This document shows, one piece after another, positions 1 to 64,000 of a stretch of 64,000 nucleotides of DNA (positions are counted from its first letter, which is position 1; the number at the start of each line of letters is the position of its first letter). Source of the DNA: a virus. The notes under the pieces are model-generated. The model was not told the origin of the DNA. It ran no database searches and worked only from the letters and a program-made list of their open reading frames with translations. The stretch is taken from positions 122,518 through 186,517 of IMG/VR virus record IMGVR_UViG_3300026521_000471; one strand, given 5' to 3'. Both the position numbers and the translations under genes were made by a program.

Positions 1-834
1 CAAACTCTAATCGTTAATAAATTGAAAGGTGTTATTTCTGTTTGTGCTATTGATGCACCTGGTTTTGGTGCTAGAAAAAAAGAATATCTAAAAGATATTG
101 CTGCAATGGTAGGAGCTGAGTTCGTATCTGCTGATTTAGATATTTCTATTGAACAAATTACAGCCGATATGATGGGTTCATGTGAAAAAGCGATTATATC
201 AAAATTTGATACAACATTAGTAAATAGTCAACCTAGAGGAACATCAAAAGATGATAGATTAGCGGAGTTACAAGGTCAAATCAAAGTTGCTGATAATCAA
301 TATGATATTGAATTTTATAAAGAACGTATTGCTAAAATGACTGGCGGTGTAGCTGTTATTCGAGTTGGTGGTGCTTCAGAAACAGAAGTTGAAGAGAAAA
401 AAGATAGGGTCGATGATGCTCTTGGTGCTACTCATGCAGCAGTTGAAAGTGGTATTGTAATTGGCGGTGGATGTGCATTATTACATGCTGCCGAAAGTGT
501 AAATGTTAAAGATTTAAATATTGCTAATTCTGATGAAGCTGCGGGTGTACAAATTATATTAGAAGCTATCAAACAACCACTTAAATTAATTGTTGAAAAT
601 GGTGGAGGAAGTGGAGATTTTGTATCTGAAACTGTTATTAGAAATACTGATATAGAAGGGTATGGATTTAATGCAGCGACTGAAGAGTATGGCGACCTTT
701 TTGAAATGGGTATTATTGACCCAGTAAAAGTAACAAAATCAGCTCTTAAAAATGCTGCATCAGTTGCTACATTACTACTAACATCAAAAACTATCTTAAT
801 GAAACAAAATCAAGCAACAGCTGTTCATGGCTAA
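1..834 (+). CDS. groEL: Chaperonin GroEL (Hsp60), C-terminal ~277 aa; 5' end lies outside the window
   Basis: Open frame from nt 1. Translation QTLIVNKLKGVISVCAIDAPGFGARKKEYL...GGVAVIRVGGASE...GIVIGGGCALL...GIIDPVKVT matches the GroEL C-terminal half motif by motif. Confidence 0.9.
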   Translation, partial: QTLIVNKLKGVISVCAIDAPGFGARKKEYLKDIAAMVGAEFVSADLDISIEQITADMMGSCEKAIISKFDTTLVNSQPRGTSKDDRLAELQGQIKVADNQYDIEFYKERIAKMTGGVAVIRVGGASETEVEEKKDRVDDALGATHAAVESGIVIGGGCALLHAAESVNVKDLNIANSDEAAGVQIILEAIKQPLKLIVENGGGSGDFVSETVIRNTDIEGYGFNAATEEYGDLFEMGIIDPVKVTKSALKNAASVATLLLTSKTILMKQNQATAVHG

Positions 835-862
835 TAATTAATTTTTATTTAATAATCCTTTT

Positions 863-870
863 TGTATAAT
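863..870 (+). promoter_or_regulatory. extended -10 promoter TGTATAAT (member of a recurring TTTGTATAAT family)
   Basis: TTTGTATAATAATATAAAAGGATTATTAATG; about 18 nt to the ATG. Confidence 0.5.
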
Positions 871-888
871 AATATAAAAGGATTATTA

Positions 889-1317
889 ATGACTATAATT
901 GAAATGCTTGAAACTCCAGAAAAATATATTCCACACGGCGATTATTGCTATTATAACAACACCAACTGTCCATTTTGGGAATTAAAAAGTGGTGAATATC
1001 CTCCACAAGAAGATGGATATTGTCATTACTTACACGAATCTGATTGGGATTATAATGAACGGTCTAAAGCTGAAATTGTTTATGCTAAAAATCCAGATCT
1101 AATAGGTACAAATGTAAATGACTACTTTGATGATGATATTGACCCAATATCAGGAAAGAAAACACATTTCCCAGTAAGTTTATTATTCGATCAAGTAAAA
1201 AGTTGTAATGTAAATATGGATGGTTATGACGATACTATTATTATTCAATATGATTCTGATACAGGTGAAAAAAATGAAATTTCCATAGGAGATTTAAAAA
1301 AGACTAACAATGCTTAA
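889..1317 (+). CDS. hypothetical protein
   Basis: The ORF-track start at 862 is a TTG inside the TGTATAAT promoter. ATG 889 is preceded by AAAAGGA. No recognisable domain. Confidence 0.45.
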   Translation: MTIIEMLETPEKYIPHGDYCYYNNTNCPFWELKSGEYPPQEDGYCHYLHESDWDYNERSKAEIVYAKNPDLIGTNVNDYFDDDIDPISGKKTHFPVSLLFDQVKSCNVNMDGYDDTIIIQYDSDTGEKNEISIGDLKKTNNA

Positions 1318-1711
1318 AATAGAAACTTCAACAAATAAATCGTCTAAATCTATGTTTATAAAAGGGATTATCCACTTTACGGATAATGAATTAAATTTTG
1401 AAGTTCTACAAGAAGAATTCTTTTTTAATTTCTTGGAAAAGAATGGGGAATTCTTATCCCAATCCGATTTTGATATTCGCCTTGAATACGATTTAAAAGA
1501 GTTTGAGTGGGATATTAATCCTAAAGAAGATGAAGTGTACGGAGTGCTATGGGAATTTAAATTACACTCTAACAAATCTTGGACGGATTGTGGTTATGAA
1601 TATGATAGTGAGATAGAAACTATTAATTTAACTTTTGATCTTTTTGACTTAGAAGCTACTAATAGGGTTTTAAATGATGAAAGATATTTTAGCTTTGAAG
1701 GAGATAATTGA
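1310..1711 (+). CDS. hypothetical protein
   Basis: ORF track; start codon overlaps the stop of the upstream gene. Confidence 0.45.
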   Translation: MLKIETSTNKSSKSMFIKGIIHFTDNELNFEVLQEEFFFNFLEKNGEFLSQSDFDIRLEYDLKEFEWDINPKEDEVYGVLWEFKLHSNKSWTDCGYEYDSEIETINLTFDLFDLEATNRVLNDERYFSFEGDN

Positions 1712-2151
1712 TGATATGCCCAATTTGTAATAAAGGTAAGGCATTACCAAATGAAAAACAACCTCAGCCTGGAACACATGCTTATACCATAGTTTATGAT
1801 TGTGGTACAAAGATTGATTATGCTTATGGGTATGATGATTATGAAGAAGTTACAGTTAAATGTACCGATAAAAAAACCAATTCAAATGAAAAACCAAAAC
1901 CACAAGAAAAAAATAATAAATTATCTTCAATAATATTTGAACACAAAGGTTTATTTCCGGAATCGGATATACATTTAGTTCATAAAGTTTTAGGATTTAT
2001 GGTTGAAGCTATTGAAGATGCCCCTAAAAATAAAAGAGATATTCAATCTTTAAATGGTTCGGAGTTAATGAAAGAAGTTATGAAAAAAGGTAAAGGATCA
2101 CTCAATCCAAACACAGTTGAAAAAATTATTAAATTTATTAAGGAGATATAA
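1708..2151 (+). CDS. hypothetical protein with N-terminal CxxC pair (zinc-ribbon-like)
   Basis: MMICPICNKG...DCGTK; start overlaps upstream stop (ATGA). Confidence 0.45.
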   Translation: MMICPICNKGKALPNEKQPQPGTHAYTIVYDCGTKIDYAYGYDDYEEVTVKCTDKKTNSNEKPKPQEKNNKLSSIIFEHKGLFPESDIHLVHKVLGFMVEAIEDAPKNKRDIQSLNGSELMKEVMKKGKGSLNPNTVEKIIKFIKEI

Positions 2152-2153
2152 TA

Positions 2154-2675
2154 ATGAAATTAAAAGACTTAATCAATGAAGAAAAAGAAACTAAAGGGAC
2201 TTATGCAGGTGTATTACTTAGTCAAGACGATGAAGATAAAATCATCTCAATAGTGAAAGAAATGGGAATACCTAATCCTATTCCTCGAAAAGATATTCAT
2301 ATTACACTTTTGTATAGTAGAAAGGTACTACCAGATTATAAACCAAATGAAAATTTAGATATTTGGGCATATCCGACTGAATTTCATATTTTTAATGGTG
2401 GTAATGGTAAAGATATTCTTGTATTAAAGATTGACTCTCCTGATTTAGTTAAAAGACATAAAGAGTTGATGAAAGAACATGAAGCTACTTATGATTTCCC
2501 AGAATATATCCCACATATCACATTAAGTTATGATTTAGAAGATTATTTAAATACAGAAGATGATAGACTTAAAGCCATTAATGAAAAATTTAAAAGTTTA
2601 TTACCTAAAGAGTTTCATTTAGTTAGAGAATACGTAGAAGATTTAAATTTAGATTGGGAGAATAGTAATGACTGA
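2154..2675 (+). CDS. 2H phosphoesterase (LigT / 2'-5' RNA ligase / cyclic phosphodiesterase family)
   Basis: Two H-x-T/S-x motifs (DIHITLLYS and IPHITLSYD) with the spacing typical of the 2H family. Confidence 0.6.
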   Translation: MKLKDLINEEKETKGTYAGVLLSQDDEDKIISIVKEMGIPNPIPRKDIHITLLYSRKVLPDYKPNENLDIWAYPTEFHIFNGGNGKDILVLKIDSPDLVKRHKELMKEHEATYDFPEYIPHITLSYDLEDYLNTEDDRLKAINEKFKSLLPKEFHLVREYVEDLNLDWENSND

Positions 2676-3615
2676 AAATCTGTTAAATTATATTAAAGAG
2701 TTATCACTTAATGATAAAAAAACTTTAATTCAAAAAGTCACTAAGCTATTTGAAGAAGGTGGTGAACTTTCTAAAGTAGTTTTACCATTTGAAGGAGCTT
2801 ATGCTACAAATCATAGAGTAGTAAACAAACAAAAGATTCTTGAAGAATGTGCTGATGTTTTTCTAGTAAACCAAAGTATAATGTATAGTGCCGGGTTTAC
2901 TGATGAAGAATTCAATGATATGGTTTTAAAGAAAGCTCAAGTATGGAATGGATTACAAGTTAAAGAAGATAGAGCATTAGCAAAAAGTGATTTGATGCCT
3001 TATGAAATTCATATTACAGTTAATGCTGAAAATGGCATTGATATAGAACAATATAAAAAAGATTGTAAATTTATCGGTGTTAAACCTATTGTACTTGATT
3101 TACAAGATAAATCCGGTGAACCTGTTATGGATGATGTAATGACTTCATCTAAAATTGTTGGTAATAATGGTGAAGCATTTGAAGAAATGAAAAGAATTTC
3201 TAATCATCTAACTTCACTAGGTTATAATGTAATTAGAGAAAAGATTGAAGCCAGTTATTGGCATACTAAAGCACCTTTTAAAATTGATGGCGATACAAAA
3301 ATGCCAGAGGGATGCTATTTTGAATGCCACCTAAACGTTTCTTGTACAGATGAAAAATTACCTCTACTATCAACTATAGCAAAAAATACAAATTGTCATC
3401 TTTCAAAAAATAAATTTAAAGTATTTGATGATGGAAGCTTTACAATTATGATGACTTATCGAAGCTATGACCAAATGTTTGAAGATTTTGAAGATAGTTT
3501 AAAATGGATTAAAAAATGTTTAATTACAGATAATTTTGAATTAGAAAAAGAAGTAGTGGAATTTAGTATCTATGATACAAAAATTACTCATGACTCAAAA
3601 TGGTTGGAAGCGTAA
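2668..3615 (+). CDS. MazG-like all-alpha NTP pyrophosphohydrolase N-domain fused to an unknown ~200-aa C-domain
   Basis: KLFEEGGELSKVV...EECADVFLV resembles the MazG/HisE EExxE...EELAD signature. Confidence 0.5.
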   Translation: MTENLLNYIKELSLNDKKTLIQKVTKLFEEGGELSKVVLPFEGAYATNHRVVNKQKILEECADVFLVNQSIMYSAGFTDEEFNDMVLKKAQVWNGLQVKEDRALAKSDLMPYEIHITVNAENGIDIEQYKKDCKFIGVKPIVLDLQDKSGEPVMDDVMTSSKIVGNNGEAFEEMKRISNHLTSLGYNVIREKIEASYWHTKAPFKIDGDTKMPEGCYFECHLNVSCTDEKLPLLSTIAKNTNCHLSKNKFKVFDDGSFTIMMTYRSYDQMFEDFEDSLKWIKKCLITDNFELEKEVVEFSIYDTKITHDSKWLEA

Positions 3616-3958
3616 ATTGAATACTAATCTTCTTGAGAAAAAAGCTGATGAATTAATAGACAATGCAGGAATTGTTTGTTTATGCGGTAGTACAAAATTT
3701 AAAAAAGAATTTGAAATAGCTACTTCAATATTATCCAAAAAAGGCTTTATTGTATTAAGTGTTGCACAATTTTCCCATCATGATAATTTACCTTTAACCG
3801 AATTTGAAAAAATAACTTTTAATAAGTTACATTTTAAAAAAATAGAATTAGCAGATTTAGTTTATATTGTCAATCCAAATAATTATATTGGTGAATCTAC
3901 AAAGGATGAAATTGAATATGCTAAATCTCTAAATAAAAAAATACAATATATGTTTTGA
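3572..3958 (+). CDS. nucleoside 2-deoxyribosyltransferase / DNPH1(Rcl)-like protein; true start may be the internal ATG at 3590
   Basis: IVCLCGSTKF...KGFIVLS and ADLVYIVN...IGESTKDEIEYAKSLNKKI resemble the DNPH1/NDT fold signature (GS...AD.VvAevt.PSlG.gyE...A...K.i). Confidence 0.4.
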   Translation: MIQKLLMTQNGWKRKLNTNLLEKKADELIDNAGIVCLCGSTKFKKEFEIATSILSKKGFIVLSVAQFSHHDNLPLTEFEKITFNKLHFKKIELADLVYIVNPNNYIGESTKDEIEYAKSLNKKIQYMF

Positions 3959-3989
3959 ATTTGTATAATATAATAAAAAAAGGAAGAAT

Positions 3990-4148
3990 ATGGATCATAA
4001 AATTCGAGAATTATTAGAAAAAATCCAACATTTTACAAATAAAGCCGTAGGTTTACTACAAGAAGAAAAATATGATGAAGCCGCTTTTTTCTTTAATCTA
4101 AGTTCTAGTTTAAATTCTGAAATCGCATTACTAATAAAGAGAGATTAA
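3990..4148 (+). CDS. small hypothetical protein (52 aa)
   Basis: ATG after a TTGTATAAT promoter (3962-3969) and AAGGAAG ribosome-binding site. Not in ORF track because it is under 60 aa. Confidence 0.3.
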   Translation: MDHKIRELLEKIQHFTNKAVGLLQEEKYDEAAFFFNLSSSLNSEIALLIKRD

Positions 4149-4150
4149 TA

Positions 4151-5482
4151 GTGATTACATTAGAATATGTTGCTAGTGCTTGGATGAATTTTAATTTCCT
4201 AAATTCAAAAGACCCGGAATTATTAAAATGGGCATCTGAAAATTATACTGCAAATTTAAAATATATGATGAGTAAATTAGAAAATAATATTTTTGAATTT
4301 TCCGGACTTTATAATGCTTTTTATGAACCCGAACAATATGAGCGTATTTTAGAATGTGGAATAAGTGATCCGAGTTGCGGACATAAACATGTTTATGCTG
4401 ATAGTGGTGGTCTTCAGATGATGAAGCAAAATCTAAATATTACTGAAGAGATTAAAAAAAATATAATGCAAAATCAAGCAAAATACTCAGATTTTGCATT
4501 TATTTTTGATGAAATACCATCTTATAATGTTGATGATACACGAGTATTTGTGAATGAATGGGTAAAACCTTACGGTGAAAGAACAGGACAAAATTTAAAT
4601 ACATTATTAAAAGTTATAAAAGATAATAATTCTCATACAAAAGCAATACCTATTGTTCAAGGTAGAGGAAGAGAGCAAATAACTGAATTTACAAACGCAA
4701 TGTTATCTCAAATATCAAAGAACGATTTAAAATATATTGAAGCTTTTGCTATGGGTAATGCCCATGGAAATGGTTTTGGTTTATTGCAATCTACTAGTAC
4801 TTTTTTATCTATGAAAAATATCGATAATAAATTTAAAAAACACATTCACTTACTTGGAGTAACAGGTTTTGATAGGATGATTCCAATTCTTCAATTAGTA
4901 AAAAATGGTTTATTTGAGCATACCGAAAAGATTTCATTTGATAGCAGTTATCATGCTAAAACCTATGCTTTTGGCAATCTTCAAAAAAGCGTTGAATGGT
5001 GTATTAATGGTATGCAAGATGATAAATTAGGTTTAAAAAGAAATAAAATGACAGAAGACTTTTTTAAAGAATTAGATGATTTTTGGAAAAATTCTCCCAC
5101 GTATAATATTGATGAATTTGATGACTATTTTAAATATTCATCATGGGATAAAGATAAAATCAACACACCAAATAGACAATTAGCTGAGCGAGACGTAGAA
5201 GCATATAAAAAAAATGTAAATATTATTCAAAATTATATTTTCTTAAATATGTACAAATATTTTGAAGTTTTAAATAAATTTATGACTGATGAACTTACTA
5301 TGGAGCAGATTCTCCATAGTAAAAAAACTCTAAAGATATTCCAACCATTACAAAATGTATATTCACTTGATGAATTATATGATTGGGAAAATTATGCCGC
5401 ATCAAATTATAAAGTTCAAGTTAGTAGCTCTATCGATAAAGCACCTTTTGACATTGATAAAGTAACTGATGTTTTATTTTAA
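4151..5482 (+). CDS. tRNA-guanine transglycosylase-fold protein, DpdA-like (putative DNA 7-deazaguanine transglycosylase), paralogue 1
   Basis: GTG start after a ribosome-binding site. YADSGGLQMM matches the TGT catalytic DSGG(F/Y)Q motif. HLLGVTGFDRMIPILQLVKNGL...ISFDSS matches LMGVG.P...G.DMFDC. No CxCxxC zinc site is present. Confidence 0.7.
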   Translation: MITLEYVASAWMNFNFLNSKDPELLKWASENYTANLKYMMSKLENNIFEFSGLYNAFYEPEQYERILECGISDPSCGHKHVYADSGGLQMMKQNLNITEEIKKNIMQNQAKYSDFAFIFDEIPSYNVDDTRVFVNEWVKPYGERTGQNLNTLLKVIKDNNSHTKAIPIVQGRGREQITEFTNAMLSQISKNDLKYIEAFAMGNAHGNGFGLLQSTSTFLSMKNIDNKFKKHIHLLGVTGFDRMIPILQLVKNGLFEHTEKISFDSSYHAKTYAFGNLQKSVEWCINGMQDDKLGLKRNKMTEDFFKELDDFWKNSPTYNIDEFDDYFKYSSWDKDKINTPNRQLAERDVEAYKKNVNIIQNYIFLNMYKYFEVLNKFMTDELTMEQILHSKKTLKIFQPLQNVYSLDELYDWENYAASNYKVQVSSSIDKAPFDIDKVTDVLF

Positions 5483-5494
5483 TAGGAAACATTT

Positions 5495-6805
5495 ATGACA
5501 ACAAATTTAGAATTCGTTTTTTCAGCTTTTCCTCATTATATGAAAATGTGTAGGCAACAGGGTGAGATGTATAAAGCAACAGCCCAGTCAGTCCAAACAT
5601 CAATAGCATATATGAGATCAAAACTCAAAGATAATGTATCTGTAAGTGCTTTATTTAATGCATATACAGAGGAAGATTGTGCTAGAAATGCATCTAATAG
5701 ATTTACAGGTATGAAATCCATTATTGGTAGTAACCTCTATGCTGATAGTGGTGGATTACAAATGATGACTTTAGGACATACAGTTGATGAAGCACAAAGA
5801 AAAAAAATTTATGAAACCCAAATAAAATATGCGACACATGCTATGAGTTTTGATGAAATTCCCGGTATTTTCATTGATAAAAAAAAATATTATAAACCAG
5901 ATACCGTATATAACTGTGGCGTTATTTCTGGGGGAAATTTACTTGAACAGTATAATTTTTTCAAAGAGGCTAGATCAAATACAAAAATTGTGCCAATTAT
6001 TCAGGGATGGGGTTATAAAGATACAGATCTATTTACTCAAGGTTTGATGACAAATTGTAAAAATATTTGGAACGAATTTGATATGTTAGCTGCTGGATTT
6101 CAAAGTTCATCAATTTGGGGAACGGCTCAAAGAGCAATAGATATATATACAAATCCATTACTCAAAAAACAATTTTTAAATCATTATCACATGCTTGGTA
6201 TGAGTGGTTATAAAAGAATAATCCCTATGATAATGATACTTAAAAGCGGATTAATAAAAGATATGAAGACACTTTCATTTGATAGTTCCTCAATATCTAT
6301 GACATATGTAATGGGCAACGTTATAAAATCGACTGATGATTTAATCAATAATAGAAAATATGAATTGGGGAAAGAAAGAACTAAAGAAGTTGAGGATTAC
6401 TATAAAGAGCTGTATGAATTCTGGAAAGATGCACCCAATTGCAATTTTAAAGATTGGGAAGACTTATTAGAAAATTCTCAATGGAATAGTAGGGGTGTTA
6501 AGAGTGCAAAAGCTCGTCATGATGAAACCAATGATATTAATGAATCATTAAAATATCTGACACAAGAACAATATTTTATTTTCTATAATGTATATAAGTA
6601 TGCTATGGTTCTTGAAGATTTTTTAGAGGGTAATATAGAATTATCAGATATATTTAAAGGTAAGGATTTAGAATTATTCAGTCAATTAGAAAAAATAGAT
6701 AATATAGATGATTTCTATGAATGGCAAGATTATGTAAATAAAACACAAAATATAAAATTAGAAATATTTGAGAAAGATAATGATTTTTCAAATATTTTAT
6801 TTTAA
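5495..6805 (+). CDS. tRNA-guanine transglycosylase-fold protein, DpdA-like, paralogue 2
   Basis: YADSGGLQMM and HMLGMSGYKRIIPMI...LSFDSS; collinear paralogue of the upstream gene. Confidence 0.7.
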   Translation: MTTNLEFVFSAFPHYMKMCRQQGEMYKATAQSVQTSIAYMRSKLKDNVSVSALFNAYTEEDCARNASNRFTGMKSIIGSNLYADSGGLQMMTLGHTVDEAQRKKIYETQIKYATHAMSFDEIPGIFIDKKKYYKPDTVYNCGVISGGNLLEQYNFFKEARSNTKIVPIIQGWGYKDTDLFTQGLMTNCKNIWNEFDMLAAGFQSSSIWGTAQRAIDIYTNPLLKKQFLNHYHMLGMSGYKRIIPMIMILKSGLIKDMKTLSFDSSSISMTYVMGNVIKSTDDLINNRKYELGKERTKEVEDYYKELYEFWKDAPNCNFKDWEDLLENSQWNSRGVKSAKARHDETNDINESLKYLTQEQYFIFYNVYKYAMVLEDFLEGNIELSDIFKGKDLELFSQLEKIDNIDDFYEWQDYVNKTQNIKLEIFEKDNDFSNILF

Positions 6806-6855
6806 TTTAAATATTTTATATAAATAATATTAATCAGAATAAAAAAGGGAATAAT

Positions 6856-7917
6856 ATGAAATTAATAGATGTTATTATGGATAACTCATTAGAAATTGAT
6901 GAAGGTTTTATCTTAGAACTAGAGGAATTGGATTTACTTGAAAATATAGTAAATGAATTAGAATTATTAGAAGCTAGAAATATAGCAACTACAAGCAATG
7001 AAAATATAGTGTATGTTAAATCACTTAAAGCATTGCGTGAAAAAGCAAGAAAAATCATTAAAGATGCTATGAAAAAAAATCCAAAAACTAGAGCTGAATT
7101 AATAGCAAAAGTAAGATACTTAACAGGTAGAGGTAAAAAAGAACAACGTATTAAAGATGCTGCAAAAGGAATATATAAAGGTGGTAAACCAGTTGAAGAT
7201 AGCGTATATAATATTACTAAAGCGGATTTAGAAATCATAAAGAAAAATGAAGCAGAAGGTAAATCTAAACCTAAAACATTATCTCCTAACCAAATTACTT
7301 ATAAAGCTAGCCAGACACCAGGTGACTATAAAACATTAACTTTAACTAATCTTTTTGCTATAAAAATTAAAGATAAAGTTTATACAGTTAAATCGGCAGA
7401 AGATAAAATAGAAAAATATGCAACTGATGCAGCAAAAGTTGTAGTTGAAGCTAGAAATAAAACTGCAAAAATTTGTAAAGAGTTTGGGTTAAAAGAACCT
7501 TTCATTCCAAAATCAGAGGAAGAAGCTAAAAAATATATCATTGATGTATTGATTAAACCTATGTCTAAAGCTGCAAGAAATGCTAAAGAAAAAGCTAAAG
7601 AAATGTTAAATCGAAAAATGGCTGGTGAATCATTACCAAAAAATGACTATGTAATTAAAATTGATTCTTATAGACATGGTAAAGTTACAGTTCTTGTTCA
7701 ACTACATCTTGATAAAGTTGTTGAATCATTAGGTTTAGAAGGTATAAAAGCAAGTGAAGTTCCAGATTCATGGTCAGGCACTAAAGCTGCATGGGGGAAA
7801 CAAGTAAAACAGTACAAGGCAGAAATTCAAGATAAGATTGAGTCAATAGCTGGACCAAATGCTACAGTTTCAATCGGTAATGCTGGTGGTTGGATTACTA
7901 TTAGATTTACTAAATAA
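6856..7917 (+). CDS. hypothetical protein (Lys/Glu-rich, possibly structural)
   Basis: ORF track; ribosome-binding site AAAAGGGA upstream. Confidence 0.5.
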   Translation: MKLIDVIMDNSLEIDEGFILELEELDLLENIVNELELLEARNIATTSNENIVYVKSLKALREKARKIIKDAMKKNPKTRAELIAKVRYLTGRGKKEQRIKDAAKGIYKGGKPVEDSVYNITKADLEIIKKNEAEGKSKPKTLSPNQITYKASQTPGDYKTLTLTNLFAIKIKDKVYTVKSAEDKIEKYATDAAKVVVEARNKTAKICKEFGLKEPFIPKSEEEAKKYIIDVLIKPMSKAARNAKEKAKEMLNRKMAGESLPKNDYVIKIDSYRHGKVTVLVQLHLDKVVESLGLEGIKASEVPDSWSGTKAAWGKQVKQYKAEIQDKIESIAGPNATVSIGNAGGWITIRFTK

Positions 7918-7938
7918 TAATACTATAAGGTTGTTTTT

Positions 7939-7946
7939 TGTATAAT
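7939..7946 (+). promoter_or_regulatory. extended -10 promoter TGTATAAT inside the palindrome TGTATAATTACAATTATACA
   Basis: Read from the sequence; 22 nt upstream of ATG 7969. Confidence 0.5.
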
Positions 7947-7968
7947 TACAATTATACAGGAGACAACC

Positions 7969-8862
7969 ATGACAATAGCATTTATTTCGGATATTCATCT
8001 TGATTTTTGGATACCTATAAAATTAAATGGAACTAAAGAAGATTTACGATTAGACAACTTTATATCAAACACTTTAAAACCGATAAAAGCTGATGTACTC
8101 ATTATCGGTGGTGACAATTCCCACTATAATCAACAATTTAAAAAACTCCTTATAAAACTAGCAGAATTAAAATTATTTAAAAAGATAATTATTACTTATG
8201 GTAATCATGATATGTATTTAGTTTCAAATAAACAAATACACGATTATAAAATTTCGATCAATAAAATCACAGAAATGAAAAAAATATGTACTGATATTGA
8301 TACTGTTGAATTTTTAGATGGTAATATAATTGAGGTAGATGGAATAAAAATCGGAGGTTGTGCTATGTGGTATGATTATTCATATGCTAAAAAATTCTTT
8401 AATATGAATGATTTCCATATGCTACAAAAATGGAAACAGGTTATGAATGACGCCAACTATATTTATGGTACAGATCACTTAGGGTTAAATGAAGTTAGAT
8501 CAATGTATTCATATGGAAAAACTAAAATTTATACTTTTGATCCATTGCTATTTTTTGAATCGGAAAAAGATAAACTATTAAAAATAATAGATAAGGTAGA
8601 TATTTTTGTTTCGCATTTTGGTCCAGCTATACCACCCAATTTGGAATCAAAATATATGAATATTGATACAGGTTTTTATTATTTTGATGGCGAACATTAT
8701 CTTTGGGGTGAAAAAGCACCTAAATTATGGATTTTTGGACATACTCATACAAAATATGAATGGAAAGTTAATAATACATGGATGGTATCAAATCCATTAG
8801 GATATAAATCTGAAAATACTGGAACATCTATTGATATAATAGAGTTAGACGACCTTTATTAA
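7969..8862 (+). CDS. calcineurin-like metallophosphoesterase
   Basis: Motifs ISDIHLD, GGDNSHY, YGNHDMY and GHTH. Confidence 0.6.
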   Translation: MTIAFISDIHLDFWIPIKLNGTKEDLRLDNFISNTLKPIKADVLIIGGDNSHYNQQFKKLLIKLAELKLFKKIIITYGNHDMYLVSNKQIHDYKISINKITEMKKICTDIDTVEFLDGNIIEVDGIKIGGCAMWYDYSYAKKFFNMNDFHMLQKWKQVMNDANYIYGTDHLGLNEVRSMYSYGKTKIYTFDPLLFFESEKDKLLKIIDKVDIFVSHFGPAIPPNLESKYMNIDTGFYYFDGEHYLWGEKAPKLWIFGHTHTKYEWKVNNTWMVSNPLGYKSENTGTSIDIIELDDLY

Positions 8863-8916
8863 ATATTAAGTTATATTTAGATATAATTATAATATTAAAA
8901 TAAAAAGGTATTATAT

Positions 8917-9717
8917 ATGAACGATAAAACTTTCGATGAAGAAATTGGTGAATTTTCAGGATTTAGTGAAGCAGATTATAATTTAACTGAACCTATGAAA
9001 TTAATAGCTAAAATGGAGATGAAAGCACTAAATGTTATTTGTGGTGAAAATAATGTTGGGAAAAGCCTAACAAATAAACTTCTCTGGGCTAGTACATTTT
9101 TTATGAATTTAAAAATTACTCAAAGTTTTAATTCATTACCTAAAGAACAAATGTCTGATGAAGAAATATTAGAATTAATATTAAATAATACATTTGATGA
9201 TCAAAGTTTTGAAGGTACTATCAATTATTCATCAAGAGATGAAATAGTAAAGGTGGCTTTTTATAAATTAGAATATAGATTAGAAAATGGAAAAGTATGC
9301 GATCTTGTTATTGATTTTCCTAATAAAGCTAAGCCTATGGGTCCTATTATTTACCTTTCAAAAGAAGCAAGAGATTTTTCTAATATTGAAAAATATTTAA
9401 AGATTAAAAAATTATTAAATATACACGAAATAGAATCTTGGGACAGTATTACTGCTTTATCTGACTTTTTCAAAATCTATGATATTTTAGCTATAGAATC
9501 ACTTTTACAAAAGTTTGATAATGCTAGTGAATTTATCACTCTTATAAATCAAATGCCAGGTGGTAATGAATTACTAGATGATGATTTAGTCGATATAAAA
9601 TTAGATCATGAAAATTCTGAATTATATTATATTGATAAAAATAAGAATCAGAAACGTTTAAGTACATTAGGTGCTGGAACACAATCTATAATATTAATGC
9701 TTCTTTCCGCAGTATAA
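8917..9717 (+). CDS. hypothetical P-loop protein (AAA/ABC-like ATPase N-domain)
   Basis: Walker A-like GENNVGKS near the N-terminus. Confidence 0.4.
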   Translation: MNDKTFDEEIGEFSGFSEADYNLTEPMKLIAKMEMKALNVICGENNVGKSLTNKLLWASTFFMNLKITQSFNSLPKEQMSDEEILELILNNTFDDQSFEGTINYSSRDEIVKVAFYKLEYRLENGKVCDLVIDFPNKAKPMGPIIYLSKEARDFSNIEKYLKIKKLLNIHEIESWDSITALSDFFKIYDILAIESLLQKFDNASEFITLINQMPGGNELLDDDLVDIKLDHENSELYYIDKNKNQKRLSTLGAGTQSIILMLLSAV

Positions 9718-9735
9718 AAATTTATTTAGCCTTTT

Positions 9736-9743
9736 TGTATAAT
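9736..9743 (+). promoter_or_regulatory. extended -10 promoter TGTATAAT embedded in the inverted repeat AGCCTTTTT...AAAAAGGCT
   Basis: Read from the sequence; upstream of ATG 9764. Confidence 0.5.
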
Positions 9744-9763
9744 AATTATAAAAAGGCTTTATT

Positions 9764-10117
9764 ATGTTTTATATTTTATACTCTAACAAAACAATAAATA
9801 AATCTCCTGAAATATCCTATGCTAATGGCACTACTCTACCCTTTAAGGAAGGATATTTTTTATTTGATGACAGCGATAAATCTATAAATTTTTGGATTAA
9901 TGAATCATCTAATTATATCGAATTTGAAGGTAACAGATTTAAAATTGATAAAAAATTAAAATTCAAAAATAAAAATCATGCTACAATAATCCTTAATTCT
10001 TTAAAATTAGCCGAATTGAAAAAAAATGGTGGTGACTTCTTCTTCCCGAATACGTTTAAAAATATCAAAAATACCTTTGAACAACTTATAAGTACCTACC
10101 CCGAATATTCCATTTAA
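9764..10117 (+). CDS. hypothetical protein
   Basis: ORF track; TGTATAAT promoter and AAAAGG ribosome-binding site upstream. Confidence 0.4.
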   Translation: MFYILYSNKTINKSPEISYANGTTLPFKEGYFLFDDSDKSINFWINESSNYIEFEGNRFKIDKKLKFKNKNHATIILNSLKLAELKKNGGDFFFPNTFKNIKNTFEQLISTYPEYSI

Positions 10118-10157
10118 AAAATTGTAAAATAAGTATAATATATCACAAGGAGTAAAA

Positions 10158-11531
10158 GTGAGTGAAATTTTTAATGTACCAGAAATAATAGAAAATATAA
10201 GTGGTGAAAAAGTAAGTTCTTATCTTGAAGCAGAGCATAGAAGTTTTGCAATTTATACATTGCAGCAAAGAGCAATACCTTTCTTTAATGGGATGAAGCC
10301 CGTTCAACAAAGATGTCTTTGGCAATTAAGAGGAACTAGTAAATATGAAAAAGTCGCAAAACTAACCGGACAAGTTATGAGTATTCACCCACACGGCGAT
10401 GCTTCAATTGCAGATTCAATAAACCAAATGGCCGGACCATATTGTAACAATATTTCATTTTTTGATGGTCATGGTGCTTTTGGAACAAGAATTAATCCAA
10501 CAGCATTTGGTAGTCCAAGATATGTATCAGCAAAATTTAGTTCATTTGCAAAAGAAGTGATCTTTAAAGATTGGGAAATTGTAGAATTACAACCAACATA
10601 CGATGAAACTGATATGGAACCAACATTACTTTTGCCATTAATCCCACTTTTATTATTAAATGGTATTCAAGGTATTGCTACAGGTTATTCTACAACAATT
10701 TTACCTAGAGACCCTAAAGATGTAATTGATAGACAAATAAAAGTTTTAAAAGGACAAAAGATTGATAATCCTTTACCATACTCTAAACCTATTGATAACT
10801 GGGCTATCCGACATGAAGATAATCCTAACAAATATACATTCTTAGGTGAATGTGAGATCATTGATACGAGTAGTGCAAAAATCACTAAATTGCCATTTGG
10901 TATGACTCATGCTAAGGTTGTTGAATCATTGGCGAAAATGGTTGATAAAGGGCAAATTGTTGATTATACAGACAAGTCTAAGACTGATATTGATATTACA
11001 GTAAACTTTAAACGAGCAGCTCTCAAAAATAAAAGTGGGGAATTTGCTGCAAGAAAATTAAAACTTTCCGCAGGTATGACTGAAAGAATAATTGTCTTGG
11101 ATTCAGAAGAATCTAAAGCAGTCGTAGAATATGATGATGCTGCACAATTTATTAAGGATTATACAGAATGGAGATTAAGTTTTTTTCCAAGACGATATGA
11201 ACGATTTATACAATTAAATCTAGCAGAAATCAGTAGATTAAATGATATAGTTTTGGCAATCGATAATAATTTAGGTGGTCAAGCTAAAAATATTAAAAAT
11301 AAAGCAGATTTAATTACATTTATTGAGGGTATTGGAGTTATCGATATAGAATATATCGCATCTTTACCAGTTTATAGATTTACAGAAGAAGAATATGATA
11401 AAGCTAAAGCAAAAATTGCCGAATTAGAAAAACAAAATATGGAATATAATAACATTATTGATGATGTAGATCTCCAAAAAAATATTTTTATAAATGAACT
11501 AAAAGAAGTCAAAAAGAAATTTGCCAAATAA
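10158..11531 (+). CDS. type II DNA topoisomerase, medium subunit (T4 gp52-like, GyrA N-terminal-like)
   Basis: GTG start with AAGGAG ribosome-binding site. AIPFFNGMKPVQQR and HPHGDASIADSINQMA resemble the GyrA/ParC region around the catalytic Tyr (YHPHGD). Size (457 aa) matches gp52. Confidence 0.75.
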   Translation: MSEIFNVPEIIENISGEKVSSYLEAEHRSFAIYTLQQRAIPFFNGMKPVQQRCLWQLRGTSKYEKVAKLTGQVMSIHPHGDASIADSINQMAGPYCNNISFFDGHGAFGTRINPTAFGSPRYVSAKFSSFAKEVIFKDWEIVELQPTYDETDMEPTLLLPLIPLLLLNGIQGIATGYSTTILPRDPKDVIDRQIKVLKGQKIDNPLPYSKPIDNWAIRHEDNPNKYTFLGECEIIDTSSAKITKLPFGMTHAKVVESLAKMVDKGQIVDYTDKSKTDIDITVNFKRAALKNKSGEFAARKLKLSAGMTERIIVLDSEESKAVVEYDDAAQFIKDYTEWRLSFFPRRYERFIQLNLAEISRLNDIVLAIDNNLGGQAKNIKNKADLITFIEGIGVIDIEYIASLPVYRFTEEEYDKAKAKIAELEKQNMEYNNIIDDVDLQKNIFINELKEVKKKFAK

Positions 11532-11579
11532 TATTTATTAGTAGTAATAAATAAAGTAAAAATATCAGCAGGTTTATAA

Positions 11580-12767
11580 ATGGCAATTACACAGATAGCA
11601 GACTCAAATAATAATATAGGTACATTATATGAAGAGGTATTAAAACCTCTTTATGGTGATGATGCAGATAGAATTTTATCTAATACAATATTAATCAGAA
11701 GTTTTTTTTTAAATATTATTAAAAAATTTGTTGATTCTGAAAATATGATTAATATTCGAGAATTTTCAACGGATCCTATTATGTATTACTTAACAAGTGG
11801 CGAGTACAACTATGATATTATTAAAGATTATATTACCGACTCAATAGTAATTCCCAATACTACTGATCTAAGTATGTTAAATAATCAAATTAATAATTTG
11901 GAATATAAATTACCATTAGTAGTCGAAGCTCTATCATACAATAATGTTACTGAAGAATTATGGGATCAATATTTGGATGATATTTTTTTATACTACGCTG
12001 ATGATGCAAATAATCCAGTTCATAAAATTATAATTGAAGATGTCATATCGGTATTCAAGTTATGGAATGATACATCAAATACAAACCAAAAAGAAATGCT
12101 AAAAGCATACAATGCAAATAATAATATTTCGTATGATACTAATACTTTTTGGTTTGAACCATTTAATTCCATATCTAGTAAATATTGGGAAAAGTTTTCA
12201 TTCGCTTTAACTATTAATGATTATGATATTTATGATTCTAATAATGATACGTATCTAGATATTATAGCGAATGAGTATTTCACCAATGGATATTTTGATG
12301 AAATAATAATAAAAATAAACTACTACTATTGGTTTGATAATTTTCAAAAAATTACTGATTGGGTTGAAAAAAATCTAAAATCTGCTCTGGTTTCATATAG
12401 ATTCAATACAATATTTTCAATTTCTAATAGATATGCAACTACTGAAGAAGCCGAAAAATATAATGACATCGTACGTCTAAATACTGAAGATGAGGAATTA
12501 ACTATGTATAAAGAACGATTACCAATACTCCTTGATACTATTCTTAAAAACCCTCAAACATATGGCTTTGAACTTATTGGTGGATATTTTGGTAAAGAAG
12601 GATATAGTAATAATGCTGTTGATCAATCAATTTATGATAATGAGTTCAAAGATTATCTATGTGATATAGCTAATAGCTCACCATTTAGCAGTTTAAATGA
12701 TATGTATGTTAGAGTATTTAATGATCCAAATAAAAAAATTTTTATTTGTATTGATAATACCCCTTAA
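11580..12767 (+). CDS. hypothetical protein
   Basis: ORF track. Confidence 0.45.
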   Translation: MAITQIADSNNNIGTLYEEVLKPLYGDDADRILSNTILIRSFFLNIIKKFVDSENMINIREFSTDPIMYYLTSGEYNYDIIKDYITDSIVIPNTTDLSMLNNQINNLEYKLPLVVEALSYNNVTEELWDQYLDDIFLYYADDANNPVHKIIIEDVISVFKLWNDTSNTNQKEMLKAYNANNNISYDTNTFWFEPFNSISSKYWEKFSFALTINDYDIYDSNNDTYLDIIANEYFTNGYFDEIIIKINYYYWFDNFQKITDWVEKNLKSALVSYRFNTIFSISNRYATTEEAEKYNDIVRLNTEDEELTMYKERLPILLDTILKNPQTYGFELIGGYFGKEGYSNNAVDQSIYDNEFKDYLCDIANSSPFSSLNDMYVRVFNDPNKKIFICIDNTP

Positions 12768-12776
12768 AGGTAAATT

Positions 12777-13214
12777 ATGAGAATAAAAAAATATTACAAT
12801 AATGTAATTGTGATTTTTGAGACTATTAATGACAATATAATAATTAAACATGAATCAGTTATTTTTGATATAGTATCTACTTTTGAGGAAACAGCTTTAT
12901 TAAATAAGAATATTGAATTTGATAAGTTAATTAAATTACAACAAAAAAACCCTAGACATATTTTAATACCTTATAATACAAAACCACTAGACAATATACG
13001 TATTATGTTAAAAATGTTAAATAATTTTCTAAGAGTTACTAATCAATCTTATGATTTTATAATCGAAAGTATCATTGTACAAAATGATATTGAAATATTA
13101 GCTTATGGTCATGAAATATATCTTAATTCTATAAAAGATATTACATTTTCACCATTAGCTCGATCGAAATGGTCAAATCCTCAATTAATAGCTAAAATAT
13201 GTAATGTAGATTAA
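12777..13214 (+). CDS. hypothetical protein
   Basis: ORF track. Confidence 0.4.
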   Translation: MRIKKYYNNVIVIFETINDNIIIKHESVIFDIVSTFEETALLNKNIEFDKLIKLQQKNPRHILIPYNTKPLDNIRIMLKMLNNFLRVTNQSYDFIIESIIVQNDIEILAYGHEIYLNSIKDITFSPLARSKWSNPQLIAKICNVD

Positions 13215-13271
13215 TATTTATTTAAAATTAAGTTTTATTTTAATATAATTATCGAAAATAAAAGGATAATT

Positions 13272-13925
13272 ATGGTTAATAAGCTCACAATAGAAAATGC
13301 TTGGAAGCAAGATCCATTTAAATCATACTATGTTATACAAAATCCAAAAATCGATAAAAAGAAGCAAAAAATATCTGGACTAAGTATTAAATACGTTGAA
13401 TATCGTGTTAAAGATTGGGATGATAAATTTGTACGTTTTGAAAAAGTAAATAAACTTAAAAATAAACGATTCGCAGATATTATATCATTCGATAAACGCT
13501 ATCCTGATGCTGAAAATGAAGTATATGCTGAAAAAGTTTCAAAAGCAAAAACTAAACCGGATACTTATGTTTCGTATGGTATTTTTATCGACCCACAAAT
13601 GGCTACGTATCACAAATTAATTAGATTACATAGACTGGCAGAAGATATGGCTGGCATATATAAAGCCTTAAAAAATAATGAAATTAATAGTGTAGATAAT
13701 GAAACTAATAACTCTTTAAAATCTAAAAAGAAAAAAACAGATACAAGTGATAAAGGTGAAGTTATATCTAAAGAAGCGGAAGATGATATTAAGTCGGGAG
13801 TTAGTAATAAAGTGACGTTTAGCATAGATGAGGTTAAAAAATATTTTGAAGAAATCCAAAATACTGATTACTTTACTAAATTAGAGGATATTCAAATTGA
13901 AAATCCAGATTTAGCTACAAAATAA
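13272..13925 (+). CDS. hypothetical protein
   Basis: ORF track. Confidence 0.4.
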   Translation: MVNKLTIENAWKQDPFKSYYVIQNPKIDKKKQKISGLSIKYVEYRVKDWDDKFVRFEKVNKLKNKRFADIISFDKRYPDAENEVYAEKVSKAKTKPDTYVSYGIFIDPQMATYHKLIRLHRLAEDMAGIYKALKNNEINSVDNETNNSLKSKKKKTDTSDKGEVISKEAEDDIKSGVSNKVTFSIDEVKKYFEEIQNTDYFTKLEDIQIENPDLATK

Positions 13926-13935
13926 GGAGATAAAA

Positions 13936-14382
13936 ATGGCTAAGGTAACATCTTGTGGTATTGTACCAATAAGAAATAATAATGGGCATATCGAAATTCT
14001 TTTAGGACAACCAATTAATGGCGGTTTCTATGGTATGGGATTTTTAAAAGGTCAAGTAGAAAATAATGAAACTGATTTAACCGCTGCATTACGTGAATTT
14101 GCGGAAGAAAGTGGCGATCTGGATATTGAATTGATAGATAAAGAGTTGTTTTTTACACAAAATAATCCAAAAAAATTAATTCATATTTGGCCTGCAACAG
14201 TTCTTGATACGGCGCACAACAAGTCAAAAATTAGAAATGATGGGGTCGTTGAAGATCATGATGAAGAAAATGATTATATTCAATTCTTCGATATAAATGA
14301 TTTACCTATGGTTTTTAGAAATCAACAAGATATTCTCGATGAATTATTACTATTCATCGAAAAGAACAAAAATAAATTTTAA
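13936..14382 (+). CDS. Nudix hydrolase
   Basis: Nudix box GFLKGQVENNETDLTAALREFAEESG (G x5 E x7 REf.EEsG). Confidence 0.6.
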   Translation: MAKVTSCGIVPIRNNNGHIEILLGQPINGGFYGMGFLKGQVENNETDLTAALREFAEESGDLDIELIDKELFFTQNNPKKLIHIWPATVLDTAHNKSKIRNDGVVEDHDEENDYIQFFDINDLPMVFRNQQDILDELLLFIEKNKNKF

Positions 14383-14444
14383 TCTTAAATTAAGATAGTT
14401 TAGATTATAATACATTATTCAAAAACAATATAAGGAATTAAAAA

Positions 14445-15659
14445 ATGAGTCAATTAAATGCGAGTAAGTTTGAAAATAGTTCTCAATTAGAGAATCTGTA
14501 TAAAGTAGCGTGTGATACAAGTGTATCTGTTATTGTTGAAGGTGATCATGGAATTGGTAAATCTGAAAGTGTTTATGCGTTTGCTAAGAAAAATAATTTT
14601 CATGTGGAACCCTTATTTCTATCACACCAAGAAGTTGCCGATTTAATTGGTATTCCAACACTTGAGAGAGATGAAAATGGACAGCCACTTACAACATGGT
14701 CAAAACCTATTTGGCTTCATAGAATGGAAGAAGCAGCTGCAAGAGGACAAAGAACCATTCTATTCTTAGATGAATTAAATAGAGCACAGACTGAAGTAAG
14801 ACAGGCTGCTCTACAACTTGTACTTGATAAAATGATTCATGAGCATAAACTACCAGATACTGTTGTAAATGGAGTAGCTTTCCAAGCATTTGTTGTTGCG
14901 GCAGTTAATCCTGCAGATGGTTTCTATCAAGTTGATGAACTTGATCCAGCACTAATGGATAGATTTTTACATTTTAAACTTACAGTAAACGCTGATAGTT
15001 GGTTAGATTGGGCTTCTGAAAACGGAGTACATAAAACTATTATCAGTTATATCGCTAATAGTAAAGATAAGTTATATGTGCGTGATGAAAATGCTGCAAT
15101 CTTTCCAACACCAAGAAGTTGGACAAAGTTAAGTGAGCTTCTTCTTTCGTATGAAGATAAAAATATTGACAATCAAGCATTGATGCATAATCTTATTACT
15201 GGTAAAATTGGATATACTGTCGGTGCACAATTTATGACATATTACAAAGAAAATTCTGTAATTGTTTCAGTTGAAGATATTGAAAAAATTACTAAAAAAG
15301 CATGGCCTTCTGCTGTTAAAAAATATGGTGATGCTACGGTTGAAGCATGTGATATGGTAGCTAAGAAAATATCAAAAGAGATTGATGAATTGGAAATTCC
15401 ACTTCTAAAAGAGTTAAGTGCAAACTTAGTAGAAAAGTATCTTAATGATGAAGGTAAAGTTAAGTTTGAAGATGCAAGACCGTTAATTTGTTATCTACAT
15501 GCACTACCAATTGAACAGCTAGCAGCAGTTATTAAAGAAATCCAAGTTGAGGATGAAGAAAATAATTCTAAAAGATATGATAACCTTGCAGAAATTACAC
15601 CTCAAAAAGAAATTTTTAGAAGAATTGTGAAAAGAGTTAAAAAACTTTCAATCGACTAA
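14445..15659 (+). CDS. AAA+ ATPase, MoxR/CbbQ-like (AAA_5)
   Basis: Walker A GDHGIGKS, Walker B ILFLDELNRA, sensor region AAVNPADG; typical MoxR layout. Confidence 0.7.
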   Translation: MSQLNASKFENSSQLENLYKVACDTSVSVIVEGDHGIGKSESVYAFAKKNNFHVEPLFLSHQEVADLIGIPTLERDENGQPLTTWSKPIWLHRMEEAAARGQRTILFLDELNRAQTEVRQAALQLVLDKMIHEHKLPDTVVNGVAFQAFVVAAVNPADGFYQVDELDPALMDRFLHFKLTVNADSWLDWASENGVHKTIISYIANSKDKLYVRDENAAIFPTPRSWTKLSELLLSYEDKNIDNQALMHNLITGKIGYTVGAQFMTYYKENSVIVSVEDIEKITKKAWPSAVKKYGDATVEACDMVAKKISKEIDELEIPLLKELSANLVEKYLNDEGKVKFEDARPLICYLHALPIEQLAAVIKEIQVEDEENNSKRYDNLAEITPQKEIFRRIVKRVKKLSID

Positions 15660-15672
15660 GATTTTTTTAATA

Positions 15673-15690
15673 GTGGGGATTTCCCCCCAC
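15673..15690. terminator. GC-rich hairpin GTGGGGA-ttt-CCCCCAC (possible terminator) after the MoxR-like gene
   Basis: The only GC-rich stem in an otherwise AT-rich intergenic region. Confidence 0.35.
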
Positions 15691-15723
15691 ATAAATAAGT
15701 ATAAACCAATAGGAGATAGTATT

Positions 15724-15909
15724 ATGTCTTTAGAAAATATAAGATTCCAAAAAATTTCACTTAATAAGTTTTCTGATAATGAGAAAGCTGATTTAGTTAA
15801 AGAACTTAAAAAACGTAATATTTCTCATCGTTTAACTTCAACATCAATTTTATTTGATGAAAGATATTTAAAACAAGTTAAGGATTTGGTTCCACCTTCT
15901 TTAAGATAA
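15724..15909 (+). CDS. small hypothetical protein (61 aa)
   Basis: The ORF-track start at 15673 is a GTG inside a GC hairpin. ATG 15724 is preceded by AGGAGA. Confidence 0.35.
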   Translation: MSLENIRFQKISLNKFSDNEKADLVKELKKRNISHRLTSTSILFDERYLKQVKDLVPPSLR

Positions 15910-16018
15910 ATCTTTTAAATTACTTTTAATTATTAATTTTGTATAATAATTAAATTACTACTAAAAAAGTACCATATAACTTTATATATGGAAAAAATAC
16001 AAATGGATAGAATCAATT

Positions 16019-16804
16019 ATGAATATTACTCAACCCGAACCTAATTTAAATACACCTCCAAAGAAAAGAAGAGGACGTTTAAAAAAAGGGGAAAAAGTTA
16101 CTGCTAGTGGTTATAAAACTATGACTATGGAAGAAGCTTATAAATCTGTTGAAGGTATGAAATATAAAATAGCAAATAAATATAAAGTTTTTTGTAACGC
16201 AAGTGTTTCATATGAAGATTTAATTGGAGCAGCAAATATAGGGCTTGCATGGGCATATAGAGATTGGGATGCAAATACTGCTAAATTTACTACTTTCTCA
16301 CACAATAGAATTGAAAGACAAATTGACCTATACTTATGTGAAATGCTACCAAAATATAAAAACAATGTAGATGCTAAAAATTGGCTAAGAAGAAAAAATG
16401 ATGAAAGCTTTAAACAACTTCAAGAAAGAAAAGTAACTAAAGACCCAGAATTTAATGAATTGCATGGTTTAGATGGTAAAAAAGAATTCACCAAAGAATT
16501 ATATAATTTATATACTCAAAAAATGGCTAATAAACTATATAACAATGGACAACATCTAATTGTTACTTCGGCAAGTGGTTTTCAAAATGGCGATAATGAA
16601 GATTTCAATATTTTTGATGCTCTTAATGATGATAATGACAATGTTGATATAGAAGAGGAATTTGATATTAATGAATTAGAAGATGTAACGCAAAAAGAAA
16701 TAGCTTCTATGATTCTTGAAGGGTATTCTATTCAAGAAATTGCTAAAAAATTTGGCGTTTCAAAAGCTAAATTAATAAATTTAGCGGGTGTAAAGGAATT
16801 TTAA
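16019..16804 (+). CDS. sigma-70 family RNA polymerase sigma factor (regions 2 and 4)
   Basis: DLIGAANIGLAWAYRDWD...FTTFSHNRIERQI resembles regions 2.2-2.4. C-terminal SIQEIAKKFGVSKAKLINL resembles the region 4.2 helix-turn-helix. Confidence 0.6.
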   Translation: MNITQPEPNLNTPPKKRRGRLKKGEKVTASGYKTMTMEEAYKSVEGMKYKIANKYKVFCNASVSYEDLIGAANIGLAWAYRDWDANTAKFTTFSHNRIERQIDLYLCEMLPKYKNNVDAKNWLRRKNDESFKQLQERKVTKDPEFNELHGLDGKKEFTKELYNLYTQKMANKLYNNGQHLIVTSASGFQNGDNEDFNIFDALNDDNDNVDIEEEFDINELEDVTQKEIASMILEGYSIQEIAKKFGVSKAKLINLAGVKEF

Positions 16805-17049
16805 TGTTACCTTCTATAAATGAAAATCAAGCTGATTATGTATTAAGTTTAGTTAAAAATGGTTTGAACGATCTTATTTCACATACAGAATTAGATGAAA
16901 GTAAAGATTCAATAAAATTTACTCTACAACCAGATTTAATAGAAAAATTTTCTAATAAATTTCCAGATGCGAATTTAGTAGATTTGGATAATGTTGTTAC
17001 TTGGATACTTTATAAATCTATGATGTTTAAAAAGGAAGATGATGGATAA
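16804..17049 (+). CDS. hypothetical protein
   Basis: ORF track; start overlaps upstream stop. Confidence 0.35.
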   Translation: MLPSINENQADYVLSLVKNGLNDLISHTELDESKDSIKFTLQPDLIEKFSNKFPDANLVDLDNVVTWILYKSMMFKKEDDG

Positions 17050-17437
17050 TACTGTAACTATTAATGCTCCAGATTATACAATAGATGGAGATTTAAATAT
17101 TTTAAGTACTACTTTACATAGTGGATCTTGGCAATCGCCATTATTTGATAATGCTACAATCGTATCAGGTAACAGTAATCCACTAATTATTGGGGATAAA
17201 GATCCCAATGAACAAGAAATTTATATTGTGGAAAAATGGCAAACCAAAGCACCAATTATTATTGATGCCGACTTAATAATATCATTAAAAAAAGATATTT
17301 TAAGTGAAGATGAATTATATAAAAAAATAATGGATAAAATCAATAGTGATTATCCAGAAGTAGCTCTTAAAATTGGAGCTAATAAACTAAGAATTAGAAA
17401 ATTATCAATACCTATTGAAATAAAGGACAATCAATGA
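17039..17437 (+). CDS. hypothetical protein
   Basis: ORF track. Confidence 0.4.
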   Translation: MMDNTVTINAPDYTIDGDLNILSTTLHSGSWQSPLFDNATIVSGNSNPLIIGDKDPNEQEIYIVEKWQTKAPIIIDADLIISLKKDILSEDELYKKIMDKINSDYPEVALKIGANKLRIRKLSIPIEIKDNQ

Positions 17438-17802
17438 CACTTTTAGAAATTATGAATGAAAATAATATAGATCCAAATTGGATTTTTACACATGCTAGAT
17501 TACATGATAAAGAAGGATTATTTTTCTTTGAATCCATTATAAAAGAAAATGATGAAGGTGAGGATGAACATTATTTTGATACAAAATGTATGCTAATTGA
17601 TGGAGCTCGTCTTGATTATTCCGATGATATGGAAAAAAATTTAGAGCTCAATAGTAAAGATGGTATGATTATCTTATCTCGTATAGATGGAGCATCATTG
17701 ACACTTAAAAAAAGCGATTTTGAAAATTTACCCTTTAAAGTAACGGAATTTGGCTCAAAAATAAATCATTCAAAACCTAATGAATTTATTAAAATCGATT
17801 AA
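17434..17802 (+). CDS. hypothetical protein
   Basis: ORF track; ATGA overlap with upstream gene. Confidence 0.4.
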   Translation: MTLLEIMNENNIDPNWIFTHARLHDKEGLFFFESIIKENDEGEDEHYFDTKCMLIDGARLDYSDDMEKNLELNSKDGMIILSRIDGASLTLKKSDFENLPFKVTEFGSKINHSKPNEFIKID

Positions 17803-17811
17803 AGGACCATT

Positions 17812-18864
17812 ATGGGATGTTGGAATGAAACATGTGGACTCTCACAAAAATCTATTAGTTATGGTGAAGCAGTATATGCCGTAATCATTCTAAATGAAAA
17901 TGCAGTATATAAATCATGCTATGCTAATGGAATGGCTAGACCTTTTTCTTTTTTAATAGAAGGAACCTATGATGATTATGGCTCTATCGAAAATATTAAA
18001 GATACATTTGCAGCAAAATCTTTAGTTTTATTATTCAATGATCTAATAAATGAAAATAAACTTATTATATCGGATGAAGTTATGAATCAGAATTACTTTA
18101 ATAATGAAGAAATTGGCTATGATGGTAAATACTTTGCCCATCCAGAAGCAATTTTTAAATTTATTGAAAGAGGGTATCTAAGCCTAAGTACAAATTCTTT
18201 CGACGGTGGAAAAAATGAACAAACATTTTCTTTTACTCTTTTTGATTGTGATGCATATGATGCCATGAAAGAAGTAATTGAATATAGAGAAGTAAAATAT
18301 ATAGATCTTCAATATGATGTACAAGAATTTTTAAATACCCTATTAAACAAAAATAATATCAATTTAAATAAGGCTGAAATAAGAGAAAAATTAAAAGATG
18401 ACAATTTGAGTGATGAAGAAAAAGATATACTTATTGAACTTTTATTCCAGGACCGTAATTCATTATGGGGTGGTGAGAAATTAAAGTCTAAAGCATCTAA
18501 ATGGGGAAACATGTTGTCATATTTAAGAAGTTATGAAAGTGTTAATCGAGATGCATTTAATAAACTAGAAAAAATAGTAAGATCAACATATAATCAAAAT
18601 AACAATAACGACATCAATACAACTATATCAGATTTTATAATAACACTCTTGATATTTAATACTTTTAGAAAATCTTGGGCACCACAAGGTCATGCATCAC
18701 AGGATGATAATCTTATTGAAATAATTGATTTCACAGAACGGTTTTTAAGAAAATTATACAAGAAGAGAGATATTTTAAAAGAAGAAGGCTACTATGAAGA
18801 TGAAAATGAAGTTATAGGTAGTGTTTCAATATTAGATGAAAAGAAATTACTATGCAATTCGTAA
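17812..18864 (+). CDS. hypothetical protein
   Basis: ORF track. Confidence 0.45.
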   Translation: MGCWNETCGLSQKSISYGEAVYAVIILNENAVYKSCYANGMARPFSFLIEGTYDDYGSIENIKDTFAAKSLVLLFNDLINENKLIISDEVMNQNYFNNEEIGYDGKYFAHPEAIFKFIERGYLSLSTNSFDGGKNEQTFSFTLFDCDAYDAMKEVIEYREVKYIDLQYDVQEFLNTLLNKNNINLNKAEIREKLKDDNLSDEEKDILIELLFQDRNSLWGGEKLKSKASKWGNMLSYLRSYESVNRDAFNKLEKIVRSTYNQNNNNDINTTISDFIITLLIFNTFRKSWAPQGHASQDDNLIEIIDFTERFLRKLYKKRDILKEEGYYEDENEVIGSVSILDEKKLLCNS

Positions 18865-19349
18865 ATGTATTTGACTTGGATTGTACCCTAATAGATAGTT
18901 CACACAGAATAAATAAATTTGGAGATCCAAAAAAAGGTCTAGATTTAGACTATTGGATCGACCATTCAATATCAGAATTCATAAATAAAGATAAGCTCTT
19001 ACCTTTAGTAGAAGTTTTTCAAGAATTTAAGAAAACAAATTTTTCAAACATCGCTGTAACTGCAAGAGAAATGACTAACGCAGATTATGAATTTTTAAAA
19101 CAGCACGATTTACATTTTGATATGATATTACATAGAGAAGATAGCGTTGAATTAGATCACATACTTAAAAGTAGAAAATTAGATGAATTATTTGCATCCA
19201 CAAACTTAAAGCCTTTTTTAGCGTTTGATGATAAAGAAGAGAATTTAGAAATATTTAAAAAATTTGGTTTTACATGTATTAATGCTATCGAAATTAATAC
19301 TATTATGTTAGGCATATCATTAAAATGCAATGCAGAAAAAAATAATTGA
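18852..19349 (+). CDS. HAD-superfamily hydrolase-like protein
   Basis: N-terminal FDLDCTLIDS (the DxDxT motif I of HAD phosphatases). Confidence 0.5.
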   Translation: MQFVNVFDLDCTLIDSSHRINKFGDPKKGLDLDYWIDHSISEFINKDKLLPLVEVFQEFKKTNFSNIAVTAREMTNADYEFLKQHDLHFDMILHREDSVELDHILKSRKLDELFASTNLKPFLAFDDKEENLEIFKKFGFTCINAIEINTIMLGISLKCNAEKNN

Positions 19350-19386
19350 AATAGGATCTTCCCTATTTCAATTTTTTCCTTTTTAT
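19348..19386. terminator. rho-independent terminator-like hairpin with T-run
   Basis: GAAATAGG-atcttc-CCTATTTC stem followed by AATTTTTTCCTTTTT. Lies between convergent genes. Confidence 0.55.
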
Positions 19387-19408
19387 AGGCAAGGTAAAGG
19401 TGTCCACC

Positions 19409-19705
19409 TTATTCTTTTGAAAAAATTCGTTCTGCAAATTGAGTAACAGGTCCTCTAAGAACTTTTTGTAATTCTATACCAAATAGATTTACTTCTTCAT
19501 GTTCTTCTTTTGTAGCATTTAAAAGGGTGGTTAAACCATTAGTATATCTTGTAATATACTGATTATCAATCTGTCTATTTGAACCTAATACAATAACTTT
19601 ACAAGAAGAATCAATACGACTTAATACTAGTTGTAATGTAGAATTACTCATATTTTGAGCTTCATCAATAATTACAATAGCATCTGAAAGTGTTCGACCT
19701 CTCAT
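19409..19705 (-). pseudogene. phoH 3'-end fragment: ~88% aa-identical duplicate of the last ~96 codons of the PIN-PhoH gene at 20493..21920
   Basis: Translation (M)RGRTLSDAIVIIDEAQNMS...ELQKVLRGPVTQFAERIFSKE aligns with the C-terminus of the full gene. Similarity stops exactly at RGR. The fragment has no N-terminal ATPase part. Confidence 0.75.
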
Positions 19706-19727
19706 ACTACCAAAACTTTTTAATAAT

Positions 19728-19736
19728 TGTATAAAT
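19728..19736 (+). promoter_or_regulatory. extended -10-like TGTATAAAT upstream of the GIY-YIG homing-endonuclease gene; the leader closely resembles the one at 863
   Basis: ATTGTATAAATAATATAAAAGGATTAAGG compared with TTTGTATAATAATATAAAAGGATTATTA. Confidence 0.45.
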
Positions 19737-19762
19737 AATATAAAAGGATTAAGGACAAATTC

Positions 19763-20500
19763 ATGATATATACCATATATAAAATCACAAATAAACTAAA
19801 TAATAAAATATATATAGGAGCCCACACAACAGAGGACATTTCCGACAATTATATGGGTTCGGGAGCAATATTAAAAAAAGCTATTGAAAAATATGGGTTA
19901 GATAATTTTTATAAAGAGGTGTTATATACGTTTACAACCGAAGAAGAAATGTATTTAAAAGAAGCAGAGTTAGTTAATGAAGAATTTATTCAACGAGATG
20001 ATACTTATAATTTAAAGGTCGGTGGATATGGAGGATGGTCTTATATTAACGAAAATAAATTAAATAATACAGAAAAAAATAGATTATCAAGATTAAAAAA
20101 TTTGGAAAAAGCAAATGAAGCAAATAAAAAATTAGTTGCTGAAGGGAAGCATAGAAAAGGCTTTAAGATTAGTGCGGAAACAAAATTGAAAATGTCGTTA
20201 AATAAGAATCGGTCATTTCCTGGCGAAAAAAACCCTCAATATGGGAAAAAATGCGTTAATAAAAATGGTAAAAATTTGATGATATTAAAAGAGGAAGTAA
20301 ATGACTATATTAAAAAAGGTTGGGAGTTAGGTCAAATACAAAATAAACCAGATACCAAAGGAAATAAAAATGCGTCCTTTGGTAAAAGCTGGTACACAAA
20401 TGGTGAAGAAAGTAAATTATTAAGCCAAGAAGAGTCAATTAAATACATTTCTTTAGGTTGGACAAAGGGTAGAACATTGAAAAAAAGTAAGACTAGCTAG
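19763..20500 (+). CDS. GIY-YIG homing endonuclease (Seg/I-TevI-like)
   Basis: N-terminal IYKITNKLNNKIYIGAHTT...YNLKVGGYGG is a GIY-YIG module. The Lys-rich C-terminal half resembles a DNA-binding region. Flanked by duplicated phoH 3' sequence. Confidence 0.7.
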   Translation: MIYTIYKITNKLNNKIYIGAHTTEDISDNYMGSGAILKKAIEKYGLDNFYKEVLYTFTTEEEMYLKEAELVNEEFIQRDDTYNLKVGGYGGWSYINENKLNNTEKNRLSRLKNLEKANEANKKLVAEGKHRKGFKISAETKLKMSLNKNRSFPGEKNPQYGKKCVNKNGKNLMILKEEVNDYIKKGWELGQIQNKPDTKGNKNASFGKSWYTNGEESKLLSQEESIKYISLGWTKGRTLKKSKTS

Positions 20501-20520
20501 TCTTACTAAAAATTTTTTCC
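20486..20520. terminator. 22-bp perfect palindrome (AGTAAGACTAGCTAGTCTTACT) spanning both convergent stop codons, with T-runs on both sides (bidirectional terminator-like)
   Basis: Read from the sequence. The homing-endonuclease and phoH reading frames both end ...SKTS within the palindrome. Confidence 0.5.
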
Positions 20521-21920
20521 GCAAATGTTGTTATAGGTCCTCTTAATACTTTCTGTAATTCTATACCGAATAAACTTACTTCTTCATGTTCTTCTTTTGT
20601 AGCATTTAAAAGTGCAGTCAAACCATTCGTATATTTGGTAATATATTGATTATCGATTTGTCTATTTGAACCCAATACAACAACTTTACAAGAAGAATCA
20701 ACCCTAGTCAATGTTAGTTGTAGTGTACTAGTACTCATATTTTGAGCTTCATCAATAATTACAATAGCATTAGATAAAGTTCTTCCGCGAAGTGCACCAG
20801 TCCACATAGTTTCAACTTGATAACGTTCTACTAACTCTTGGACTTTTTCAGATATTCGTTCTTCAGTTACAGTTTCTCCCTTACCAGGCTTATTTTCTTT
20901 TGATTTTTTTAACATTTGACCCGCAATATAAGCAAGAGTATCAAATAATGGGAAATTATATATCTCAAATTTTGCTTCATTCGTTGAAAGATAACCTACA
21001 TCTTCTCCTTTAGCTAACGATTCAACTGAGTTTCTAATATAGACTATACGTTGATATTCTTTACACTTAATCAATTCCATTGCTGCACTAATAGCTAAAA
21101 GGGTTTTACCAGAACCAGCTTTAGCTTCAGCTACAACGATATTATAATGATTATTAAGTAATGCATTACTAAAAAATAATTGTTCGGCATTCATAGGATT
21201 TACATTTTGTTTACGTAATTCTTTTTCATCTAAAAATTGTATTTTATTATTAATTATATAAGCAAGTATTTTTTGCCCGTCTTTATTAAAAATATAATTA
21301 AAATTATTTGGTTTGTGTTCGGAGTTAAAATCTAAAATATTATCTCCCTCTCGAACTTCCTGTCCATTTAAATTAATTTCTTTAATAAAATCTAAAGAAA
21401 TCTCTTTATTTCCTAAATTTAATGGTTCTGTCTCCAGTCCTAAACTTATAGCTCTTGTTCTAGCCATCACATCTAATGATATAAATTTAATATGTTCATA
21501 ATTTATATCCTCTGTATTATGTATTAAATCCAATGTAATTTCTAAGATCTTTCTATCATTTCTTATACTATTACTCGTATTATCAGAATCAGCTTTATAT
21601 ACTTCCTTGGATATAATATGAATAACAGTATCATCTACTTTAGTTTCGATTAAAACTATATCAAATGATTTATTGTTGTCGCTATTTGCTTTTATAACTC
21701 TTTTATCTTTAATTTCCGCATCAAATAACATTCTACCGAACTCTCTGGCTTGGAAATTTATTTCATCCCAACCACTTTTTTTACTATCTATTTCATCTAA
21801 TACTGTTTCTGGTAAAATAATAAGATTTTTACCATTATCCGATAAAGTGAATAGATTTTTTGCGTCGTCAAGTATTATATTTGTATCTAAACAAAATACT
21901 TTTTCAAATTTTTTAGTCAT
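20493..21920 (-). CDS. phoH: PhoH-like ATPase with N-terminal PIN domain (YlaK-type)
   Basis: PIN-like FCLDTNIILDD; Walker A AKAGSGKT; IIDEAQN; C-terminal PhoH signature. Confidence 0.85.
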   Translation of the reverse strand: MTKKFEKVFCLDTNIILDDAKNLFTLSDNGKNLIILPETVLDEIDSKKSGWDEINFQAREFGRMLFDAEIKDKRVIKANSDNNKSFDIVLIETKVDDTVIHIISKEVYKADSDNTSNSIRNDRKILEITLDLIHNTEDINYEHIKFISLDVMARTRAISLGLETEPLNLGNKEISLDFIKEINLNGQEVREGDNILDFNSEHKPNNFNYIFNKDGQKILAYIINNKIQFLDEKELRKQNVNPMNAEQLFFSNALLNNHYNIVVAEAKAGSGKTLLAISAAMELIKCKEYQRIVYIRNSVESLAKGEDVGYLSTNEAKFEIYNFPLFDTLAYIAGQMLKKSKENKPGKGETVTEERISEKVQELVERYQVETMWTGALRGRTLSNAIVIIDEAQNMSTSTLQLTLTRVDSSCKVVVLGSNRQIDNQYITKYTNGLTALLNATKEEHEEVSLFGIELQKVLRGPITTFAEKIFSKTS

Positions 21921-22087
21921 AAATAAAGTCTCCTTTTTGACATTTAAACGGATAGGAATAATTCCAATCTCATTTTTATTTATGAAATATTTCCCCCACT
22001 TACACCTTTTTCAAATATTTAACTATTAACAAACAATAAAAATTACTACGTACACCATATAAATAAAAAGAAAATAAGGCATTAAAA

Positions 22088-22531
22088 ATGAAAATAAGAA
22101 ATATTCTATTAGAAGCTAAAAAAAGAAGATGGAAAGGTCTAAATAATCATATCGTAGAAATTTTACCAAATAAAACGGGTTTCGGAACTGGTTCTGGTAA
22201 GTTTAGAATTAATAAAAAAGATGATAATGAAATTTGGACAATAAAAGTTGGACCAAATAGTACAAAATATTATATATATCTTGGTATAAGTCCTAATGCT
22301 AAAAAAATTGGATTTCGTATCCAGCCAAATAAAATAAATAGTGGAGTTGATGGTCATAAATTATTTAACAAAATTAAAAAATTAACAGATACTTTCAATA
22401 ATCAAATAATTTATCCAAAAAATAATAATACTGTAAATGAAGATTTTATTGATGAATTAATTAAATTAAATACTAATTTGTTTAATGAAATCAATAAAGC
22501 TGTGATAGATTTAAAAGAAAACTTTAAATAA
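22088..22531 (+). CDS. hypothetical protein
   Basis: ORF track; AAATAAGGCATTAAAAATG ribosome-binding site. Confidence 0.4.
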   Translation: MKIRNILLEAKKRRWKGLNNHIVEILPNKTGFGTGSGKFRINKKDDNEIWTIKVGPNSTKYYIYLGISPNAKKIGFRIQPNKINSGVDGHKLFNKIKKLTDTFNNQIIYPKNNNTVNEDFIDELIKLNTNLFNEINKAVIDLKENFK

Positions 22532-22536
22532 TTTTT

Positions 22537-23946
22537 TTATTTAAAGTTTTTTAATTCTATTTTTTCAACCTCAAATGGGTATTGAGCCTCTTTATAAAAA
22601 TCTTTTCTAGATTTTATATGTTTTTTATCATATTTTAAATTAGATGTTATATCAATTACTGTAACATGTTCTTTCTGTCCAGATTTTCTTCTAAGCCCTC
22701 TTCCAATCGATTGTATAACTTTTGTAAAACTTTTTCCAGGTGTAGGTGCAAGAATTAAGTTGTTAATATGTACAATATCAATTCCAGTACTAAGTAATGA
22801 ATATGTTCCAACTGTTACTAAATTACCACCATAAACGAATTCATTAAATTTCTCTTGTCTTTTATCAACCGTTAATTTTGAACTAATATAACCACACTCT
22901 AGAAATTCTGATAAATCTTCAGCCGGATCTATATTCTTCATCAATATCAATGTGTTACCTTCTAATGAATCAACAATGGCTTTCATTAATTTTTGAAACA
23001 TTTCATTACTTTGTAAAAAAACAGTCTCTTCATGCCAGTCAATAAATGAGCCTAAATATTCTTTAGGGTAAACCAATTCAAAAATATTAATATCTATTGA
23101 AGATAATATATTTCTCTTTTGTAATTCATGTGCTTTTACATCATAAACCACAGGACCAAAACCAGCTGTTAAATTAGCTTTGTCTAAAGGATCTTTTGGC
23201 ACAGTACCCGTCAAACCTATTCTCAAATATGAATTTTTTGCCTCATTCATAATTTGTTGAGCTACATATGCTTTAGCGCCATGTACTTCATCCCATATCA
23301 CACATTCAAAATCTCGTATAAAATGTTTATTATTTTGTAGTGTTTGCCAAGTAGCCACAATATTAATTTCATTATCTTTTTTACCACTACCAAACATACC
23401 GACAGGAATATCAAATTGTTTTATATAATCAAATGTCTGTTTTAACAATGATGATGATGGTACAATGACAATCGTTTTCATATTTAGTTTATTGGCATAT
23501 TTAACGATAGCTGATGTCAATAAGGTATTATGATGAACTGTTCCATTTGCTATTTGATATAAATGATTTTCAGAATTAACTTCGACATCATATAATAAAC
23601 CCTGTTCATTTAGATTCTCTATATTTGTAACTACTGCCATATGTTTTTCATCAACATTATATAATCTATCACCTATAGACAATTCATTGACTTTTTTTAT
23701 AGTTTGGTCATCTAACATTAAGATATGATTATCAGTAGTTATTATATTCTCTATTGCATCAATCTCTAGCTTTATTAAATTATCCTCTTTTACAATAAGA
23801 CCTTTAATATCAACCCATTTACCGACCTCATCTTGAATTTGAATTGGTGTACGTTGAAAATATTCCTCATCTCTACGAAATGCAATATCTTCTTCTAACG
23901 ATATTATTTTAAATAATTGTTCAAAAGTTAATTCTATTTCTTCCAT
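22537..23946 (-). CDS. C-terminal fragment of a split SF2 (UvsW-like) DNA helicase: 137-aa C-intein (IntC) followed by helicase motifs Ia-VI
   Basis: A TAA lies immediately upstream of the ATG. Residues 1-137 carry intein block B (TTDNHILM) and blocks F/G (LLYDVEVNSENHLYQIANGTVHHN). The +1 Thr then starts TLLTSAIVKYA...TIVIVPSSSL (motif Ia), DEVH (motif II), GLTGT (motif III) and QSIGRGLRR (motif VI). The P-loop (motif I) is absent and is found in the N-fragment at 39479..40027. Confidence 0.8.
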   Translation of the reverse strand: MEEIELTFEQLFKIISLEEDIAFRRDEEYFQRTPIQIQDEVGKWVDIKGLIVKEDNLIKLEIDAIENIITTDNHILMLDDQTIKKVNELSIGDRLYNVDEKHMAVVTNIENLNEQGLLYDVEVNSENHLYQIANGTVHHNTLLTSAIVKYANKLNMKTIVIVPSSSLLKQTFDYIKQFDIPVGMFGSGKKDNEINIVATWQTLQNNKHFIRDFECVIWDEVHGAKAYVAQQIMNEAKNSYLRIGLTGTVPKDPLDKANLTAGFGPVVYDVKAHELQKRNILSSIDINIFELVYPKEYLGSFIDWHEETVFLQSNEMFQKLMKAIVDSLEGNTLILMKNIDPAEDLSEFLECGYISSKLTVDKRQEKFNEFVYGGNLVTVGTYSLLSTGIDIVHINNLILAPTPGKSFTKVIQSIGRGLRRKSGQKEHVTVIDITSNLKYDKKHIKSRKDFYKEAQYPFEVEKIELKNFK

Positions 23947-24057
23947 TTATAGTCCTAAGAATTTATATAATATATTAATTATACATTTTATGTTAATAAA
24001 TATTTAAAGTATAATAGTGTATAATAATAACTTATTACCATAAAAAGGGATTTTAAC

Positions 24058-24999
24058 TTGAAATTTTTAATTAGTTTTTTATTTATCATAACACACTTAC
24101 AAGCACTAAGTACAGAACAAATAAATAAAATAAAATCAACCTATAAAATAGGAATGGAAATAAAAGCGTCAGATGGGATGACATTTGGTTATAGTTTAGC
24201 AAGTATTATGGGACAAGAAAGTTCTTGGGGACGATACGTTGTTGGTGATAAATGGGCAAATGGAAAATTAAAGCCTCTTTATGATTCATCGTTAGGAAAC
24301 TTTCAAGTAAAATTAGAAACAGCAAAAATAACAATTAAAAAATTTCAACATTTAAAAAAGAAATATGCATATTTAATTTATGATGGAAGAATAAATTATG
24401 ATAAATTTGCTAAATATAAATCGGATTATATATATCTAAAAACTATTACTAAAGATGGTTTTAATAGTTATTTTGAAGCTAAATCTGTACATTTATTAAA
24501 TAATAAAAATTATGACAAAATATTATATTATGAATCAATATTAAATAATCCTATTTGGATTAAAAGATATAACTCTGAGGAGAAAAGAGCTATAAGAACT
24601 TTTAAATGGGCAAAAAAAGAATTAAAATACCATAAAAATATTCATAAAAATAATATTAAAAAATTGAAGATTAAATTAAAAGAACAATACCCACAAGATT
24701 TAGCACACCTTAAAGAAGTAAAAATCCAATATATAAAAATGAAAAGGAAAGTAGACAAAGATGTATTGATGGTTAATAAATTATTAAGTGATTTTAATTT
24801 TGGTGCTGAAATTGCTGGACACTATCTCCTTTTATGTTATGAACAAGCTAAGAAAAAACATTTTAAAAATCCTCTTAAAAAAGCAATAGGACGATATAAT
24901 GGTGGGTGGAATAATACTCAATATTATCTAAAAGTCAAAGAACGTATGAAAGTTGTTAAAAAAGTTATCAATAATAATTTAAATACAATGAATAAATAA
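24058..24999 (+). CDS. lytic transglycosylase (SLT domain) with signal peptide
   Basis: TTG start after AAAAGGGA. N-terminal hydrophobic signal sequence. LASIMGQESSWG and LGNFQV match the SLT catalytic E-S and GLMQ-like motifs. Confidence 0.55.
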   Translation: MKFLISFLFIITHLQALSTEQINKIKSTYKIGMEIKASDGMTFGYSLASIMGQESSWGRYVVGDKWANGKLKPLYDSSLGNFQVKLETAKITIKKFQHLKKKYAYLIYDGRINYDKFAKYKSDYIYLKTITKDGFNSYFEAKSVHLLNNKNYDKILYYESILNNPIWIKRYNSEEKRAIRTFKWAKKELKYHKNIHKNNIKKLKIKLKEQYPQDLAHLKEVKIQYIKMKRKVDKDVLMVNKLLSDFNFGAEIAGHYLLLCYEQAKKKHFKNPLKKAIGRYNGGWNNTQYYLKVKERMKVVKKVINNNLNTMNK

Positions 25000-25023
25000 A
25001 AGAAAAATAAGGATGAAACATTC

Positions 25024-25377
25024 ATGGTTATAAATTTTGATAAACAAATAGACCCAAATATAACAGATATTAAAGTAGCTGGACAAGACTTTGAAATGAT
25101 TAATCTTGTAACTGGTGGATCAATGGGGTGGAGTATCGATATTGATCTAAATATTATCAGTTTTCTGGGAACAACAGATGTTCAAATTACTTTTAATTCA
25201 GCATCTTCATTAGAACTTTACTCTAAACAAATAGAGTTGGCTACTAGTACACCATATAATCCATATACACATGGATTAGCAGAAGATCCTCATTATGATA
25301 AAATACCGACAGGTCAAATTCAAACACATACATATACTGATACAGATATTGAACAAGACTTGATCAATAATAATTAA
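25024..25377 (+). CDS. hypothetical protein; paralogue of the next gene (shared C-terminal HTYxDTDIE(Q/K)DLIN motif)
   Basis: ORF track; C-terminal motif shared with 25394..25768. Confidence 0.45.
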   Translation: MVINFDKQIDPNITDIKVAGQDFEMINLVTGGSMGWSIDIDLNIISFLGTTDVQITFNSASSLELYSKQIELATSTPYNPYTHGLAEDPHYDKIPTGQIQTHTYTDTDIEQDLINNN

Positions 25378-25393
25378 ATAAAGGAATTAAATA

Positions 25394-25768
25394 ATGGTTA
25401 GATTAGAATTTGTTAAAGGACAAGGTGGTGTTGCAAATATCATTAATGGTAATCTAAGAGATACTGATAGAGAAGAATTATTAGATATTGAAGATGCAAC
25501 ACGAGTTATAGTTAATTTCTATTCAGCTATCGCTATAAATGATGATTTAATTGCTATGGAGATATCTGGGTATATTATTGTTTTTGAGTCATTAGAAGAT
25601 ATGGAACCATATCTAACACAAATAGATTTATTAGATGGTGAAATTTTTAATCCTGGTATTAATGGAATAAAAACTCCGGATTGGGATGTAGCAAGTAGAG
25701 ATAAAACCGAAGGTATTGTAGAACATACATATGAAGATACCGATATTGAAAAAGATCTAATAAATTAA
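25394..25768 (+). CDS. hypothetical protein; paralogue of the previous gene
   Basis: ORF track; ends ...EHTYEDTDIEKDLIN. Confidence 0.45.
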   Translation: MVRLEFVKGQGGVANIINGNLRDTDREELLDIEDATRVIVNFYSAIAINDDLIAMEISGYIIVFESLEDMEPYLTQIDLLDGEIFNPGINGIKTPDWDVASRDKTEGIVEHTYEDTDIEKDLIN

Positions 25769-25812
25769 TATATCACATATAAATAAAAGTGTAAAAAAAA
25801 TAAGGAGTTACT

Positions 25813-26022
25813 ATGAAATTAGGTGAACTATTAAACAAAAATACAATAAATGAAAATTCAAATATTACTGAAGATGTTTTAAGACAAGCAATGGCAGAAT
25901 CAGGTAAAACTCGAGCGAATGACCTAAAAGCATACTTAAAATATAAATTTCCAGATATGCCTTTTACTGCTAAAGAACTAACAGCTATTGTAAAAGAGTT
26001 TAGAACAACTCTAGATTATTAA
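25813..26022 (+). CDS. hypothetical small protein
   Basis: ORF track; AAGGAG ribosome-binding site. Confidence 0.35.
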   Translation: MKLGELLNKNTINENSNITEDVLRQAMAESGKTRANDLKAYLKYKFPDMPFTAKELTAIVKEFRTTLDY

Positions 26023-26024
26023 TC

Positions 26025-26624
26025 TCAATTATAAGGTTCTATATTAAATTCTTCAAATAGAACCTTAAGCCCAACAGTTAATTTTCCCGACTTTGGAAAG
26101 TCAGGAAATTTTTTCTTTCGTCCACTCAATCCATATTCTTTTTTTAATTTATTATAATTTCGTTTAGATACCTTTTGAGCTTTTGGTTCTTCTGATGGAT
26201 GTATATAAAAATTTCCTTCTTCATCTTGATATGCACCAGCTTCTAAATAATCTGCTAAATTTCGTAAAAAATCTGGCAAACTGATCGGGTGGTTAGTTTC
26301 ATCTGCTCCGAAATATCTTTTCCAGTTATTTGTGATTTTTCCTTCCATTGCATTTGCCCTAAACTCTAAAGCATTTCTAATCGTACCTTTTTGTTCAGAA
26401 CATTCTTCATTTTTTAATTTATGAATATGATCTAATACCATTTTATCGAGTTCAACCTCAATTCCTAATAATGGACATATTTTATTATTTTCTAACCATA
26501 ATTTTTCTTTTAATTCTTTTATATTTTTCTGTTTTAATTGTATTAATTGTTTCATAGTTTTATTTATATGATAAAAATTGTAAAATTGATATAAAAAAAA
26601 TAAGGTTTTGTAATGGATGAGCAA
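26025..26624 (-). CDS. putative His-Me finger nuclease (HNH / T4 endonuclease VII-like)
   Basis: ICPLLG...VLDHIHKL...EEC loosely resembles the endo VII CxxC...HLDHDHEL core. Free-standing on the minus strand between plus-strand genes. Confidence 0.35.
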   Translation of the reverse strand: MLIHYKTLFFLYQFYNFYHINKTMKQLIQLKQKNIKELKEKLWLENNKICPLLGIEVELDKMVLDHIHKLKNEECSEQKGTIRNALEFRANAMEGKITNNWKRYFGADETNHPISLPDFLRNLADYLEAGAYQDEEGNFYIHPSEEPKAQKVSKRNYNKLKKEYGLSGRKKKFPDFPKSGKLTVGLKVLFEEFNIEPYN

Positions 26625-28034
26625 ATAGATGATACAGAATATGAAGACGCTTTAGCCGAATTAGAGGCAGAATCATCTTCAAAAAAGAAAAAGAAGAAAA
26701 AAACAGTTGAACATTCAGAAGGCAAACTATTAGATATTGAAGATAAAGAACGAATTTTACTTGCTCAACTTATTAATAACCCAGAATTATTTGTTAAAGG
26801 TATAACTTTTCTAGATAAAGATTTCTTTGAATCAAAAATTAATAAATTAATTGTGGAATTTATGATTGATTATTATGATTTATATAAAAGTATCCCGCCT
26901 GAAGATGCTATACTATTAGAATTAAATTTAGATAACGTACATGATGATTGGTTAGATATAAATAAACCTTGGCCAACAGAGTATCTTGAAGACTATTTAA
27001 ATGCGTTTATAAAAAATATGAGTATGAAAGGTGCTATCGAAGATAGTATTGAATTACTAGAAGAAGAAGATTATGGAACTATTGAGAAGAAGATTAAAGA
27101 TGCTGTAAACGTTGATATTGATACAAAGTTAGGTGTAACCATAGATACTGATAAAGATAATTTTCGTGACTTATTTAAAATGCTAACATCAACTGAAGCT
27201 ACAATTCCAACTGGATGGTGGAACGTAGATGATAAATTAGATGGTGGTGTAACAATACCAAGTTTAAATTATTTATTAGCTAAATCTGGTGGTGGTAAAT
27301 CAATAGGTTTAATAAATTTAGCATGGAATTATATTCAGATGAAAAGGGATGTTATTTATATTTCTCTAGAACTAAAGGAAGAGAAAATCATGAAGAGGTA
27401 TATAACCCACTCAACTAAAATTCCGACCCATCAAATTGAAAAGTCTGAGATGGAAATTTATAACCATCTAAAGAAATGTGATAATAAGGGGTATGGTCGA
27501 TTTACTGTTCATTTCTATCAACCCAATACACTAAGTGCAATGAAGTTGGAATTATTTGTAAGAAATTATTTACAAAAATATAATACAGTACCTATTATTA
27601 TTCTAGATTATGCAGGTTTAATGACACCAAATGGTAAAAATTGGCAAGGTATGTTTGAAAAAGATAAATATGTTTCTGAAGAATTAAGAGCTGTGGCAAC
27701 GTTATTTGATACGATCGTTTGGACAGCAGACCAATATAATAGATGTATATCATTTGGTGAACAGGTAATAACACCGAATGGTAAAAAAAATATTGAAGAT
27801 GTTGAAATAGGGGATAAAGTTCTTGGGGGCAATAATAGTTATCGTACTGTAACAGCGATAACGGAGCCGGAAGAACAAGAAGTATATAAAATTACTTTAA
27901 AAAGTGGAAAAACTATCAAAGTATCAGGAAGACATATCTTCCCAAAAGTTTTAGAAGATGGGAAATTAGTAGAAGATTGCATATTATCTTCATTAAGTAT
28001 AGGTGACAAGTTGGTGGTCTCCGATAAAATATGA
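26613..28034 (+). CDS. DnaB / T4 gp41-like replicative helicase N-extein, interrupted after the QxNR motif by the N-terminal half of a classical split intein (IntN ~99 aa)
   Basis: TGWWNVDDKLDGG...LLAKSGGGKSIGLINLA (Walker A), IIILDYAGLM (Walker B), ...WTADQYNR. This is followed by CISFGEQVITPNGKKNIEDVEIGDKVLG (intein block A), TLKSGKTIKVSGRHIFP (block B) and ...SIGDKLVVSDKI, then a stop. Confidence 0.75.
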   Translation: MDEQIDDTEYEDALAELEAESSSKKKKKKKTVEHSEGKLLDIEDKERILLAQLINNPELFVKGITFLDKDFFESKINKLIVEFMIDYYDLYKSIPPEDAILLELNLDNVHDDWLDINKPWPTEYLEDYLNAFIKNMSMKGAIEDSIELLEEEDYGTIEKKIKDAVNVDIDTKLGVTIDTDKDNFRDLFKMLTSTEATIPTGWWNVDDKLDGGVTIPSLNYLLAKSGGGKSIGLINLAWNYIQMKRDVIYISLELKEEKIMKRYITHSTKIPTHQIEKSEMEIYNHLKKCDNKGYGRFTVHFYQPNTLSAMKLELFVRNYLQKYNTVPIIILDYAGLMTPNGKNWQGMFEKDKYVSEELRAVATLFDTIVWTADQYNRCISFGEQVITPNGKKNIEDVEIGDKVLGGNNSYRTVTAITEPEEQEVYKITLKSGKTIKVSGRHIFPKVLEDGKLVEDCILSSLSIGDKLVVSDKI

Positions 28035-28270
28035 AAAATGGAACATTCAGATTAAAAACTAGATTATTTATCTTTCCAAAATCATTCTTTGGTATTGAGA
28101 AGTGGGGCATTCAAAAAGTATATCAACGTTTTTGGAAAGACTATGTTAATTATGAAGAGCCAGACTTTGCATGTTGGGAAGATTACTGCTGGGATAATCA
28201 AATAGAAAGATTAATTTGATTTTAAGGTTAATTTAGATATTATTTTTAAATATAATTCAAGGAGAATAAT

Positions 28271-28795
28271 ATGCTAGTTATTAAAGCTATACAATTTGCA
28301 GCAGAAAAACATAAAGGTCAAGAACGAAGATGTTCTGGATTACCCTATGTAACACATCCAATTATTGTATCTCAACTAATTGCAAAATATAAAAATGGCT
28401 CTAAAAAGCTAGATGAATTACAATGTGCTGGATTACTCCATGATGTTTTAGAAGATACAGATTGTACATATTCTGAGTTAGAGCGGGAATTTGGTCCATT
28501 AGTAGCTTCAATAGTCGTTGAATTAACGTCAGATCCTGTAGCAATTAAGCAGCTAGGTAAGAATGAATATTTAAAGCAAAAAATGATTAAAATGTCTAAA
28601 TATGCTTTTATCATAAAATTAATAGATCGACTTTCAAATGTTTTAGACAAACCTGGAGAGTCATATGTTAAAAAGACGTTAAATATGATGGAATTTCTTA
28701 AAAAAAATCGTCCTGATATAACTGAACGGCAATTAAGAATTATAAATGAGATAGAAAATGTGTGTCTGGAGTTTCAAAAAAATGAGTGTAAGTAA
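28271..28795 (+). CDS. HD-domain (p)ppGpp hydrolase-like protein (RelA/SpoT HD family, small alarmone hydrolase)
   Basis: AAEKHKGQERRCSGLPYVTHPIIV...AGLLHDVLEDT...EREFGPLVASIVVELT matches the RelA/SpoT HD-domain signature. Confidence 0.65.
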   Translation: MLVIKAIQFAAEKHKGQERRCSGLPYVTHPIIVSQLIAKYKNGSKKLDELQCAGLLHDVLEDTDCTYSELEREFGPLVASIVVELTSDPVAIKQLGKNEYLKQKMIKMSKYAFIIKLIDRLSNVLDKPGESYVKKTLNMMEFLKKNRPDITERQLRIINEIENVCLEFQKNECK

Positions 28796-29300
28796 ATTTG
28801 AATATCAACTATTAGAAGATGAATTGAAAAAAACTAAACGTGAGTTAAACCAATTAAAAAATATGCAAGAATTTGAATATCTAGTAGGTCAAGAATTTAA
28901 AATGCCTATGAAATTTGGTTTTGATATTACAGAGTCAAATATTAAATCACTAAAAAGTGATTTAGGATTCATTTTATGGGCACTTATAAAAAATAACCAT
29001 TTAACTCCAGAAGATTTTGATGATGAAGTAATGTCAGCTGTTGAAAAAATAAATCAAATACGTCCAAAAAATTACGTAGAATTTAAAGCAGCAATATCGT
29101 TTAGTAGATTACGTCAATCTAATAAATATGGTAGTACCTATATTGAAGAATTTCAAACACAAATTTTAAATGATGTTTATTGGTTAGGAATCTGGTTTTA
29201 TATTAAAAATCCACAAGAATTTTTATTTGAATATAATAATAAAATTATGCAATTAAACACTAAAAATTTTTCATTTGTAAACCCCCAATTATTTGTTTAA
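28782..29300 (+). CDS. hypothetical protein (start moved to the internal ATG to avoid overlap)
   Basis: The ORF track gives 28758. ATG 28782 (MSVSKFEY) lies closer to the stop of the upstream gene. Confidence 0.4.
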   Translation: MSVSKFEYQLLEDELKKTKRELNQLKNMQEFEYLVGQEFKMPMKFGFDITESNIKSLKSDLGFILWALIKNNHLTPEDFDDEVMSAVEKINQIRPKNYVEFKAAISFSRLRQSNKYGSTYIEEFQTQILNDVYWLGIWFYIKNPQEFLFEYNNKIMQLNTKNFSFVNPQLFV

Positions 29301-29333
29301 TAGTTATAAATATTTTAAAAAGTAGGTTTAAAT

Positions 29334-31511
29334 ATGGATGTTAAATATTTTTTAGAAAAATTAGGAAGTTTATTAATTATTGGATTTGTTATTATATCCA
29401 CGTCTATTATACTTTATTTTAGCTATAAGTCAAATAATAAAGATATTATGGATGACATTGACAATAATTTACGCCACGAATTGATTATTTTATCTATTGC
29501 GTCCGAAGATTTGTTTAACAAATATAACAATATACTTACAATGTTAGGGGATAATATTTTATCCAAAGATAATAAACAAAAATATTTAGATACAGCATTA
29601 AAATTAGAAACTGATGCAGTGGGCTATGGTTTTATATCACCCGAAGGTAATATATTAATTAACTCCTCAAACGTCGATATAAAGAAGATCTCTAATTTTA
29701 TCTCCAACCCCAAAACTAAAGGAACATTTCTTAAAACTATAAAATCAAAATCATCAATTTTAGGACGGTCATATTTATTTAAACCGACAAATCAATTAAT
29801 TGTACCAATAAGAAAAAGTATTAGGAAAAATTCAAAAGTATATGGTGTACTAGCGGTAGGCATTAATATAAATAAGTCGTTTTCTAATTTATTTACAAAT
29901 AAAATACATAACAATTCTATAATTTTATTAATCAAAAATAACTCAGCTAGAATTCAATATTCAAACGATAATACGTTCGAAATAGATTCTATTTTAAAAA
30001 CCGATAATCCTCGACTTTTTAAAACTATAAATCAAATGACATTGACTAATACATCATTAAATAATATAAAATATAGGGTAGGTGTAAAATTTATTGAAAA
30101 ATACAATCTATGGCTTGTTATAGGCTTTCCTTCAAAAGTTATATCTTCATTAAAAAATGAATGGTTAATAAATGCTGTATCTATATGGTTTGTTTTTAAC
30201 GTAAGTTTTATTATAATGATATTAATTATTAATAAGATTAATAACGATCGGAAAAATGAATTGGAATATATTTCTATACATGATCCATTAACACATATTG
30301 GAAATAGATATTATTTAAATAAGAAAATAGTCGATTACGAAGAATATAGTATGCTATTTTTAGATCTAGACAATTTTAAATTTATAAATGATAACTTCGG
30401 ACATAATTACGGAGATAAATTTTTAGTTTCTATAGCAACAGAACTTAAAAAAAATATTTCTGCTGATGATTTATTAATACGTTTTAGTGGTGATGAATTT
30501 ATAATTATTACTAGGGAAATGAATAAAGATAAATTATTAAGTTTTGCTAAAAGATTATTGAATATGACTAATGAGAAATTTAAATATGAGCATAAGACAA
30601 CCATGAGTATTGGTATTGCACAACGAGAGGGATCTGAAGATCTACATAATGTAAAATATAAAGCAGATTTAGCTTTATATATAGCAAAAGAAGAACTAAA
30701 CACCATTATATTCTATGATAAAAATATAGAAGAATCATTTAAAGAAGAACATTTAATAGAAAATGAACTATTAGAAGGTATTATTTTAAAAGAAATTTTC
30801 ATGGTTTATCAACCACAATTAAATACTAAAAATAAAATCGTAGGAATAGAAGCATTAGTTCGATGGAATAATTCAAAGTTAGGTTATATAAATCCCGAGA
30901 CATTTATCAAAATCGCTGAAAAAAATGGAAATATGATAATTTTAGGTGATCATATATTAAATCAAGTTTTTAGTGATATTAATACATTTAAAAATATAAT
31001 TCCAGATAATTTTAATATATCTATTAATATTTCTGTTAAACAATTTATGGAAGATAACTTTGTACAAAAATTAAAGGATAAATTATACCAATATAAAGTC
31101 AATCCAAATAATATCACATTAGAAGTAACAGAAAATATATTTATTTTAGATTTAAACTATATGGAACAAATAATAAATGATTTGCATACATTGGGTGTAA
31201 AAATTTCTATTGATGATTTTGGAACAGGATACTCTTCTTTATCTTCTGTTAAACATCTGACTATTGATGAAATAAAGATTGATAAATCTTTTGTAGATAA
31301 TATTGAAAACGACCATAGTTCCAAAAGTATGGCTGAAGTAATTATTAAAATGAGTAAAATTTTTAATACCATTATTTTAGCTGAAGGTATAGAAAATATC
31401 AAACAAAAAGAAATTCTTGATAACTTAGGGTGCGATTTCTACCAAGGATATTACTTTTCAAAACCTTTACCATTAACAAAATTAAAAGAGTTCATAAAAA
31501 ATAATATTTAA
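29334..31511 (+). CDS. membrane-anchored sensor protein with GGDEF (SGDEF variant) and EAL domains (c-di-GMP cyclase/phosphodiesterase family)
   Basis: Two predicted transmembrane segments flank a ~250-aa extracytoplasmic region. GGDEF domain: HDPLTHIGNRYYL, LDLDNFKFINDNFGHNYGDKFL, RFSGDEF. EAL domain: EALVRW, LEVTENI, DDFGTGYSS, KIDKSFV, AEGIEN, QGYYFSKP. Confidence 0.8.
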   Translation: MDVKYFLEKLGSLLIIGFVIISTSIILYFSYKSNNKDIMDDIDNNLRHELIILSIASEDLFNKYNNILTMLGDNILSKDNKQKYLDTALKLETDAVGYGFISPEGNILINSSNVDIKKISNFISNPKTKGTFLKTIKSKSSILGRSYLFKPTNQLIVPIRKSIRKNSKVYGVLAVGININKSFSNLFTNKIHNNSIILLIKNNSARIQYSNDNTFEIDSILKTDNPRLFKTINQMTLTNTSLNNIKYRVGVKFIEKYNLWLVIGFPSKVISSLKNEWLINAVSIWFVFNVSFIIMILIINKINNDRKNELEYISIHDPLTHIGNRYYLNKKIVDYEEYSMLFLDLDNFKFINDNFGHNYGDKFLVSIATELKKNISADDLLIRFSGDEFIIITREMNKDKLLSFAKRLLNMTNEKFKYEHKTTMSIGIAQREGSEDLHNVKYKADLALYIAKEELNTIIFYDKNIEESFKEEHLIENELLEGIILKEIFMVYQPQLNTKNKIVGIEALVRWNNSKLGYINPETFIKIAEKNGNMIILGDHILNQVFSDINTFKNIIPDNFNISINISVKQFMEDNFVQKLKDKLYQYKVNPNNITLEVTENIFILDLNYMEQIINDLHTLGVKISIDDFGTGYSSLSSVKHLTIDEIKIDKSFVDNIENDHSSKSMAEVIIKMSKIFNTIILAEGIENIKQKEILDNLGCDFYQGYYFSKPLPLTKLKEFIKNNI

Positions 31512-31568
31512 GTTAATTATAAGTTTATTTTGTATATAATAAAACCTAATAAAAATTTAGGAGTTAGA

Positions 31569-32492
31569 ATGGAAAAACTTATGAAGACCATTGGATGGTC
31601 AGTAGTACTAGGTATTGGCCTTGTTATAATCTTAGGATTTATGGCAATCACAAAAACTGGATTTGCAATTGTAAATGACGGTGAAAGAGGCGTTATGAAA
31701 ACAGGTACAAAATATGATATGACGGAAGTACAACCCGGTTATCATTTCTTTATACCAATCTATCAGAGTATTGAGATAGACACGATTCGTCCAAAACTTA
31801 TTAATTATTCAAGAACAGAAGCAAACAAAGAAGATTCTGAATTACTTATTTTTGAACCGGTTCTTAAAGGTTTAGATAAAAAAGGTATTCCTATTGAGTT
31901 AGCTTTAAGTATTGAAGTAAAACCCGTAGCAGATCAACTAGCTGAAATGTATAAGAATGATGGTGATTTTGAAAATGCATTCTATAAAAAAGTTAAGCAG
32001 GTAAATAGAGAGGCCGTACAAGCTACAATTTCTAGATTTAGTGTTGATACTATTATGGATAAAAGACCTGAAGTTGAAAAGTATCTTACAGAAAAACTTA
32101 ATGAAAGTTACTCTAAAAACCCATATTTTAAATTGGTAAATATCAATCTTAAAGATATTATAGTGCCAAAAGAGATCGCTGATAAGATGTTAGAAGTTCA
32201 ATCGGCTAAACAAGATGCTCTCAAATCACAAGAGTTAATTAAGAAAGCACAAAATGAAGCTAAAGCGAGAGAAGCTAAAGCTCAAGGTGAAGCTAATGCA
32301 GTTAAAATTGCGGCACAAGGTAGAGCTGATGCTATTTTAGTCGAGGCTAATGCCCAATCAAAAGCTAATAAATTACTTAGTGCATCATTAACTGATAAGG
32401 TTATTAAAATTCAAACCGTTGAAAAGTGGAATGGTTCTGTACCTACTTATGTTGGTGGAGAAAATTCACAATTTATTATGGATATGAAATAA
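31569..32492 (+). CDS. SPFH / band-7 domain protein (HflC/prohibitin-like)
   Basis: The ORF-track start at 31530 is a TTG inside the TGTATATAAT promoter. ATG 31569 follows TTAGGAG. One N-terminal transmembrane helix, an SPFH core, and an Ala/Lys-rich coiled C-terminus (KAQGEANAVKIAAQGRADAILVEANAQ). Confidence 0.7.
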   Translation: MEKLMKTIGWSVVLGIGLVIILGFMAITKTGFAIVNDGERGVMKTGTKYDMTEVQPGYHFFIPIYQSIEIDTIRPKLINYSRTEANKEDSELLIFEPVLKGLDKKGIPIELALSIEVKPVADQLAEMYKNDGDFENAFYKKVKQVNREAVQATISRFSVDTIMDKRPEVEKYLTEKLNESYSKNPYFKLVNINLKDIIVPKEIADKMLEVQSAKQDALKSQELIKKAQNEAKAREAKAQGEANAVKIAAQGRADAILVEANAQSKANKLLSASLTDKVIKIQTVEKWNGSVPTYVGGENSQFIMDMK

Positions 32493-32582
32493 TCCTTACA
32501 ACTAAATATCTAGGTTTTTAACCTAGATACCTCTCTTTATACTAATCCCTAATAAACCCATATAAATAAATTAAAAATATGG

Positions 32583-32786
32583 ATGTATAGAATGAAAAAA
32601 CAATTTACATACCAAAATAATATTTTAGCATTTCCTTGCGGTATTGAAGTTGAAATCAACAAACAGAAACTCAAAGACATTTATAAAATCTTTAAATTGG
32701 AAAATGAATTTGAAGAAATGATTAAAATAGGTTATAGTGAAATACCCCAATGGGCTGCTTCTCAAATTAGACAATATCTAACATAA
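32583..32786 (+). CDS. hypothetical small protein
   Basis: ORF track. Confidence 0.3.
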   Translation: MYRMKKQFTYQNNILAFPCGIEVEINKQKLKDIYKIFKLENEFEEMIKIGYSEIPQWAASQIRQYLT

Positions 32787-32824
32787 AAATTGTATAATAA
32801 AAAGAAACAATTAAGGAGTATATT

Positions 32825-33940
32825 TTGGCTTTACCAAAAAAGAAAAAAATTTTTTCTATCCCACTTAACCCGTACACTTCAAAAGAAGACTTTGAAAACA
32901 TCTTTGTTCCATTCTTAAAAAAGAATGCCGATTGGATTTATGATGTATATTTTACAAGTAGAATCCCACCATTTATGCAAGATGCAATGGGAGCAAATTT
33001 TGATAATAATTCATTAGTACAAATTTTTAATAATGCTATGGCATTAGAACAAGCTACAGGAGTTAGAGTTTCAGCAACTTTCAATAATGTTAATGTTCCA
33101 CCTACTGCAGAGAATTTAGAAATATTTTGTTCAAATCTACAATTTTTATATGATGCAGGACTCAGAAGCATGACACAACCACACAATCATTGGATGATGA
33201 CCGGTGTATTTAAAGAAAAATTTCCCGAATTACAAGTAAAGAATACAGTTTTAAAAAGAGTTGCTACAGCACAAGACTTTTGGACTGCATGTGAAGCAGG
33301 TTATGATTATATTAATATTGATAGAATTCTTTTGCGTGATGAAGAAATGCTAAAGAGAATTAAAAAAGCCCAACTTAAATTTGAAAAAGAAACTGGAAAA
33401 TATGTACCTATCGCATTACTTGCTAATGAAGGGTGTAGAGGTAAATGTCCGGTAATGAATGAACATTATACAATTAATAATGCTAGTGGTAGCAAACAAC
33501 CAGGAACAGACAAACCATATTTTTATCAAAAAATTAGTGAAGTTAGTTGCCCTAAATGGAGATTAGAAGATCCTGCTTATTCATTCAAAATAGGCAACAT
33601 ACCACCATATCGAGAAGATTTTGAAAGACTTTTAGAGTATGTAGATGTAATAAAAACTCATGGTAGAGAAGGGTTTGGACTACTAAATGATACTATCAAA
33701 TTCATTGAGAGTTATATTAATGGTGATGAAGAATTACATGACATTTCAATTAGAGGTCAAATTGAAGATTTAAAAGTCGACCAAAATAAATTGCAATTAT
33801 GGCGAAAACATATTAGAACGTGTCAATTTGAATGTTGGGATTGTCATCTTTGTGATGAACTAGTAGCATCAGCTCAAAAAAAGAAGGATAAAGATTTAGG
33901 TACATCAATAGATGATTTAATAAATTCATATGAAGGATAA
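32825..33940 (+). CDS. hypothetical Cys-rich protein (possible TIM-barrel/metalloenzyme)
   Basis: TTG start after AAGGAG (6-nt spacer). Cys clusters CRGKCPV...C and CQFECWDCHLC. Confidence 0.45.
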   Translation: MALPKKKKIFSIPLNPYTSKEDFENIFVPFLKKNADWIYDVYFTSRIPPFMQDAMGANFDNNSLVQIFNNAMALEQATGVRVSATFNNVNVPPTAENLEIFCSNLQFLYDAGLRSMTQPHNHWMMTGVFKEKFPELQVKNTVLKRVATAQDFWTACEAGYDYINIDRILLRDEEMLKRIKKAQLKFEKETGKYVPIALLANEGCRGKCPVMNEHYTINNASGSKQPGTDKPYFYQKISEVSCPKWRLEDPAYSFKIGNIPPYREDFERLLEYVDVIKTHGREGFGLLNDTIKFIESYINGDEELHDISIRGQIEDLKVDQNKLQLWRKHIRTCQFECWDCHLCDELVASAQKKKDKDLGTSIDDLINSYEG

Positions 33941-34202
33941 CATTATGATTAAGATAATTTCAAAATATGATGATAATTCATCATTAGATTTTTTAGCGAC
34001 TAAATGTAATTATGAAGTTGTTATAAGTACTATTGATGATACAACACAATCCACTATATGTGATGGTAAAGATGCAGGACTAAAAGCATTAGAAGTAATT
34101 GATCAATATAAATTGCTTTCTGATAGTAATCCTCCTTTCCCATTCATAGAATCGACAATAGTAAAATATCTTGCTCCATTAATTAATAAGATAGGTTTAT
34201 AA
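33930..34202 (+). CDS. hypothetical small protein
   Basis: ORF track. Confidence 0.35.
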   Translation: MKDNIMIKIISKYDDNSSLDFLATKCNYEVVISTIDDTTQSTICDGKDAGLKALEVIDQYKLLSDSNPPFPFIESTIVKYLAPLINKIGL

Positions 34203-34204
34203 TT

Positions 34205-34816
34205 ATGAGTGTTTTACTTGGAAGTAAGATTATAGAAGAAGTATCTAATGGGAAAATTATCATTGAACCATTCAATAAATCTTTTGTAGGACCAAATTCT
34301 ATTGATATAACATTAGCTAATAAACTAATTACATATGAACATTGTGAAATTAGAAAAATTGATGGGGAATATACTGTTGTACCCGCAAAAATATTTGGTT
34401 ATCAAGAGCCTATTATTGATATGGCTAAAGAAAATACAACGTATGAATTAAAAATTCCGGAAGAAGGATTAGTACTTTCTCCAAATATTCTATATTTAGG
34501 AAGTACAAATGAAAAGGCAGGAAGTGATTATTATGTCCCAATGTATGAAGGTCGTAGCTCAATGGCTCGATTAGGAATACAATCTCATGTTTCTGCAGGA
34601 TTTGGGGATATTTTTTTTAAAAGTAATTGGACCTTAGAAATAACAGTAGTACATAAAACAAAGATATACCCAAATTGTCGAATTGGACAAGTATATTTTC
34701 ATGAAGTAAATGAATTAGAAAGAAGAGATTTAATTAAAATGAAAAAATACTACCAAGGAAAATATTCAGACCAGATAGGTCCTCAAAAATCTAAATCATA
34801 TTTAGATTTTCAATAA
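34205..34816 (+). CDS. dCTP deaminase / dUTPase-superfamily protein (Dcd-like)
   Basis: IIIEPF...NSIDITL...YEGRSSMARLGIQSHVSAGFGD matches the Dcd signature (GRSSLARLGL, trimeric dUTPase fold). Confidence 0.7.
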   Translation: MSVLLGSKIIEEVSNGKIIIEPFNKSFVGPNSIDITLANKLITYEHCEIRKIDGEYTVVPAKIFGYQEPIIDMAKENTTYELKIPEEGLVLSPNILYLGSTNEKAGSDYYVPMYEGRSSMARLGIQSHVSAGFGDIFFKSNWTLEITVVHKTKIYPNCRIGQVYFHEVNELERRDLIKMKKYYQGKYSDQIGPQKSKSYLDFQ

Positions 34817-34840
34817 ATAAAATAAAAAAGGAGATTTACT

Positions 34841-35755
34841 ATGGCAGTAATTCAAAATATATTCAAAAATCTTGAATACAAATTAAATATGACCGAAGAA
34901 ATAAAACTTTTCAAATGGTCAAATAAAAATATTAAAGAAAAATTAGCGGAATTAATGGATTGGAATGAACAATATTCACCAGAAGCAGTTATTGTTAAAG
35001 CAGCTGAGCAAATTTTAGAATTAAATTATCCTAATGATTATTTAAAGTATTCTGCTATGCAGCAAAAATTTAAACACTCACATCCATTTTATATTGAAAA
35101 TACCGTTGATGATGTATCGGGATTTATTGATTGGGTGAATAGTGTATTTGACCATTTTGATGGGCTTCAAGAAGGTTTATTAGGTGGATTAGTAGTAACT
35201 CCAGCTATTGAGGGGTCTATGATTTCATGCGAATATGAAAAAGGGAAACTTGTAAGAGTACTTAACAAGGGTGATGGAGATGACGCAGAGATGATTATTA
35301 ATATGATGGATTTATCATCAATCCCACAAGAAATTTCAGTTAAGAAAAATATAGCTGTTAGAGGAATAGTCACCCTTAAAGATCCAAATAAAAAGAATAA
35401 AGGACAAACTGTTACATCGGCTGTTAATTCAATAATGTTTGCAGATAATGCTGATGATAGTAATCTAGTATTCATACCTAATGAATGGCTTGCTGCTGAC
35501 GGTAAATGGCAGAATACTTCAAAAACATATCAAATACTTAAAGATAATGGATTTATTGTTCCAGCAGTACATAAGGCTGCACAAGTTATTGAGGCTCTTG
35601 AAAAATATGAAGAATACATTGCAACAGATTTTGGTTATGAATTAATGGGTTGTAGAATTGAAGTAGAAAAATCAGATACAATTAATGAGCTTATTGACAT
35701 TATGAAAGAAGAAAATCTTTCAGATTATCAACATAAAATAATTTTGATGGGATAA
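34841..35755 (+). CDS. hypothetical protein
   Basis: ORF track; AAAAGGAG ribosome-binding site. Confidence 0.45.
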   Translation: MAVIQNIFKNLEYKLNMTEEIKLFKWSNKNIKEKLAELMDWNEQYSPEAVIVKAAEQILELNYPNDYLKYSAMQQKFKHSHPFYIENTVDDVSGFIDWVNSVFDHFDGLQEGLLGGLVVTPAIEGSMISCEYEKGKLVRVLNKGDGDDAEMIINMMDLSSIPQEISVKKNIAVRGIVTLKDPNKKNKGQTVTSAVNSIMFADNADDSNLVFIPNEWLAADGKWQNTSKTYQILKDNGFIVPAVHKAAQVIEALEKYEEYIATDFGYELMGCRIEVEKSDTINELIDIMKEENLSDYQHKIILMG

Positions 35756-35768
35756 AGGTTTTATACCT

Positions 35769-36050
35769 TTATCCATTATATCTGAATGGTTCACTATCAA
35801 TCGTTATTGTCCCTTCAGATGAATCTGTATCTCCTGCAAATAATGAATCCTCTTTATTTTCACCATCTTGAATGAATGTCCATATTAATGTATTACCTTT
35901 AGTTTTAAATTTCAAATTTTTAATTTCGATACCTAATTCTTCAGCATACTCAATTAAACTATCTTTTATATCAGCCTTAACCGCTTCCAATCCCTTATAA
36001 TCATTTTTAACTTCTACACTATTACTCTCTAGTAAATCCTTTAATTTCAT
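35769..36050 (-). CDS. hypothetical protein
   Basis: ORF track; part of a 4-gene minus-strand block. Confidence 0.4.
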   Translation of the reverse strand: MKLKDLLESNSVEVKNDYKGLEAVKADIKDSLIEYAEELGIEIKNLKFKTKGNTLIWTFIQDGENKEDSLFAGDTDSSEGTITIDSEPFRYNG

Positions 36051-36337
36051 TTGTTCTTCTCCTTATTTAATTTTTTATTTTTACCCCATTTTTTAAAAGT
36101 TTTAGCTAGGGTCGCTCTTTTTTTTAATAATACCGCTTCATCATGATCTTTCTTTGAAGCTTTAGGATTATTTATAATTTTATCAGCTTTTTCAATAGCT
36201 GTTTTAATACAATCATAAGATGTTTTTCTAAATCCCATATCTTCACATTGTTGAGTAAAAGCTCCAACTGTTCCTTTTTTCTTCATAGATTTAGCTACAT
36301 CTTGAGCCCACCATTCATTTAATTGTTTTAATTTCAC
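36047..36337 (-). CDS. hypothetical basic protein
   Basis: ORF track. Confidence 0.4.
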   Translation of the reverse strand: MKLKQLNEWWAQDVAKSMKKKGTVGAFTQQCEDMGFRKTSYDCIKTAIEKADKIINNPKASKKDHDEAVLLKKRATLAKTFKKWGKNKKLNKEKNK

Positions 36338-36346
36338 TTTGTACTC

Positions 36347-36901
36347 CTAAAATATAAATATTTCTTTAATTTCTGGCATTAACTCAGCAATATCACTACT
36401 AACAATCTCAGTCAAATTCTTATCTACATAATTAATAAACTCGTTAATAAGTATTTTTGACTCCTTAATCATTTTATTTACTTGTTCTTCTTCAGGTTTA
36501 TCCTCTATACCTTCAAATAAATAAAGGGCTGAAGTATCCAATTTATTATATATGGCATTCATAATTTGGTTATTTGTTTTTGAACCTATTTTAGAACCAA
36601 ACATTAATGAACCTTTCAAATATCGTTCTCCAGGCGATCTAAAAGCAGACCCCATCCTAGTAACTGATATACCAAATTTAAAATATATTTGTAATGGATT
36701 CTTATCTGGAAATGCTGAAAACTCATAAATTATATCTAATGTATCATTCCAACCTGTTCTAAGTTCTATTGCTTCGATACTAATACCATAATCTTTAAAA
36801 GAATTATCTATTTGAACTAAAAATTCATCTTTTGATTTTTTTAAATAAAAATATTGTATATCCTTACTGGGAAACATACCCAAATTATTGATAAATTCCA
36901 T
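36347..36901 (-). CDS. hypothetical protein
   Basis: ORF track. Confidence 0.4.
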   Translation of the reverse strand: MEFINNLGMFPSKDIQYFYLKKSKDEFLVQIDNSFKDYGISIEAIELRTGWNDTLDIIYEFSAFPDKNPLQIYFKFGISVTRMGSAFRSPGERYLKGSLMFGSKIGSKTNNQIMNAIYNKLDTSALYLFEGIEDKPEEEQVNKMIKESKILINEFINYVDKNLTEIVSSDIAELMPEIKEIFIF

Positions 36902-37143
36902 TATATTTCCTGGATTATTATAGTATTCATACCTAAATAAGAGATACTATATTTTCTCATTAGAGATGGTATAGAATTCATATCATCAACTATATTTTTA
37001 ACTCTTTTCGATGGTAATGATACATCAATTTCGTACCCATTTGACTTTTTAAAGTATTTAACTTTTAAATTATTATTTTTAAAATATTCTTCAATATCAC
37101 TTATTTTAGATTCATTTATCTTCAATATATTCTTTAATAGCAT
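36901..37143 (-). CDS. hypothetical small protein
   Basis: ORF track. Confidence 0.35.
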   Translation of the reverse strand: MLLKNILKINESKISDIEEYFKNNNLKVKYFKKSNGYEIDVSLPSKRVKNIVDDMNSIPSLMRKYSISYLGMNTIIIQEI

Positions 37144-37252
37144 AGTATTTTAACCTTTTTTTCTTTTATTTATTAAAAAATTACTTTTTAGTACCAAAAT
37201 TATAATTAATTTTGTAAAGTAATCTAAAAGAACTATATTTTAAAGGCATAAT

Positions 37253-37807
37253 ATGATAATTAAAAAACATAGAAATAATTTAAATCTATTGAACTGCTCT
37301 AAAGAAGAAATGGAAAAGATACTTACTTTTCTAGAAAATGATATGGATACTTCACTAAAAATAGAAGAATATCCGACATGGGATAAATGGAGTGATCATA
37401 TTAATATTATGGATCATGCCAATTCTTTAGGCGATATTTCCGAATTTAAACGTTCGGGAGTATATAAAATATACCATAAGAAAAAACTTATATATATTGG
37501 TGAAACTAGATGTGATGGTTCATTAAGTACTAAAGATCATAAAGTTAGAAATGGTATGTGGGCTAGAAGAGGAGATTTTAGAAGTACAGCGTTAAGTAAT
37601 GGGACTGTTAAAAACCCATATGGTAATGCTTTATCATTTCTTGAAAAGTTTGGGGTAGATGAATTAAAAAATGTAACTCATAGATTCCATGTTGTATCAC
37701 CAGAATTTTGTCTTGAAGCTGAAACAGATTTATTACAGCAATATTATGATAAACACAAAACATTACCAATATTACAAACCGAAATCGATTATAAGCGTGT
37801 TCAGTAA
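37253..37807 (+). CDS. GIY-YIG domain nuclease (possible second homing endonuclease)
   Basis: SGVYKIYHKKKLIYIGETR... is a GIY-YIG motif pair with a downstream Arg and Asn. Confidence 0.5.
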   Translation: MIIKKHRNNLNLLNCSKEEMEKILTFLENDMDTSLKIEEYPTWDKWSDHINIMDHANSLGDISEFKRSGVYKIYHKKKLIYIGETRCDGSLSTKDHKVRNGMWARRGDFRSTALSNGTVKNPYGNALSFLEKFGVDELKNVTHRFHVVSPEFCLEAETDLLQQYYDKHKTLPILQTEIDYKRVQ

Positions 37808-37855
37808 TTTTTAAATAAAATGTAAAATATTACTATAATCAATTAAAGGCTTAAA

Positions 37856-38881
37856 ATGAAATATGAATGTATAATGGATTTTGCATTAACCGATAATAAG
37901 GTTGGCGATATAGTAAATATTGAAAAAACGAATGCCGGATACTTAGTAAATGATATTGAAATATTAGATTCTGAATCAACATACAAATATTTTAAAAAAA
38001 GAAAAATCCCAGGTTTTAACCATGCACCATTTAGCCATTCAAAAATGGAGACATGGGCTAGTTGTCCTAAAAAATTTGAATTTAATTACATCATTCGTCC
38101 ACCTAGGGAATCTACACCCAACCCTATTTTAGAAAAAGGAACTTTATTTCACGCTGTTTTAGAGTTTGATATGGTAGATAAACTTGATGATTTTGATATT
38201 CCTGATAATTTTGAGGCTCTGTCTCGTGATGATTGTGGAAAAATTATTACTCAAGCATTAGAATTTTCAGAAAATTCAGAAATTTACCAATGGATTAAAA
38301 ATCTAAAAGGTAAAAAAGTACCAGAACAAGAAATGTTCCTTGGACCAAATCTTGAACCTGTAGAATGTTTAGAAGATTCTTTAATACGAGGCTTTATAGA
38401 CTTAATAATTTGGGATGATGAAACTGGTTCGTGTTATATATTTGATTGGAAAACAGGCGGCAAATCAAAAGAGGCTCTAAAAAAGTGGCCTAAATCAAAA
38501 GACCAATTAGAATTATATGCCATTTGGGCTCATGAAGTTTATGGTGCTAGTTATATAGAAACTGCGTTTGTTTATGTAGAACATAATCATATGGCTAAAT
38601 ATACATTTGAATCTAAAGATATTCCTATACTCAAAAAAAAGTTTTTAAATAAAATAAATAATATTGAAAAAGATAAAACTTTTAATAAATCTATATCACA
38701 ACTTTGTGCATGGTGCGATTTTAAAGAATTATGCTTAGGTATTCCAGCAGATAAAAATCCAAGAGAAATAACTAAGGATGAAATATTTTCCGCAGCTAAA
38801 GGTACACCTAAAAAAAATAAATCAAATTCTAAAAATACTGCTTTCTTAAATAAAATTAGAAAAGGTCGAAATAAAGAATGA
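37856..38881 (+). CDS. PD-(D/E)xK nuclease of the Cas4/RecB-nuclease family (4-Cys cluster)
   Basis: GFIDLIIWDDETGSCYIFDWKTGG (D...D.K motif), N-terminal CPKKF Cys, and C-terminal CAWCDFKELC. Confidence 0.6.
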   Translation: MKYECIMDFALTDNKVGDIVNIEKTNAGYLVNDIEILDSESTYKYFKKRKIPGFNHAPFSHSKMETWASCPKKFEFNYIIRPPRESTPNPILEKGTLFHAVLEFDMVDKLDDFDIPDNFEALSRDDCGKIITQALEFSENSEIYQWIKNLKGKKVPEQEMFLGPNLEPVECLEDSLIRGFIDLIIWDDETGSCYIFDWKTGGKSKEALKKWPKSKDQLELYAIWAHEVYGASYIETAFVYVEHNHMAKYTFESKDIPILKKKFLNKINNIEKDKTFNKSISQLCAWCDFKELCLGIPADKNPREITKDEIFSAAKGTPKKNKSNSKNTAFLNKIRKGRNKE

Positions 38882-39486
38882 AACTCGAAACATTAATTTC
38901 AACAGTTAAAGATAAAATTATATACAAAATGGATTTCTATCAATCTATTATTATTATTAATGTTCCAAAGCAAAAAATTTTAAATAAAGGTACTATAATT
39001 TTTTTGCTAAATAAACAATCAGGTGTATTATCTGGAGAATGGTTTAATAATAAAAATAGCAATATAAAATTATTTGGAATTCTAAATAATAAATTTATAA
39101 AATCCATATTAAAAAATAAAAAATTAAGATTATTAAATAGTATCTTACCTGATGTATTAGTCAATAAAGATTTTATAATAGAATATAAATTTCTTTCACC
39201 AGAAGAGAAAAAATTATTGAAAGAGTATATAATATCTTCTGAAGAACAAATACACAACAAGTATATGACATTTGATAATAAATTTAATAAAGTCTCTTGG
39301 GAACAAAGCATTAAACTATCTTCTAACTATTTTGTAGAATGGTGTAAAGATAGCTCAAATATACAAGATTGTATTAAAAATGCAATCAACATTGCTAATA
39401 AAAATTTAGATATAAATTTAAAACGCAGAGCAATTTTAAATAAATGTTTTATAGATATTAGAAAATGGAGAGAAAAAAATGGCTAA
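38878..39486 (+). CDS. hypothetical protein
   Basis: ORF track. Confidence 0.4.
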   Translation: MKLETLISTVKDKIIYKMDFYQSIIIINVPKQKILNKGTIIFLLNKQSGVLSGEWFNNKNSNIKLFGILNNKFIKSILKNKKLRLLNSILPDVLVNKDFIIEYKFLSPEEKKLLKEYIISSEEQIHNKYMTFDNKFNKVSWEQSIKLSSNYFVEWCKDSSNIQDCIKNAINIANKNLDINLKRRAILNKCFIDIRKWREKNG

Positions 39487-40027
39487 AAAAAAGAAAAATA
39501 TACCTATCCATATTACAAAACGTGATTCATCAACATTTGTTTTAAATAAGATTTCGTCTAGTATGTTATATCATGTACAACAAAAATTCGCATATTTACC
39601 ACCAGGTTATAAATTTCAACCTAGATTTAGACTTATGGGTATTAAAGGTGTACAAGTTAAGCTAGTACACGCAGATGGTTCATTCCCAATGGGATTATTT
39701 TCAGAAGTTGTAGAATATTTAACAGAGGTGCAAAAAAAGAAAGTTACTATGAGCAGTGAAGTAATGGAACATTTTTTACCACTAACTGATTTTTTTGAAG
39801 ATGGTATAAAAGATGATATATTCTCAGACTATGAATTCGATGGTAATCCTGTAATATTAAGAGATTATCAATTAGGTGCAGTTGAAGCCGCTTTTGAAAA
39901 TAGAAACGGCTTATTAAATTTATCTACTGGTGCAGGTAAGTGCTTAGGTGGTGAAACTAAAATACGAGTAAAATTAAGTAGTGAACTAATTAAAAAATAT
40001 AAAGTTATTATAAAAGGCGAATTATGA
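39479..40027 (+). CDS. N-terminal fragment of the split SF2 (UvsW-like) helicase: Q-motif and P-loop, followed by a 28-aa N-intein (IntN)
   Basis: ...RDYQLGAVEAAF...LLNLSTGAGK then CLGGETKIRVKLSSELIKKYKVIIKGEL and a stop. CLGGETKIRV fits intein block A (C-L-x-G-[DE]-T-x-[IV]) directly after the Walker A lysine. The matching IntC and C-extein are at 22537..23946 on the minus strand. Confidence 0.75.
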   Translation: MAKKKKNIPIHITKRDSSTFVLNKISSSMLYHVQQKFAYLPPGYKFQPRFRLMGIKGVQVKLVHADGSFPMGLFSEVVEYLTEVQKKKVTMSSEVMEHFLPLTDFFEDGIKDDIFSDYEFDGNPVILRDYQLGAVEAAFENRNGLLNLSTGAGKCLGGETKIRVKLSSELIKKYKVIIKGEL

Positions 40028-40314
40028 AATTATGGATGAATGGATATGATACGACCATAGATGATTTTCCACAAATCATCTATAAAAATAAAATTTTATC
40101 ATATGAAGAACAAGCCTTTTTAACTAATAAAATTTTTGGCTTATTTCAATTAACACATCGAGATAAATTTAAAGAAATAAATGAAATAAAATTAAATACA
40201 AATGAATTACCATTTAAAAAATTATATCAATTAATTCATTCAGATGATAAATATGAATTTGAAGCTGAATATATGGTATATCTATTAAATTATTTCTCCG
40301 TGGAACTAGATTAA
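40024..40314 (+). CDS. hypothetical protein
   Basis: ORF track; ATGA overlap. Confidence 0.35.
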   Translation: MKLWMNGYDTTIDDFPQIIYKNKILSYEEQAFLTNKIFGLFQLTHRDKFKEINEIKLNTNELPFKKLYQLIHSDDKYEFEAEYMVYLLNYFSVELD

Positions 40315-40517
40315 TGATAACTGAAATTATAAGATTTAACTGTCATGTATTAAAGGTAAATAAATATAACAAAATAACTCCTGATGAATTGTTATTAGAA
40401 TATAAAACTCGTAACAACCTTATTTTAGAAAATACGGAAGTATATGTTGAAAGCTGTAAATGGGCTGCTGGAAGTACTAGTACTATTATAACAAAAGTGA
40501 AAAGGATAGAAAAATGA
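40314..40517 (+). CDS. hypothetical small protein
   Basis: ORF track. Confidence 0.35.
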   Translation: MITEIIRFNCHVLKVNKYNKITPDELLLEYKTRNNLILENTEVYVESCKWAAGSTSTIITKVKRIEK

Positions 40518-40963
40518 CTTATGCTCAAAATAAAAAGGCTAGATTTAATTATGAAATCATAGAAATATTTGAAGCAGGGATTGTACTAACAGGTGGTGAA
40601 GTAAAATCTGTAAGAGATAGTACAATTTCTCTTAAAGAAAGCTATGTTAAAATAAAAAATAATGAATTATTTTTAACTCAAGCTCATGTTTCAGTCCCTA
40701 CATACATACCATCATATGCAGTATTTGATGAAGTCCAAGATAGAAAATTGTTAATGCATAAAAGAGAGATTTTAAAACTTAAAAATAAATTGAAAGAACA
40801 GGGTTTGACTTTAATTGTATTATCAATTTATCAACGTGAAGGCACAAAAAAGATAAAAGTACAGTTGGCATTAGCTAGAGGTAAAAAATTATATAATAAA
40901 AAACAAACTATCAAAGAACGTGATATTAAACGAGATATGGAAAGAACATTAAAAAAATTCTAA
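40514..40963 (+). CDS. smpB: SsrA-binding protein SmpB
   Basis: KKARFNYEIIEIFEAGIVLTGGEVKSVR...LLMHKREILKLKNKLKEQGLTLIVLSIYQREGT.KIKVQLALARGKKLYNKKQTIKERDIKRD aligns along its full length with bacterial SmpB. Confidence 0.85.
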   Translation: MTYAQNKKARFNYEIIEIFEAGIVLTGGEVKSVRDSTISLKESYVKIKNNELFLTQAHVSVPTYIPSYAVFDEVQDRKLLMHKREILKLKNKLKEQGLTLIVLSIYQREGTKKIKVQLALARGKKLYNKKQTIKERDIKRDMERTLKKF

Positions 40964-41003
40964 TAGGTATAAATAATTATAAAATAATCTTAGGAGCAAT
41001 AAA

Positions 41004-41297
41004 ATGGCAAGAAAGAAAAAGATTCAAGAAGAAGTAGAAGTACCAGTTGTTGAAGTAACTGATGAAGAGATTCAAGAAGAAGTAGAAGTAGAAGTAGAAG
41101 TACCAGTTGTTGAAGTAACTGATGAAGAGATTCAAGAAGAAGTAACTGATGATTTTGATAATATTGCAATTACTGATTATGCTATGGTATCAAATGAATT
41201 AGCAAAAAAAATACTTGAGAAAAAAGGTAAAAAAGTATTATTTGAAGAGCCAGAAGACGTTCAATCTAGCTTTCATATGAAACCATTAAAAAAATAA
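41004..41297 (+). CDS. acidic repeat-containing protein
   Basis: ORF track; contains tandem EEVEVPVVEVTDEEIQEEV repeats. Confidence 0.45.
   Translation: MARKKKIQEEVEVPVVEVTDEEIQEEVEVEVEVPVVEVTDEEIQEEVTDDFDNIAITDYAMVSNELAKKILEKKGKKVLFEEPEDVQSSFHMKPLKK
41021..41152. repeat. tandem direct repeat (~48-60 nt unit, 2.5 copies) within the coding sequence
   Basis: GATTCAAGAAGAAGTAGAAGTACCAGTTGTTGAAGTAACTGATGAAGA is repeated with a 12-nt insertion. Confidence 0.7.
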
Positions 41298-41352
41298 TTT
41301 TTTATTGTAAAATAAAATTATATTAAATAAAAAAATGACTTTAAATTTTTAA

Positions 41353-41494
41353 GTGTTTAGTCATCACTTCATTAAATCAAAATATATTATGTTAGTCTCT
41401 GTATGTTAATAATAAAGTATATTCGTTAATATACGGAGGTTAATCCTCAAAAATATTTTTATAGACTTAAAAAATAATTGTGTTAGTCTATCAC
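41353..41494. promoter_or_regulatory. three copies of a 15-mer GTGTT(T)AGTC(T)ATCAC-like motif in the intergenic region upstream of 41507 (candidate operator sites)
   Basis: GTGTTTAGTCATCAC (41353-41367), TGTTAGTCT (41390-41398) and GTGTTAGTCTATCAC (41480-41494). The last copy ends 13 nt before the ATG. Confidence 0.4.
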
Positions 41495-41506
41495 AAAGGA
41501 AAAATC

Positions 41507-42295
41507 ATGTATAACAAAAAATTAATAGCTTGTATAAAAGCTGATGGTAAAATTTTAAGAGAACAGGGTGAAAACGTATATCTCCCATTTGGTACAGAGT
41601 ACCAAATTTTTCTTAAAAATGAAAACGATAGAAAGGTTGAAATATCCATAACTATTGATGGTGAAGATGTTTTAAATGGTAGTAAACTATTATTATCTCC
41701 AGGTAAAAATATGGAACTAAAAGGTTTTATTAGAGATATAAATGGTGGTGAAGATAATAGAGCTTTTAAATTTATAGAAAAAACTCAAGAGATTAGTGAA
41801 TTTAGAGGTGATAAACCAGAAGATGGTCTTGTTAAAATTACTTATCAATTTGAACAAGAATCTATTACTAATAAACTTAGGGATTTTTGGTATTCTGATG
41901 ATAGAATATATACAAATCATACTAACCCAAGTTTTGGACCTGGATTTATTGAAACATCGACTACACCTACATATGGAACAACAAGTATATCATCAAATGA
42001 AGTATTTTGTAGTACTGAGATGGTATCCAACAATATTAGTACAAATGCTTTAAGAAATAATGATATGGGTATTACCGTAGAAGGTACTGCTACTAATCAA
42101 AAATTCCAAGAAGGTAATATCGGATATTTAGAAAATGAAACACATTCGATAATTCTTAAGCTAGTTGGTGTAAATGGTAATGAAAAGATTTCTGAACCTA
42201 TAACTGTCAAAACAAAAAAGCAATGTCCATCTTGTGGACGAAAATATAAAAGTTCATTTCAATATTGTCCACAAGATGGGACATATTTAAGATGA
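41507..42295 (+). CDS. hypothetical protein with C-terminal zinc ribbon (CPSCGRKYKSSFQYCPQDG)
   Basis: The ORF-track start at 41480 is a GTG inside the repeated motif. ATG 41507 is preceded by AAAGGA. Confidence 0.45.
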   Translation: MYNKKLIACIKADGKILREQGENVYLPFGTEYQIFLKNENDRKVEISITIDGEDVLNGSKLLLSPGKNMELKGFIRDINGGEDNRAFKFIEKTQEISEFRGDKPEDGLVKITYQFEQESITNKLRDFWYSDDRIYTNHTNPSFGPGFIETSTTPTYGTTSISSNEVFCSTEMVSNNISTNALRNNDMGITVEGTATNQKFQEGNIGYLENETHSIILKLVGVNGNEKISEPITVKTKKQCPSCGRKYKSSFQYCPQDGTYLR

Positions 42296-42297
42296 TT

Positions 42298-42305
42298 TGT
42301 ATAAT
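42298..42305 (+). promoter_or_regulatory. extended -10 promoter TGTATAAT
   Basis: GATTTGTATAATATATAAAAAGGATCAAAATG. Confidence 0.5.
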
Positions 42306-42322
42306 ATATAAAAAGGATCAAA

Positions 42323-42589
42323 ATGAGTTATAAATTAGATTTATTAAATTCTACAAATAATAGTTTTTTGGGTTATATTGGTGCAGCTGTTTTAGGATAC
42401 ATTCTAAGTCTAATGTTTAATTTGGTATTATCCAATCAGGTGGGGACTGCCATAGTATTATATACTACCTATATGATATTTATCATAATTAGTCAAGTAA
42501 TGTGTGAGAAAAATATTAAATATTTATGTCAATTTAATGAATTTTGGTATTCTCTAGAACAATTAATCATTAATAAATTACATAGATAA
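42323..42589 (+). CDS. small membrane protein (2 transmembrane segments)
   Basis: ORF track; TGTATAAT promoter and AAAAAGGA upstream. Confidence 0.4.
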   Translation: MSYKLDLLNSTNNSFLGYIGAAVLGYILSLMFNLVLSNQVGTAIVLYTTYMIFIIISQVMCEKNIKYLCQFNEFWYSLEQLIINKLHR

Positions 42590-42597
42590 AATTTAAT

Positions 42598-43017
42598 ATG
42601 GCGTTAATTCAGAATCAATTCTATTCACAAATATCATTAGCAACAATTAGTAAAATTGCTAAAAAACAACCATATAAACAGAAATTAGAATTTTGGGAAT
42701 GTGATGTTAGATTTAATTTAAAAAATTCCAATTTTAATTTTGAAGTTATAGAGCCAAAAATTAATTTTGCTTTATATTCCGATAATACAAATAATGTGAC
42801 TTTTGATAATACAGTTTATAATACTGAATTAAAACGTTTCTGGACAAAAGAAGAAGCTGAAAATTTTATTATTTTCAGCTTAATGCAAGTTTTTAAACCA
42901 TTAAACAATTATATTTTAAATAATAAAATTGATAAAAAATTTACAAATATAATCGAAAACAACCCTGACAAAATATTAAAAGAAATAGAATCTGGATATA
43001 AATGGTTTATTAATTAA
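42598..43017 (+). CDS. hypothetical protein
   Basis: ORF track. Confidence 0.4.
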   Translation: MALIQNQFYSQISLATISKIAKKQPYKQKLEFWECDVRFNLKNSNFNFEVIEPKINFALYSDNTNNVTFDNTVYNTELKRFWTKEEAENFIIFSLMQVFKPLNNYILNNKIDKKFTNIIENNPDKILKEIESGYKWFIN

Positions 43018-43071
43018 TTTTTAAGTTTATTTCTTTTATAATTATGTATAAAATTATATAAGGAATATTAT

Positions 43072-44325
43072 ATGGCTATTTTACAGCTCCATTCTGATGA
43101 TCCAAATTTTGGATACATTATCAAAAAAAACCCAAATTCATCTATGCAAATAAGAAGTATACGTAAAGGTACTGCTTTTACATGGTATTCTCATAATGGT
43201 ACCGACTTTAATATTTATTTTAAAGATGCTGATAATGATGTATCGTTTGGATCGCAAGAATTCGATTATCTAAATATTTCTAAATATAATTCACCGATGT
43301 TTATTATCAATGCAATAAGTGAGTTTTTTTCAAGTACTGTTAGAGAAGAATCAGAATTAGATATAAAAAGTTCAAAATATTTTTATATTAACTTACTTGA
43401 AATCAAAAGAATAAAACAATTAATGGATTTTAAGAAATATTTCCCTGATTTTGAAATTGAAATTACCGAACAAGTTGGGAAAAATTATACTATTAAAGTA
43501 ATAACTGAAAATAGTTGGTTTATGTTATTAAATTATATTAATCTTATGATGATTTTTATTGCATTATCAAGTAACGACTACGTACATTTAGATAGTTCAA
43601 ATATTGAAAAATATCTAAATGCTATGAATCGATTGGATGCACCATTTTTTATACGTTATTTAGTAAGTAGAAATCTTATTAAAAGTAAAAACCAATTTAA
43701 AAAATATAAACAATTACTTGAAAAATCAAAAAGATATAATATCAATATGGCATATGGTAATACGGCTATGCAACGGAAAGACAAAATAGAACGTTTATTA
43801 TCATTTGATAAATCGATTCTTGATATTGGGTGTGGAGAAGGTTTTTATGCTATAGATTTTTCTAAAAAAATAGAAAAATATTCTTATAATGCCATTGACA
43901 TTAATCCTAATCTATTAGAGTCGATCAAGATAAAAGCTTCAAAAAAAGAAATTACAAATATTAATCTCTTTAATAGTCTAGAAGATTTTATAAAGATTTA
44001 CAATGATGAGTTAGTAGATATAATACTAACTGAAGTTATTGAACACATGCCAAAAGATGAATCAAAAAGATTAATAGAGACAGTATTGATGTCTATTAAT
44101 TTTAATACATTCATTATTACCGTACCAAATAAAGACTTTAATATTTTTTATGAATTAGGTGATGAAATGAGACATGATGATCATGACTGGGAACCTACAT
44201 TTGATGAATTTAAAAATTTTATAGCTAATTTTAATAATGATGGTTTATCTTTTGAATTTATAGAAATAGGTGATACTATCGATGGTATCTCTACAAGTAT
44301 CGGTTGTATAATTAAAAAGGTATAA
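43072..44325 (+). CDS. hen1: Hen1-like RNA 3'-terminal 2'-O-methyltransferase (bacterial Hen1 architecture: N-terminal domain plus C-terminal Mg-dependent methyltransferase)
   Basis: C-terminal domain: ILDIGCGEGFYAIDF (SAM motif I), LTEVIEHMPKDE (the Hen1 EVIEH metal motif), MRHDDHDWEPTFDEF (Hen1 HxDHxFEWTxxEF). The ~240-aa N-domain is consistent with the ligase-activating domain. Confidence 0.8.
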   Translation: MAILQLHSDDPNFGYIIKKNPNSSMQIRSIRKGTAFTWYSHNGTDFNIYFKDADNDVSFGSQEFDYLNISKYNSPMFIINAISEFFSSTVREESELDIKSSKYFYINLLEIKRIKQLMDFKKYFPDFEIEITEQVGKNYTIKVITENSWFMLLNYINLMMIFIALSSNDYVHLDSSNIEKYLNAMNRLDAPFFIRYLVSRNLIKSKNQFKKYKQLLEKSKRYNINMAYGNTAMQRKDKIERLLSFDKSILDIGCGEGFYAIDFSKKIEKYSYNAIDINPNLLESIKIKASKKEITNINLFNSLEDFIKIYNDELVDIILTEVIEHMPKDESKRLIETVLMSINFNTFIITVPNKDFNIFYELGDEMRHDDHDWEPTFDEFKNFIANFNNDGLSFEFIEIGDTIDGISTSIGCIIKKV

Positions 44326-44327
44326 AA

Positions 44328-45212
44328 ATGCTATTAACATTTGGAGGATATGGTGGTGAATATTGCTGTGGTGAACTCAGTAAGCTTCATATTAACAATA
44401 TAAAAGAACTACTTAGACGTTTTGAATACGAAGATATTATTGGACATTTCGATACAATTTTTAGTAGTAGTGGATGGGAAAGACAATATTATGATTTTGA
44501 TGATATTGAACATATTTCTAGCTGTGCCATTGATGGTAGTATTTCTATTAATCCTAATGAACGCGAACATACAAAGTATGATTCTATTAATATTAGTGAT
44601 TTAACTATCAATATCAATGATGATGACTTTTTATCTGATGGTTGGTATATTTCATCAGCTTCCATAGAAAAAGGTATTTTTTTTGAAGCAGAAATTTTAG
44701 ATGATGTCAATGAATTTAATAAAGATTTACTGATCATAGATGCAAAAGATACAGATTATATTGGTACTGGAGACATTTTAGTTACTGATGTTTTTTACAA
44801 TAATAAAGTCCTCGAAATGAACTATGATGTTATGGATACATTCGGTAAAGGTTTCTATCAAAGTATTTTTCATGTTAAAGATAGGATACATTATGACGGA
44901 AAGGAAAAACTCCTAGACGATTTTAAAAACTCTTTTAATATTATTGAAATGGTTGGTATGGATCGTGAAGATATAATCTTTGAATATTTAGAATATGTAG
45001 AAGCTGCAAATAATAAGCATTTAATAAAAGATGATCGAATTATAGTTTGGGCTAGTCCATTCTTATATGAACATTTTGAAAAAGAAGATGTAGACCTTTT
45101 ATGGATGACTGAAAAGAATATTAAATTCGCATTGAAAAATGGTTTAAAAGATGAAATACCACCAAATATTTTTGAACGTATTATTATGAGGTTTCCAGAA
45201 TGGCTAATTTAG
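44328..45212 (+). CDS. hypothetical protein
   Basis: ORF track. Confidence 0.45.
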   Translation: MLLTFGGYGGEYCCGELSKLHINNIKELLRRFEYEDIIGHFDTIFSSSGWERQYYDFDDIEHISSCAIDGSISINPNEREHTKYDSINISDLTININDDDFLSDGWYISSASIEKGIFFEAEILDDVNEFNKDLLIIDAKDTDYIGTGDILVTDVFYNNKVLEMNYDVMDTFGKGFYQSIFHVKDRIHYDGKEKLLDDFKNSFNIIEMVGMDREDIIFEYLEYVEAANNKHLIKDDRIIVWASPFLYEHFEKEDVDLLWMTEKNIKFALKNGLKDEIPPNIFERIIMRFPEWLI

Positions 45213-45490
45213 TATATGGTATTACCATTGATAGAAAATTATTTCATGGCAAAATTATAAAATCCAGTTTGAAATCTATGATTTCTATTAAGACAGTTGA
45301 TAATAGAATTTTAAATTTTCCTAAGTCTCATAAATTATTTAAAACAAAAGAAGAACGAGATATAGAAATTTTTTTAAATAATAATAATTTAAGCATAGAT
45401 AAAGTTGCAGAGTTATATAATATTAACAAAAAAGAGGCAATTTTAGCTTACCAATCAGCTATTAAAAAATTTCCCGAAAAATTTATATAA
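45200..45490 (+). CDS. hypothetical protein
   Basis: ORF track. Confidence 0.35.
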   Translation: MANLVYGITIDRKLFHGKIIKSSLKSMISIKTVDNRILNFPKSHKLFKTKEERDIEIFLNNNNLSIDKVAELYNINKKEAILAYQSAIKKFPEKFI

Positions 45491-45499
45491 AGGATCATT

Positions 45500-46093
45500 G
45501 TGAATATTAAAAGCAATATAAAATCTAACATTAAAGGTAAATCCTTAATAAGAACAAAATCTTACATTATACCGACTACTGTAACATTTCTTATAGGTTG
45601 TTTTATATGGTTATTAGATGGTAGCTGGGGAGTATATTTAACATTTTTAATTATAGGTATCATTACCCACTTTATTTATGTAGGTATAAATGAACATTCA
45701 AGATATAATCATGATCTGCATTGGGATAATGAAGCCTATTATAATTGGTTTGCCATTGTTGGTTTACCAATGATATTAATTGGTATTTTTTACCCATTTG
45801 CTATATCCCCAGCAATCCACGACTATTATCATGCAGAACGAATTGATGAAGAAATACCTATCGACAAAAATATTTCTCTTATGTACAATGACTACCATAG
45901 TACATTTATATTAATGGTTGAAGGAGAAAAACAACCTCTTCTAATTGATAAAGGTGGTTCTAGCGATACTTACAATCGTATGAAAGCTAGCTATCTTGAT
46001 AAAAAAATAAAAGTAGTTAAAAAAAGATATAAATCTTGGACTGATGACGAAATTCAAACAGTTTATCAGTTAGATGGTTACACATTCAAATAA
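45500..46093 (+). CDS. hypothetical membrane protein
   Basis: ORF track; hydrophobic helices. Confidence 0.4.
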   Translation: MNIKSNIKSNIKGKSLIRTKSYIIPTTVTFLIGCFIWLLDGSWGVYLTFLIIGIITHFIYVGINEHSRYNHDLHWDNEAYYNWFAIVGLPMILIGIFYPFAISPAIHDYYHAERIDEEIPIDKNISLMYNDYHSTFILMVEGEKQPLLIDKGGSSDTYNRMKASYLDKKIKVVKKRYKSWTDDEIQTVYQLDGYTFK

Positions 46094-46102
46094 AGGATTT
46101 TT

Positions 46103-48793
46103 ATGAATAAAATTAAAACACAAGTACATACTATAATAATGCTTATTGGACCTAGTGGTTCTGGTAAAACAACATTCGCTAATGAAATTCTAATACCCAC
46201 ATTACAAGAATATAAAGGTAGTGGAAATGACAATTTAAAAACAAATATACAATATATTAGTTCTGATGATATTAGAAAAGATATTTTAGGATATAATTAT
46301 AGTAAAATAGATGAAATTATGACTGAAAGTTCAACACAAGCATTTGAAATATTATTTACAAAATTAAGAGCTGTTACTAGTTATCCAATCAATGCTGAAT
46401 TTGTTATTTTAGATACAACTGGATTAAGTGAAAAATTTAGAAATGATGTTTTAGATATAGCAAAAGATAATAATTATAATGTCGATATTATAGTTTTCGA
46501 TTATAAGAATATTGATGAATATCAGAAAAATTTTTCTGATGAAGTTTATCAACAACCTAGTACTAATGGCAAAATTATTTCTAAGCATATAAAAAGATTA
46601 AAAACAGAAACATTAAAAACATTAAAAAAAGGTGTATATAAAAATATTCATAAAATTAAAAATAAAGATTTTCTTTTAGAAGTTGAACAGGAGAATCCAT
46701 ATGATTTAACACCTACTATGTTAAAACCTCTTTATAGTGTAGATGTATGGGATTGGAAAAAATATACTGATAGAATATTAAATAGTACTTATGATTGGAT
46801 TACTATTGGTGATGTTCATGGATGTATTCATGAATTAAAACAATTACTTGAAAAATATGGTTTTATAATTGAAGACAATGAAATCATAGATACAAACAAA
46901 ACAAAAAATATAGGATTGATTTTTGCAGGTGATTTAATTGATAAGTCGTCAGAAGAAGATTTAACTGAAACTATAAGATTTATACATAAAAATATGATAA
47001 AATTTCAAGATCGTTTTCAATTAATATTAGGTAATCATGAAGAGATGGTCTGGAAATGGATAACAAATCATAAAGATTTAGAAATTACTCCAGAACGATT
47101 GGATCAGAAAAAAAGATACTATAATACAGCAATTTTACTAGAGAAAAATGAAGAGTTAAAATCTATGTTTTTAGATATTTTTCATAATATGAAAGGTTGG
47201 GTTAAATTTATAGGATTAAACAAAAGAAGTTTTGTAGTTACACATGCACCATGTGAGGTTAAATATCTCGAAAAAATGGATCGTATTTCATTAAAACGTC
47301 AATATAAATGCGCTAGTAGAAGTAAAAACAAAGATAAGACTAATGATGAACTAACACCATATTTAAAAGAAGAAGCAGTTAATAACCATCCAGTTCACAT
47401 ATTTGGTCATATGGGACAATCATCTGTTAGATCTTTTAAAAATAAAGTTTGTATTGATACAGGCTGTGTATATGGTGGAAGATTAACTGGATACAGTATA
47501 GGATACGGTAAACCATTTATTCAAAGTGTAAAATCATTATCTCCTAAGAGTGCAAGAAACGACTTTGGAAATAATCTATTTGAAGATATAGGTAAAGCTA
47601 TAAAAGAAGTATCTATTGAAGATTTAAATCCATACAACCAAAAAAGATTAGATTATATAGTAAAAAATGGCATAGGATACATAGGAGGTACAATTTCACC
47701 TTCAAATAAAAACATCGAAAAAAATTCACTAGAATCTTTAGATAGTGGACTTAATTATTTCAAAGATAAAGTAGATAGTGTAGTTCTACAACCTAAATAT
47801 ATGGGGTCTAGAGCACAACTGTATCTCTTTAAAGATAATATTGAAAAATGCTATGCTACAAGTAGAAATGGATATAAAATTAGAGAGGACTTAACTGATT
47901 TATTCTCATCTAAATTAATAGAATACAAGCATATTTTTGATATGTATAATGCTGATGAGATAATTATAGATGGTGAATTATTACCATGGGCTCTTTTAGG
48001 AAAAGGTTTGATAGAAACACATTTTAAAACTGCGGATATAGCTATCCAAACAGAAATCGACTTTCTGGATGATAATGGGTTTGATAAGGCTTTTTTAAGT
48101 TTAAAGGATGAATTTAATGAATCAGAATTTTTAAAAGATAAAAATATTTTAGCTAAAAAAGAATTAGCTAAAAAATATGGTCACAAATATCACTCTTATA
48201 AAGATTTAAAATTTGAAATTGATAGATTCATACCTTTAAGTAAACACAAAAAAGCTTGGAAAATTTTCAATAAACAAATAACCCTTTATGGAGATGATAC
48301 AAATACAGATTTTAAAGGTTTTAGATTATTAAAAGTAATATCAAATAACAATATAATCGATTTGGATCTAACCCCTAGCGAACACTTTAAACTATTAAAT
48401 TCAGATGATATTCATATTGTTGATTTCAATGATAAAGACTATTTAGTTAAAGCTGAAAGATGGTATGATGATTTAGTGAGTAATCAAAATATGGAAGGTT
48501 GTGTAATAAAACCGGAAGTAAAGTTATTAGAATCTTGGATTGCTCCATATTTAAAAGTAAGAAATGAAGAATATCTTTCTATCATTTATGGGTATGATTA
48601 TAAATTCCCTGTCAAATTTAATAGATTATTAAATCAAAAAAATATTTCTAAAAAATTAAGACTCTCTATATCAGAGTATAAATTAGGAGAAGAAATGCTT
48701 AAAGCTCCTATGGGTAGTAAAGAACAAATACAGATTATAGCCAATCTATTATTTGAAAATGAAAAAGAAGAAAGCGTCGATCCAAGATTATAA
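46103..48793 (+). CDS. pnkp: bacterial-type polynucleotide kinase-phosphatase-ligase (Pnkp): P-loop 5'-kinase, metallophosphatase, and adenylyltransferase/ligase domains
   Basis: IMLIGPSGSGKTTFAN (kinase P-loop). ITIGDVHGC, IFAGDLIDK and LGNHEE (calcineurin-like phosphatase). C-terminal ...VVLQPKYMGSRAQLY (nucleotidyltransferase KxxG motif I). At 896 aa with this domain order it matches Clostridium-type Pnkp. Confidence 0.85.
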   Translation: MNKIKTQVHTIIMLIGPSGSGKTTFANEILIPTLQEYKGSGNDNLKTNIQYISSDDIRKDILGYNYSKIDEIMTESSTQAFEILFTKLRAVTSYPINAEFVILDTTGLSEKFRNDVLDIAKDNNYNVDIIVFDYKNIDEYQKNFSDEVYQQPSTNGKIISKHIKRLKTETLKTLKKGVYKNIHKIKNKDFLLEVEQENPYDLTPTMLKPLYSVDVWDWKKYTDRILNSTYDWITIGDVHGCIHELKQLLEKYGFIIEDNEIIDTNKTKNIGLIFAGDLIDKSSEEDLTETIRFIHKNMIKFQDRFQLILGNHEEMVWKWITNHKDLEITPERLDQKKRYYNTAILLEKNEELKSMFLDIFHNMKGWVKFIGLNKRSFVVTHAPCEVKYLEKMDRISLKRQYKCASRSKNKDKTNDELTPYLKEEAVNNHPVHIFGHMGQSSVRSFKNKVCIDTGCVYGGRLTGYSIGYGKPFIQSVKSLSPKSARNDFGNNLFEDIGKAIKEVSIEDLNPYNQKRLDYIVKNGIGYIGGTISPSNKNIEKNSLESLDSGLNYFKDKVDSVVLQPKYMGSRAQLYLFKDNIEKCYATSRNGYKIREDLTDLFSSKLIEYKHIFDMYNADEIIIDGELLPWALLGKGLIETHFKTADIAIQTEIDFLDDNGFDKAFLSLKDEFNESEFLKDKNILAKKELAKKYGHKYHSYKDLKFEIDRFIPLSKHKKAWKIFNKQITLYGDDTNTDFKGFRLLKVISNNNIIDLDLTPSEHFKLLNSDDIHIVDFNDKDYLVKAERWYDDLVSNQNMEGCVIKPEVKLLESWIAPYLKVRNEEYLSIIYGYDYKFPVKFNRLLNQKNISKKLRLSISEYKLGEEMLKAPMGSKEQIQIIANLLFENEKEESVDPRL

Positions 48794-49068
48794 TAGTATT
48801 TTTGTATAATTCTAATAAATAATTAGTCATATCGACAAAAGGAGATAATTATGTTACATTCAATTAGTAGATCTTATTTAAATTTTATTCTTACTCGGAT
48901 AGCATTTACGTAAATACATTTATTGAATCTTCTATAAAAAATATCTTTGATTTAGGTGGTGATTTATGAGTTTAATAATCATCTCCTATATAATAAAATG
49001 GTATAAAAAGAAAAAATAGAAGTCAAATCACTATGGTAACATGATTTGTATATTTATCGGATGAAATT

Positions 49069-49407
49069 TCATCTAATTTGATTATCATCCGATATTAAAG
49101 GGTTTACTCGATAACCTTTGTAAATTTTATTTTTTAACGAATCATTCACACAAGCATCATACTTTTTTAAAAACTGATTTGATATTTCTAAATATCTATT
49201 TTGTAATTCATATGATTTTACATTATTAACTTTATTTAAAAAATTTATTACTTCTTTTTTATATATTAAACATGAATCTTTAATATTTCTTTGATCAATT
49301 ATAATTATTTTATTTTTGATATATGAAATCCCTTCAGATGCATTATACCATTGATCATCAGCGTTTAAAAATATTATACTAATTAATATTATTAATATCT
49401 TTTGCAT
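49069..49407 (-). CDS. hypothetical secreted protein (signal peptide)
   Basis: ORF track; N-terminal MQKILIILISIIFLNA. Confidence 0.4.
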   Translation of the reverse strand: MQKILIILISIIFLNADDQWYNASEGISYIKNKIIIIDQRNIKDSCLIYKKEVINFLNKVNNVKSYELQNRYLEISNQFLKKYDACVNDSLKNKIYKGYRVNPLISDDNQIR

Positions 49408-49772
49408 TGTTCAGTATCCTCCATTAATCTTTCTATCGGTTCCCATTTAGCATTTGTACTGATTTTTTTATATTTTTTCTTGAGAGATTGTAATATACTA
49501 TAATTTTCTAAATACTCATCCCATTCCGTATCACTTACTGCACATGGATTATGTTCAGAACGACGCACTATATCTTTCAATATCATCATTTGAGTAATCT
49601 CTATTCGTTCAGTATTTTCCGATATACTATCTAATATACCCTCATAACTAATATACCCACCAATACCGACTGTAATAACAAAAGATAAAAATCCGTATAA
49701 GGCAACGACTGTATTCGTCATTTTATTAAATTTATCAAAAAATGAATTATTATTTTCTTTATTTTTAGACAT
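49392..49772 (-). CDS. hypothetical type-II membrane protein
   Basis: ORF track; a single N-proximal transmembrane helix. Confidence 0.4.
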   Translation of the reverse strand: MSKNKENNNSFFDKFNKMTNTVVALYGFLSFVITVGIGGYISYEGILDSISENTERIEITQMMILKDIVRRSEHNPCAVSDTEWDEYLENYSILQSLKKKYKKISTNAKWEPIERLMEDTEQCKRY

Positions 49773-49816
49773 TTTATTACCTCTATTTTTCTTTATTTAT
49801 ATTTAAGTATTTTTTT

Positions 49817-49824
49817 TGTATAAT
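49817..49824 (+). promoter_or_regulatory. extended -10 promoter TGTATAAT upstream of pncA-rlmN-nadE
   Basis: TTTTTTTGTATAATATAATAT; about 88 nt upstream of ATG 49913. Confidence 0.45.
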
Positions 49825-49912
49825 ATAATATAAATAAAAACACACTTTGTGTATTATTAAAACTGTTATTGGATCTAACACAAGTTAGAATGAATAACTA
49901 AGGAGAACTAAT

Positions 49913-50551
49913 ATGAAAAAAATACTTATAGTAGTAGACTACCAATTTGACTTTGCTAGCCCAACAGGGGCTCTATCAGTACCCAATGCTGATAAAATAG
50001 TTGATAACATCCAATCTTATATCAATGATAAATCGTATGAAAATATAATTTATACTTTTGATACTCATACATCTGATAAATATAATGGTTCTGATGAATC
50101 TAAAATTTTTCCTTCAATTCATTGTGAATTTGGAACAATCGGTTGGAATTTTTATAAAATTAAACCCAGATATAAAAATTGGGATAATTTTATTGCAAAT
50201 CGTGGAATCGATGAAGGTACAGTACCTTTTAACACCTTTATAGTTGAATCGGAAATGTTTTTTACAAAAGATGTTTTTGATATTTGGCAAGGAAATTCAA
50301 TCTTTAAATCTATTTTTACAAATACCTTTAAACCAAAGGACACAATTATAGACATTGTAGGTGTAGCTACAAATTACTGCGTATTTATGAATGTTATGGG
50401 TCTAGTAAAAAATGGTTATACAGTTAATGTTCTTTCAGATGCTGTTGAAGGGATTAAATCATTTCCAGATGGATCAATAGATGATAGTTTTCAAACAAAT
50501 ATCAATGTTATGAAAAATAAAGGTGTAACTTTTTCTGGAGACATAAAATGA
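49913..50551 (+). CDS. pncA: nicotinamidase PncA (isochorismatase/cysteine-hydrolase family)
   Basis: ILIVVDYQFDF (VDxQxDF), catalytic-triad context, and ...VGVATNYCVFMN (nucleophile Cys). Confidence 0.75.
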   Translation: MKKILIVVDYQFDFASPTGALSVPNADKIVDNIQSYINDKSYENIIYTFDTHTSDKYNGSDESKIFPSIHCEFGTIGWNFYKIKPRYKNWDNFIANRGIDEGTVPFNTFIVESEMFFTKDVFDIWQGNSIFKSIFTNTFKPKDTIIDIVGVATNYCVFMNVMGLVKNGYTVNVLSDAVEGIKSFPDGSIDDSFQTNINVMKNKGVTFSGDIK

Positions 50552-51444
50552 TTATGAAAGTAATAGAAAGTTCAGAAGAGAATGTTTGGAAATATATTTT
50601 TAATGATAATGAAATAGTTTTGGAAAGTGTATTATATAAATACGGTTCATTCGATAAAAGAACTGTTATTTGTTGTTCTGTACAAAGTGGTTGTCCGGTT
50701 GGATGTACATTTTGTGGAACAGGTGCAAATTTCTTAAAAAATATTTCATCAGATCAAATAGTTGAGCAAATAACAACTATTTTTAAAGATAAAAATATCG
50801 AGGATATAAACAGTAGATGTGAAAAGCTTCAAATAATGTTTATGAGTATGGGTGAACCATTTCTTAATTACAAAAATGTTAAAGAAGCAATAATTAAATT
50901 GAATAAATTATACCCTAATGCCGACTTATTAATATCTACTGTTGGTATTAATGATGATAAAATTTTTAAAGATTTTATTTCATTATCTAAAATGATTAAA
51001 AAAGTTGGTTTACAATTTAGTATTCATAAATCAAATGATACAGATAGAGATAAATTAATACCCTTTAAAAAGAAATATACACTTAGGGAAATCAGAGATA
51101 GAGGTACTATTTGGCATAAAGAAACAGGGAGACAAGTATATCTCAACTACTGTGTTGATGGTACAAATAATAGTCAAAATGATATTGAGAATCTTAAGAA
51201 TCTCTTTTCTCCAATTATTTTTAATATGACATTTAGTGTTATTTGTGAAGCAGATGAAACAATGAAAGATAGTTCATGTAGAAATTTGAATACGATTAGA
51301 GATTTTGAAAAATCTTTTATTGAAGAAGGGTATAATACCAGAATATTTGATCCTGCTGGACAGGACGATATTGGTGGAGGATGTGGCCAATTATGGTTCG
51401 TTCAAGATTATCTTAAAAATAAAAAAATGAAAGCAGAGGTATAA
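50548..51444 (+). CDS. radical-SAM RNA methyltransferase of the RlmN/Cfr family, lacking the N-terminal domain
   Basis: CCSVQSGCPVGCTFCGTG (CxxxCxxC), FMSMGEPFLN, and C-terminal GQDDIGGGCGQLWF (the second catalytic Cys motif DIDAACGQL of RlmN). Confidence 0.8.
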   Translation: MIMKVIESSEENVWKYIFNDNEIVLESVLYKYGSFDKRTVICCSVQSGCPVGCTFCGTGANFLKNISSDQIVEQITTIFKDKNIEDINSRCEKLQIMFMSMGEPFLNYKNVKEAIIKLNKLYPNADLLISTVGINDDKIFKDFISLSKMIKKVGLQFSIHKSNDTDRDKLIPFKKKYTLREIRDRGTIWHKETGRQVYLNYCVDGTNNSQNDIENLKNLFSPIIFNMTFSVICEADETMKDSSCRNLNTIRDFEKSFIEEGYNTRIFDPAGQDDIGGGCGQLWFVQDYLKNKKMKAEV

Positions 51445-51448
51445 AATT

Positions 51449-52402
51449 ATGGAAAAAATAGAAACACTAACCGATATGGTAGAAGTAATCAGAGAAATAA
51501 AAACACCGACAAGTCAAAAAGCTAATATGGTTGTAGGAAATATTAGAGCACAAATTAAAAATTACGTACAACGTAATAATCTTAAATCACTTGTAGTAGG
51601 TGTGAGTGGGGGTCTTGATTCAGCTGTTGTAGCGGCTCTTTGTCAAGAAGAATTTACAGGAGTACCTCTAATTGGTCTTTCTATTCCTATGAGTTCAACT
51701 AACGCTCACAAAGAACAGGCAGAATGGGTAGGTAATACCTTTTGTACGGCTTTTGAAGAATTCAACTATTGGGATGAAACTTTTCAGTACAATGAAGAAG
51801 AAGGTACTGATATGATGAGTGAAGTATTTAATACCGTTTCAGCAACAGATAAAGTTGCTGAAAAAGCAGGATTTAAAACGGAAGATTTTCCAAAAAATGT
51901 TCTTCAAGGTAATATTAAAGCGAGGCTTAGAATGATAACTCTTTATGACCTTGCAAGAAAAACAAACGGTATGGTTCTTTCAACAGATAACCTTTCTGAA
52001 TTTCAAATGGGATTTTGGACTATTTGTGGTGATGTAGGTGATTTTGGACCTATCCAAAATGTTGGTAAGGGGTTTGAGCTTCCAGCCATAGCAAGAGCTC
52101 TTGGAATAAGAGCAGATATTATCACTCAATCGCCTAGTGATGGACTAATGGTAACTGAAGAAAATACAGATGAGGCTCAACTTGGAGCTAATTATGAGGA
52201 AGTTGATACTATTATGAGTATTTATCTTGGCAATATCAATAAACCAAAAGAAATTATAGATAAACTTAAAAGTAACCTATTTAATATTATTAATGATAAA
52301 AAGAGTGCTAAGAAAATTTCAAATGTAATTACACGTTATGAAAATTCACACTTTAAACGTAATGGTACAATCAACCTTACAAGAGAACAGATCGGAATCT
52401 AA
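51449..52402 (+). CDS. nadE: NH3-dependent NAD+ synthetase NadE
   Basis: LVVGVSGGLDSAVVAALC (PP-loop), KARLRMITLYDLAR, VLSTDNLSEFQMGFWTICGDVGDFGPIQ and QSPSDGL...LGANYEEVD all align with E. coli NadE. Its length and motifs do not fit QueC. Confidence 0.8.
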   Translation: MEKIETLTDMVEVIREIKTPTSQKANMVVGNIRAQIKNYVQRNNLKSLVVGVSGGLDSAVVAALCQEEFTGVPLIGLSIPMSSTNAHKEQAEWVGNTFCTAFEEFNYWDETFQYNEEEGTDMMSEVFNTVSATDKVAEKAGFKTEDFPKNVLQGNIKARLRMITLYDLARKTNGMVLSTDNLSEFQMGFWTICGDVGDFGPIQNVGKGFELPAIARALGIRADIITQSPSDGLMVTEENTDEAQLGANYEEVDTIMSIYLGNINKPKEIIDKLKSNLFNIINDKKSAKKISNVITRYENSHFKRNGTINLTREQIGI

Positions 52403-52427
52403 ATTCCGATCAAAAAAAAGGATATTT

Positions 52428-52772
52428 ATGGTTTACCGTTCTAAAGCTGATTTAGAGGAAATTAGAAAGTCACAAAATAATATTAAATTATATGCTGTAT
52501 ATTCACATCTTGCATTACCCGTATTTAAAATCAAATCATTAAGTAAAAAATATGTATATTGGGAAGATAATTCAAAACATCCATATCCTAGTAATTCAGC
52601 AGGTTATATATTAACAGACAATTTATATGAAGGTTGGAAAATATATAAAGATACTTATAATAAACGGAAAAAATTTATTGAAGACCAATATAAATCAGAA
52701 ATACAAAAATTAACAATGGCAGAATCTATACTAGATTCTCTTTCAAAATCAAATCCAGAACTTTTTATCTGA
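52428..52772 (+). CDS. hypothetical protein
   Basis: The ORF-track start at 52338 overlaps nadE. ATG 52428 follows AAAAGGA. Confidence 0.35.
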   Translation: MVYRSKADLEEIRKSQNNIKLYAVYSHLALPVFKIKSLSKKYVYWEDNSKHPYPSNSAGYILTDNLYEGWKIYKDTYNKRKKFIEDQYKSEIQKLTMAESILDSLSKSNPELFI

Positions 52773-52801
52773 TTTTAAGTATAATTCCATTATAATCCAC
52801 T

Positions 52802-53122
52802 ATGTTAAATAATTTAAAATTAAAGTTCATTTATACATTTATCAATTTTAAAATACAAAGGGTAGGACATATGTTAAATCTCAAAATAGATCCAGATAAT
52901 AAATCCATAAAATTATCTATTTTATTACTTGGTGAAGATGAACCATTAGATATAGATATTAAATCTTATGAACTAATAGAAGAAAATAATAAATCTTATA
53001 TAAAAATAAATGATGTAGAAACTAGTAAAACATGGATGAATATCCTAATATTAGAATTTGTTGAAAATAATAAGATAGAAATTTCAAATAAAATTTCAAA
53101 ACTATTGAAAATAATTATATAA
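52802..53122 (+). CDS. hypothetical protein
   Basis: ORF track. Confidence 0.3.
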   Translation: MLNNLKLKFIYTFINFKIQRVGHMLNLKIDPDNKSIKLSILLLGEDEPLDIDIKSYELIEENNKSYIKINDVETSKTWMNILILEFVENNKIEISNKISKLLKIII

Positions 53123-53135
53123 AAAAGGACATAGC

Positions 53136-53339
53136 ATGACACATAATGAATTAACAAAATTAAATAATTTAGTAGAAAACCTAAATACAAAATTTAATGA
53201 AAATAAAACATTAGAGGGTTTTATACGTTTTACGAAAAAAATTAATATGGTTGAGACAGTTTCATTTAAACAAGTTAAGTATGAGATTGATTTAATGTAT
53301 GAACGTCTTTTAGAAGAACAAGAAGAAAATACATGGTAA
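53136..53339 (+). CDS. hypothetical small protein
   Basis: ORF track. Confidence 0.3.
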   Translation: MTHNELTKLNNLVENLNTKFNENKTLEGFIRFTKKINMVETVSFKQVKYEIDLMYERLLEEQEENTW

Positions 53340-53348
53340 AGGATAACT

Positions 53349-54488
53349 ATGAAAAAAAGTATGAGAGAAGAATCTTTAGGAACTAGACTTAAAGGTTATG
53401 AAAGAGAGTTTGAATCAGTAATCGATCCAAAGGATTTTATTATTTGTAGAATTGATGGACATAAATTTAGCAAATATACAAAAGGTATGAAAAAACCATT
53501 TGATAAAATGTTGTCAAATACAATGGAGGAAACTACTAAAGACCTTGTTGAAAAATTTGGAGCCGTAACGGGCTATACGCAATCTGATGAAATTTCATTG
53601 GTTTTTGTCCCTCAATTCAAAGAAAGATTAATACCTATTGAAACCAAAGAATTATTTGTTCTTAATGATGAAGAAGCAACCTATAAAGTTTATGACAAAG
53701 AATACAACTTGCTAGGTTCATTAGATATTAGTTATGAAGATATGGATGATGAATATTTCAGTATTAACTTTTGGGTAGTTTCTGATACTAATGATGAAAT
53801 TATCGATCAATGTTCTTGGCAAAATAGAAACTCTAAAACTGAGGCTAAAGCATTAGAAACGCTTTTAAAGTATATCATTAAGAAAGTTGAAATAACAAAT
53901 GAGCAAATTTTTGGAGGAAGAGTTCAGAAATTAACTTCTTTGATTGCGGCATATACTACTATGCAGTTTAATAAACACTTTTCTAAATTTTTAGAAAAAA
54001 CATACGAAGATTATGAAGAAAAATTAGAAAAGGGCGAAATCGATACGAATAGTTTAGAGGCCATGAAATACCTTAAAACAATGGATGAAAAAGTAGGTAA
54101 TGCTTGGTTTGATGCTAGAGTTTATGGCGTATCATCTAAAGAAGAAGCATTTAACAGTATTATGTGGCGAATTCGTGATGCCGAGAAGAACTCTAGATCA
54201 ATGTTTGCACAGACATACTGCTCTCATAAATCGCTATTAGGAAAAAATGGTCTTGAACAGGTTGAATACTGTAAAGAAACTACTGGTAAAGATTGGGAAG
54301 AAGTTGAAGATAAATACAAATATGGCATTTTAGTTAAAAAAGAAAAATATCTTAAACCTATTTCTGAAGGGACTATGGATTATGCTCAAAATGATTTTGT
54401 AGAAAGATCCAGAATTATTAGTTGGGCTGAAAAAATTACTACTTTCTCTGGTGAAAAAGTTGAAATGGTTGTTAGGAAATATAAATGA
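53349..54488 (+). CDS. Thg1-like protein (tRNA-His guanylyltransferase family 3'-5' nucleotidyltransferase)
   Basis: FIICRIDGHKFSKYTKGMKKPFDKMLSNTMEETTKDLVEKFGAVTGYTQSDEISLVF aligns with Thg1 (VVVRLDGRNFHRF...GQSDEYSFVF), including both metal-binding carboxylate motifs. Confidence 0.8.
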   Translation: MKKSMREESLGTRLKGYEREFESVIDPKDFIICRIDGHKFSKYTKGMKKPFDKMLSNTMEETTKDLVEKFGAVTGYTQSDEISLVFVPQFKERLIPIETKELFVLNDEEATYKVYDKEYNLLGSLDISYEDMDDEYFSINFWVVSDTNDEIIDQCSWQNRNSKTEAKALETLLKYIIKKVEITNEQIFGGRVQKLTSLIAAYTTMQFNKHFSKFLEKTYEDYEEKLEKGEIDTNSLEAMKYLKTMDEKVGNAWFDARVYGVSSKEEAFNSIMWRIRDAEKNSRSMFAQTYCSHKSLLGKNGLEQVEYCKETTGKDWEEVEDKYKYGILVKKEKYLKPISEGTMDYAQNDFVERSRIISWAEKITTFSGEKVEMVVRKYK

Positions 54489-54751
54489 TTTCTAATCCTC
54501 CAGAAGATTTAGTAGAGGTTGTGAAACTTCTACTAACAGATAATCTTAAAGATTTTAAACCTTTAGATGATTTTATTAAAACAGATGAAAATGATTTGAT
54601 AAAATATCATTTTAGTTTGGGTATGGAGTTAAGAAATCATTATAGTTTATGGACGAAAAGATTCGAAGATAAAAATGGCTTTGAAATTCATCCAGATGAC
54701 GTATCATTTGAATTTATAAAATATGCTCATACACAATTAAAAATTAATTAG
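54485..54751 (+). CDS. hypothetical protein
   Basis: ORF track. Confidence 0.35.
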   Translation: MISNPPEDLVEVVKLLLTDNLKDFKPLDDFIKTDENDLIKYHFSLGMELRNHYSLWTKRFEDKNGFEIHPDDVSFEFIKYAHTQLKIN

Positions 54752-54759
54752 GAAAATTT

Positions 54760-55188
54760 ATGAAACCTACGTCTATTGGAATTATTCCCTATCGGTTTTC
54801 TGAAAACGGGGTATCTATTCTTTTAATGCGGTCTTCTAAGAAAAATGATAGATTCGATTTTGTTAAAGGTAAGATAGAACCTTATGAAACTAGAGTAGAC
54901 TGTTGTTTACGAGAAGTTCAGGAAGAAATAGGTGTTTCACTTTCCAAAGAAGATTTAGACTTTTCTGTTAAGCAATACAATAAGAAGAAAAATATTGAAT
55001 TATTCTTTATTCATTGGGATAAATATTTGTATAAGCAATTTAAATTAGATGAACGAGAAGTTTTTGAACTAAAATGGTTTAATTTGAATGAAATACCTAC
55101 AATTTCTCAGAACCAACGTTTGATTATTACGAAAATAAATGAAAGATTTAACAAATTACATCAACTACTAAGGAGTAACTATGTTTGA
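54760..55188 (+). CDS. Nudix hydrolase
   Basis: Nudix box GKIEPYETRVDCCLREVQEEIGV. Confidence 0.6.
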   Translation: MKPTSIGIIPYRFSENGVSILLMRSSKKNDRFDFVKGKIEPYETRVDCCLREVQEEIGVSLSKEDLDFSVKQYNKKKNIELFFIHWDKYLYKQFKLDEREVFELKWFNLNEIPTISQNQRLIITKINERFNKLHQLLRSNYV

Positions 55189-55326
55189 TGAATTAAAAAT
55201 TACTTGTCTTAAAACTGGCGAATTTAAAATACTTAATATATGGGAAAGTAGACTATCTATTCATGACCTCAATATTATAACATTGTTTTACAAAAATCAT
55301 AAAGATTTTACTATTGAAGTTGTTGA

Positions 55327-55848
55327 ATGAACGCCTTGTTCTTAGATATTGATGGAGTTTTAAATAATTACCATCTTAAAGAACCATTTACTTTTCCAAA
55401 CGGTTATACACAGCAACCAGTTAAAGGCACTCAAAATAAATGGAATGGTTTAATGGGTATGGATTATGATAAAGTTAATTTATTAAATGAAATACTTGAA
55501 AGTAACGAGTGGAAAGTAATAATATCAAGCTCTTGGTATTATTCGGATAGTACTGTTAATGCGTTAAAACATTTTGGTTTTAAATATTCAGATAGAATTA
55601 TTGGTGGTACAAATAGAAAATCATATGGTAGAGGAAAACAAATCCTAGATGCTGTTGAAGATTTTAAAGTAACAGATTTTATTATTTTAGATGATGAACT
55701 ATTTGATATTACTGGAAACTCTGAATTTGTTAGTAATAATATGCGAGAAATATTTAGAGATAGAGTGTTTAAAACAAATCCATACATAGGTTTAACTGAA
55801 AAGACAGTCTCTAATATTTTAAAAAGATTAGACTATTTTATAATTTAA
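55327..55848 (+). CDS. HAD-like phosphatase
   Basis: LFLDIDGVLN (motif I) and FIILDDE (motif IV-like). Confidence 0.5.
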   Translation: MNALFLDIDGVLNNYHLKEPFTFPNGYTQQPVKGTQNKWNGLMGMDYDKVNLLNEILESNEWKVIISSSWYYSDSTVNALKHFGFKYSDRIIGGTNRKSYGRGKQILDAVEDFKVTDFIILDDELFDITGNSEFVSNNMREIFRDRVFKTNPYIGLTEKTVSNILKRLDYFII

Positions 55849-55886
55849 GGTATAAATATATTAAAAATAGAATATGGAGAATATTT

Positions 55887-56141
55887 ATGAAATTTTCAAC
55901 AGTAAAAGAAATGGAAGAGACATTGAAAAAAATTAAATCAAAAAAAGAATTATCTCAAGATATATCATTTAGAAGTCAAGGTGAAGAAATTTTTCTTGAA
56001 TTTATAGGTGAAGGAACAAGACAAAATCTTAAAGATATGATATGGATAGGTAGAGAAACAGCAGATAATCTAAGGATTTCATTTGATGATAATGGCGATG
56101 ATTCAATTAATATCCTAGAATATTCTTTAAATAGAGGATAA
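55887..56141 (+). CDS. hypothetical protein
   Basis: ORF track. Confidence 0.35.
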   Translation: MKFSTVKEMEETLKKIKSKKELSQDISFRSQGEEIFLEFIGEGTRQNLKDMIWIGRETADNLRISFDDNGDDSINILEYSLNRG

Positions 56142-56145
56142 TAAA

Positions 56146-57297
56146 ATGCGAGTTGATAATATCTTAATAAAAACAGAGTATGGAGATATAGAAATCTCAG
56201 GAAGAGTAGATAGCGGTGAATTTATTCCAGATGATTTAGATATTTCAACGGAATTAGGTGAATTTTTAGGAAAATGGATTGAAGCTGGAAATTTATTTTT
56301 TTCAGATAATGAAATTGATATGGTCGGTCAAGATATTGATGATGATTTAATCGATGAATTAAAAAATTTCGTTACATTGAGTGATTTTTCAGATCCTATG
56401 AGAGCATTAGCTTTACATCAACATACAGGATACGATTTTACAAATATTGATGAAGATAGAAACCCATACACATTTACATCTGGAAGAGAAGAATATATGG
56501 TTTTGACCGATGATGAAGCTGATGAAATGGCTAAAGAACGGGTTGAAAATTTATTAGATGATGTAGGATTTGATGGATTTAGTGATTGGGCTAAAGATCA
56601 TGCATTAGATAATTTTATTGATACTGATTGGTTTGACGATGCAAAAATTGAAATGAGTATGAGCTATGCTGAAGATATTAAACACGAGGGTGCAAATTCG
56701 GATGAATACATTAATAGACTACATGAAGAAATGGTAGAATTAGGTGTTCTTTTTGAACCGGAATGGCCTGAAGAACCAGATGAATCAGATTATACCTATG
56801 AAAGAGAGGAATTTGATAGTTCAGATTTTTATGATAATGAACCAGTAGAAGATGATTATGAAACTGAAGAAGAATGGGAAGAAGCACATAGTAAATGGGA
56901 AGATGATTTATCAAATGCTGAAAAAGAATGGGAAGAAGAACAAGACCGTTTAGAAGAAGAAGCTCAAGAAGAATATGACGATGCGATTGAAGCTTGGGAA
57001 CGTGAAAAAGAAGAATATGAATCAGATTTAGAAAATGATATAGATAATAATATTGAAGAGTTTGCTGAAAAACGTGTAGAAGATGAAGACGGCATCGAAT
57101 ATTGGAAAAATAATATTGGTGATATTTCCGATGTAGTAAAAGAACAAGGTTTATTAGACGAAGACGCTTTTATAGAATGGATTGTTGAAACTGATGGTAG
57201 AGGTACTAATATTGCAACTTATGATGAGGCGGAGTACGAAGAAACTGTAACCTTAAATGGTGAAACTGAAGATTTTTATATTTACAGAACCGAATAA
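56146..57297 (+). CDS. highly acidic (D/E-rich) hypothetical protein
   Basis: ORF track; low-complexity acidic C-terminal half. Confidence 0.45.
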   Translation: MRVDNILIKTEYGDIEISGRVDSGEFIPDDLDISTELGEFLGKWIEAGNLFFSDNEIDMVGQDIDDDLIDELKNFVTLSDFSDPMRALALHQHTGYDFTNIDEDRNPYTFTSGREEYMVLTDDEADEMAKERVENLLDDVGFDGFSDWAKDHALDNFIDTDWFDDAKIEMSMSYAEDIKHEGANSDEYINRLHEEMVELGVLFEPEWPEEPDESDYTYEREEFDSSDFYDNEPVEDDYETEEEWEEAHSKWEDDLSNAEKEWEEEQDRLEEEAQEEYDDAIEAWEREKEEYESDLENDIDNNIEEFAEKRVEDEDGIEYWKNNIGDISDVVKEQGLLDEDAFIEWIVETDGRGTNIATYDEAEYEETVTLNGETEDFYIYRTE

Positions 57298-57367
57298 ATT
57301 ACCACTTTATATTTTTTTAAGACTCTTTTAGATATAATTATTATATATTAAATAAAGGGGTCTTAAA

Positions 57368-58771
57368 ATGGCTTTATTAACTTACGATGAAGTATTAGAA
57401 ATCACAAAAATAAATGAAACTTTTAAAATGAAACACCAAAAAATAGGTAACACAGAAATTGCAATGTGTACTTATTTTTTAGCAAATGCAGGTGATTTTT
57501 TTGATGCAAAATTAGATGGCTCTATGGTTAGAGCCACAGAATTAAGAGGTATAACATTTGTAAAAGCTCCAAATTCAGACTGGAAAACATATTTGTTTAT
57601 CGATAAATTTTTTAATATCGGTCAAACAAATGGAACTAATATAACAAATATGGAACTTTCTATCAATGACTCAACTGAAATTTGTAATATTAATAAACTT
57701 TTTATCGATGAAAATGAGAAAACATATCGTGCAATAGATTTAAAGTTAAATATGATTGTTGCTGAATTTGATAGAAATACTGAAACTCATGGGGATTTTT
57801 TTCAAATTTTATCACTAGATAAAAAAGTTTTACCTACATTGAAACCTGAAAATTCTTGGATGTATGAGGATGTAAAAGATTTAGAAATTGTAAGAATTGC
57901 AAATAAAGAAGATGGATCCGCAATAAGATTTCTTTTAATTGAAGGAAAATTAGTGGCTAAAACAAAATTTTCTTTTGAATCAGAACAATGCAAATTAGCT
58001 ATGGAAATAGTTGAAAAAGATCCTAAACTTAAAGCATTTATTTTAACAACTTTAGAGTTTGGATATGCAGCAATTTTTGAAATAGTTTCACCATTTAATA
58101 AAATCGTTTTAACATATCCAGAAACATCTCTTAGATTGTTGCAACTAAGAGATGAAAATAATGATGGGTTATATCTAAATATATATGATAATACATTAGT
58201 AAAAGCATTTAATATCTTGACTGCCAATCAAGAACCTTTATACACACTTGATGAGTTACTTAAATTAAAAGAAACCGTTGAAGATAAAGAAGGTTGGGTA
58301 ATTACATTTGAAAATGGAAAAATGGCAAAGGTAAAAACTGATTGGTATATGTCACTTCATGGTATTTTAACTGATGGGTTAAAAGAACATAAAATAATTG
58401 AAAAGGTTTTAGACGAAACGATTGATGATACTATAGCAATGATACCAGAAGAAAATATTGAAGAACGAGATTTTATTGATGGTATCTCTGAAATTATAAT
58501 TAATCATGTAAATCATTTAGTGTCAGATGCAGAAGCTAAATTTAAAAATTCATGGAATGGAAATAAAAAAGAGTTAGCACTAAAATTTAAGGATGATAAA
58601 CGTGCTTTTCCATATATAATGAGTTTTGCAAATGGAAAAAATATTGAAGAAATTGAAAAACAAGTTATAGATAGAGTTAAATTTGAATGTAGACGTTTAG
58701 AAATGGCTAAACAATACCTTAAAAATTTAGGTTTTGACAAAGAACTCGAAATAAAAATTGAGGATGATTAA
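57368..58771 (+). CDS. rnl1: RNA ligase 1 (T4 Rnl1 / gene 63-like tRNA repair ligase)
   Basis: ELRGITFVKAPNSDWKTYLFIDKFFN, ANKEDGSAIRF (motif I KxDGS), EFGYAAIFEIVSPFNKIVLTYPE and KEGWVITFENGKMAKVKTDWYMSLHG align block by block with T4 Rnl1. Confidence 0.85.
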   Translation: MALLTYDEVLEITKINETFKMKHQKIGNTEIAMCTYFLANAGDFFDAKLDGSMVRATELRGITFVKAPNSDWKTYLFIDKFFNIGQTNGTNITNMELSINDSTEICNINKLFIDENEKTYRAIDLKLNMIVAEFDRNTETHGDFFQILSLDKKVLPTLKPENSWMYEDVKDLEIVRIANKEDGSAIRFLLIEGKLVAKTKFSFESEQCKLAMEIVEKDPKLKAFILTTLEFGYAAIFEIVSPFNKIVLTYPETSLRLLQLRDENNDGLYLNIYDNTLVKAFNILTANQEPLYTLDELLKLKETVEDKEGWVITFENGKMAKVKTDWYMSLHGILTDGLKEHKIIEKVLDETIDDTIAMIPEENIEERDFIDGISEIIINHVNHLVSDAEAKFKNSWNGNKKELALKFKDDKRAFPYIMSFANGKNIEEIEKQVIDRVKFECRRLEMAKQYLKNLGFDKELEIKIEDD

Positions 58772-58773
58772 TC

Positions 58774-58941
58774 ATGAAATACGGTTTTAGTTTATTTGAA
58801 TTAATTATTGTAGTTGTAATATTGGGAATTCTAGCAGCAGTTGCTATTCCTAGATTATCAAATTCTTCATCAAATAATGATAAAATTTCATACAAAAAAA
58901 TAATTTTTACTAATGGTGATGGTGGATCCGCCGAGAATTGA
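58774..58941 (+). CDS. short type IV pilin/pseudopilin-like ORF (55 aa): prepilin leader and N-terminal hydrophobic helix only
   Basis: MKYG|FSLFELIIVVVILGILAAVAIP is a canonical class III signal peptide with Glu at +5. The 3' end overlaps the tmRNA 3' terminus. Not in ORF track because it is under 60 aa. Confidence 0.35.
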   Translation: MKYGFSLFELIIVVVILGILAAVAIPRLSNSSSNNDKISYKKIIFTNGDGGSAEN

Positions 58942-59301
58942 ACTCGGGTCTGCCACTACTTCCATTTAAATCTCATTTACAAGTTTAGTTTGATTTTTAA
59001 TACTTTAATACTTAGATAACCAAACAAATCGGTATTAAAGGCACTTGATATAATTTTCGTCTAAAGGTATCAAGTTTAACTTTAGCTTATCTATTTTTTA
59101 TTATACACTCTGTATTTATTAGTAAATAGACAACTAATAAACTGAGTGATTCCGGGCTCCCAGAGGGAGGATTAAGCAGCTACTCTCGCAGTCTGTGGAA
59201 TATAAAGTTTTGTGTTTGCATTTAAGCTTTTTTGATGATTAAGTCATCACTCTACTTGCAATTTAAATTTCTTATAGCAACATCGATCCCAATTCGGACC
59301 C
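58920..59301 (-). ncRNA. ssrA: tmRNA (SsrA), 382 nt
   Basis: Minus-strand 5' end GGGUCCGAAUUGGGAUCGAUG resembles the tmRNA 5' end GGGGCUGAUUCUGGAUUCGAC. The 3' end is ...CCGAGUUCAAUUCUCGGCGGAUCCACCA (T-arm plus acceptor plus CCA). The acceptor stem pairs with a G3:U70 wobble (alanine identity). An internal tag ORF (59219..59172) reads GCA AAC ACA AAA CUU UAU AUU CCA CAG ACU GCG AGA GUA GCU GCU UAA, giving ANTKLYIPQTARVAA, followed by a CUCCC/GGGAG helix. Confidence 0.8.
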
Positions 59302-59310
59302 ATAAAAAAT

Positions 59311-59337
59311 ATCAGTATATAGAAATTATATACTGAT
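59311..59337. other. perfect 11-bp-stem hairpin (ATCAGTATATA-gaaat-TATATACTGAT) just upstream of the tmRNA 5' end
   Basis: Read from the sequence; flanked by a T-run on the minus strand. Confidence 0.5.
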
Positions 59338-59575
59338 ATGATAATATCCTTTATTTTATACCCAAGGTAACAAAGAACCCTTTACATAAAAAAACACATA
59401 CGATATTAATTTATCTTTTTACTTGTAAGTAAATTAGAGCGTTATCAATTAAGATAAATACGTTCCATAAGAGTTATTTTCTCTAGGTCAATCTCTAAGA
59501 TAAAATTTTAAAGAGTAATTTAAATCTCTTATATATTTATTTTACAATTTTTAATTTAATTATAAGGTATTTTTT

Positions 59576-59584
59576 GATATAATA
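59576..59584 (+). promoter_or_regulatory. extended -10 promoter TGATATAAT upstream of rsr
   Basis: TTTTTTGATATAATATATTAC, 36 nt before ATG 59620, which carries a TAAGGAG ribosome-binding site. Confidence 0.45.
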
Positions 59585-59619
59585 TATTACAAATTTTAAA
59601 TAATTAAGGAGATTGTCCT

Positions 59620-61119
59620 ATGGCAAAATTTAACCAAGGTACTAAAAGTATCCCAAATAGTAAAAATATGGCTGGAGGGGTATCATATGATCGCCCAATA
59701 AAAAAAGAGGTTGCGACTGTTGTTTTAAACTCTATGCTTAATGGTGATTCATATTATGAAAAAGAAGGTGAACGTTTAAAACGAATTGAAACTCTTATCA
59801 CTACATCAAAGTCTGATGCTGAGTTTGTAGCAAAAGCTATGGTGTTTACTAGAACAAATGGTCGTCTTAGAAGTATTTCACATTTCATGGCAAATATTTT
59901 AGCAGAAAATGTAAAAGGTAGTGACTTTTTACGTTCAGCATTAACAAAAGCTATTGTAAGACCGGATGATATGACAGAAATGTTATCACTTTGGGATACA
60001 AGAAATCCAAATAAAATGGTTCCGAATTCACTTAGAAGAGCCTTTAAGAAAGCTTTGGAAACTAAATTTGATGAATATCAATTTCGTAAATATGCTCAAC
60101 CAAAATCAAAAGTGAAACTAAAAGATGTCGTTAAACTAGCACATCCTTCACCTAAGAATTTTGATGATGAAACTATTTTTAAAAGAGTTATCGAAGATCA
60201 ATTAAAGGCTGTTGAAACAGCACAAACTATCAATGCATCTAAAACTGGTGAAGATCGAGTTGAAGCATATATGAAAGAAATTAAATCTGGTAAAATGGGT
60301 TATATGGCAGCATTAAAAAATATTAGAACATTGATGGAAAATAATATTTCAGAAGATGACTTAAAACAATGGTCTAATTTTATAACTGATCCTAAAAGGG
60401 TACAAAAATCAATGGTACTTCCATTTAGATTTGTTGATGCATGGAATGCTGTAAAAGATTTACCTATTAATGAATTTAAGAAAAATATTGTTAAGAAAGC
60501 ACTTGAGAGAGCTTTTGCCCTATCAGCTGGAAATACAAATATTGCTTCTGATGATGAAAAAGTGGCTATTTTACTTGATGAATCAGGTTCTATGGGCGGA
60601 TATTCAAATAATGACCGTAAAACACCATTTTATATTGGTAAAGTATTATCAGCTGCGATGAAAGTAGGTATGGATGATGATAAGTGTCTGTTTTATACTT
60701 GGGCAGATACATGTACAAGAAGAGATATAAAAGGTTTGTCATCTTTTGATTTTATCAATAATTTAAATACTAGAGGTGGAGGTACTGATGTATCAGCTCC
60801 TTTAAAAGAGTTAATTAAAACAAAAACATTTGTTGATAAAATTATAATCTTTAGTGATATGCAGATGTATGGTGGATGGGGAAATATTGGAGATCAACTC
60901 AAAAATTATTTAAAAACATATCGTAAAGAAGTCAATCCAAATGTAAAAGTATTATTTTGGAATTTAGAAGGATATGGTGGTGGTTCACCATTAGATATTG
61001 AAAAAACATCTGATATTTTTGAAGTAGCTGGTTTTTCAGATAGCATGCTTCAAATTATACCTAAATTATGGAGTGATAAAGATTTTTTAATTAAAGAGAT
61101 TGAAGCTATATCACTTTAA
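59620..61119 (+). CDS. rsr: Ro60-related protein (Rsr): TROVE domain plus vWA domain
   Basis: N-terminal NMAGGVSYDRPIKKEVATVVLNSMLNGDSYYEKEGERL (TROVE), KLKDVVKLAHPSP (the Ro60 RLSHLKP region), vWA MIDAS VAILLDESGSMGG and TRGGGTD, IIFSDMQ, and C-terminal VAGFSDSMLQII (Ro60 CGFDTGALDVI). Confidence 0.8.
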   Translation: MAKFNQGTKSIPNSKNMAGGVSYDRPIKKEVATVVLNSMLNGDSYYEKEGERLKRIETLITTSKSDAEFVAKAMVFTRTNGRLRSISHFMANILAENVKGSDFLRSALTKAIVRPDDMTEMLSLWDTRNPNKMVPNSLRRAFKKALETKFDEYQFRKYAQPKSKVKLKDVVKLAHPSPKNFDDETIFKRVIEDQLKAVETAQTINASKTGEDRVEAYMKEIKSGKMGYMAALKNIRTLMENNISEDDLKQWSNFITDPKRVQKSMVLPFRFVDAWNAVKDLPINEFKKNIVKKALERAFALSAGNTNIASDDEKVAILLDESGSMGGYSNNDRKTPFYIGKVLSAAMKVGMDDDKCLFYTWADTCTRRDIKGLSSFDFINNLNTRGGGTDVSAPLKELIKTKTFVDKIIIFSDMQMYGGWGNIGDQLKNYLKTYRKEVNPNVKVLFWNLEGYGGGSPLDIEKTSDIFEVAGFSDSMLQIIPKLWSDKDFLIKEIEAISL

Positions 61120-61139
61120 TATTAGATAGGGAAACCTAT

Positions 61140-61970
61140 CTAATCAATGGGTGACAAATCAACTAATTCTTGATTTCCTTCTTCATCAATTTCAATCTCA
61201 AATTCTCTACCTTCTAAATTTTCTTTAGCATACTCATCACTATAATAATAGTCCCACGAAGTTTGTAAAGAGTTTTGTAATGTATCATAATGTTCTTCTA
61301 AAAGATTATTAACTTCTTCAACATAAAGCTCTATTTCATTTTCTATTTGACTTTCTATTTCAGCTCGTATTTCAGAAGTTAAATCATAAAATTCATTCAA
61401 ATCCATATTATAAACATCTTGAAAAAACATTTTTGATGCTTTAATGCCATCTTTAATACTATTCAATGAGTCTTTATATTCCGGTTCATAACCTAATTCA
61501 TTTAACCATTTTTCAATTGACTGTTCAACTTCAAAAACTATTTCGATTTGTTCTCCATCCTCTAATGGATCTAAAAAAATCCTTGATTCGATTTCACTAT
61601 CTATAACATCAGTATCGATATAATAATCTTCAGTTTCTAATTCATAATTTTGAAAACTATATGGAAGATCATAAACAAATGATTCTTTTTCAAATTCATC
61701 CAAACGAGATGACTTAATTTCTTTAATAGATTTATGACCATCATCGATTGTACCTCTATATTCTAATTCATTTCTATAAAGGTCGAATGTAAAACTATCT
61801 TCATCTATATCTATCCCAAATTCAGTTTTCATAGTATTGACAAAATCATCAAAAATCCACTCATACCAATCTTCAGGAACTAAAAATTCATCTTCCTGAA
61901 AATTAACAATTATTTCTTCTTTTAATTTTTGAGGTAAATCCTCAAATTTTACAATTTCAGTTTTAAACAT
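61140..61970 (-). CDS. hypothetical acidic protein
   Basis: ORF track. Confidence 0.45.
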   Translation of the reverse strand: MFKTEIVKFEDLPQKLKEEIIVNFQEDEFLVPEDWYEWIFDDFVNTMKTEFGIDIDEDSFTFDLYRNELEYRGTIDDGHKSIKEIKSSRLDEFEKESFVYDLPYSFQNYELETEDYYIDTDVIDSEIESRIFLDPLEDGEQIEIVFEVEQSIEKWLNELGYEPEYKDSLNSIKDGIKASKMFFQDVYNMDLNEFYDLTSEIRAEIESQIENEIELYVEEVNNLLEEHYDTLQNSLQTSWDYYYSDEYAKENLEGREFEIEIDEEGNQELVDLSPID

Positions 61971-62015
61971 AATATCTCCAATTAAGTTTTTATTATGTTT
62001 ATTTATACCTTATTT

Positions 62016-62291
62016 CTAATCATTACGGATGATACCAAATATTTCATCCATTTCAATAATTAATAATTTTTCTTTATCTAATTCAATTTCAGTACCAGAA
62101 AATTTTCCAAAAACAACTGTCGTACCAATATCTACACCGAAATCTTCTTTAGTATCATCGTTACATGCTACAATTTTTCCAAAAGATGGAGTTTCTTTTG
62201 ATGAATCAGGTATAATAATACCACTTGCTGTTGTTTTCTGAGCTTCCTCTACTTTTACCGCTACTCTAGTTCCTAATGGTTCAAAATTCAT
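62016..62291 (-). CDS. groES: co-chaperonin GroES / T4 gp31-like (Hsp10)
   Basis: MNFEPLGTRVAVKVEEAQKTTASGIIIPDSSKETPSFGKIVACNDD...GTTVVFGKFSGTEIELDKEKLLIIEMDEI matches the GroES mobile loop and beta-barrel signature. Confidence 0.8.
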   Translation of the reverse strand: MNFEPLGTRVAVKVEEAQKTTASGIIIPDSSKETPSFGKIVACNDDTKEDFGVDIGTTVVFGKFSGTEIELDKEKLLIIEMDEIFGIIRND

Positions 62292-62315
62292 TTTAATTCC
62301 TTATTTTTTATTTTA

Positions 62316-62606
62316 TTATACAAATTTTTCAGGGTATTTTTCTAACATTTTAGTAAACATTTTATGAAGATCATTAATATTTACTTTAAACTGCTCTTCT
62401 ATAACCTTATTAATACTTAATATAGTTTTTAACATGGCTTCATCTTCTGATTTTTCTAATAAATGTTTAGATTTTCTTTTTGTATTTCCTCGACCAACAT
62501 CAATAATACAAAACTTATTTGTAATCCTTAAAATTTTTCCAGTAGAAATTTTTCCAGACCACTCATCTTGATACCAAACTTGCATACCTATTTCAAAATC
62601 TTTCAT
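62316..62606 (-). CDS. hypothetical protein
   Basis: ORF track. Confidence 0.4.
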   Translation of the reverse strand: MKDFEIGMQVWYQDEWSGKISTGKILRITNKFCIIDVGRGNTKRKSKHLLEKSEDEAMLKTILSINKVIEEQFKVNINDLHKMFTKMLEKYPEKFV

Positions 62607-62643
62607 TTAAAACCTTATTAAAAAACTTATATTATATATATTA

Positions 62644-63717
62644 TTATACAATGAATGTAGCAATAAATGCCCATATCAATAATAAAATCTGCCAACCAAT
62701 TATAGCTTCAAAATAACGACGTATTGGAGTACCAAAATACCCACTACCAATAGATAAACATTTATGCATCGGTGATATATTATAGGCAAAAAATTCAAGA
62801 ACTAAAAACCATACTAAATATTGTACACCATAAATGGTTGTTAATAATGCTACAATTCCTGCAAACTTTCCACTACTACCCATTAACCAGCTCGAAATAA
62901 ATGCGAAGCTACTTATCGCTATTAATCCAGACATAGTACTAATATCAAATATATTTTTATGACTATTAATAAATTCTATAATTTCTGTATTGTGACTTTT
63001 AAAAAATACTGATAACATTAGAATTACACTCAATAATAAAACTAACCACCAGTTTACATACCCAAATAACTCTTTAATATTATATGATTTTGTTAGTATG
63101 ATATAATAAATTGTAAGAATACCAAATATTATGGCTCCATTAAAACCGAATGCTAATAATCCAACACCTACAATCAAAGGTATTGCACCAGTTATGAAAC
63201 GTTTAATATCATATTTATCAAAAATTGACGCATCTAATATTATATCACTTTCGTCAAATTTCCAAAATATATACCATACGATATATAAGAAAGTGATTAA
63301 AATTAATGGCCACACATACCCTATAAATGCTCCCCAACTTAATCCTAAAGCTGCCATCGGTAAAATTACTGTTTTCTCTAAAGGAGACCATAGATAATAA
63401 TGATGTGTTGATAAATAATCTATAATACCAAATTTAGATCTAGATTTCCTACATTTTCTTTCGCCTTGATTACAATTATCCTTACTGCAACATGGGGCTA
63501 AATTTGATAATATACCTGCAGAAACAGTCACTCTACCAGGTATCGGCAATATACCACCGATAAATGATATTAAAGCAATTACACCCCTTTTACTTGGAAT
63601 TTTTTCAGATATATACTTAAATACATCCACCATCAAATTATGTGTTTTCATAATTCCTGAACTTATCATTACACCGATAAGAAAAATTAAATATGTTTGT
63701 ACTAATAAATATGACAT
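62644..63717 (-). CDS. polytopic integral membrane protein (about 9-10 transmembrane helices)
   Basis: ORF track; hydrophobic helices throughout; ribosome-binding site AAAGGAGGAA upstream. Confidence 0.5.
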   Translation of the reverse strand: MSYLLVQTYLIFLIGVMISSGIMKTHNLMVDVFKYISEKIPSKRGVIALISFIGGILPIPGRVTVSAGILSNLAPCCSKDNCNQGERKCRKSRSKFGIIDYLSTHHYYLWSPLEKTVILPMAALGLSWGAFIGYVWPLILITFLYIVWYIFWKFDESDIILDASIFDKYDIKRFITGAIPLIVGVGLLAFGFNGAIIFGILTIYYIILTKSYNIKELFGYVNWWLVLLLSVILMLSVFFKSHNTEIIEFINSHKNIFDISTMSGLIAISSFAFISSWLMGSSGKFAGIVALLTTIYGVQYLVWFLVLEFFAYNISPMHKCLSIGSGYFGTPIRRYFEAIIGWQILLLIWAFIATFIV

Positions 63718-63796
63718 ATTTCCTCCTTTTGTATTAAGTATTTTACAAATTATGATATTTTATATAATAAATATACTTAAAATTAAGGAAAATTTA

Positions 63797-64000
63797 ATGT
63801 ATTTTGCAATAATTAATGAGAAAAATGAATATCTAAAAGTAGAATTTGTCGATAATATATTTTGTTTAAATAATAAAGGGGTGGTCTTTACTAGTAGTTC
63901 ATTAGAAGTAATAAAAAAAGTATTGGATGGGGGTGAGGGTACATTAGAAATACCCTCAAATAGTTTTAAAAATCTTAAAGCTGTACAATTAGCAATTAAT
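63797..64000 (+). CDS. hypothetical protein, 3' end cut by the window edge
   Basis: ATG 63797 after AAGGAA; open to the end of the window. Confidence 0.3.
   Translation, partial: MYFAIINEKNEYLKVEFVDNIFCLNNKGVVFTSSSLEVIKKVLDGGEGTLEIPSNSFKNLKAVQLAIN

Follow-up and report, generated by a model that had tools for sequence, protein, structure and literature searches.

Single DpdA enzymes, as described so far, modify only some G contexts, DpdA1 acting on ~0.1-30% of G and DpdA2 typically on <0.1%, with 15% (as dPreQ1) seen in one related vibriophage (PMC12028318); some phages reach full G replacement. In E. coli, the DpdA2 enzymes of Vibrio phages VH7D and nt-1 put preQ1, preQ0 or CDG into DNA, and DpdL, in which LxxxHRHxF stands in place of the CxxxHGH of QueD, is the proposed CDG decarboxylase; the DpdA3/DpdL cluster of phiST also includes a MazG/dUTPase-like gene, and the expression of dpdL together with dpdA of ACP17 in E. 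coli yielded no dDG (PMC10516641). An array of old and catalytically intact paralogues of such an enzyme in one genome is a “natural experiment” in the diversification of target or substrate specificity.

The window analyzed here, i.e., the whole 64,000-nucleotide stretch, represents ~29% of a ~222-kb genome, and, together with the flanks available for the lineage (~18.5 kb upstream and ~9.6 kb downstream), the sequence seen amounts to ~92 kb, or ~41%. It contains two neighbouring genes, A and B (Table 1), which we consider quite probably to encode co-transcribed, catalytically competent DpdA2 enzymes of an expanded set, within which labour would be divided and for which a DG/CDG-derived base is likelier than preQ0.

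Table 1. The DpdA2 gene pair and its upstream neighbours (positions within the window).
Feature	Position	Strand	Remarks
MazG-like pyrophosphatase, extended by a further C-terminal domain	2668..3615	+	PHROG 1247, E 2.5e-39
Small protein, marginal DUF4406 match (nucleoside deoxyribosyltransferase-like clan)	3572..3958	+	Pfam
52-aa ORF, no function assigned	3990..4148	+	stop 2 nt ahead of the A start codon
dpdA2 paralogue A (clade A)	4151..5482	+	GTG start, 443 aa; TGT fold, all catalytic motifs, no zinc site
A-B spacer, 12 nt	5483..5494	+	holds the ribosome-binding site of B (AGGAAA)
dpdA2 paralogue B	5495..6805	+	ATG start, 436 aa; all catalytic motifs, no zinc site

Both reading frames lie exactly where the earlier note had placed them, on the same strand and in the same frame, with the AGGAAA found 6 nt upstream of the ATG of B, and with AAGAGAG ahead of the GTG of A. 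A terminator scan of the spacer returned no terminator-like site, for which reason the two genes are probably co-transcribed. B shows 96.3% conservation across strains, and the small ORF immediately upstream of A is called as a gene on 4 independent contigs. The TGT-like and DpdA-like fold that had been proposed for the pair is borne out by the (beta/alpha)8 TIM barrel of both proteins, which is closest to TGT or DpdA structures (the top Foldseek match being bacterial DpdA, 7ui4, with QTRT2 among the leading structural matches). This fold is visible by structure and profile methods only: neither protein matched PF01702 or a Tgt model in Pfam (E up to 0.1) and NCBIfam (E up to 1), and neither had a match among the PDB sequences (phmmer, hmmsearch) or in PADLOC.

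The motifs highlighted in the earlier note are indeed present in both proteins, which also share FDEIP: DSGGLQ is found at residue 84 and FDEIP at 119 in A and B alike, followed downstream by HLLGVTG in A and HMLGMSG in B, and then by SFDSS, the FDS of which is at position 263 of A and position 262 of B. An hhalign alignment to E. coli Tgt, which covers the first four motifs, equates DSGGLQ with DSGGFQ, FDEIP with FDECT, IVQG with IIQG and LLGVG with LMGVG; as FDS falls beyond this alignment, its equivalence to the FDC of Tgt is drawn from its position and order. DSGGLQ, FD[EV]xP and FDS are kept in all of the 26 paralogues of clades A, B and C that were compared. The CxCxxC...H zinc site, the absence of which had also been pointed out, is missing from both proteins: A has 3 cysteines and B has 5, with a C-x(1-4)-C pair in neither, and CxCxxC was found in none of the DpdA2-family sequences examined (another C-x(2-4)-C pair occurs in three). 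The paralogues diverge most in the loop which in TGT lines the pocket for the 7-substituent, and which reads A[MLC]GNAHGN in clade A, AAGFQSS in B and AxADTCI in nt-1-like enzymes.

As between DpdA and tRNA Tgt, the comparison that had been suggested, both copies group with phage DpdA2, and A and B are divergent members of this family rather than tRNA Tgt enzymes. In tblastn searches against the window, the DpdA2 of VH7D (gp012), pf16 (gp80) and Moby (gp042), whose genes sit among folE, queF, queC and queE, matched both ORFs with E values from 1e-15 to 4e-34 (VH7D gp012 is taken to be the published DpdA2 because of its position between folE and queF), and PHROG 10773 matched A and B with E values of 8e-52 and 2e-37, respectively. 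At the nucleotide level, megablast of the region returned no match among isolate phages. The family, which counts 566 representatives, is almost lacking in cellular genomes, where a scan of 185,579 species recovered 4 MAG contigs, none of them from this lineage. As to the host, the QueE of sister phages resembles that of Aliarcobacter-like Campylobacterota, which makes these candidate hosts.

A and B share 31% identity across 424 residues (BLASTP, E 5e-65), far above chance, and fall into separate clades with 100% bootstrap each in our trees (all neighbour-joining, from Kimura-corrected identity distances), the grouping of clades A, B and C being recovered at 79%. Monophyly of A and B has 0% bootstrap, and, their clades being separate and old, a recent tandem duplication is ruled out, in agreement with the paralogue-level relationship that had been read from the sequences. 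B is placed as sister to all B1 orthologues; it is not itself an orthologue of B1 (0% bootstrap), and the lineage has a B1 copy of its own. This third copy (on locus L104) lies ~15 kb upstream of the pair, accompanied by DpdL-like, glycosyltransferase-like and radical-SAM genes; the tandem pair is not the whole system. A relative, k127_74205, carries five DpdA2 copies along with queD, queE and queC on one contig, and another, a 306-kb UViG, carries four. Expanded DpdA2 sets are a feature of these AT-rich jumbo phages, with at least three copies in the ~222-kb lineage and four or five in its relatives; no description of sets of 3-5 DpdA2 copies per genome was found in the literature searched.

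The DpdL-like gene adjoining the third copy encodes a 120-aa protein, 41% identical to ACP17 gp125, with the motif LKERHRHIF (which fits LxxxHRHxF), and L35, H39, R40, H41 and F43 are invariant among 12 of its homologues; it has no Pfam PTPS match, and the family aligns with QueD in hhalign as a weak match over 43 C-terminal residues (probability 37%, E 3.5e-4). The glycosyltransferase-like gene, which also adjoins the third copy, occurs in 45 of 80 loci and QueC in 26 of 80, and the two are never found together; such an “either-or” pattern makes the former a candidate extra component of the dDG route. A 224,467-bp contig carries the exact window proteins as well as members, at 90% identity or higher, of the glycosyltransferase-like, radical-SAM and GT1 proteins. 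As for the immediate neighbours of the pair, which had been read as a nucleotide-modification neighbourhood, the MazG-like gene stands by its PHROG match and probably serves the modification module in an accessory role, a 45%-identical homologue being located between the radical-SAM and glycosyltransferase-like genes of the DpdA2/DpdL cluster of the sister phage L096. The deoxyribosyltransferase-like reading of the gene following it is marginal: the DUF4406 match scores 21.9 bits (cut-off, 22 bits), and no PHROG match was obtained. No homologue was found in other DpdA2 loci, so that this gene is not a conserved neighbour of the family, and its membership in the module is putative. Since the lineage has both the DpdL-like and the QueC-excluding glycosyltransferase-like genes, with no QueC found, 7-deazaguanine (DG) or some further derivative of CDG is a likelier inserted base than preQ0. 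These accessory genes are those of a QueC-less, DpdL-type cluster, which favours dDG, or a product with a different CDG-derived base, over dPreQ0 and dG+.

Whether this phage makes its own 7-deazaguanine precursors is a separate matter. The earlier note had found no preQ0 synthesis genes in the window, which holds, and FolE, QueD, QueE, QueC and QueF are likewise absent from the ~92 kb seen on both sides of A and B. The window has a single radical-SAM gene (50548-51444) and a single PP-loop gene (51449-52402), which were considered as queE and queC and rejected, the former being RlmN/Cfr-like and the latter NadE. These two genes adjoin PncA and form an NAD-salvage group with it. It could accordingly be argued that the phage makes no 7-deazaguanine base of its own and that A and B salvage preQ0, preQ1 or CDG of the host, resulting in sparse or no modification, as in the 76 known “DpdA-only” phages, one of which had 0.02% dADG and another none (PMC6884629). 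Among the best 120 matches of the QueC and of the QueE search, none fell on the contigs of this lineage (140,120 bp, 221,509 bp [JGI Ga0256837_1000002] and 224,467 bp), which also agrees with salvage. However, absence from the window says little about the whole genome when the window is such a small share of it, ~130 kb lying outside the ~92 kb searched, and the QueC/QueE result weighs little because the best 120 matches alone count, which miss homologues below ~50% identity, even the QueC of k127_74205, whose que cluster was itself exposed by the QueE homologue search. A que gene lies within 10 kb of DpdA2 in 80 of the 80 best IMG/VR relatives, the clade B and C copies of relatives being likewise encoded next to que genes, and queD, queE and queC of k127_74205 are 20-37 kb from its own clade A gene. 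As the lineage, furthermore, keeps the DpdL-like and accessory genes, which require CDG, we regard salvage as rather unlikely, although worth bearing in mind.

Enzymes of the TGT family function as dimers. For TGT, this has also been described in PMC6884629, and, given the short distance between the two genes, A and B might constitute an obligate heterodimer, a single enzyme of two subunits, just as the eukaryotic QTRT1/QTRT2 are two TGT-fold paralogues of one organism. Neighbouring unlike paralogues do recur (B2+C1 and C2+B1 in the 306-kb UViG, B2+C1 in L096, B1+C2 in L097), yet the partner of a given clade varies by genome, and in L008 and L010 the clade A gene has no adjacent partner, the next paralogue being at least 20 kb away. 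QTRT2, moreover, is non-catalytic, lacking the catalytic residues, whereas both A and B keep every catalytic residue, making such an obligate pairing doubtful; the target of QTRT1/QTRT2 is tRNA. A role in RNA modification is more improbable by far: tRNA-Asp and tRNA-His are Q-modified tRNAs, the window has Thg1-like, Pnkp/Hen1-like, Rnl1-like, TROVE, tmRNA and SmpB genes, and AspRS lies within the que/dpdA2 cluster of a relative, so that one or both paralogues could belong to an RNA-repair/translation kit acting on tRNA wobble G34 or similar, but A and B nest in DpdA2, the tested members of which modify DNA, the zinc subdomain of tRNA TGTs and tRNA genes in the window are absent, the family is next to missing from cellular genomes, and its DpdL and MazG partners have their counterparts in clusters by which phages modify DNA.

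Under the preferred reading of A and B as independently competent members of a DpdA2 set, for which we infer DNA to be the substrate and CDG, from whichever source, the precursor, each enzyme would, by analogy with TGT and DpdA, act after replication, flipping out a guanine of the phage DNA; the Asp of FDS would attack C1' and the guanine depart, after which a free 7-deazaguanine base, gripped by the Asp residues of DSGGLQ and FDEIP, would be joined to the sugar. The paralogues most likely divide the labour, whether according to sequence context in the DNA or according to the base inserted; more G would then be replaced, which would shield the genome from restriction and other DNA-targeting defences. 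A bolder and, in our opinion, improbable extension is that the 3-5 paralogues form a multi-specificity set (per context or per derivative, possibly as mixed dimers), which, with DpdL and the conserved glycosyltransferase-like and radical-SAM partners, would exchange most G, or all of it, for 7-deazaguanine or for a new decorated derivative, the glycosyltransferase-like protein being the factor missing when DpdL and DpdA failed in E. coli. In any case, the array offers a concrete enzyme set for side-by-side comparison, and such enzymes would be useful for obtaining restriction-resistant or specially labelled DNA.

How, then, does this locus compare with the systems known? Neither bacterial DpdA (7ui4) nor bacterial, archaeal or eukaryotic TGT matches A and B significantly in sequence; a helical C-terminal domain is found in both where TGT has the zinc CxCxxC...H subdomain, and a DpdB-type ATPase partner is not seen here. 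With Acidovorax phage ACP17 (DpdA2) and Cellulophaga phage phiST (DpdA3, 100% dDG), the lineage shares a DpdL-like LxxxHRHxF gene, and with ACP17 also a homologue of gp124, its glycosyltransferase-like gene, and it resembles such QueC-less, DpdL-type clusters in having a MazG-like gene and in that no QueC was found; ACP17 and 45 IMG/VR loci, however, have folE, queD and queE adjacent to a single DpdA2, whereas here these three genes are not within the 92 kb, at least three DpdA2 copies are present, and the accessory genes stand in two groups ~15 kb apart. There are, finally, the phage DpdA2 enzymes (type, Vibrio phage nt-1 YP_008125322; VH7D gp012; Hutinet 2019, 2023), the homology to which spans the whole TIM barrel (tblastn E 1e-22 to 4e-34), with DSGGLQ, FDEIP, xQG, LGVG and FDS, the lack of a zinc site and a phage-only distribution in common, and with relatives that lie in que clusters. 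What sets the present locus apart from them is a pair without a nearby que gene, clades A, B and C of their own at only 25-32% identity to the validated enzymes and with another pocket loop, and 3-5 paralogues per genome, as opposed to the single copy carried by each of the 71 matching isolate phage records.

The tandem ORFs A and B are members of the known DpdA2 family, a subfamily defined on phage nt-1 (PMC6884629). Neither ORF finds a match in Pfam, NCBIfam, PADLOC or PDB sequence searches, both are taken in by the unannotated PHROGs family phrog_10773, and the best Foldseek match is DpdA, the structural comparisons yielding (two values each) 17.7 and 19.7 for bacterial TGT (3unt), 17.3 and 19.0 for the DNA preQ0 insertase DpdA (7ui4), 17.2 and 17.9 for QTRT2 (6fv5), 14.8 and 16.8 for ArcTGT (1iq8), 14.0 and 14.7 for Cap10 (9ntn), and 12.4 and 13.3 for the best unrelated TIM barrel. 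The family profile aligns with E. coli Tgt at 94.8% alignment probability, pairing DSGGLQ with DSGGFQ, FDEIP with FDECT, IVQG with IIQG and LLGVG with LMGVG, after which FDS comes at the place of the FDC nucleophile of TGT; the three catalytic motifs are kept in 26/26 paralogues, and the CxCxxC...H zinc site is absent from A, B and every DpdA2 sequence examined, so the earlier note had read these motifs correctly. Among isolate phages, tblastn matched 71 records with one copy per record (e.g., KVP40/nt-1/VH7D-group Vibrio phages, Stenotrophomonas phage Moby, Pseudomonas phage pf16 and Acidovorax phage ACP17), in which the homologue is surrounded by folE, queC, queE, queD and queF. Searching all 1.84 billion representatives with HMMER gave 566 family clusters. 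Cellular relatives were confined to 4 MAG contigs out of 185,579 species genomes, which makes the family essentially viral. On DNA in E. coli, the nt-1 enzyme inserts preQ0 and that of VH7D prefers preQ1 over preQ0 over CDG (PMC10516641); 15% dPreQ1 was found in a related vibriophage (PMC12028318).

The window (27% G+C) is matched by ENA metagenome contig k141_278161 (140,120 bp), a 224,467-bp contig carries exact copies of several of its proteins (B included), and JGI contig Ga0256837_1000002 (221,509 bp) represents a second strain at 88% nucleotide identity; given the lengths of the latter two, the source is a jumbo phage of ~222 kb, of which the window is less than one third. Apart from a ~60-nt indel at about 41074-41084, in a short repeated stretch, the ENA copy is essentially identical to the window (four mismatches), so the window probably derives from another assembly of this strain. 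Together with adjoining and second-strain sequence (L012, L013 and L104), ~92 kb were covered, from ~18.5 kb upstream of the window start to ~9.6 kb past its end, and neither tblastn nor family HMMs run without filters found FolE, QueD, QueE, QueC, QueF or a Gat-like gene there, which bears out the claim that preQ0 synthesis genes are absent from the window. Weak negative evidence also comes from the QueC and QueE homologue searches, whose best 120 matches each include none on the contigs of this genome. In all 80 of the best IMG/VR loci, at least one que gene lies within 10 kb. Genes of the phage in the remaining ~130 kb, or else the host, could supply the CDG; host salvage is a possible source of the base, if less likely than not.

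Upstream of the B1 copy of the lineage, a third paralogue seen in the second strain, there lie, in order, genes for a group-1 glycosyltransferase, a radical-SAM/SPASM protein, an 826-aa protein, a 120-aa protein, a GT-B-like protein and a DUF7487 homing-endonuclease-like protein, and the 224,467-bp contig, which is of the window's own strain, encodes counterparts with 90% identity or more to the glycosyltransferase-like, radical-SAM and GT1 proteins. The 120-aa protein contains LKERHRHIF, a match to the LxxxHRHxF signature of DpdL, the proposed CDG decarboxylase yielding 7-deazaguanine (Hutinet et al., PMC10516641), and shares 41% identity and this motif with ACP17 gp125; the median distance from dpdA2 to the start of the DpdL-like gene behind it is 12 nt. 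The GT-B-like protein, a homologue of ACP17 gp124, is a conserved partner of DpdA2 and DpdL: its gene occurs in 45/80 and QueC in 26/80 of the IMG/VR loci, never together (Fisher p = 9e-14, for loci that are phylogenetically non-independent and in some cases incomplete). Since DpdL and DpdA alone gave no dDG in the published E. coli test (PMC10516641), it may be a missing component of the dDG route. PA5oct-like Pseudomonas jumbo phages have homologues too, although the isolate records matching A include none of these phages. Judging by gene content, the lineage would thus be of the QueC-less, DpdL type, for which dDG or some other base derived from CDG is a likelier product than dPreQ0 or dG+.

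A and B are separated by 12 nt, in which a sequence scan found no terminator-like site, and each is preceded by a purine-rich ribosome-binding site; aligned over 424 residues, the two proteins are 31% identical (E 5e-65). In bootstrapped NJ trees, clade A (A, P0003, P0008, L008 and k74205_A), clade B1 (seven orthologues), B1 plus B, clade B2 and clade C (C1 and C2) each reach 100%, and A+B+C stand apart from canonical DpdA2 at 79%. Sister-copy status of A and B, as well as the pairing of B with the B1 of its own lineage, was rejected (0% each). This pattern makes A and B old paralogues rather than recent duplicates, in agreement with the earlier note. As placed from the JGI strain, the B1 copy ends 57 nt short of where the covered window-strain sequence begins upstream, at a distance of ~15 kb from A. 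The syntenic contig k127_74205 (60,164 bp; topoisomerase, NUDIX, AAA_5, Acb1 and a T5 dNMPase-like gene) has five paralogues in all, with queD, B2, queE, queC, C1, C2 and B1 at 8-25 kb and, at 44.7 kb, a member of clade A; an aspartyl-tRNA synthetase gene sits between its queD and first dpdA2 copy. Four copies, as two tandem pairs adjoining queE, a Gat-like gene and queC, are found on a 306-kb IMG/VR contig, and three apiece at three further metagenomic loci; no description of multi-copy DpdA2 was found in the literature searched, which did not cover all journals. DUF7487 (TnsA-like or homing-endonuclease-like) genes recurrently adjoin the paralogues and could drive the shuffling of their positions between genomes.

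Between the two strains, B is 96.3% identical, whereas DnaB reaches 94% and two further proteins 92%; B is thus under purifying selection. The paralogues differ most in the pocket loop, the counterpart of the GGLAVGE segment of TGT, which reads A[MLC]GNAHGN in clade A, AAGFQSS in B, A[TS]GF... in B1, and AxADTCI or AMG[GA]AAL in canonical DpdA2, suggesting different base or context preferences. Most probably, A and B are two active DNA-guanine transglycosylases acting post-replication, as part of a group of three or more enzymes with differing pocket loops. An obligate A-B heterodimer, which the recurrence of tandem pairs would suit, is improbable, because clade A genes are also found alone and neither partner is catalytically degenerate. 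That A and/or B target RNA, as the unusual abundance of RNA-repair genes in the window might suggest, is very doubtful. Both copies fall among the DNA-modifying DpdA2 enzymes, away from tRNA Tgt, the opposite of the phylogenetic placement that the earlier note had named as refuting it.

Coordinates of the features discussed (window positions unless a locus is named)
Feature	Position	Strand	Remarks
Acb1 anti-CBASS phosphodiesterase	2154-2675		Pfam E 1e-33
MazG-like gene	2668-3615		
ORF A	4151-5482	+	443 aa
ORF B	5495-6805	+	436 aa
GGDEF-EAL protein	29334-31511		725 aa
SmpB homologue	40514-40963	+	18 kb from tmRNA
Dense RNA-repair tool kit	43072-44325, 46103-48793, 53349-54488, 57368-58771, 59620-61119		Hen1-like methyltransferase, Pnkp-like kinase/phosphatase/ligase, Thg1-like, T4 Rnl1-like ligase, TROVE/Ro60-like
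NAD salvage set	49913-52402; L013:1236-2600		PncA-like nicotinamidase and NadE; NAPRTase and NADAR upstream
tmRNA	58920-59301	-	tag ANTKLYIPQTARVAA
GT-B-like protein	L104:5526-6614; L109:6992-8020 (ACP17 gp124); L096:7573-8700		362 aa in L104
DUF7487 genes	L096:9278-9764; L097:5110-6108, 7548-8696; L104:6620-7705		
Aspartyl-tRNA synthetase gene	L101:5127-7010		five-paralogue relative

Elsewhere in the window, a truncated RlmN/Cfr-like radical-SAM RNA methyltransferase gene is sandwiched by PncA and NadE. Further GGDEF genes are carried on both flanks. The QueE of sister jumbo phages (P0252, P0263-P0268) is 52-53% identical to that of Aliarcobacter cryaerophilus, which, taken with their G+C content of 27-31%, hints at Campylobacterota as hosts of these phages.

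The MazG-like gene has a 45%-identical homologue inside the DpdA2/DpdL module of a sister-phage locus (L096); PADLOC models with the label AbiEi hit the C-terminal 200 residues of its product (E 1e-31). Concrete, testable leads are offered by the arrays of paralogues and by the mutual exclusion of the glycosyltransferase-like gene and QueC. The DpdA3/DpdL cluster of Cellulophaga phage phiST holds a MazG/dUTPase-like gene as well. Known chemistry is not broken by any of these findings; the arrangement is an undescribed variant, with several old paralogues in each genome, a pair remote from any que gene, and DpdL-type accessory genes.

Follow-up and report, generated by a model that had tools for sequence, protein, structure and literature searches.

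A viral PIN-PhoH gene has very probably been invaded by a 1.09-kb cassette bearing a phoH-specific endonuclease gene, which gave it a foreign in-frame 3′ end and displaced the native one; we base this reading on sequence comparison. The locus occupies positions 19409-21920 of the window, by which we mean the whole stretch of 64,000 nucleotides that was analyzed (positions 122,518 to 186,517 of IMG/VR virus record IMGVR_UViG_3300026521_000471). The apparent insertion point lies between codons 374 and 375 of phoH, just before the conserved RGRT motif and 8 to 10 codons before the DEAQ box. Because the cassette would bring its own in-frame replacement 3′ end, phoH stays a full-length hybrid gene (475 aa, in frame, PIN and PhoH domains complete).

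Organization of the phoH locus

The locus and its neighbor are laid out as follows, copy A and copy B being the two phoH 3′ ends.

18852-19349, plus strand: dNMPase-like gene
19344..19373, unstranded: terminator-like hairpin, native and bidirectional, between the dNMPase-like gene and the original phoH end
19409..19711, minus strand: copy B, the putative displaced native phoH 3′ end (ancestral codons 375-474 plus stop)
19409..19705, minus strand: called ORF in copy B, 98 aa
19712..19762, plus strand: endonuclease leader, with the copy B junction ACC/AAAAC, TATAAATA at 19730-19737, and an SD-like AAGGA at 19751-19755
19763..20500, plus strand: free-standing homing endonuclease gene of Seg-like GIY-YIG type, 245 aa, antisense to phoH
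20486..20507, unstranded: perfect 22-bp palindrome across the 8 bp in which the two convergent stop regions overlap
20493..20798, minus strand: copy A, the putative foreign replacement phoH 3′ end (codons 375-475 plus stop), in frame with the native 5′ part to which it is joined
20799..21920, minus strand: native 5′ part of the PIN-PhoH gene (codons 1-374; PIN_4 and PhoH domains)
20493..21920, minus strand: full hybrid PIN_4 and PhoH ORF, 475 aa
19712..20798, unstranded: whole putative inserted cassette, 1087 bp (copy A, endonuclease gene, and leader)

Both cassette junctions carry GGT, which leaves a boundary ambiguity of 3 nt. The ORF of the 98-aa fragment matches positions 113-203 of the 205 in the Pfam PhoH profile (E 1.8e-22). 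In a terminator scan the hairpin at 19344..19373 scores on both strands; the same element stands 3′ of phoH in the endonuclease-free relative L006, and in the window it now lies downstream of copy B. The endonuclease gene is free-standing, copy A having its own stop and the endonuclease gene lying on the opposite strand. We rejected an intron as carrier, as a search that included group I introns gave no Rfam match in 19200-21100. Within the window there is neither another paralogue of the endonuclease nor another high-identity duplicate of a gene fragment.

Such a locus could be an assembly chimera of two phoH alleles co-occurring in the metagenome, and endonuclease-bearing and endonuclease-free relatives do come from related-looking samples (Ga0256837/Ga0256838; SRR7968103/107/109). 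We give this explanation practically no weight. The 952-bp Logan contig L100, from another run, is identical to window positions 19654-20605 with 0 mismatches and covers the junction of fragment and leader together with the complete endonuclease gene and the stretch in which that gene overlaps the end of phoH. A 140-kb ENA contig has the same arrangement, the 98-aa fragment and an identical endonuclease are both recorded for a 224-kb contig, and L008, L009, and L010 are three assemblies of an analogous structure.

Endonuclease-free alleles in close relatives

The closest relatives are L006, a 221.5-kb JGI contig, and L007, whose PhoH is 95% identical. Gene order around phoH is syntenic with both over about 17 kb, and in both the homologue of copy B is the plain 3′ end of phoH, which converges directly on the dNMPase-like gene; their phoH locus has no endonuclease gene and no second phoH 3′ copy. 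The earlier note would have been refuted by related genomes in which the fragment belonged to a different, independently functional gene; in L006 and L007 it belongs to the end of phoH itself. The endonuclease gene is also absent from L096 and L097.

Aligned with L006 at the DNA level, the window shows a clean 1087-bp insertion, seen both in a three-way alignment of copy A, L006, and copy B and in the blastn breakpoints. Copy B and L006 are collinear, starting at phoH nt 1123 and continuing past the stop. The switch from native to foreign sequence falls at phoH nt 1113-1126, and conversion on the 5′ side would amount to at most 13 nt. One feature speaks against the cassette model: the 103 nt just 5′ of the insertion are perfectly identical to L006, a stretch that co-conversion from a foreign donor does not predict. 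The locus had been described as the footprint of endonuclease-mediated homing with partial co-conversion and duplication of the target gene. A clean insertion, a displaced native end, and a hybrid gene all agree with homing; the second 3′ end, however, appears to be an import of foreign sequence rather than a local duplication.

Two phoH 3′ ends, probably of different origin

Compared codon by codon with phoH codons 377-474, copy B has 57 identical, 27 synonymous, and 14 nonsynonymous codons. The two copies differ at 56 of 294 nucleotides and agree at 84 of 98 amino acids (86%), or at 87% over the 95 aa from RGR onward; the similarity seen in the earlier note is real, its figure of about 88% slightly high. 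Similarity between the copies does begin exactly at RGR, as that note had it, whereas the homology of copy B with the endonuclease-free allele extends 3 codons further, to 19711 (GGT AGT ATG). Divergence between the copies peaks at the junction, with 12 to 13 differences in the junction-proximal 24 nt, where the mean is 4 and the next-highest value 8.

The two ends stand at very different distances from L006. Nucleotide identity is 92.7% for copy B, close to the 93.8% of the phoH 5′ part, and 77.7% for copy A; at the amino acid level copy B matches at 93 of 95 positions and copy A at 83 of 95. Codon changes relative to L006 are mainly synonymous both in copy B (19 synonymous, 3 nonsynonymous) and in the 5′ part (56 and 11), the latter being 97% aa-identical to the L006 product P0001, and the substitution patterns of both copies are typical of functional genes. 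With copy B at background divergence and copy A far more diverged, the intact phoH is best read as a hybrid and copy B as its displaced native end. No donor of copy A was found among the best 120 full-length matches or by a search with copy A alone, and no sampled phoH is nearer to copy A than copy B and L006 are (83/95 aa).

The copies are direct repeats that match in length and register, as would also be expected had the phoH 3′ end been duplicated in tandem on the spot and then diverged, the endonuclease gene having arrived between them as a separate event. The distances to L006 leave that history a very slim chance: copy B lies 7.3% away, which is background, and copy A 22%, both by synonymous-dominated change, whereas divergence in situ would leave one copy free of constraint. 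Nor can copy A have diverged so far in place while attached to a 5′ part so similar to P0001.

Copy B might instead be a separate functional small gene for a PhoH C-terminal domain protein. It is an intact ORF with an ATG start and mostly synonymous change relative to L006, the corresponding fragment of L008 is likewise an intact 101-aa ORF, and gene callers label both as PhoH. Yet the homologous DNA in relatives is the end of phoH itself, and what looks like its ATG start is the Met codon that phoH natively has in the ..GSMRGR.. motif. Direct reading finds no SD before it, and promoter-like matches around copy B number 17, no more than shuffles give (21 expected). Copy B lacks the ATPase half with Walker A, the fragment is deleted in L011 and absent in L017, and a synonymous-dominated pattern is what a recent insertion predicts. 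We therefore find a functional role very improbable and regard copy B as probably a silent remnant of the native phoH end.

Related insertions and probable decay of the fragment

The same chimerism and fragment recur in a second lineage (L008, L009, and L010), where the gene downstream is PDDEXK_1 instead. There the fragment begins at query residue 377, and the phoH N-terminal part is closest to P0015 and P0016, whose C-terminal parts match the fragment at 88 and 84% versus 79 and 80% for the attached end. Of the endonuclease-free relatives, P0016 is the one nearest to L008. In L008 an older remnant is nested beside the complete fragment. In L011 the fragment is down to about 13 plus 17 nt, and in L017 it is gone. 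We considered two further ORFs of about 100 aa, P0247 and P0276, which start from MRGR on long contigs, and rejected them as footprints: they are bacterial chromosomal genes split by a stop or frameshift, with no endonuclease gene.

These loci bear on the proposal that the window locus is a one-off accident, in which an intergenic endonuclease gene moved by ordinary intronless homing and, meeting a different downstream gene, was resolved at an illegitimate end that left a chance fragment; the remnant would then have no role and the cassette would not be self-contained. L011 and L017 have the endonuclease gene downstream of phoH without the fragment, in L012 to L016 it is plainly an intergenic gene after phoH, and the gene downstream is dNMPase-like in the window and PDDEXK_1 in L008, L011, and L097. 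On the other side, L008 keeps a full fragment with the same downstream gene as L011, and missing flank homology therefore does not explain retention. Moreover, the same junction with a target remnant of roughly 20 nt, ...TTTGG(T) xxx xxx RGR(T), is common to the window, L008, and L017, and L011 keeps its RGRT part, which points to one inherited junction. We consider an accident of this kind unlikely and prefer invasion by a cassette with its own phoH end. We dropped the idea that the endonuclease gene is always accompanied by copy A, since A copies from different loci with an endonuclease do not group together in a tree of C-terminal parts; L011 is misaligned in that tree.

A phoH-linked endonuclease clade

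The earlier identification of a GIY-YIG homing endonuclease gene between the phoH copies is borne out by a match to PHROG 314, "homing endonuclease" (E 2e-45), and by alignment of the family profile with the I-TevI catalytic domain (1MK0/1LN0; residues 1-88, E 0.003). Residues Y6, Y17, G19, E67, R78, and N83 are invariant in 12 relatives. The Pfam SegE_GIY-YIG match (E 1e-4) reaches 22.9 bits, below the curated cutoff of 25 bits, and the NUMOD3 match (E 0.004) reaches 17.4 bits, below the cutoff of 20.4; PF07460 is precomputed for most close relatives. From the sequence we infer both endonuclease activity and the cut site.

The gene is polymorphic for presence at phoH among close relatives (occupied in the window, empty in L006 and L007), and the clade to which it belongs is phoH-linked: all endonuclease loci of at least 53% identity with known context adjoin phoH. 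A metagenome scan with the endonuclease profile gave at least two phoH-linked loci, the closest loci not being among the matches listed; among those listed, none of 78 loci at 36 to 49% identity is linked to phoH, and these served as a specificity control. Scans of IMG/VR gave distant relatives only (PhoH 24%, endonuclease 35 to 38% identity), and the GenBank phage collection gave only a Campylobacter phage phoH of about 66% identity and T4-type seg genes.

Leader, promoter motif, and hairpins

Positions 19727-19751 of the leader have a near-identical twin at 861-885, one indel apart. The gene had been assigned a promoter nearly identical to other early promoters here; the near identity stands, and nothing marks either element as early. 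The motif TATAAATA, 33 nt before the endonuclease ATG, is under-represented in the window (18 found versus 30 expected), and 10 of its 18 occurrences lie 22 to 37 nt upstream of an ORF ATG. Since this placement before 10 ORFs follows the T4 late-promoter pattern rather than the early one, we regard TATAAATA as a candidate promoter motif of T4 late type, by motif position and analogy with T4. The window leader aligns with those of L008, L011, L017, L012, and L016, which also carry the motif or a near-variant.

Single-sequence folds predict strong leader hairpins in L008 (z −5.6), L011 (z −5.0), and L017 (z −7.8), in which the SD and start region pair with an upstream arm that resembles the target site and TATAAATA sits in the loop. 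No significant hairpin was found in the window leader (z 0.07). RNAalifold on the three leaders documents one compensatory pair, the 3′ arm of L017 being misaligned, and a hairpin with the promoter motif in its loop also occurs at an unrelated window gene starting at 889 (z −4.0). We tentatively raise the possibility, which we hold to be somewhat doubtful, that the target piece of about 20 nt at the leader end, antisense to ...TTTGG(T) xxx xxx RGR(T), is a working part. It would serve as a right-hand homology arm, enabling the cassette to home into any phoH allele regardless of the downstream gene, and as a co-opted upstream arm of the RBS hairpin, possibly also as an operator that resembles the homing site in the manner of I-TevI. 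If so, the element would owe its regulation to sequence taken from its target, and the window copy would be a fresh insertion whose control has been swapped for a resident late-gene leader.

A palindrome at the convergent stops

As noted before, the endonuclease and phoH frames both end ...SKTS inside a 22-bp palindrome, AGTAAGACTAGCTAGTCTTACT (20486-20507). It is the longest perfect palindrome in the window, but arms of 11 nt also arose in 10 of 100 first-order Markov simulations. What gives it weight is where it lies; we do not treat it as statistically significant by itself. It can fold into a stem of 9 bp closed by a 4-nt loop, with TTTTTTT next on the phoH strand; the element has a terminator score on both strands, and its folds have z scores of −3.6 and −3.3. 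It is probably a bidirectional intrinsic terminator. At the same junction in L008, L011, and L017 the palindrome is absent, and it thus appears specific to the window lineage.

A model for the insertion

In the mechanism that we propose, the endonuclease would cut endonuclease-free phoH alleles within a few tens of base pairs of the insertion point. The 5′ side of the break would be repaired on phoH homology, and the 3′ side resolved on the short target-derived patch, or on the longer copy B, carried beside the cassette leader. The native 3′ end would thereby be shifted 1087 bp downstream, without expression signals, and the palindrome would become a new terminator common to phoH and the endonuclease gene. 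Copy A may escape cleavage because its first eight codons are heavily recoded; recoding of RGRT is strong in the window and weak in L008 (AGA GGA AGA ACA versus AGA GGT AGA ACA), and A-like site sequences occur in L096 and L097, which lack the endonuclease, so that recoding is a less certain basis of immunity. In older insertions copy B would decay by deletion, and recombination between copies A and B could excise the cassette again.

On this model the locus would be a clean, natural phage example, at nucleotide level, of an endonuclease gene inside a conserved gene whose destruction is prevented by a spare gene end; introns and inteins are the other two ways. phoH serves as a marker of phage diversity (as cited in PMC3853055), and trees built on it would be distorted by hybrid 3′ ends that such cassettes have moved. 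What is probably a dead fragment is annotated by gene callers as a small PhoH protein. Enzymes with specificity for a conserved ATPase motif might be sought in this endonuclease clade, and empty alleles, occupied alleles, and a series of older, decaying insertions are at hand.

Comparison with known systems

In split or fractured genes, such as nrdA of Aeh1 (with mobE) and fractured genes with split inteins, an endonuclease gene lies between two gene pieces that are non-redundant and both required. The window differs in that copy A completes phoH and copy B is redundant; L011 and L017 have lost it.

Among phages, one parallel is offered by the free-standing Seg and Mob endonucleases of T4-like phages, which spread by intronless homing (SegE, SegF, SegG, and MobE; PMC2988022, PMC2790892) and for which co-conversion and endonuclease regulation are described (PMC2988022). 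Shared features are a Seg-like GIY-YIG protein, here with a candidate NUMOD3-type module (below the cutoff), presence/absence polymorphism between close phages, a target in an adjacent conserved gene, co-converted flanking target sequence, and TATAAATA upstream. Unlike the window, the T4 cases in that review are plain intergenic insertions or split genes (mobE in nrdA, mobA in gene 60/39), and its text makes no mention of a duplicated or displaced gene end (PMC2988022). I-TevI is controlled by a late promoter inside an RBS-sequestering hairpin, with an operator resembling the homing site (PMC2988022); the predicted leader hairpins of L008, L011, and L017 are alike in pairing the SD and start region, with TATAAATA in the loop and an upstream arm that resembles the target site, the window leader differs in having no significant hairpin, and, unlike in I-TevI, the upstream arm here appears to be left over from the target gene itself. 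In the "HEG islands" of ICP1-like phages, small ORFs are fragments of neighboring full-length essential genes and were proposed as recombination substrates for later homing (PMC10055350). In that paper the fragments receive brief mention. Our analysis places the insertion to within 3 nt by comparison with an empty allele, distinguishes the native copy from the foreign one, and shows the fragment at successive stages of decay in different lineages.

The device is only briefly noted in phages, and it is well known in fungal mitochondria; its closest precedents are the fragments in these HEG islands and the fungal mobile endonuclease ORFs (mORFs) that carry a replacement C-terminus, which occur in atp6 of Allomyces macrogynus, in atp6, atp9, cox2, and nad3 of Glomus sp., and in atp6 and cob of Endoconidiophora (PMC3630166, PMC6279837). 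There the inserted end keeps its protein sequence and diverges in DNA, and the endonucleases are of GIY-YIG or LAGLIDADG type (PMC3630166, PMC6279837). The window has the same order of core gene, in-frame foreign C-terminus, endonuclease ORF, and native C*-terminus, and as in mitochondria the native end is nearer the sister genome than the inserted end (92.7% versus 77.7% nucleotide identity to L006). It differs in its phage host and phoH target, in having a putative palindromic terminator common to two convergent genes, and in its endonuclease gene, which has a promoter-like motif to itself and lies on the opposite strand, where several mORFs are in phase with the host gene (atp6, nad3).

The phoH locus and its endonuclease gene

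Three open reading frames (ORFs) make up the locus:
19409..19705, minus strand: PhoH fragment of 98 aa (ORF of copy B), matching positions 113-203 of 205 of the PhoH profile only, its last half
19763..20500, plus strand: ORF for a 245-aa protein, between the two PhoH ORFs
20493..21920, minus strand: PIN_4 + PhoH protein of 475 aa (ORF and domains)

In a codon-by-codon alignment, the fragment in copy B (19409-19711) and phoH codons 377-474 in copy A, the 3′ end now attached to phoH (20493-20798), share 57 identical codons and differ at 27 synonymous and 14 non-synonymous codons (86% amino acid identity). The two phoH 3′ ends around a middle gene that an earlier note described are thus confirmed, with minor corrections to its figures. 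The 245-aa protein matches PHROG 314, "homing endonuclease" (E = 2e-45), along with weak Pfam matches to SegE_GIY-YIG and NUMOD3, both under curated cut-offs. In a profile search based on 12 relatives, residues 1-88 of the protein aligned with the catalytic domain of I-TevI (1MK0/1LN0; E = 0.003), and the GIY...YIG tyrosines and glycine are invariant among these relatives. No intron signal was found in 19200-21100. The PHROG and I-TevI matches bear out the proposed GIY-YIG homing endonuclease, whose activity is predicted, and we assign 19763..20500 as a free-standing Seg-like GIY-YIG endonuclease gene.

Comparison with endonuclease-free alleles

The window is part of a 140-kb ENA contig (ERZ27262639:k141_278161). 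Two contigs encode the closest PhoH in the protein collection (P0001; 95% identity), L006 (JGI, 221.5 kb) and L007 (Logan), and both have the same gene order as the window on either side of the locus. At the locus itself, these near-identical relatives lack both the endonuclease gene and any second piece of phoH, and phoH is directly convergent with a dNMPase-like gene. DNA alignment shows the window and L006 to be collinear through all of phoH, while L006 from phoH nt 1123 on also aligns with window position 19711 and downstream. Relative to L006, the window therefore has 1087 bp inserted (19712-20798), and the same GGT stands at each junction. Nucleotide identity to L006 is 93.8% for the 5′ part of phoH (nt 1-1122; synonymous to non-synonymous codons, 56:11), 92.7% for copy B (19:3), and 77.7% for copy A (31:15); amino acid identities to P0001 are 97%, 97%, and 85%, respectively. 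Today's phoH is therefore a hybrid gene: its 3′ end, copy A, came from elsewhere, and the native end that was displaced survives as copy B. Together, these alignments demonstrate an insertion polymorphism with foreign and native ends and an in-frame hybrid phoH. The possibility that the fragment is a different, independent gene in relatives was checked in L006, and the homing hypothesis passed.

An assembly artefact was ruled out by two further records. The 98-aa fragment and an identical endonuclease are both recorded for a 224-kb contig, and window 19654-20605 is reproduced with 0 mismatches by L100, a Logan contig of 952 bp assembled from a different run. L100 extends from copy B into the leader, through all of the endonuclease gene, and over the overlap of that gene with the end of phoH. 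Both ends of L100 fall inside blocks identical between copies A and B, as expected of a real repeat.

Recurrence of the cassette and its junction

A 70%-identical endonuclease (P0122) occurs in another phage lineage represented by three assemblies (L008, L009, and L010), whose PhoH is 73% identical to that of the window. Gene order there is a PDDEXK_1 gene, a 101-aa PhoH fragment, the endonuclease gene, and full phoH, and the fragment starts at the same residue as in the window (query 377). The N-part of this lineage's phoH is nearest P0015 and P0016 (81%), whose C-parts are 88 and 84% identical to the fragment versus 79 and 80% to the attached end; judged by these identities, the lineage shows the same phoH chimerism as the window. 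In two more distant loci, L011 (64%) and L017 (54%), the endonuclease gene is convergent with phoH and there is no full fragment, and in L012 to L016 (53-58%) it lies in tandem after a distant phoH. Among the matches listed, 2 of 80 metagenome loci, the two closest, have the endonuclease relative adjacent to phoH; as a specificity control, adjacency was found at 0 of the 78 loci with 36-49% endonuclease identity. This endonuclease clade is thus linked to phoH and recurs in a second lineage. Endonuclease-free phoH alleles are present in L006, L007, L096, and L097; no endonuclease gene was seen in L098, a contig that ends 283 nt beyond the phoH stop.

Directly upstream of the leader (19712-19762 in the window), in the endonuclease sense, stand GTTCGACCTCTCATACTACCAAAAC in the window, GTCCGACCTCTTATTAATCCAAAGT in L008, and TTCTACCTCGAATATCACCAAAAGT in L017, each the antisense of phoH ...TTTGG(T) xxx xxx RGR(T); L011 keeps the RGRT part alone. 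This common junction is evident in the sequences of these loci. In the window, the phoH piece runs on into copy B in its complete form. L008 has the piece as a stub of 20 nt, with the complete native fragment 15 nt further, and the footprint there is therefore nested. The leftovers in L011 are ∼13 nt of the junction piece and about the last 17 nt of phoH, and in L017 nothing of the displaced phoH end is left beyond the junction piece. We infer that one ancestral junction has travelled with the cassette, which would have invaded new phoH alleles repeatedly while the displaced end was gradually deleted, and that the window represents the freshest state in this decay series.

Target site and proposed mechanism

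The cassette entered phoH upstream of the DEAQ box, with the ...MWTG codons on one side of the insertion point and those of xxRGRT on the other. Highly conserved gene regions, here of the ATPase, are typical homing sites. On the 5′ side, 103 nt are identical between the window and L006 (20809-20911; phoH nt 1010-1112) against a background divergence of 6-7%, followed by two differences (nt 1113 and 1122) before the start of copy A, and 5′-side conversion is therefore at most 13 nt. The identical run ranks only fourth-longest versus L006 in 14.7 kb. Copies A and B differ most next to the junction, where the first 24-nt windows hold 12-13 differences (mean, 4; next-highest, 8), and every one of the RGRTLS codons is synonymously changed between them. 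The peak would fit selection against self-cleavage but is not a general pattern; RGRT is much alike in the two L008 copies, and the endonuclease-free L096 and L097 have A-like sequences at the RGRT site.

In the mechanism that we propose, the endonuclease would cut empty phoH alleles near nt 1123, and the cassette would be copied during repair from an occupied genome. This repair would rely on phoH homology on the 5′ side and, on the 3′ side, on either copy B or the target patch that the cassette carries. Copy A would be immune to cleavage, copy B would be silent and decaying, and recombination between the two could excise the element.

Leader, hairpins, and terminators

The window contains 18 copies of the motif TATAAATA, versus 30 expected from shuffles. 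Ten of the 18 precede the ATG of an ORF of at least 50 aa by 22-37 nt, most with a Shine-Dalgarno (SD)-like sequence by reading, and one of the ten (19730-19737) is ahead of the endonuclease gene. By analogy, this placement resembles the T4 late promoter pattern, and the best DNA matches, to T4-type phage genes, support that analogy; the "early" promoter of the earlier note is unsupported. Its leader resemblance to another promoter region was confirmed by a near-identical twin, TTGTATAA-TAATATAAAAGGATTA, at 861-885, ahead of a gene starting at 889. The twin makes up the 3′ half of a hairpin at 848-888 (plus strand; z = -4.0). The perfect 13-bp inverted repeat of this hairpin, TAATAATCCTTTT/AAAAGGATTATTA, surrounds TGTATAATAATAT and reaches the ATG of the gene at 889; the hairpin is predicted to sequester the ribosome-binding site of this resident gene, and its loop resembles a promoter.

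In three other endonuclease-bearing lineages, the target remnant (leftover phoH RGR(T) codons) forms the upstream arm of a strong hairpin whose other arm includes the SD and start region and whose loop contains TATAAATA:
L008, 975-1049: -29.6 kcal/mol, z = -5.6 versus shuffles
L011, 1345-1395: -21.7 kcal/mol, z = -5.0 versus shuffles
L017, 1370-1447: -28.9 kcal/mol, z = -7.8 versus shuffles
The stems differ in sequence, with one clear compensatory change documented. The hairpin in the window's own endonuclease leader is not significant (z = 0.07).

The perfect 22-bp palindrome noted earlier was found at 20486-20507, over the 8-bp overlap of the convergent ORFs; both proteins end ...SKTS because both frames read one palindrome in the same register. 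It folds into a hairpin with 9 bp in the stem and 4 nt in the loop; the sequence after the stem is TTTTTTT in the phoH strand and AAAAATTTTTT in the opposite strand. A terminator scan scores the palindrome on both strands, as it does the native convergent terminator kept at 19344-19373 (terminator-like sites in the region, 4 versus 1.1 expected). The palindrome is the longest in the window, with an arm length equalled in 10% of Markov simulations, and is not at the equivalent junction in L008, L011, or L017. We read it as a putative lineage-specific terminator of phoH and the endonuclease gene that would keep phoH transcription from reaching copy B.

Other features of the window

Two helicase genes have intein-like regions. 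The 473-aa DnaB-like ORF at 26613-28034 (plus strand) has a DnaB_C match ending at profile position 180 of 255, followed up to the stop by Hom_end_hint (residues 382-433) and Intein_splicing (residues 408-469) matches, both below cut-off; this arrangement resembles the N-terminal half of a "fractured" or split-intein helicase, and no C-half was located. The 469-aa ResIII/Helicase_C helicase at 22537-23946 (minus strand) starts with a ∼140-aa Hint-like region ending ...VHHN|T, has no N-extein, and has the same layout in L006, L007, and L096; possible readings are a degenerate intein and the C-terminal partner of a split intein. A 725-aa dCache-like + GGDEF + EAL protein (29334-31511, plus strand; EAL, E = 4e-66; GGDEF, E = 9e-31) is a candidate phage-borne c-di-GMP enzyme. 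An RNA-repair-type cluster on the plus strand comprises PNKP-ligase-like (46103-48793; 896 aa), Thg1-like tRNA-His guanylyltransferase (53349-54488), and RnlA-like RNA ligase (57368-58771) genes. Neighbouring paralogues at 4151-5482 and 5495-6805 (plus strand; 443 and 436 aa) share 31% identity over 424 aa, and the first matches PHROG 10773, of unknown function.

Bacterial chromosomal PIN-PhoH genes broken by a stop or frameshift (L101, 2901-4294; L102, 3715-4303) were rejected as further cases, with no endonuclease gene nearby; in these, an ORF of ∼100 aa restarts at the Met of ..EMRGR.. and mimics the phage fragment in protein databases.

Comparison with known systems

In T4-type phages, I-TevI, segB, and mobE have their ribosome-binding site freed in late transcripts only, and an operator resembling the homing site overlaps the I-TevI promoter (PMC2988022); the predicted folds in L008, L011, and L017 have the same layout of SD hairpin and promoter in the loop. 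The same T4-centred review describes intergenic and gene-splitting insertions and no displaced gene ends (PMC2988022). ICP1-like phages carry gene fragments in endonuclease islands, suggested to serve later homing (PMC10055350). No report of a phoH-directed homing endonuclease was found in the literature searched. The nearest described systems are fungal mitochondrial mobile endonuclease ORFs, which bring a replacement C-terminus and displace the native one, as in Allomyces atp6, Glomus atp6, atp9, cox2, and nad3, and Endoconidiophora atp6 and cob (PMC3630166, PMC6279837). Of the defining features of these elements that were tested, the window shares the endonuclease ORF between an inserted and a native C-terminus and the closer match of the native end to the sister genome, and it has an in-frame, full-length hybrid gene; it differs in that the endonuclease gene is not co-oriented with the host gene. 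We rate the cassette as a further, well-resolved case of a known element type.

Follow-up and report, generated by a model that had tools for sequence, protein, structure and literature searches.

Two distant genes of an uncultured jumbo phage are predicted to form one UvsW-like helicase through an atypically split intein

Introduction

How can a helicase gene that begins inside an intein and lacks the P-loop give rise to a complete enzyme? The question was raised by an open reading frame in a 64,000-nucleotide stretch of DNA (the window, analysed here as a whole), which is part of the ~224-kb genome of an uncultured jumbo phage whose DNA is AT-rich (27% GC). An initial annotation had proposed that this frame is the C-terminal half of a split-intein pair whose N-terminal partner lies at 39479. 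Natural atypically split inteins are called rare, with only a few characterised so far (AceL-TerL, GOS-TerL, VidaL and PolB16). Their value lies in the short N-terminal fragment (IntN), which can be synthesised and adds little to the target protein.

The two gene halves and their joined product

The C-fragment gene occupies 22537..23946 on the minus strand, with its stop codon at 22537..22539, and according to the open reading frame list and its translation it encodes 469 aa, a C-intein (IntC) followed by the C-extein of a UvsW-like helicase. IntC spans 140 codons (23527..23946, minus), reads MEEIELTFEQLF...NGTVHHN and holds helix α1 and blocks B, F and G; the C-intein had thus been recognised correctly, but its length, given as 137 aa, was corrected to 140 aa by a direct check of the sequence. 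Block B (motif N3), which the annotation had recognised, was located as TTDNH at IntC residues 70-74 (23725..23739, minus). Blocks F/G read LLYDVEVNSENHLYQIANGTVHHN and are followed by Thr, and the C-terminal splice junction (23524..23535, minus) reads HHN↓T, the arrow marking the junction, with Thr as the +1 nucleophile. The C-extein of 329 codons (22540..23526, minus) begins TLLTSAIVKYAN; its first residue is the Thr of GxGK-T, and it carries helicase motifs Ia to VI, a DEVH motif at WDEVH and Helicase_C, the sole missing element being the GxGK of Walker A. It could be aligned with T4 UvsW (2OCA) and with two helicases that lack an intein, those of phages Phosso and RaK2, and the C-fragment matched Pfam ResIII (1e-10) and Helicase_C (1.5e-8).

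An in-frame TAA (23947..23949, minus) stands directly before the IntC ATG, further in-frame stops lie 5' of it, and there is consequently no upstream start able to provide a P-loop, the one observation that the annotation had named as speaking against it; the protein does start inside the intein, as claimed. By consensus match only, a Shine-Dalgarno-like AGGA lies 6 nt 5' of the ATG (23953..23956, minus), and the gene is preceded by its own 110-nt intergenic region. An artefact of assembly or gene calling, with a contiguous gene or with the ATG internal to a longer frame, might be suspected in a metagenome-derived window, and in one relative (P0104) the start was indeed miscalled. Against this stand the stops just described, a protein (P0073) identical to the C-fragment and with the same flanks on four independent contigs, which stem from different metagenome runs and assemblers, six further loci whose frame, preceded by a stop, begins at the same residue, and N-fragments that all stop 14-32 codons after Cys1. 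We regard such an artefact as scarcely conceivable.

The frame proposed as partner was confirmed: its N-extein ends in Walker-A GAGK and continues as an N-intein. This N-fragment gene (39479..40027, plus; open reading frame list) encodes 182 aa ending in ...LNLSTGAGK↓CLGGETKIRVKLSSELIKKYKVIIKGEL before the stop, that is, a 154-codon N-extein (39479..39940, plus) followed by a 28-codon IntN (39941..40024, plus). The N-extein comprises the UvsW N-terminal domain (Pfam UvsW_N, 1.3e-7) and the first part of RecA-like domain 1, closing with GAGK (39929..39940, plus). Within IntN, CLGGETKIRVKL forms block A and strands β1-β2, with Cys1 as the nucleophile in block A (CLGGETKI), and the tail SSELIKKYKVIIKGEL forms a short amphipathic helix. 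The stop codon (40025..40027, plus) overlaps the ATG of the next frame. A Shine-Dalgarno-like GGAGAG (39467..39472, plus), 6 nt 5' of the N-fragment ATG, lies within the end of the preceding frame, which points to translational coupling within an operon. The two halves are thus separate genes, each with its own start and stop.

We joined the exteins in silico. The result was a 483-aa protein collinear with T4 UvsW across the junction: residues 27-464 aligned with 2OCA (E = 5.7e-28), and the BLASTP match to the Phosso helicase (1e-68) also spanned the junction. Joining GAGK to TLLT restored the GxGKT motif, which stands in the intein-free homologues as ATGAGKTLLTA (Phosso) and ATGAGKTIICA (RaK2), and the E-value for ResIII improved from 1e-10 to 1.5e-19. 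The spliced product also matched UvsW_N (4.5e-7), DEAD (6.2e-10) and Helicase_C (1.7e-8); it has the UvsW N-domain and two RecA-like domains with motifs I-VI that define a UvsW-type SF2 helicase. Judged from these domains, the host protein is a UvsW-like SF2 helicase of the phage repair/recombination type. It shares UvsW_N, ResIII and Helicase_C with T4 UvsW, which is a single polypeptide without an intein; identity between the two is low, and a common function in R-loop or branch unwinding is suggested by analogy only. No second UvsW-like sequence was found in the 64-kb window, though the remainder of the ~224-kb genome could hold an intact copy. Some jumbo-phage tblastn matches, starting at query residue 40 or 117, seemed to reach into the intein; this was an artefact of alignment extension, and the helicases of Phosso and RaK2 contain no intein.

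Fold, catalytic residues and class of the intein

Both checks suggested in the annotation were carried out. The search with intein profiles stayed below threshold (Pfam Intein_splicing 31.2 bits vs a cutoff of 35.8; NCBIfam TIGR01443 12.7 vs 15.6). Structure prediction with AF2 gave a confident Hint fold (pLDDT 93.3, pTM 0.88), the input being an artificial IntN-IntC fusion for which 12 of the 68 alignment rows covered both halves; from the single sequence, pLDDT was only 39.7. In the model, IntN forms strands at residues 6-7 and 11-15 and the tail helix at 18-23, the junction lies at 32/33, and IntC starts with a strand at 35-39 followed by helix α1 at 40-50. The docking mode of IntN, including its tail helix, is less certain in this model (pLDDT ~85 there). 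IntN and IntC add up to 168 aa and are predicted to form a single Hint domain, which agrees with the annotated mini split intein lacking a homing-endonuclease domain.

A Foldseek search of the PDB with the model gave VidaL as the best match (6vgv, E 3.5e-8, TM 0.82 on the target), and the top 50 matches were all inteins or related Hint-fold (intein-like) domains. The profile of the intein family likewise matched VidaL best (2.3e-10), followed by gp41-1 (2.5e-10), and also PolB16 (1.2e-6, over the whole length), CatC (4.9e-6) and the DnaX, RadA and DnaE inteins. With the fused window intein as a single sequence, the best PDB match was PolB16 at E 0.06. The profile and fold matches, together with the alignment of the joined exteins to T4 UvsW, show that the similarity is not due to chance.

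The residues of the splicing reaction were conserved. Cys1 and T6 are present in 60 of 60 sequences of the family IntN logo, and K19-Y20 in 59 of 60. Block B has the TxxH form (T71-D-N-H74 of IntC); its His (H106 in the fused numbering) is invariant in the 62- and 68-row alignments, and its Thr is often Ala in relatives. Block F reads YDVEV, and D152, H171 and N172 are invariant in the same alignments. In this helicase clade, 59 C-fragment clusters bear this IntC, and HHN↓T is found in every one of them. There is no class-3 WCT signature, as the block F residue is Asp and not Cys.

Atypically split inteins have an IntN of ~15-37 aa and an IntC of >100 aa, and the S1 split site has been described in the same work (PMC13014065). 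The window intein, with 28 and 140 aa, falls within these sizes, and its break is of the S1 type, after β2 and before α1, with a family-specific helix between β2 and the break. The annotation of a split intein therefore stood, but it had omitted that the split is atypical, of the VidaL/PolB16 type and not the canonical ~100 + 35 aa. The element is a natural, atypically split class-1 mini-intein with a short IntN, a long IntC and a break before α1; that it splices is what these features would predict. It is a member of a VidaL-like family whose inteins occupy P-loops in numerous ATPases.

Relatives, selection and gene arrangement

Homologues of the N-fragment fell into 71 clusters of 124-218 aa (mostly 158-188), of which 70 end the same way. 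This IntC was present in 59 clusters. In both sets, all clusters have start and stop codons of their own, identically placed, and a search with the full C-fragment returned the identical protein and ~60 IntC-bearing clusters. The same split is retained across >70 clusters, down to ~43% identity. Family IntN lengths range from 14 to 32 aa, relatives with an IntN of 14-16 aa lacking the tail helix. Some family helicases carry two inteins and are divided into three pieces. A distant relative, P0158, contains an unsplit form of the same intein at the same site (GAGK↓C...HHN↓T). An exhaustive search put the intein family at 118 representatives at 50% identity, ~90 of them split. That a word-indexed search with IntC alone gave one match was due to the low sensitivity of that search and not to rarity. 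Scans of IMG/VR, a GTDB genome scan and megablast against cultured phages found no close relatives. Sliding of the split site between S1 and S2 within the family was rejected; it had rested on P0104, whose IntC seemed to lack α1, but its true frame starts MQTVKISYENLFKLIS. The idea that the IntN tail is a duplicate of α1 arising from gene breakage is not supported, as a helix separates β2 from α1 in contiguous members of the family too.

The two halves lie 15.5 kb apart on opposite strands and are divergently transcribed, with ~15 unrelated genes between them, including DnaB, GGDEF-EAL, dCTP deaminase, ligase and a PD-(D/E)XK nuclease. Separately, a canonical DnaB-type IntN fragment was observed in the same window at 26613..28034, marking a second split helicase gene. 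Both halves of the UvsW-like helicase are on one 221.5-kb contig, 17.5 kb apart, in a 94%-identical relative, and on one 89-kb contig in a 54%-identical relative. We rejected the idea of a switch that joins the halves by DNA inversion, since their 5' ends face each other and inversion cannot bring the N-fragment 3' end to the C-fragment 5' end.

Such a layout might be taken to mean that the halves are decaying, non-functional remnants of a helicase broken by rearrangement. Their distance and opposite strands would fit this, and rearrangements did occur, as shown by a distant relative in which the block of C-fragment and PhoH has the opposite orientation. However, all four segments are under strong purifying selection: against the 94%-identical relative (dS ~0.5), dN/dS was 0.12 for IntC, 0.09 for IntN, 0.04 for the C-extein and 0.03 for the N-extein. 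Both intein halves are thus under purifying selection (dN/dS about 0.1), and neither dN/dS near 1 nor frame disruptions in relatives, as expected of remnants, were seen. Intact frames with start, stop and Shine-Dalgarno-like sites, and the recurrence of the split noted above, also speak against decay, which we consider highly improbable.

Comparison with known inteins

VidaL (PDB 6vgv/6vgw), the best match both by structure and by sequence profile, is a natural intein of the atypically split kind; its IntN has 16 aa, and it is used in live-cell protein engineering. We took its sequences from the supplement of PMC10264447. Both are class-1 mini-inteins with Cys1 and without an endonuclease, both break after β2 and before α1, both sit in a P-loop-like extein context, and their IntC N-termini can be aligned (MIEEKKVTVQELRELY for the window intein, MEEIELTFEQLFKII for VidaL). 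They differ in that the window IntN has 28 aa with a conserved helical tail of 12-16 aa (..ELIKKYK..) after β2, the family members with a 14-16-aa IntN resembling VidaL more closely. The window IntC has ~15 extra residues (EEDIAFRRDEEYFQRT) after α1 and ends HHN, whereas that of VidaL ends SHN; the +1 residue is Thr in the former and Ser in the latter, and identity is only ~21%. In the VidaL construct the flanking extein sequence is ESG↓SGK, which places the junction three residues closer to the start of the Walker-A loop than in GAGK↓T. Given these different junctions, the two inteins are related but are not the same insertion allele.

PolB16 OarG (PDB 8cpn) is also a natural S1-type split, with a 15-aa IntN and a 168-aa IntC. 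It resides in a PolB DNA polymerase, has Ser1/Ser+1 and no cysteine, and uses the motif-NX His while its block-B His is dispensable (PMC10189870); the window intein differs in having Cys1/Thr+1 and an invariant block-B His. AceL-TerL, GOS-TerL and Cat, of phage or metagenomic origin, have an IntN of 25-37 aa and a long IntC (PMC13014065, PMC11766414). They are thus near the window intein in IntN length and also in their long IntC, but they are inserted in terminase large subunits, have Cys+1 and are split after α1 (S2). In the window intein, α1 is assigned to IntC on three grounds: the AF2 model, the alignment with VidaL and the relatives whose IntN has 14-16 aa. With gp41-1 and other canonical phage split inteins it shares the mini-intein form, the replication-helicase context and the trans-splicing logic, but not the sizes, those being ~90-100 aa for IntN and ~35-40 aa for IntC.

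In a "fractured gene" arrangement, a homing-endonuclease gene lies between the two split halves at a single locus. This is not the case here, where the genes between the distant, divergent halves are unrelated.

Discussion

Collinear exteins, a predicted intein fold, conserved residues, purifying selection and a recurrent split together lead us to conclude, at a probability of about 85%, that the two genes yield one UvsW-like helicase by split-intein trans-splicing. The arrangement is real and not unprecedented, and it is of a rarely characterised kind. Following the established class-1 intein pathway, each gene would produce an inactive half, one with the UvsW N-domain, GAGK and IntN and the other with IntC and the rest of the helicase. 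The short IntN, made up of two β-strands and a basic amphipathic helix, would dock into the open, nearly complete Hint fold of the acidic IntC. An N-S acyl shift at Cys1 would then form a thioester, which the hydroxyl of Thr+1 would attack; the terminal Asn would cyclise, and an O-N shift would leave a native peptide bond, yielding a helicase of 483 aa whose GAGKT P-loop is intact. By analogy, we infer association, splicing and helicase activity of the spliced product. Thr is a weaker nucleophile than Cys at position +1, which could slow the splicing or favour cleavage as a side reaction.

The poor nucleophile would also suit fragments that associate without splicing, as a non-covalent dimerisation module reconstituting the P-loop, and the near-invariant K19-Y20 of the IntN tail helix would fit selection for binding. 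Yet residues needed only for the chemistry have been kept, namely Cys1, the block-B His, the block-F Asp, HHN and Thr+1, and from what is known of P-loop structure, an unremoved 168-aa Hint domain between K and T would be expected to disrupt the nucleotide-binding loop. Association without splicing is therefore improbable in our view.

Trans-splicing of the helicase is compatible with, and not an exclusive alternative to, a regulatory role of the split. The halves might act as an AND gate, expressed from differently timed units and timing the UvsW switch from origin- to recombination-dependent replication. T4 UvsW shuts off origin R-loops, according to literature cited in PMC3322345. The apparent coupling of the N-fragment in a nuclease-containing operon, the C-fragment's own upstream intergenic region and the ancient, maintained separation of the halves would agree with such a gate. 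On the other hand, a promoter scan gave 23 sites vs 15.7 expected, promoter and terminator scans being uninformative in DNA of 27% GC, and fixation after loss of the homing endonuclease would explain persistence without any benefit. We consider the gate unlikely.

Beyond this locus, the window intein may belong to a large, essentially undescribed VidaL-like lineage specialised for Walker-A GK↓S/T sites, about three quarters of the intein-family members being split at the same pre-α1 site. This lineage would seem to have dispersed over unrelated P-loop ATPases in large phages, including UvsW-like helicases, RecA/UvsX and ClpB/ClpX-like AAA+ proteins. In the UvsW clade, IntN may have gained the conserved basic "KY" helix, which would pair with the acidic IntC head as an affinity handle, and the persistent separation of the halves might time helicase activation. 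Taken jointly, ATPase spread, affinity handle, tool source and helicase timing make up a reading that is possible, if doubtful. If the KY helix with Cys1/Thr+1/HHN gives fast, orthogonal trans-splicing, the family would offer new short-tag tools for protein ligation; its shortest IntN has 14 aa, compared with the 15-aa record quoted for PolB16.

The locus adds a natural atypical example that is well supported and has a Cys1/Thr+1 pair, absent among the characterised atypical inteins, and points to a sizeable metagenomic family. For this jumbo-phage clade, it would mean that an essential recombination/replication helicase has long depended on protein trans-splicing.

The C-fragment and N-fragment are predicted to form one UvsW-like helicase

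The C-fragment gene (22537..23946, minus strand) encodes a 469-aa protein in which IntC precedes an SF2 helicase. We looked for an upstream in-frame start with a P-loop and ruled it out, because the ATG is directly preceded by TAA and more in-frame stops lie farther upstream. The sequence confirmed the claim of the initial annotation that the protein starts inside an intein; the C-intein it had placed in the first 137 aa is present, with an actual length of 140 residues (MEEIELTFEQLF...TTDNHILM...LLYDVEVNSENHLYQIANGTVHHN). The C-extein (329 aa) begins TLLTSAIVKYAN... and continues with the remaining SF2 helicase sequence, and the C-fragment matched ResIII (1e-10) and Helicase_C (1.5e-8) in Pfam and 'DNA helicase' in PHROG (8e-57). 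The proposed partner, the N-fragment gene (39479..40027, plus strand), encodes 182 aa and indeed carries a UvsW_N domain (Pfam, 1.3e-7) within a 154-aa N-extein ending ...LLNLSTGAGK, followed by a 28-aa IntN (CLGGETKIRVKLSSELIKKYKVIIKGEL) and a stop.

Joining GAGK to TLLT in silico gave a 483-aa protein in which the Walker-A motif, GAGKT, is complete. The ResIII E-value was 1.5e-19 after this splicing versus 1e-10 before, and DEAD and UvsW_N were also detected. Exactly at the insertion point, the intein-free helicases of the phages Phosso and RaK2 read ATGAGKTLLTA and ATGAGKTIICA, and the BLASTP alignment with the Phosso protein (1e-68) was uninterrupted across the junction. The best solved relative was T4 UvsW (2OCA, residues 27-464, E = 5.7e-28), and tblastn found no other UvsW-like sequence within the 64-kb window. 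Judged by these sequence matches, the N-extein and C-extein belong to one UvsW-like helicase.

Profile and structural evidence for a split intein

Checks with curated single-sequence intein models fell below cutoff (Intein_splicing, 31.2 vs 35.8 bits; TIGR01443, 12.7 vs 15.6), and family evidence was therefore built. With IntC as the sole query, an exhaustive HMMER search yielded 118 representatives at 50% clustering. A 62-sequence family profile was run against solved inteins and matched VidaL (2.3e-10), gp41-1 (2.5e-10), Spl DnaX (1.1e-6) and PolB16 (1.2e-6), with weaker matches to CatC, Pho RadA and Npu DnaE. AlphaFold2 modelling of IntN fused to IntC predicted a Hint fold from a 68-row alignment (mean pLDDT 93.3, pTM 0.88); the single-sequence model was unusable (pLDDT 39.7). 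All of the top 50 Foldseek matches of the fused model in the PDB were inteins or related Hint-fold domains, the best being the VidaL crystal structure 6vgv (E 3.5e-8, target-normalised TM 0.82).

The block-B His, within the annotated TTDNHILM, is invariant in the family alignments, as are the block-F Asp and the terminal His-Asn, and block A Cys1 and Thr6 occur in 60/60 IntN sequences. The helicase part begins at the Walker-A Thr (GAGK|T), and this Thr is the +1 residue, as had been read; the 59 helicase clusters that carry IntC all read HHN|T at its end. Residues 138-140 of IntC (23527..23535, minus strand) are HHN, whereas VidaL ends SHN and Npu DnaE ASN; the His two before the terminal Asn is >90% conserved across the family and may contribute to activation of the Thr/Ser +1 nucleophile. 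The intein totals 168 aa in one domain, leaving no room for a homing endonuclease, in agreement with its description as a mini split intein. The observation is thus genuine, and the initial interpretation is supported with small corrections.

The split is atypical and IntN has a conserved tail

In the model, IntN supplies no more than the two initial strands plus a short helix (residues 18-23). The IntN/IntC junction lies within a loop at residues 32/33; the first elements of IntC are a strand at 35-39 and then canonical helix alpha1 at 40-50. At its beginning, IntC can be aligned with the VidaL IntC (MIEEKKVTVQELRELY and MEEIELTFEQLFKII, respectively; VidaL sequence from the supplement of PMC10264447). 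Natural short-IntN splits occur at S1, after beta2 (VidaL, 16 aa; PolB16, 15 aa), and S2, after alpha1 (AceL-TerL, 25 aa; GOS-TerL, 37 aa) (PMC13014065). The model and alignment place the window intein in the S1 kind, with an extra IntN tail.

Across 71 N-fragment clusters, IntN ranged from 14 to 32 aa (mode 26), with one 63-aa outlier. The tail is constrained, because the pattern LPxELIxKYKHLLEK is conserved, with K19-Y20 in 59/60 sequences; it is basic, and the IntC head is acidic. Contiguous family members also carry a helix between beta2 and alpha1, indicating that the tail belongs to the family and did not arise from the break. IntN is just 14-16 aa (CLGPNTMITVDIGE, CLGADMKIKVKIDDK) in the related N-fragments P0072, P0070, P0071 and P0066 and at L012 10001..10486; the 14-aa form is shorter than the 15-aa PolB16 IntN, reported as the shortest characterised.

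Predicted trans-splicing and its rivals

Protein trans-splicing by the class-1 pathway is the best-supported reading, with chemistry inferred from the conserved residues and established intein knowledge. IntN would dock into IntC, an N-S acyl shift at Cys1 would be followed by transesterification by Thr+1 and cyclisation of Asn140, and an O-N shift would create the native peptide bond, giving a UvsW-like helicase whose P-loop is intact. Non-covalent complementation of the halves without splicing was considered here: neither half alone holds a complete Walker-A motif, and nucleotide binding should be impaired if a Hint domain stayed in place between K and T; helicase activity is accordingly expected to depend on splicing. 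A speculative regulatory AND gate via separate halves was also considered, and is compatible with trans-splicing.

The split recurs and is maintained in relatives

An assembly or gene-calling artefact was weighed against recurrence. Four contigs from different runs and assemblers carry the identical C-fragment between the same flanks, and at six further metagenomic loci an in-frame stop precedes a C-fragment with this very start residue. In a 94%-identical relative, a single 221.5-kb contig bears both halves; they lie 17.5 kb apart and, like those of the window, are divergent. In a 54%-identical relative the two lie on the same strand of an 89-kb contig, with 11 kb between the N-fragment and the C-fragment upstream of it, which indicates that a block with the C-fragment and PhoH was inverted in the window lineage.

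Pseudogenisation of the halves was considered against dN/dS with the 94% relative, which was 0.12 for IntC, 0.09 for IntN, 0.04 for the C-extein and 0.03 for the N-extein (dS about 0.5). These results indicate that the split intein is real and maintained. The closest intein-free full-length relatives are just 33-40% identical, so the split appears fixed in this UvsW clade; a distant 640-aa helicase, P0158, carries a homologous uninterrupted intein in the identical position (GAGK|C...HHN|T).

Neighbouring genes

A second split-intein gene (26613..28034, plus strand) encodes a DnaB-type (T4 gp41-like) helicase fragment (DnaB_C, 4.9e-14) ending ...TADQYNR|CISFGEQVITPNGKK...SGRHIFPK...VVSDKI*, a canonical IntN that is about 93 aa long and contains blocks A and B, before the stop; a motif scan of the window found no IntC-bearing partner. 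The 725-aa product of 29334..31511 (plus strand), with weak (sub-threshold) dCache, GGDEF and EAL domains (EAL 3.9e-66), is a predicted cyclic-di-GMP turnover protein, unusual as phage cargo, and is followed by an SPFH/Band-7 gene (31530..32492).

A 96-aa ORF without family assignment (40024..40314, plus strand) overlaps the N-fragment stop (ATGA); all relatives examined have a 92-96-aa ORF there (two of these are 89% and 33% identical to it). A homologue of SmpB, the tmRNA partner protein (40514..40963, plus strand; Pfam SmpB 1.4e-48), lies downstream of the N-fragment, three genes away; the 94%-identical relative (L010) has it too. Hen1 (43072..44325, plus strand; Hen1_N 1.5e-64 plus methyltransferase) and a Pnkp-like gene (46103..48793, plus strand; AAA_33 and PNKP_ligase) form an RNA-repair pair; in relatives, genes for Thg1, T4 RNA ligase 1 and NAMPT are also present (locus L013). 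Between the C-fragment and PhoH, a 147-aa ORF on the opposite strand (22088..22531, plus) may be an insertion, being absent from that position in the distant relative L016. Beside PhoH, a 245-aa ORF (19763..20500, plus strand) is matched weakly, below threshold, by a SegE-type GIY-YIG endonuclease (E 1e-4).

The wider family and known systems

Among the 118 IntC representatives, 90 have IntC residue 1 as their start (split), and in the other 28 IntC is internal (contiguous). Almost every one ends (I/V)HHN before Thr or Ser. They directly follow the Walker-A GK of RecA, ClpB-/ClpX-like AAA+ proteins and other SF2 helicases, which suggests a P-loop-specialised lineage (P0194-P0307) that moved between ATPase families. 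In 18/59 UvsW-clade clusters a second intein occupies motif II (WDE|CVHPSS...CVKN|CH), either contiguous (P0100 and P0102) or canonically split; the split form gives three-piece helicases with two different split inteins (middle pieces P0141, P0144, P0156; C-pieces P0130, P0136). The window helicase reads WDEVH and lacks it.

VidaL is the closest characterised relative but a different allele (about 21% identity): its construct exteins are ESG|SGK with Ser at +1, whereas the window has GAGK|T with Thr, and its IntN lacks the long tail. PolB16 is split in the same way, but it is a Ser1/Ser+1 intein and differs in its catalytic requirements (PMC10189870). In AceL-TerL, GOS-TerL and Cat, which reside in terminases, the split follows alpha1, unlike in the S1-split window intein. 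None of the characterised atypical split inteins has the Cys1 and Thr+1 pair. A literature search, which did not reach the original VidaL paper, where related helicase alleles may be listed, found no publication that connects UvsW to a split intein; a single hit combined the terms, and it dealt with other genes, those of Campylobacter phages. Natural atypical split inteins are called rare in reviews (PMC11766414), and the window intein is an additional example of a known, sparsely characterised type, of practical interest for protein engineering and of moderate biological interest.
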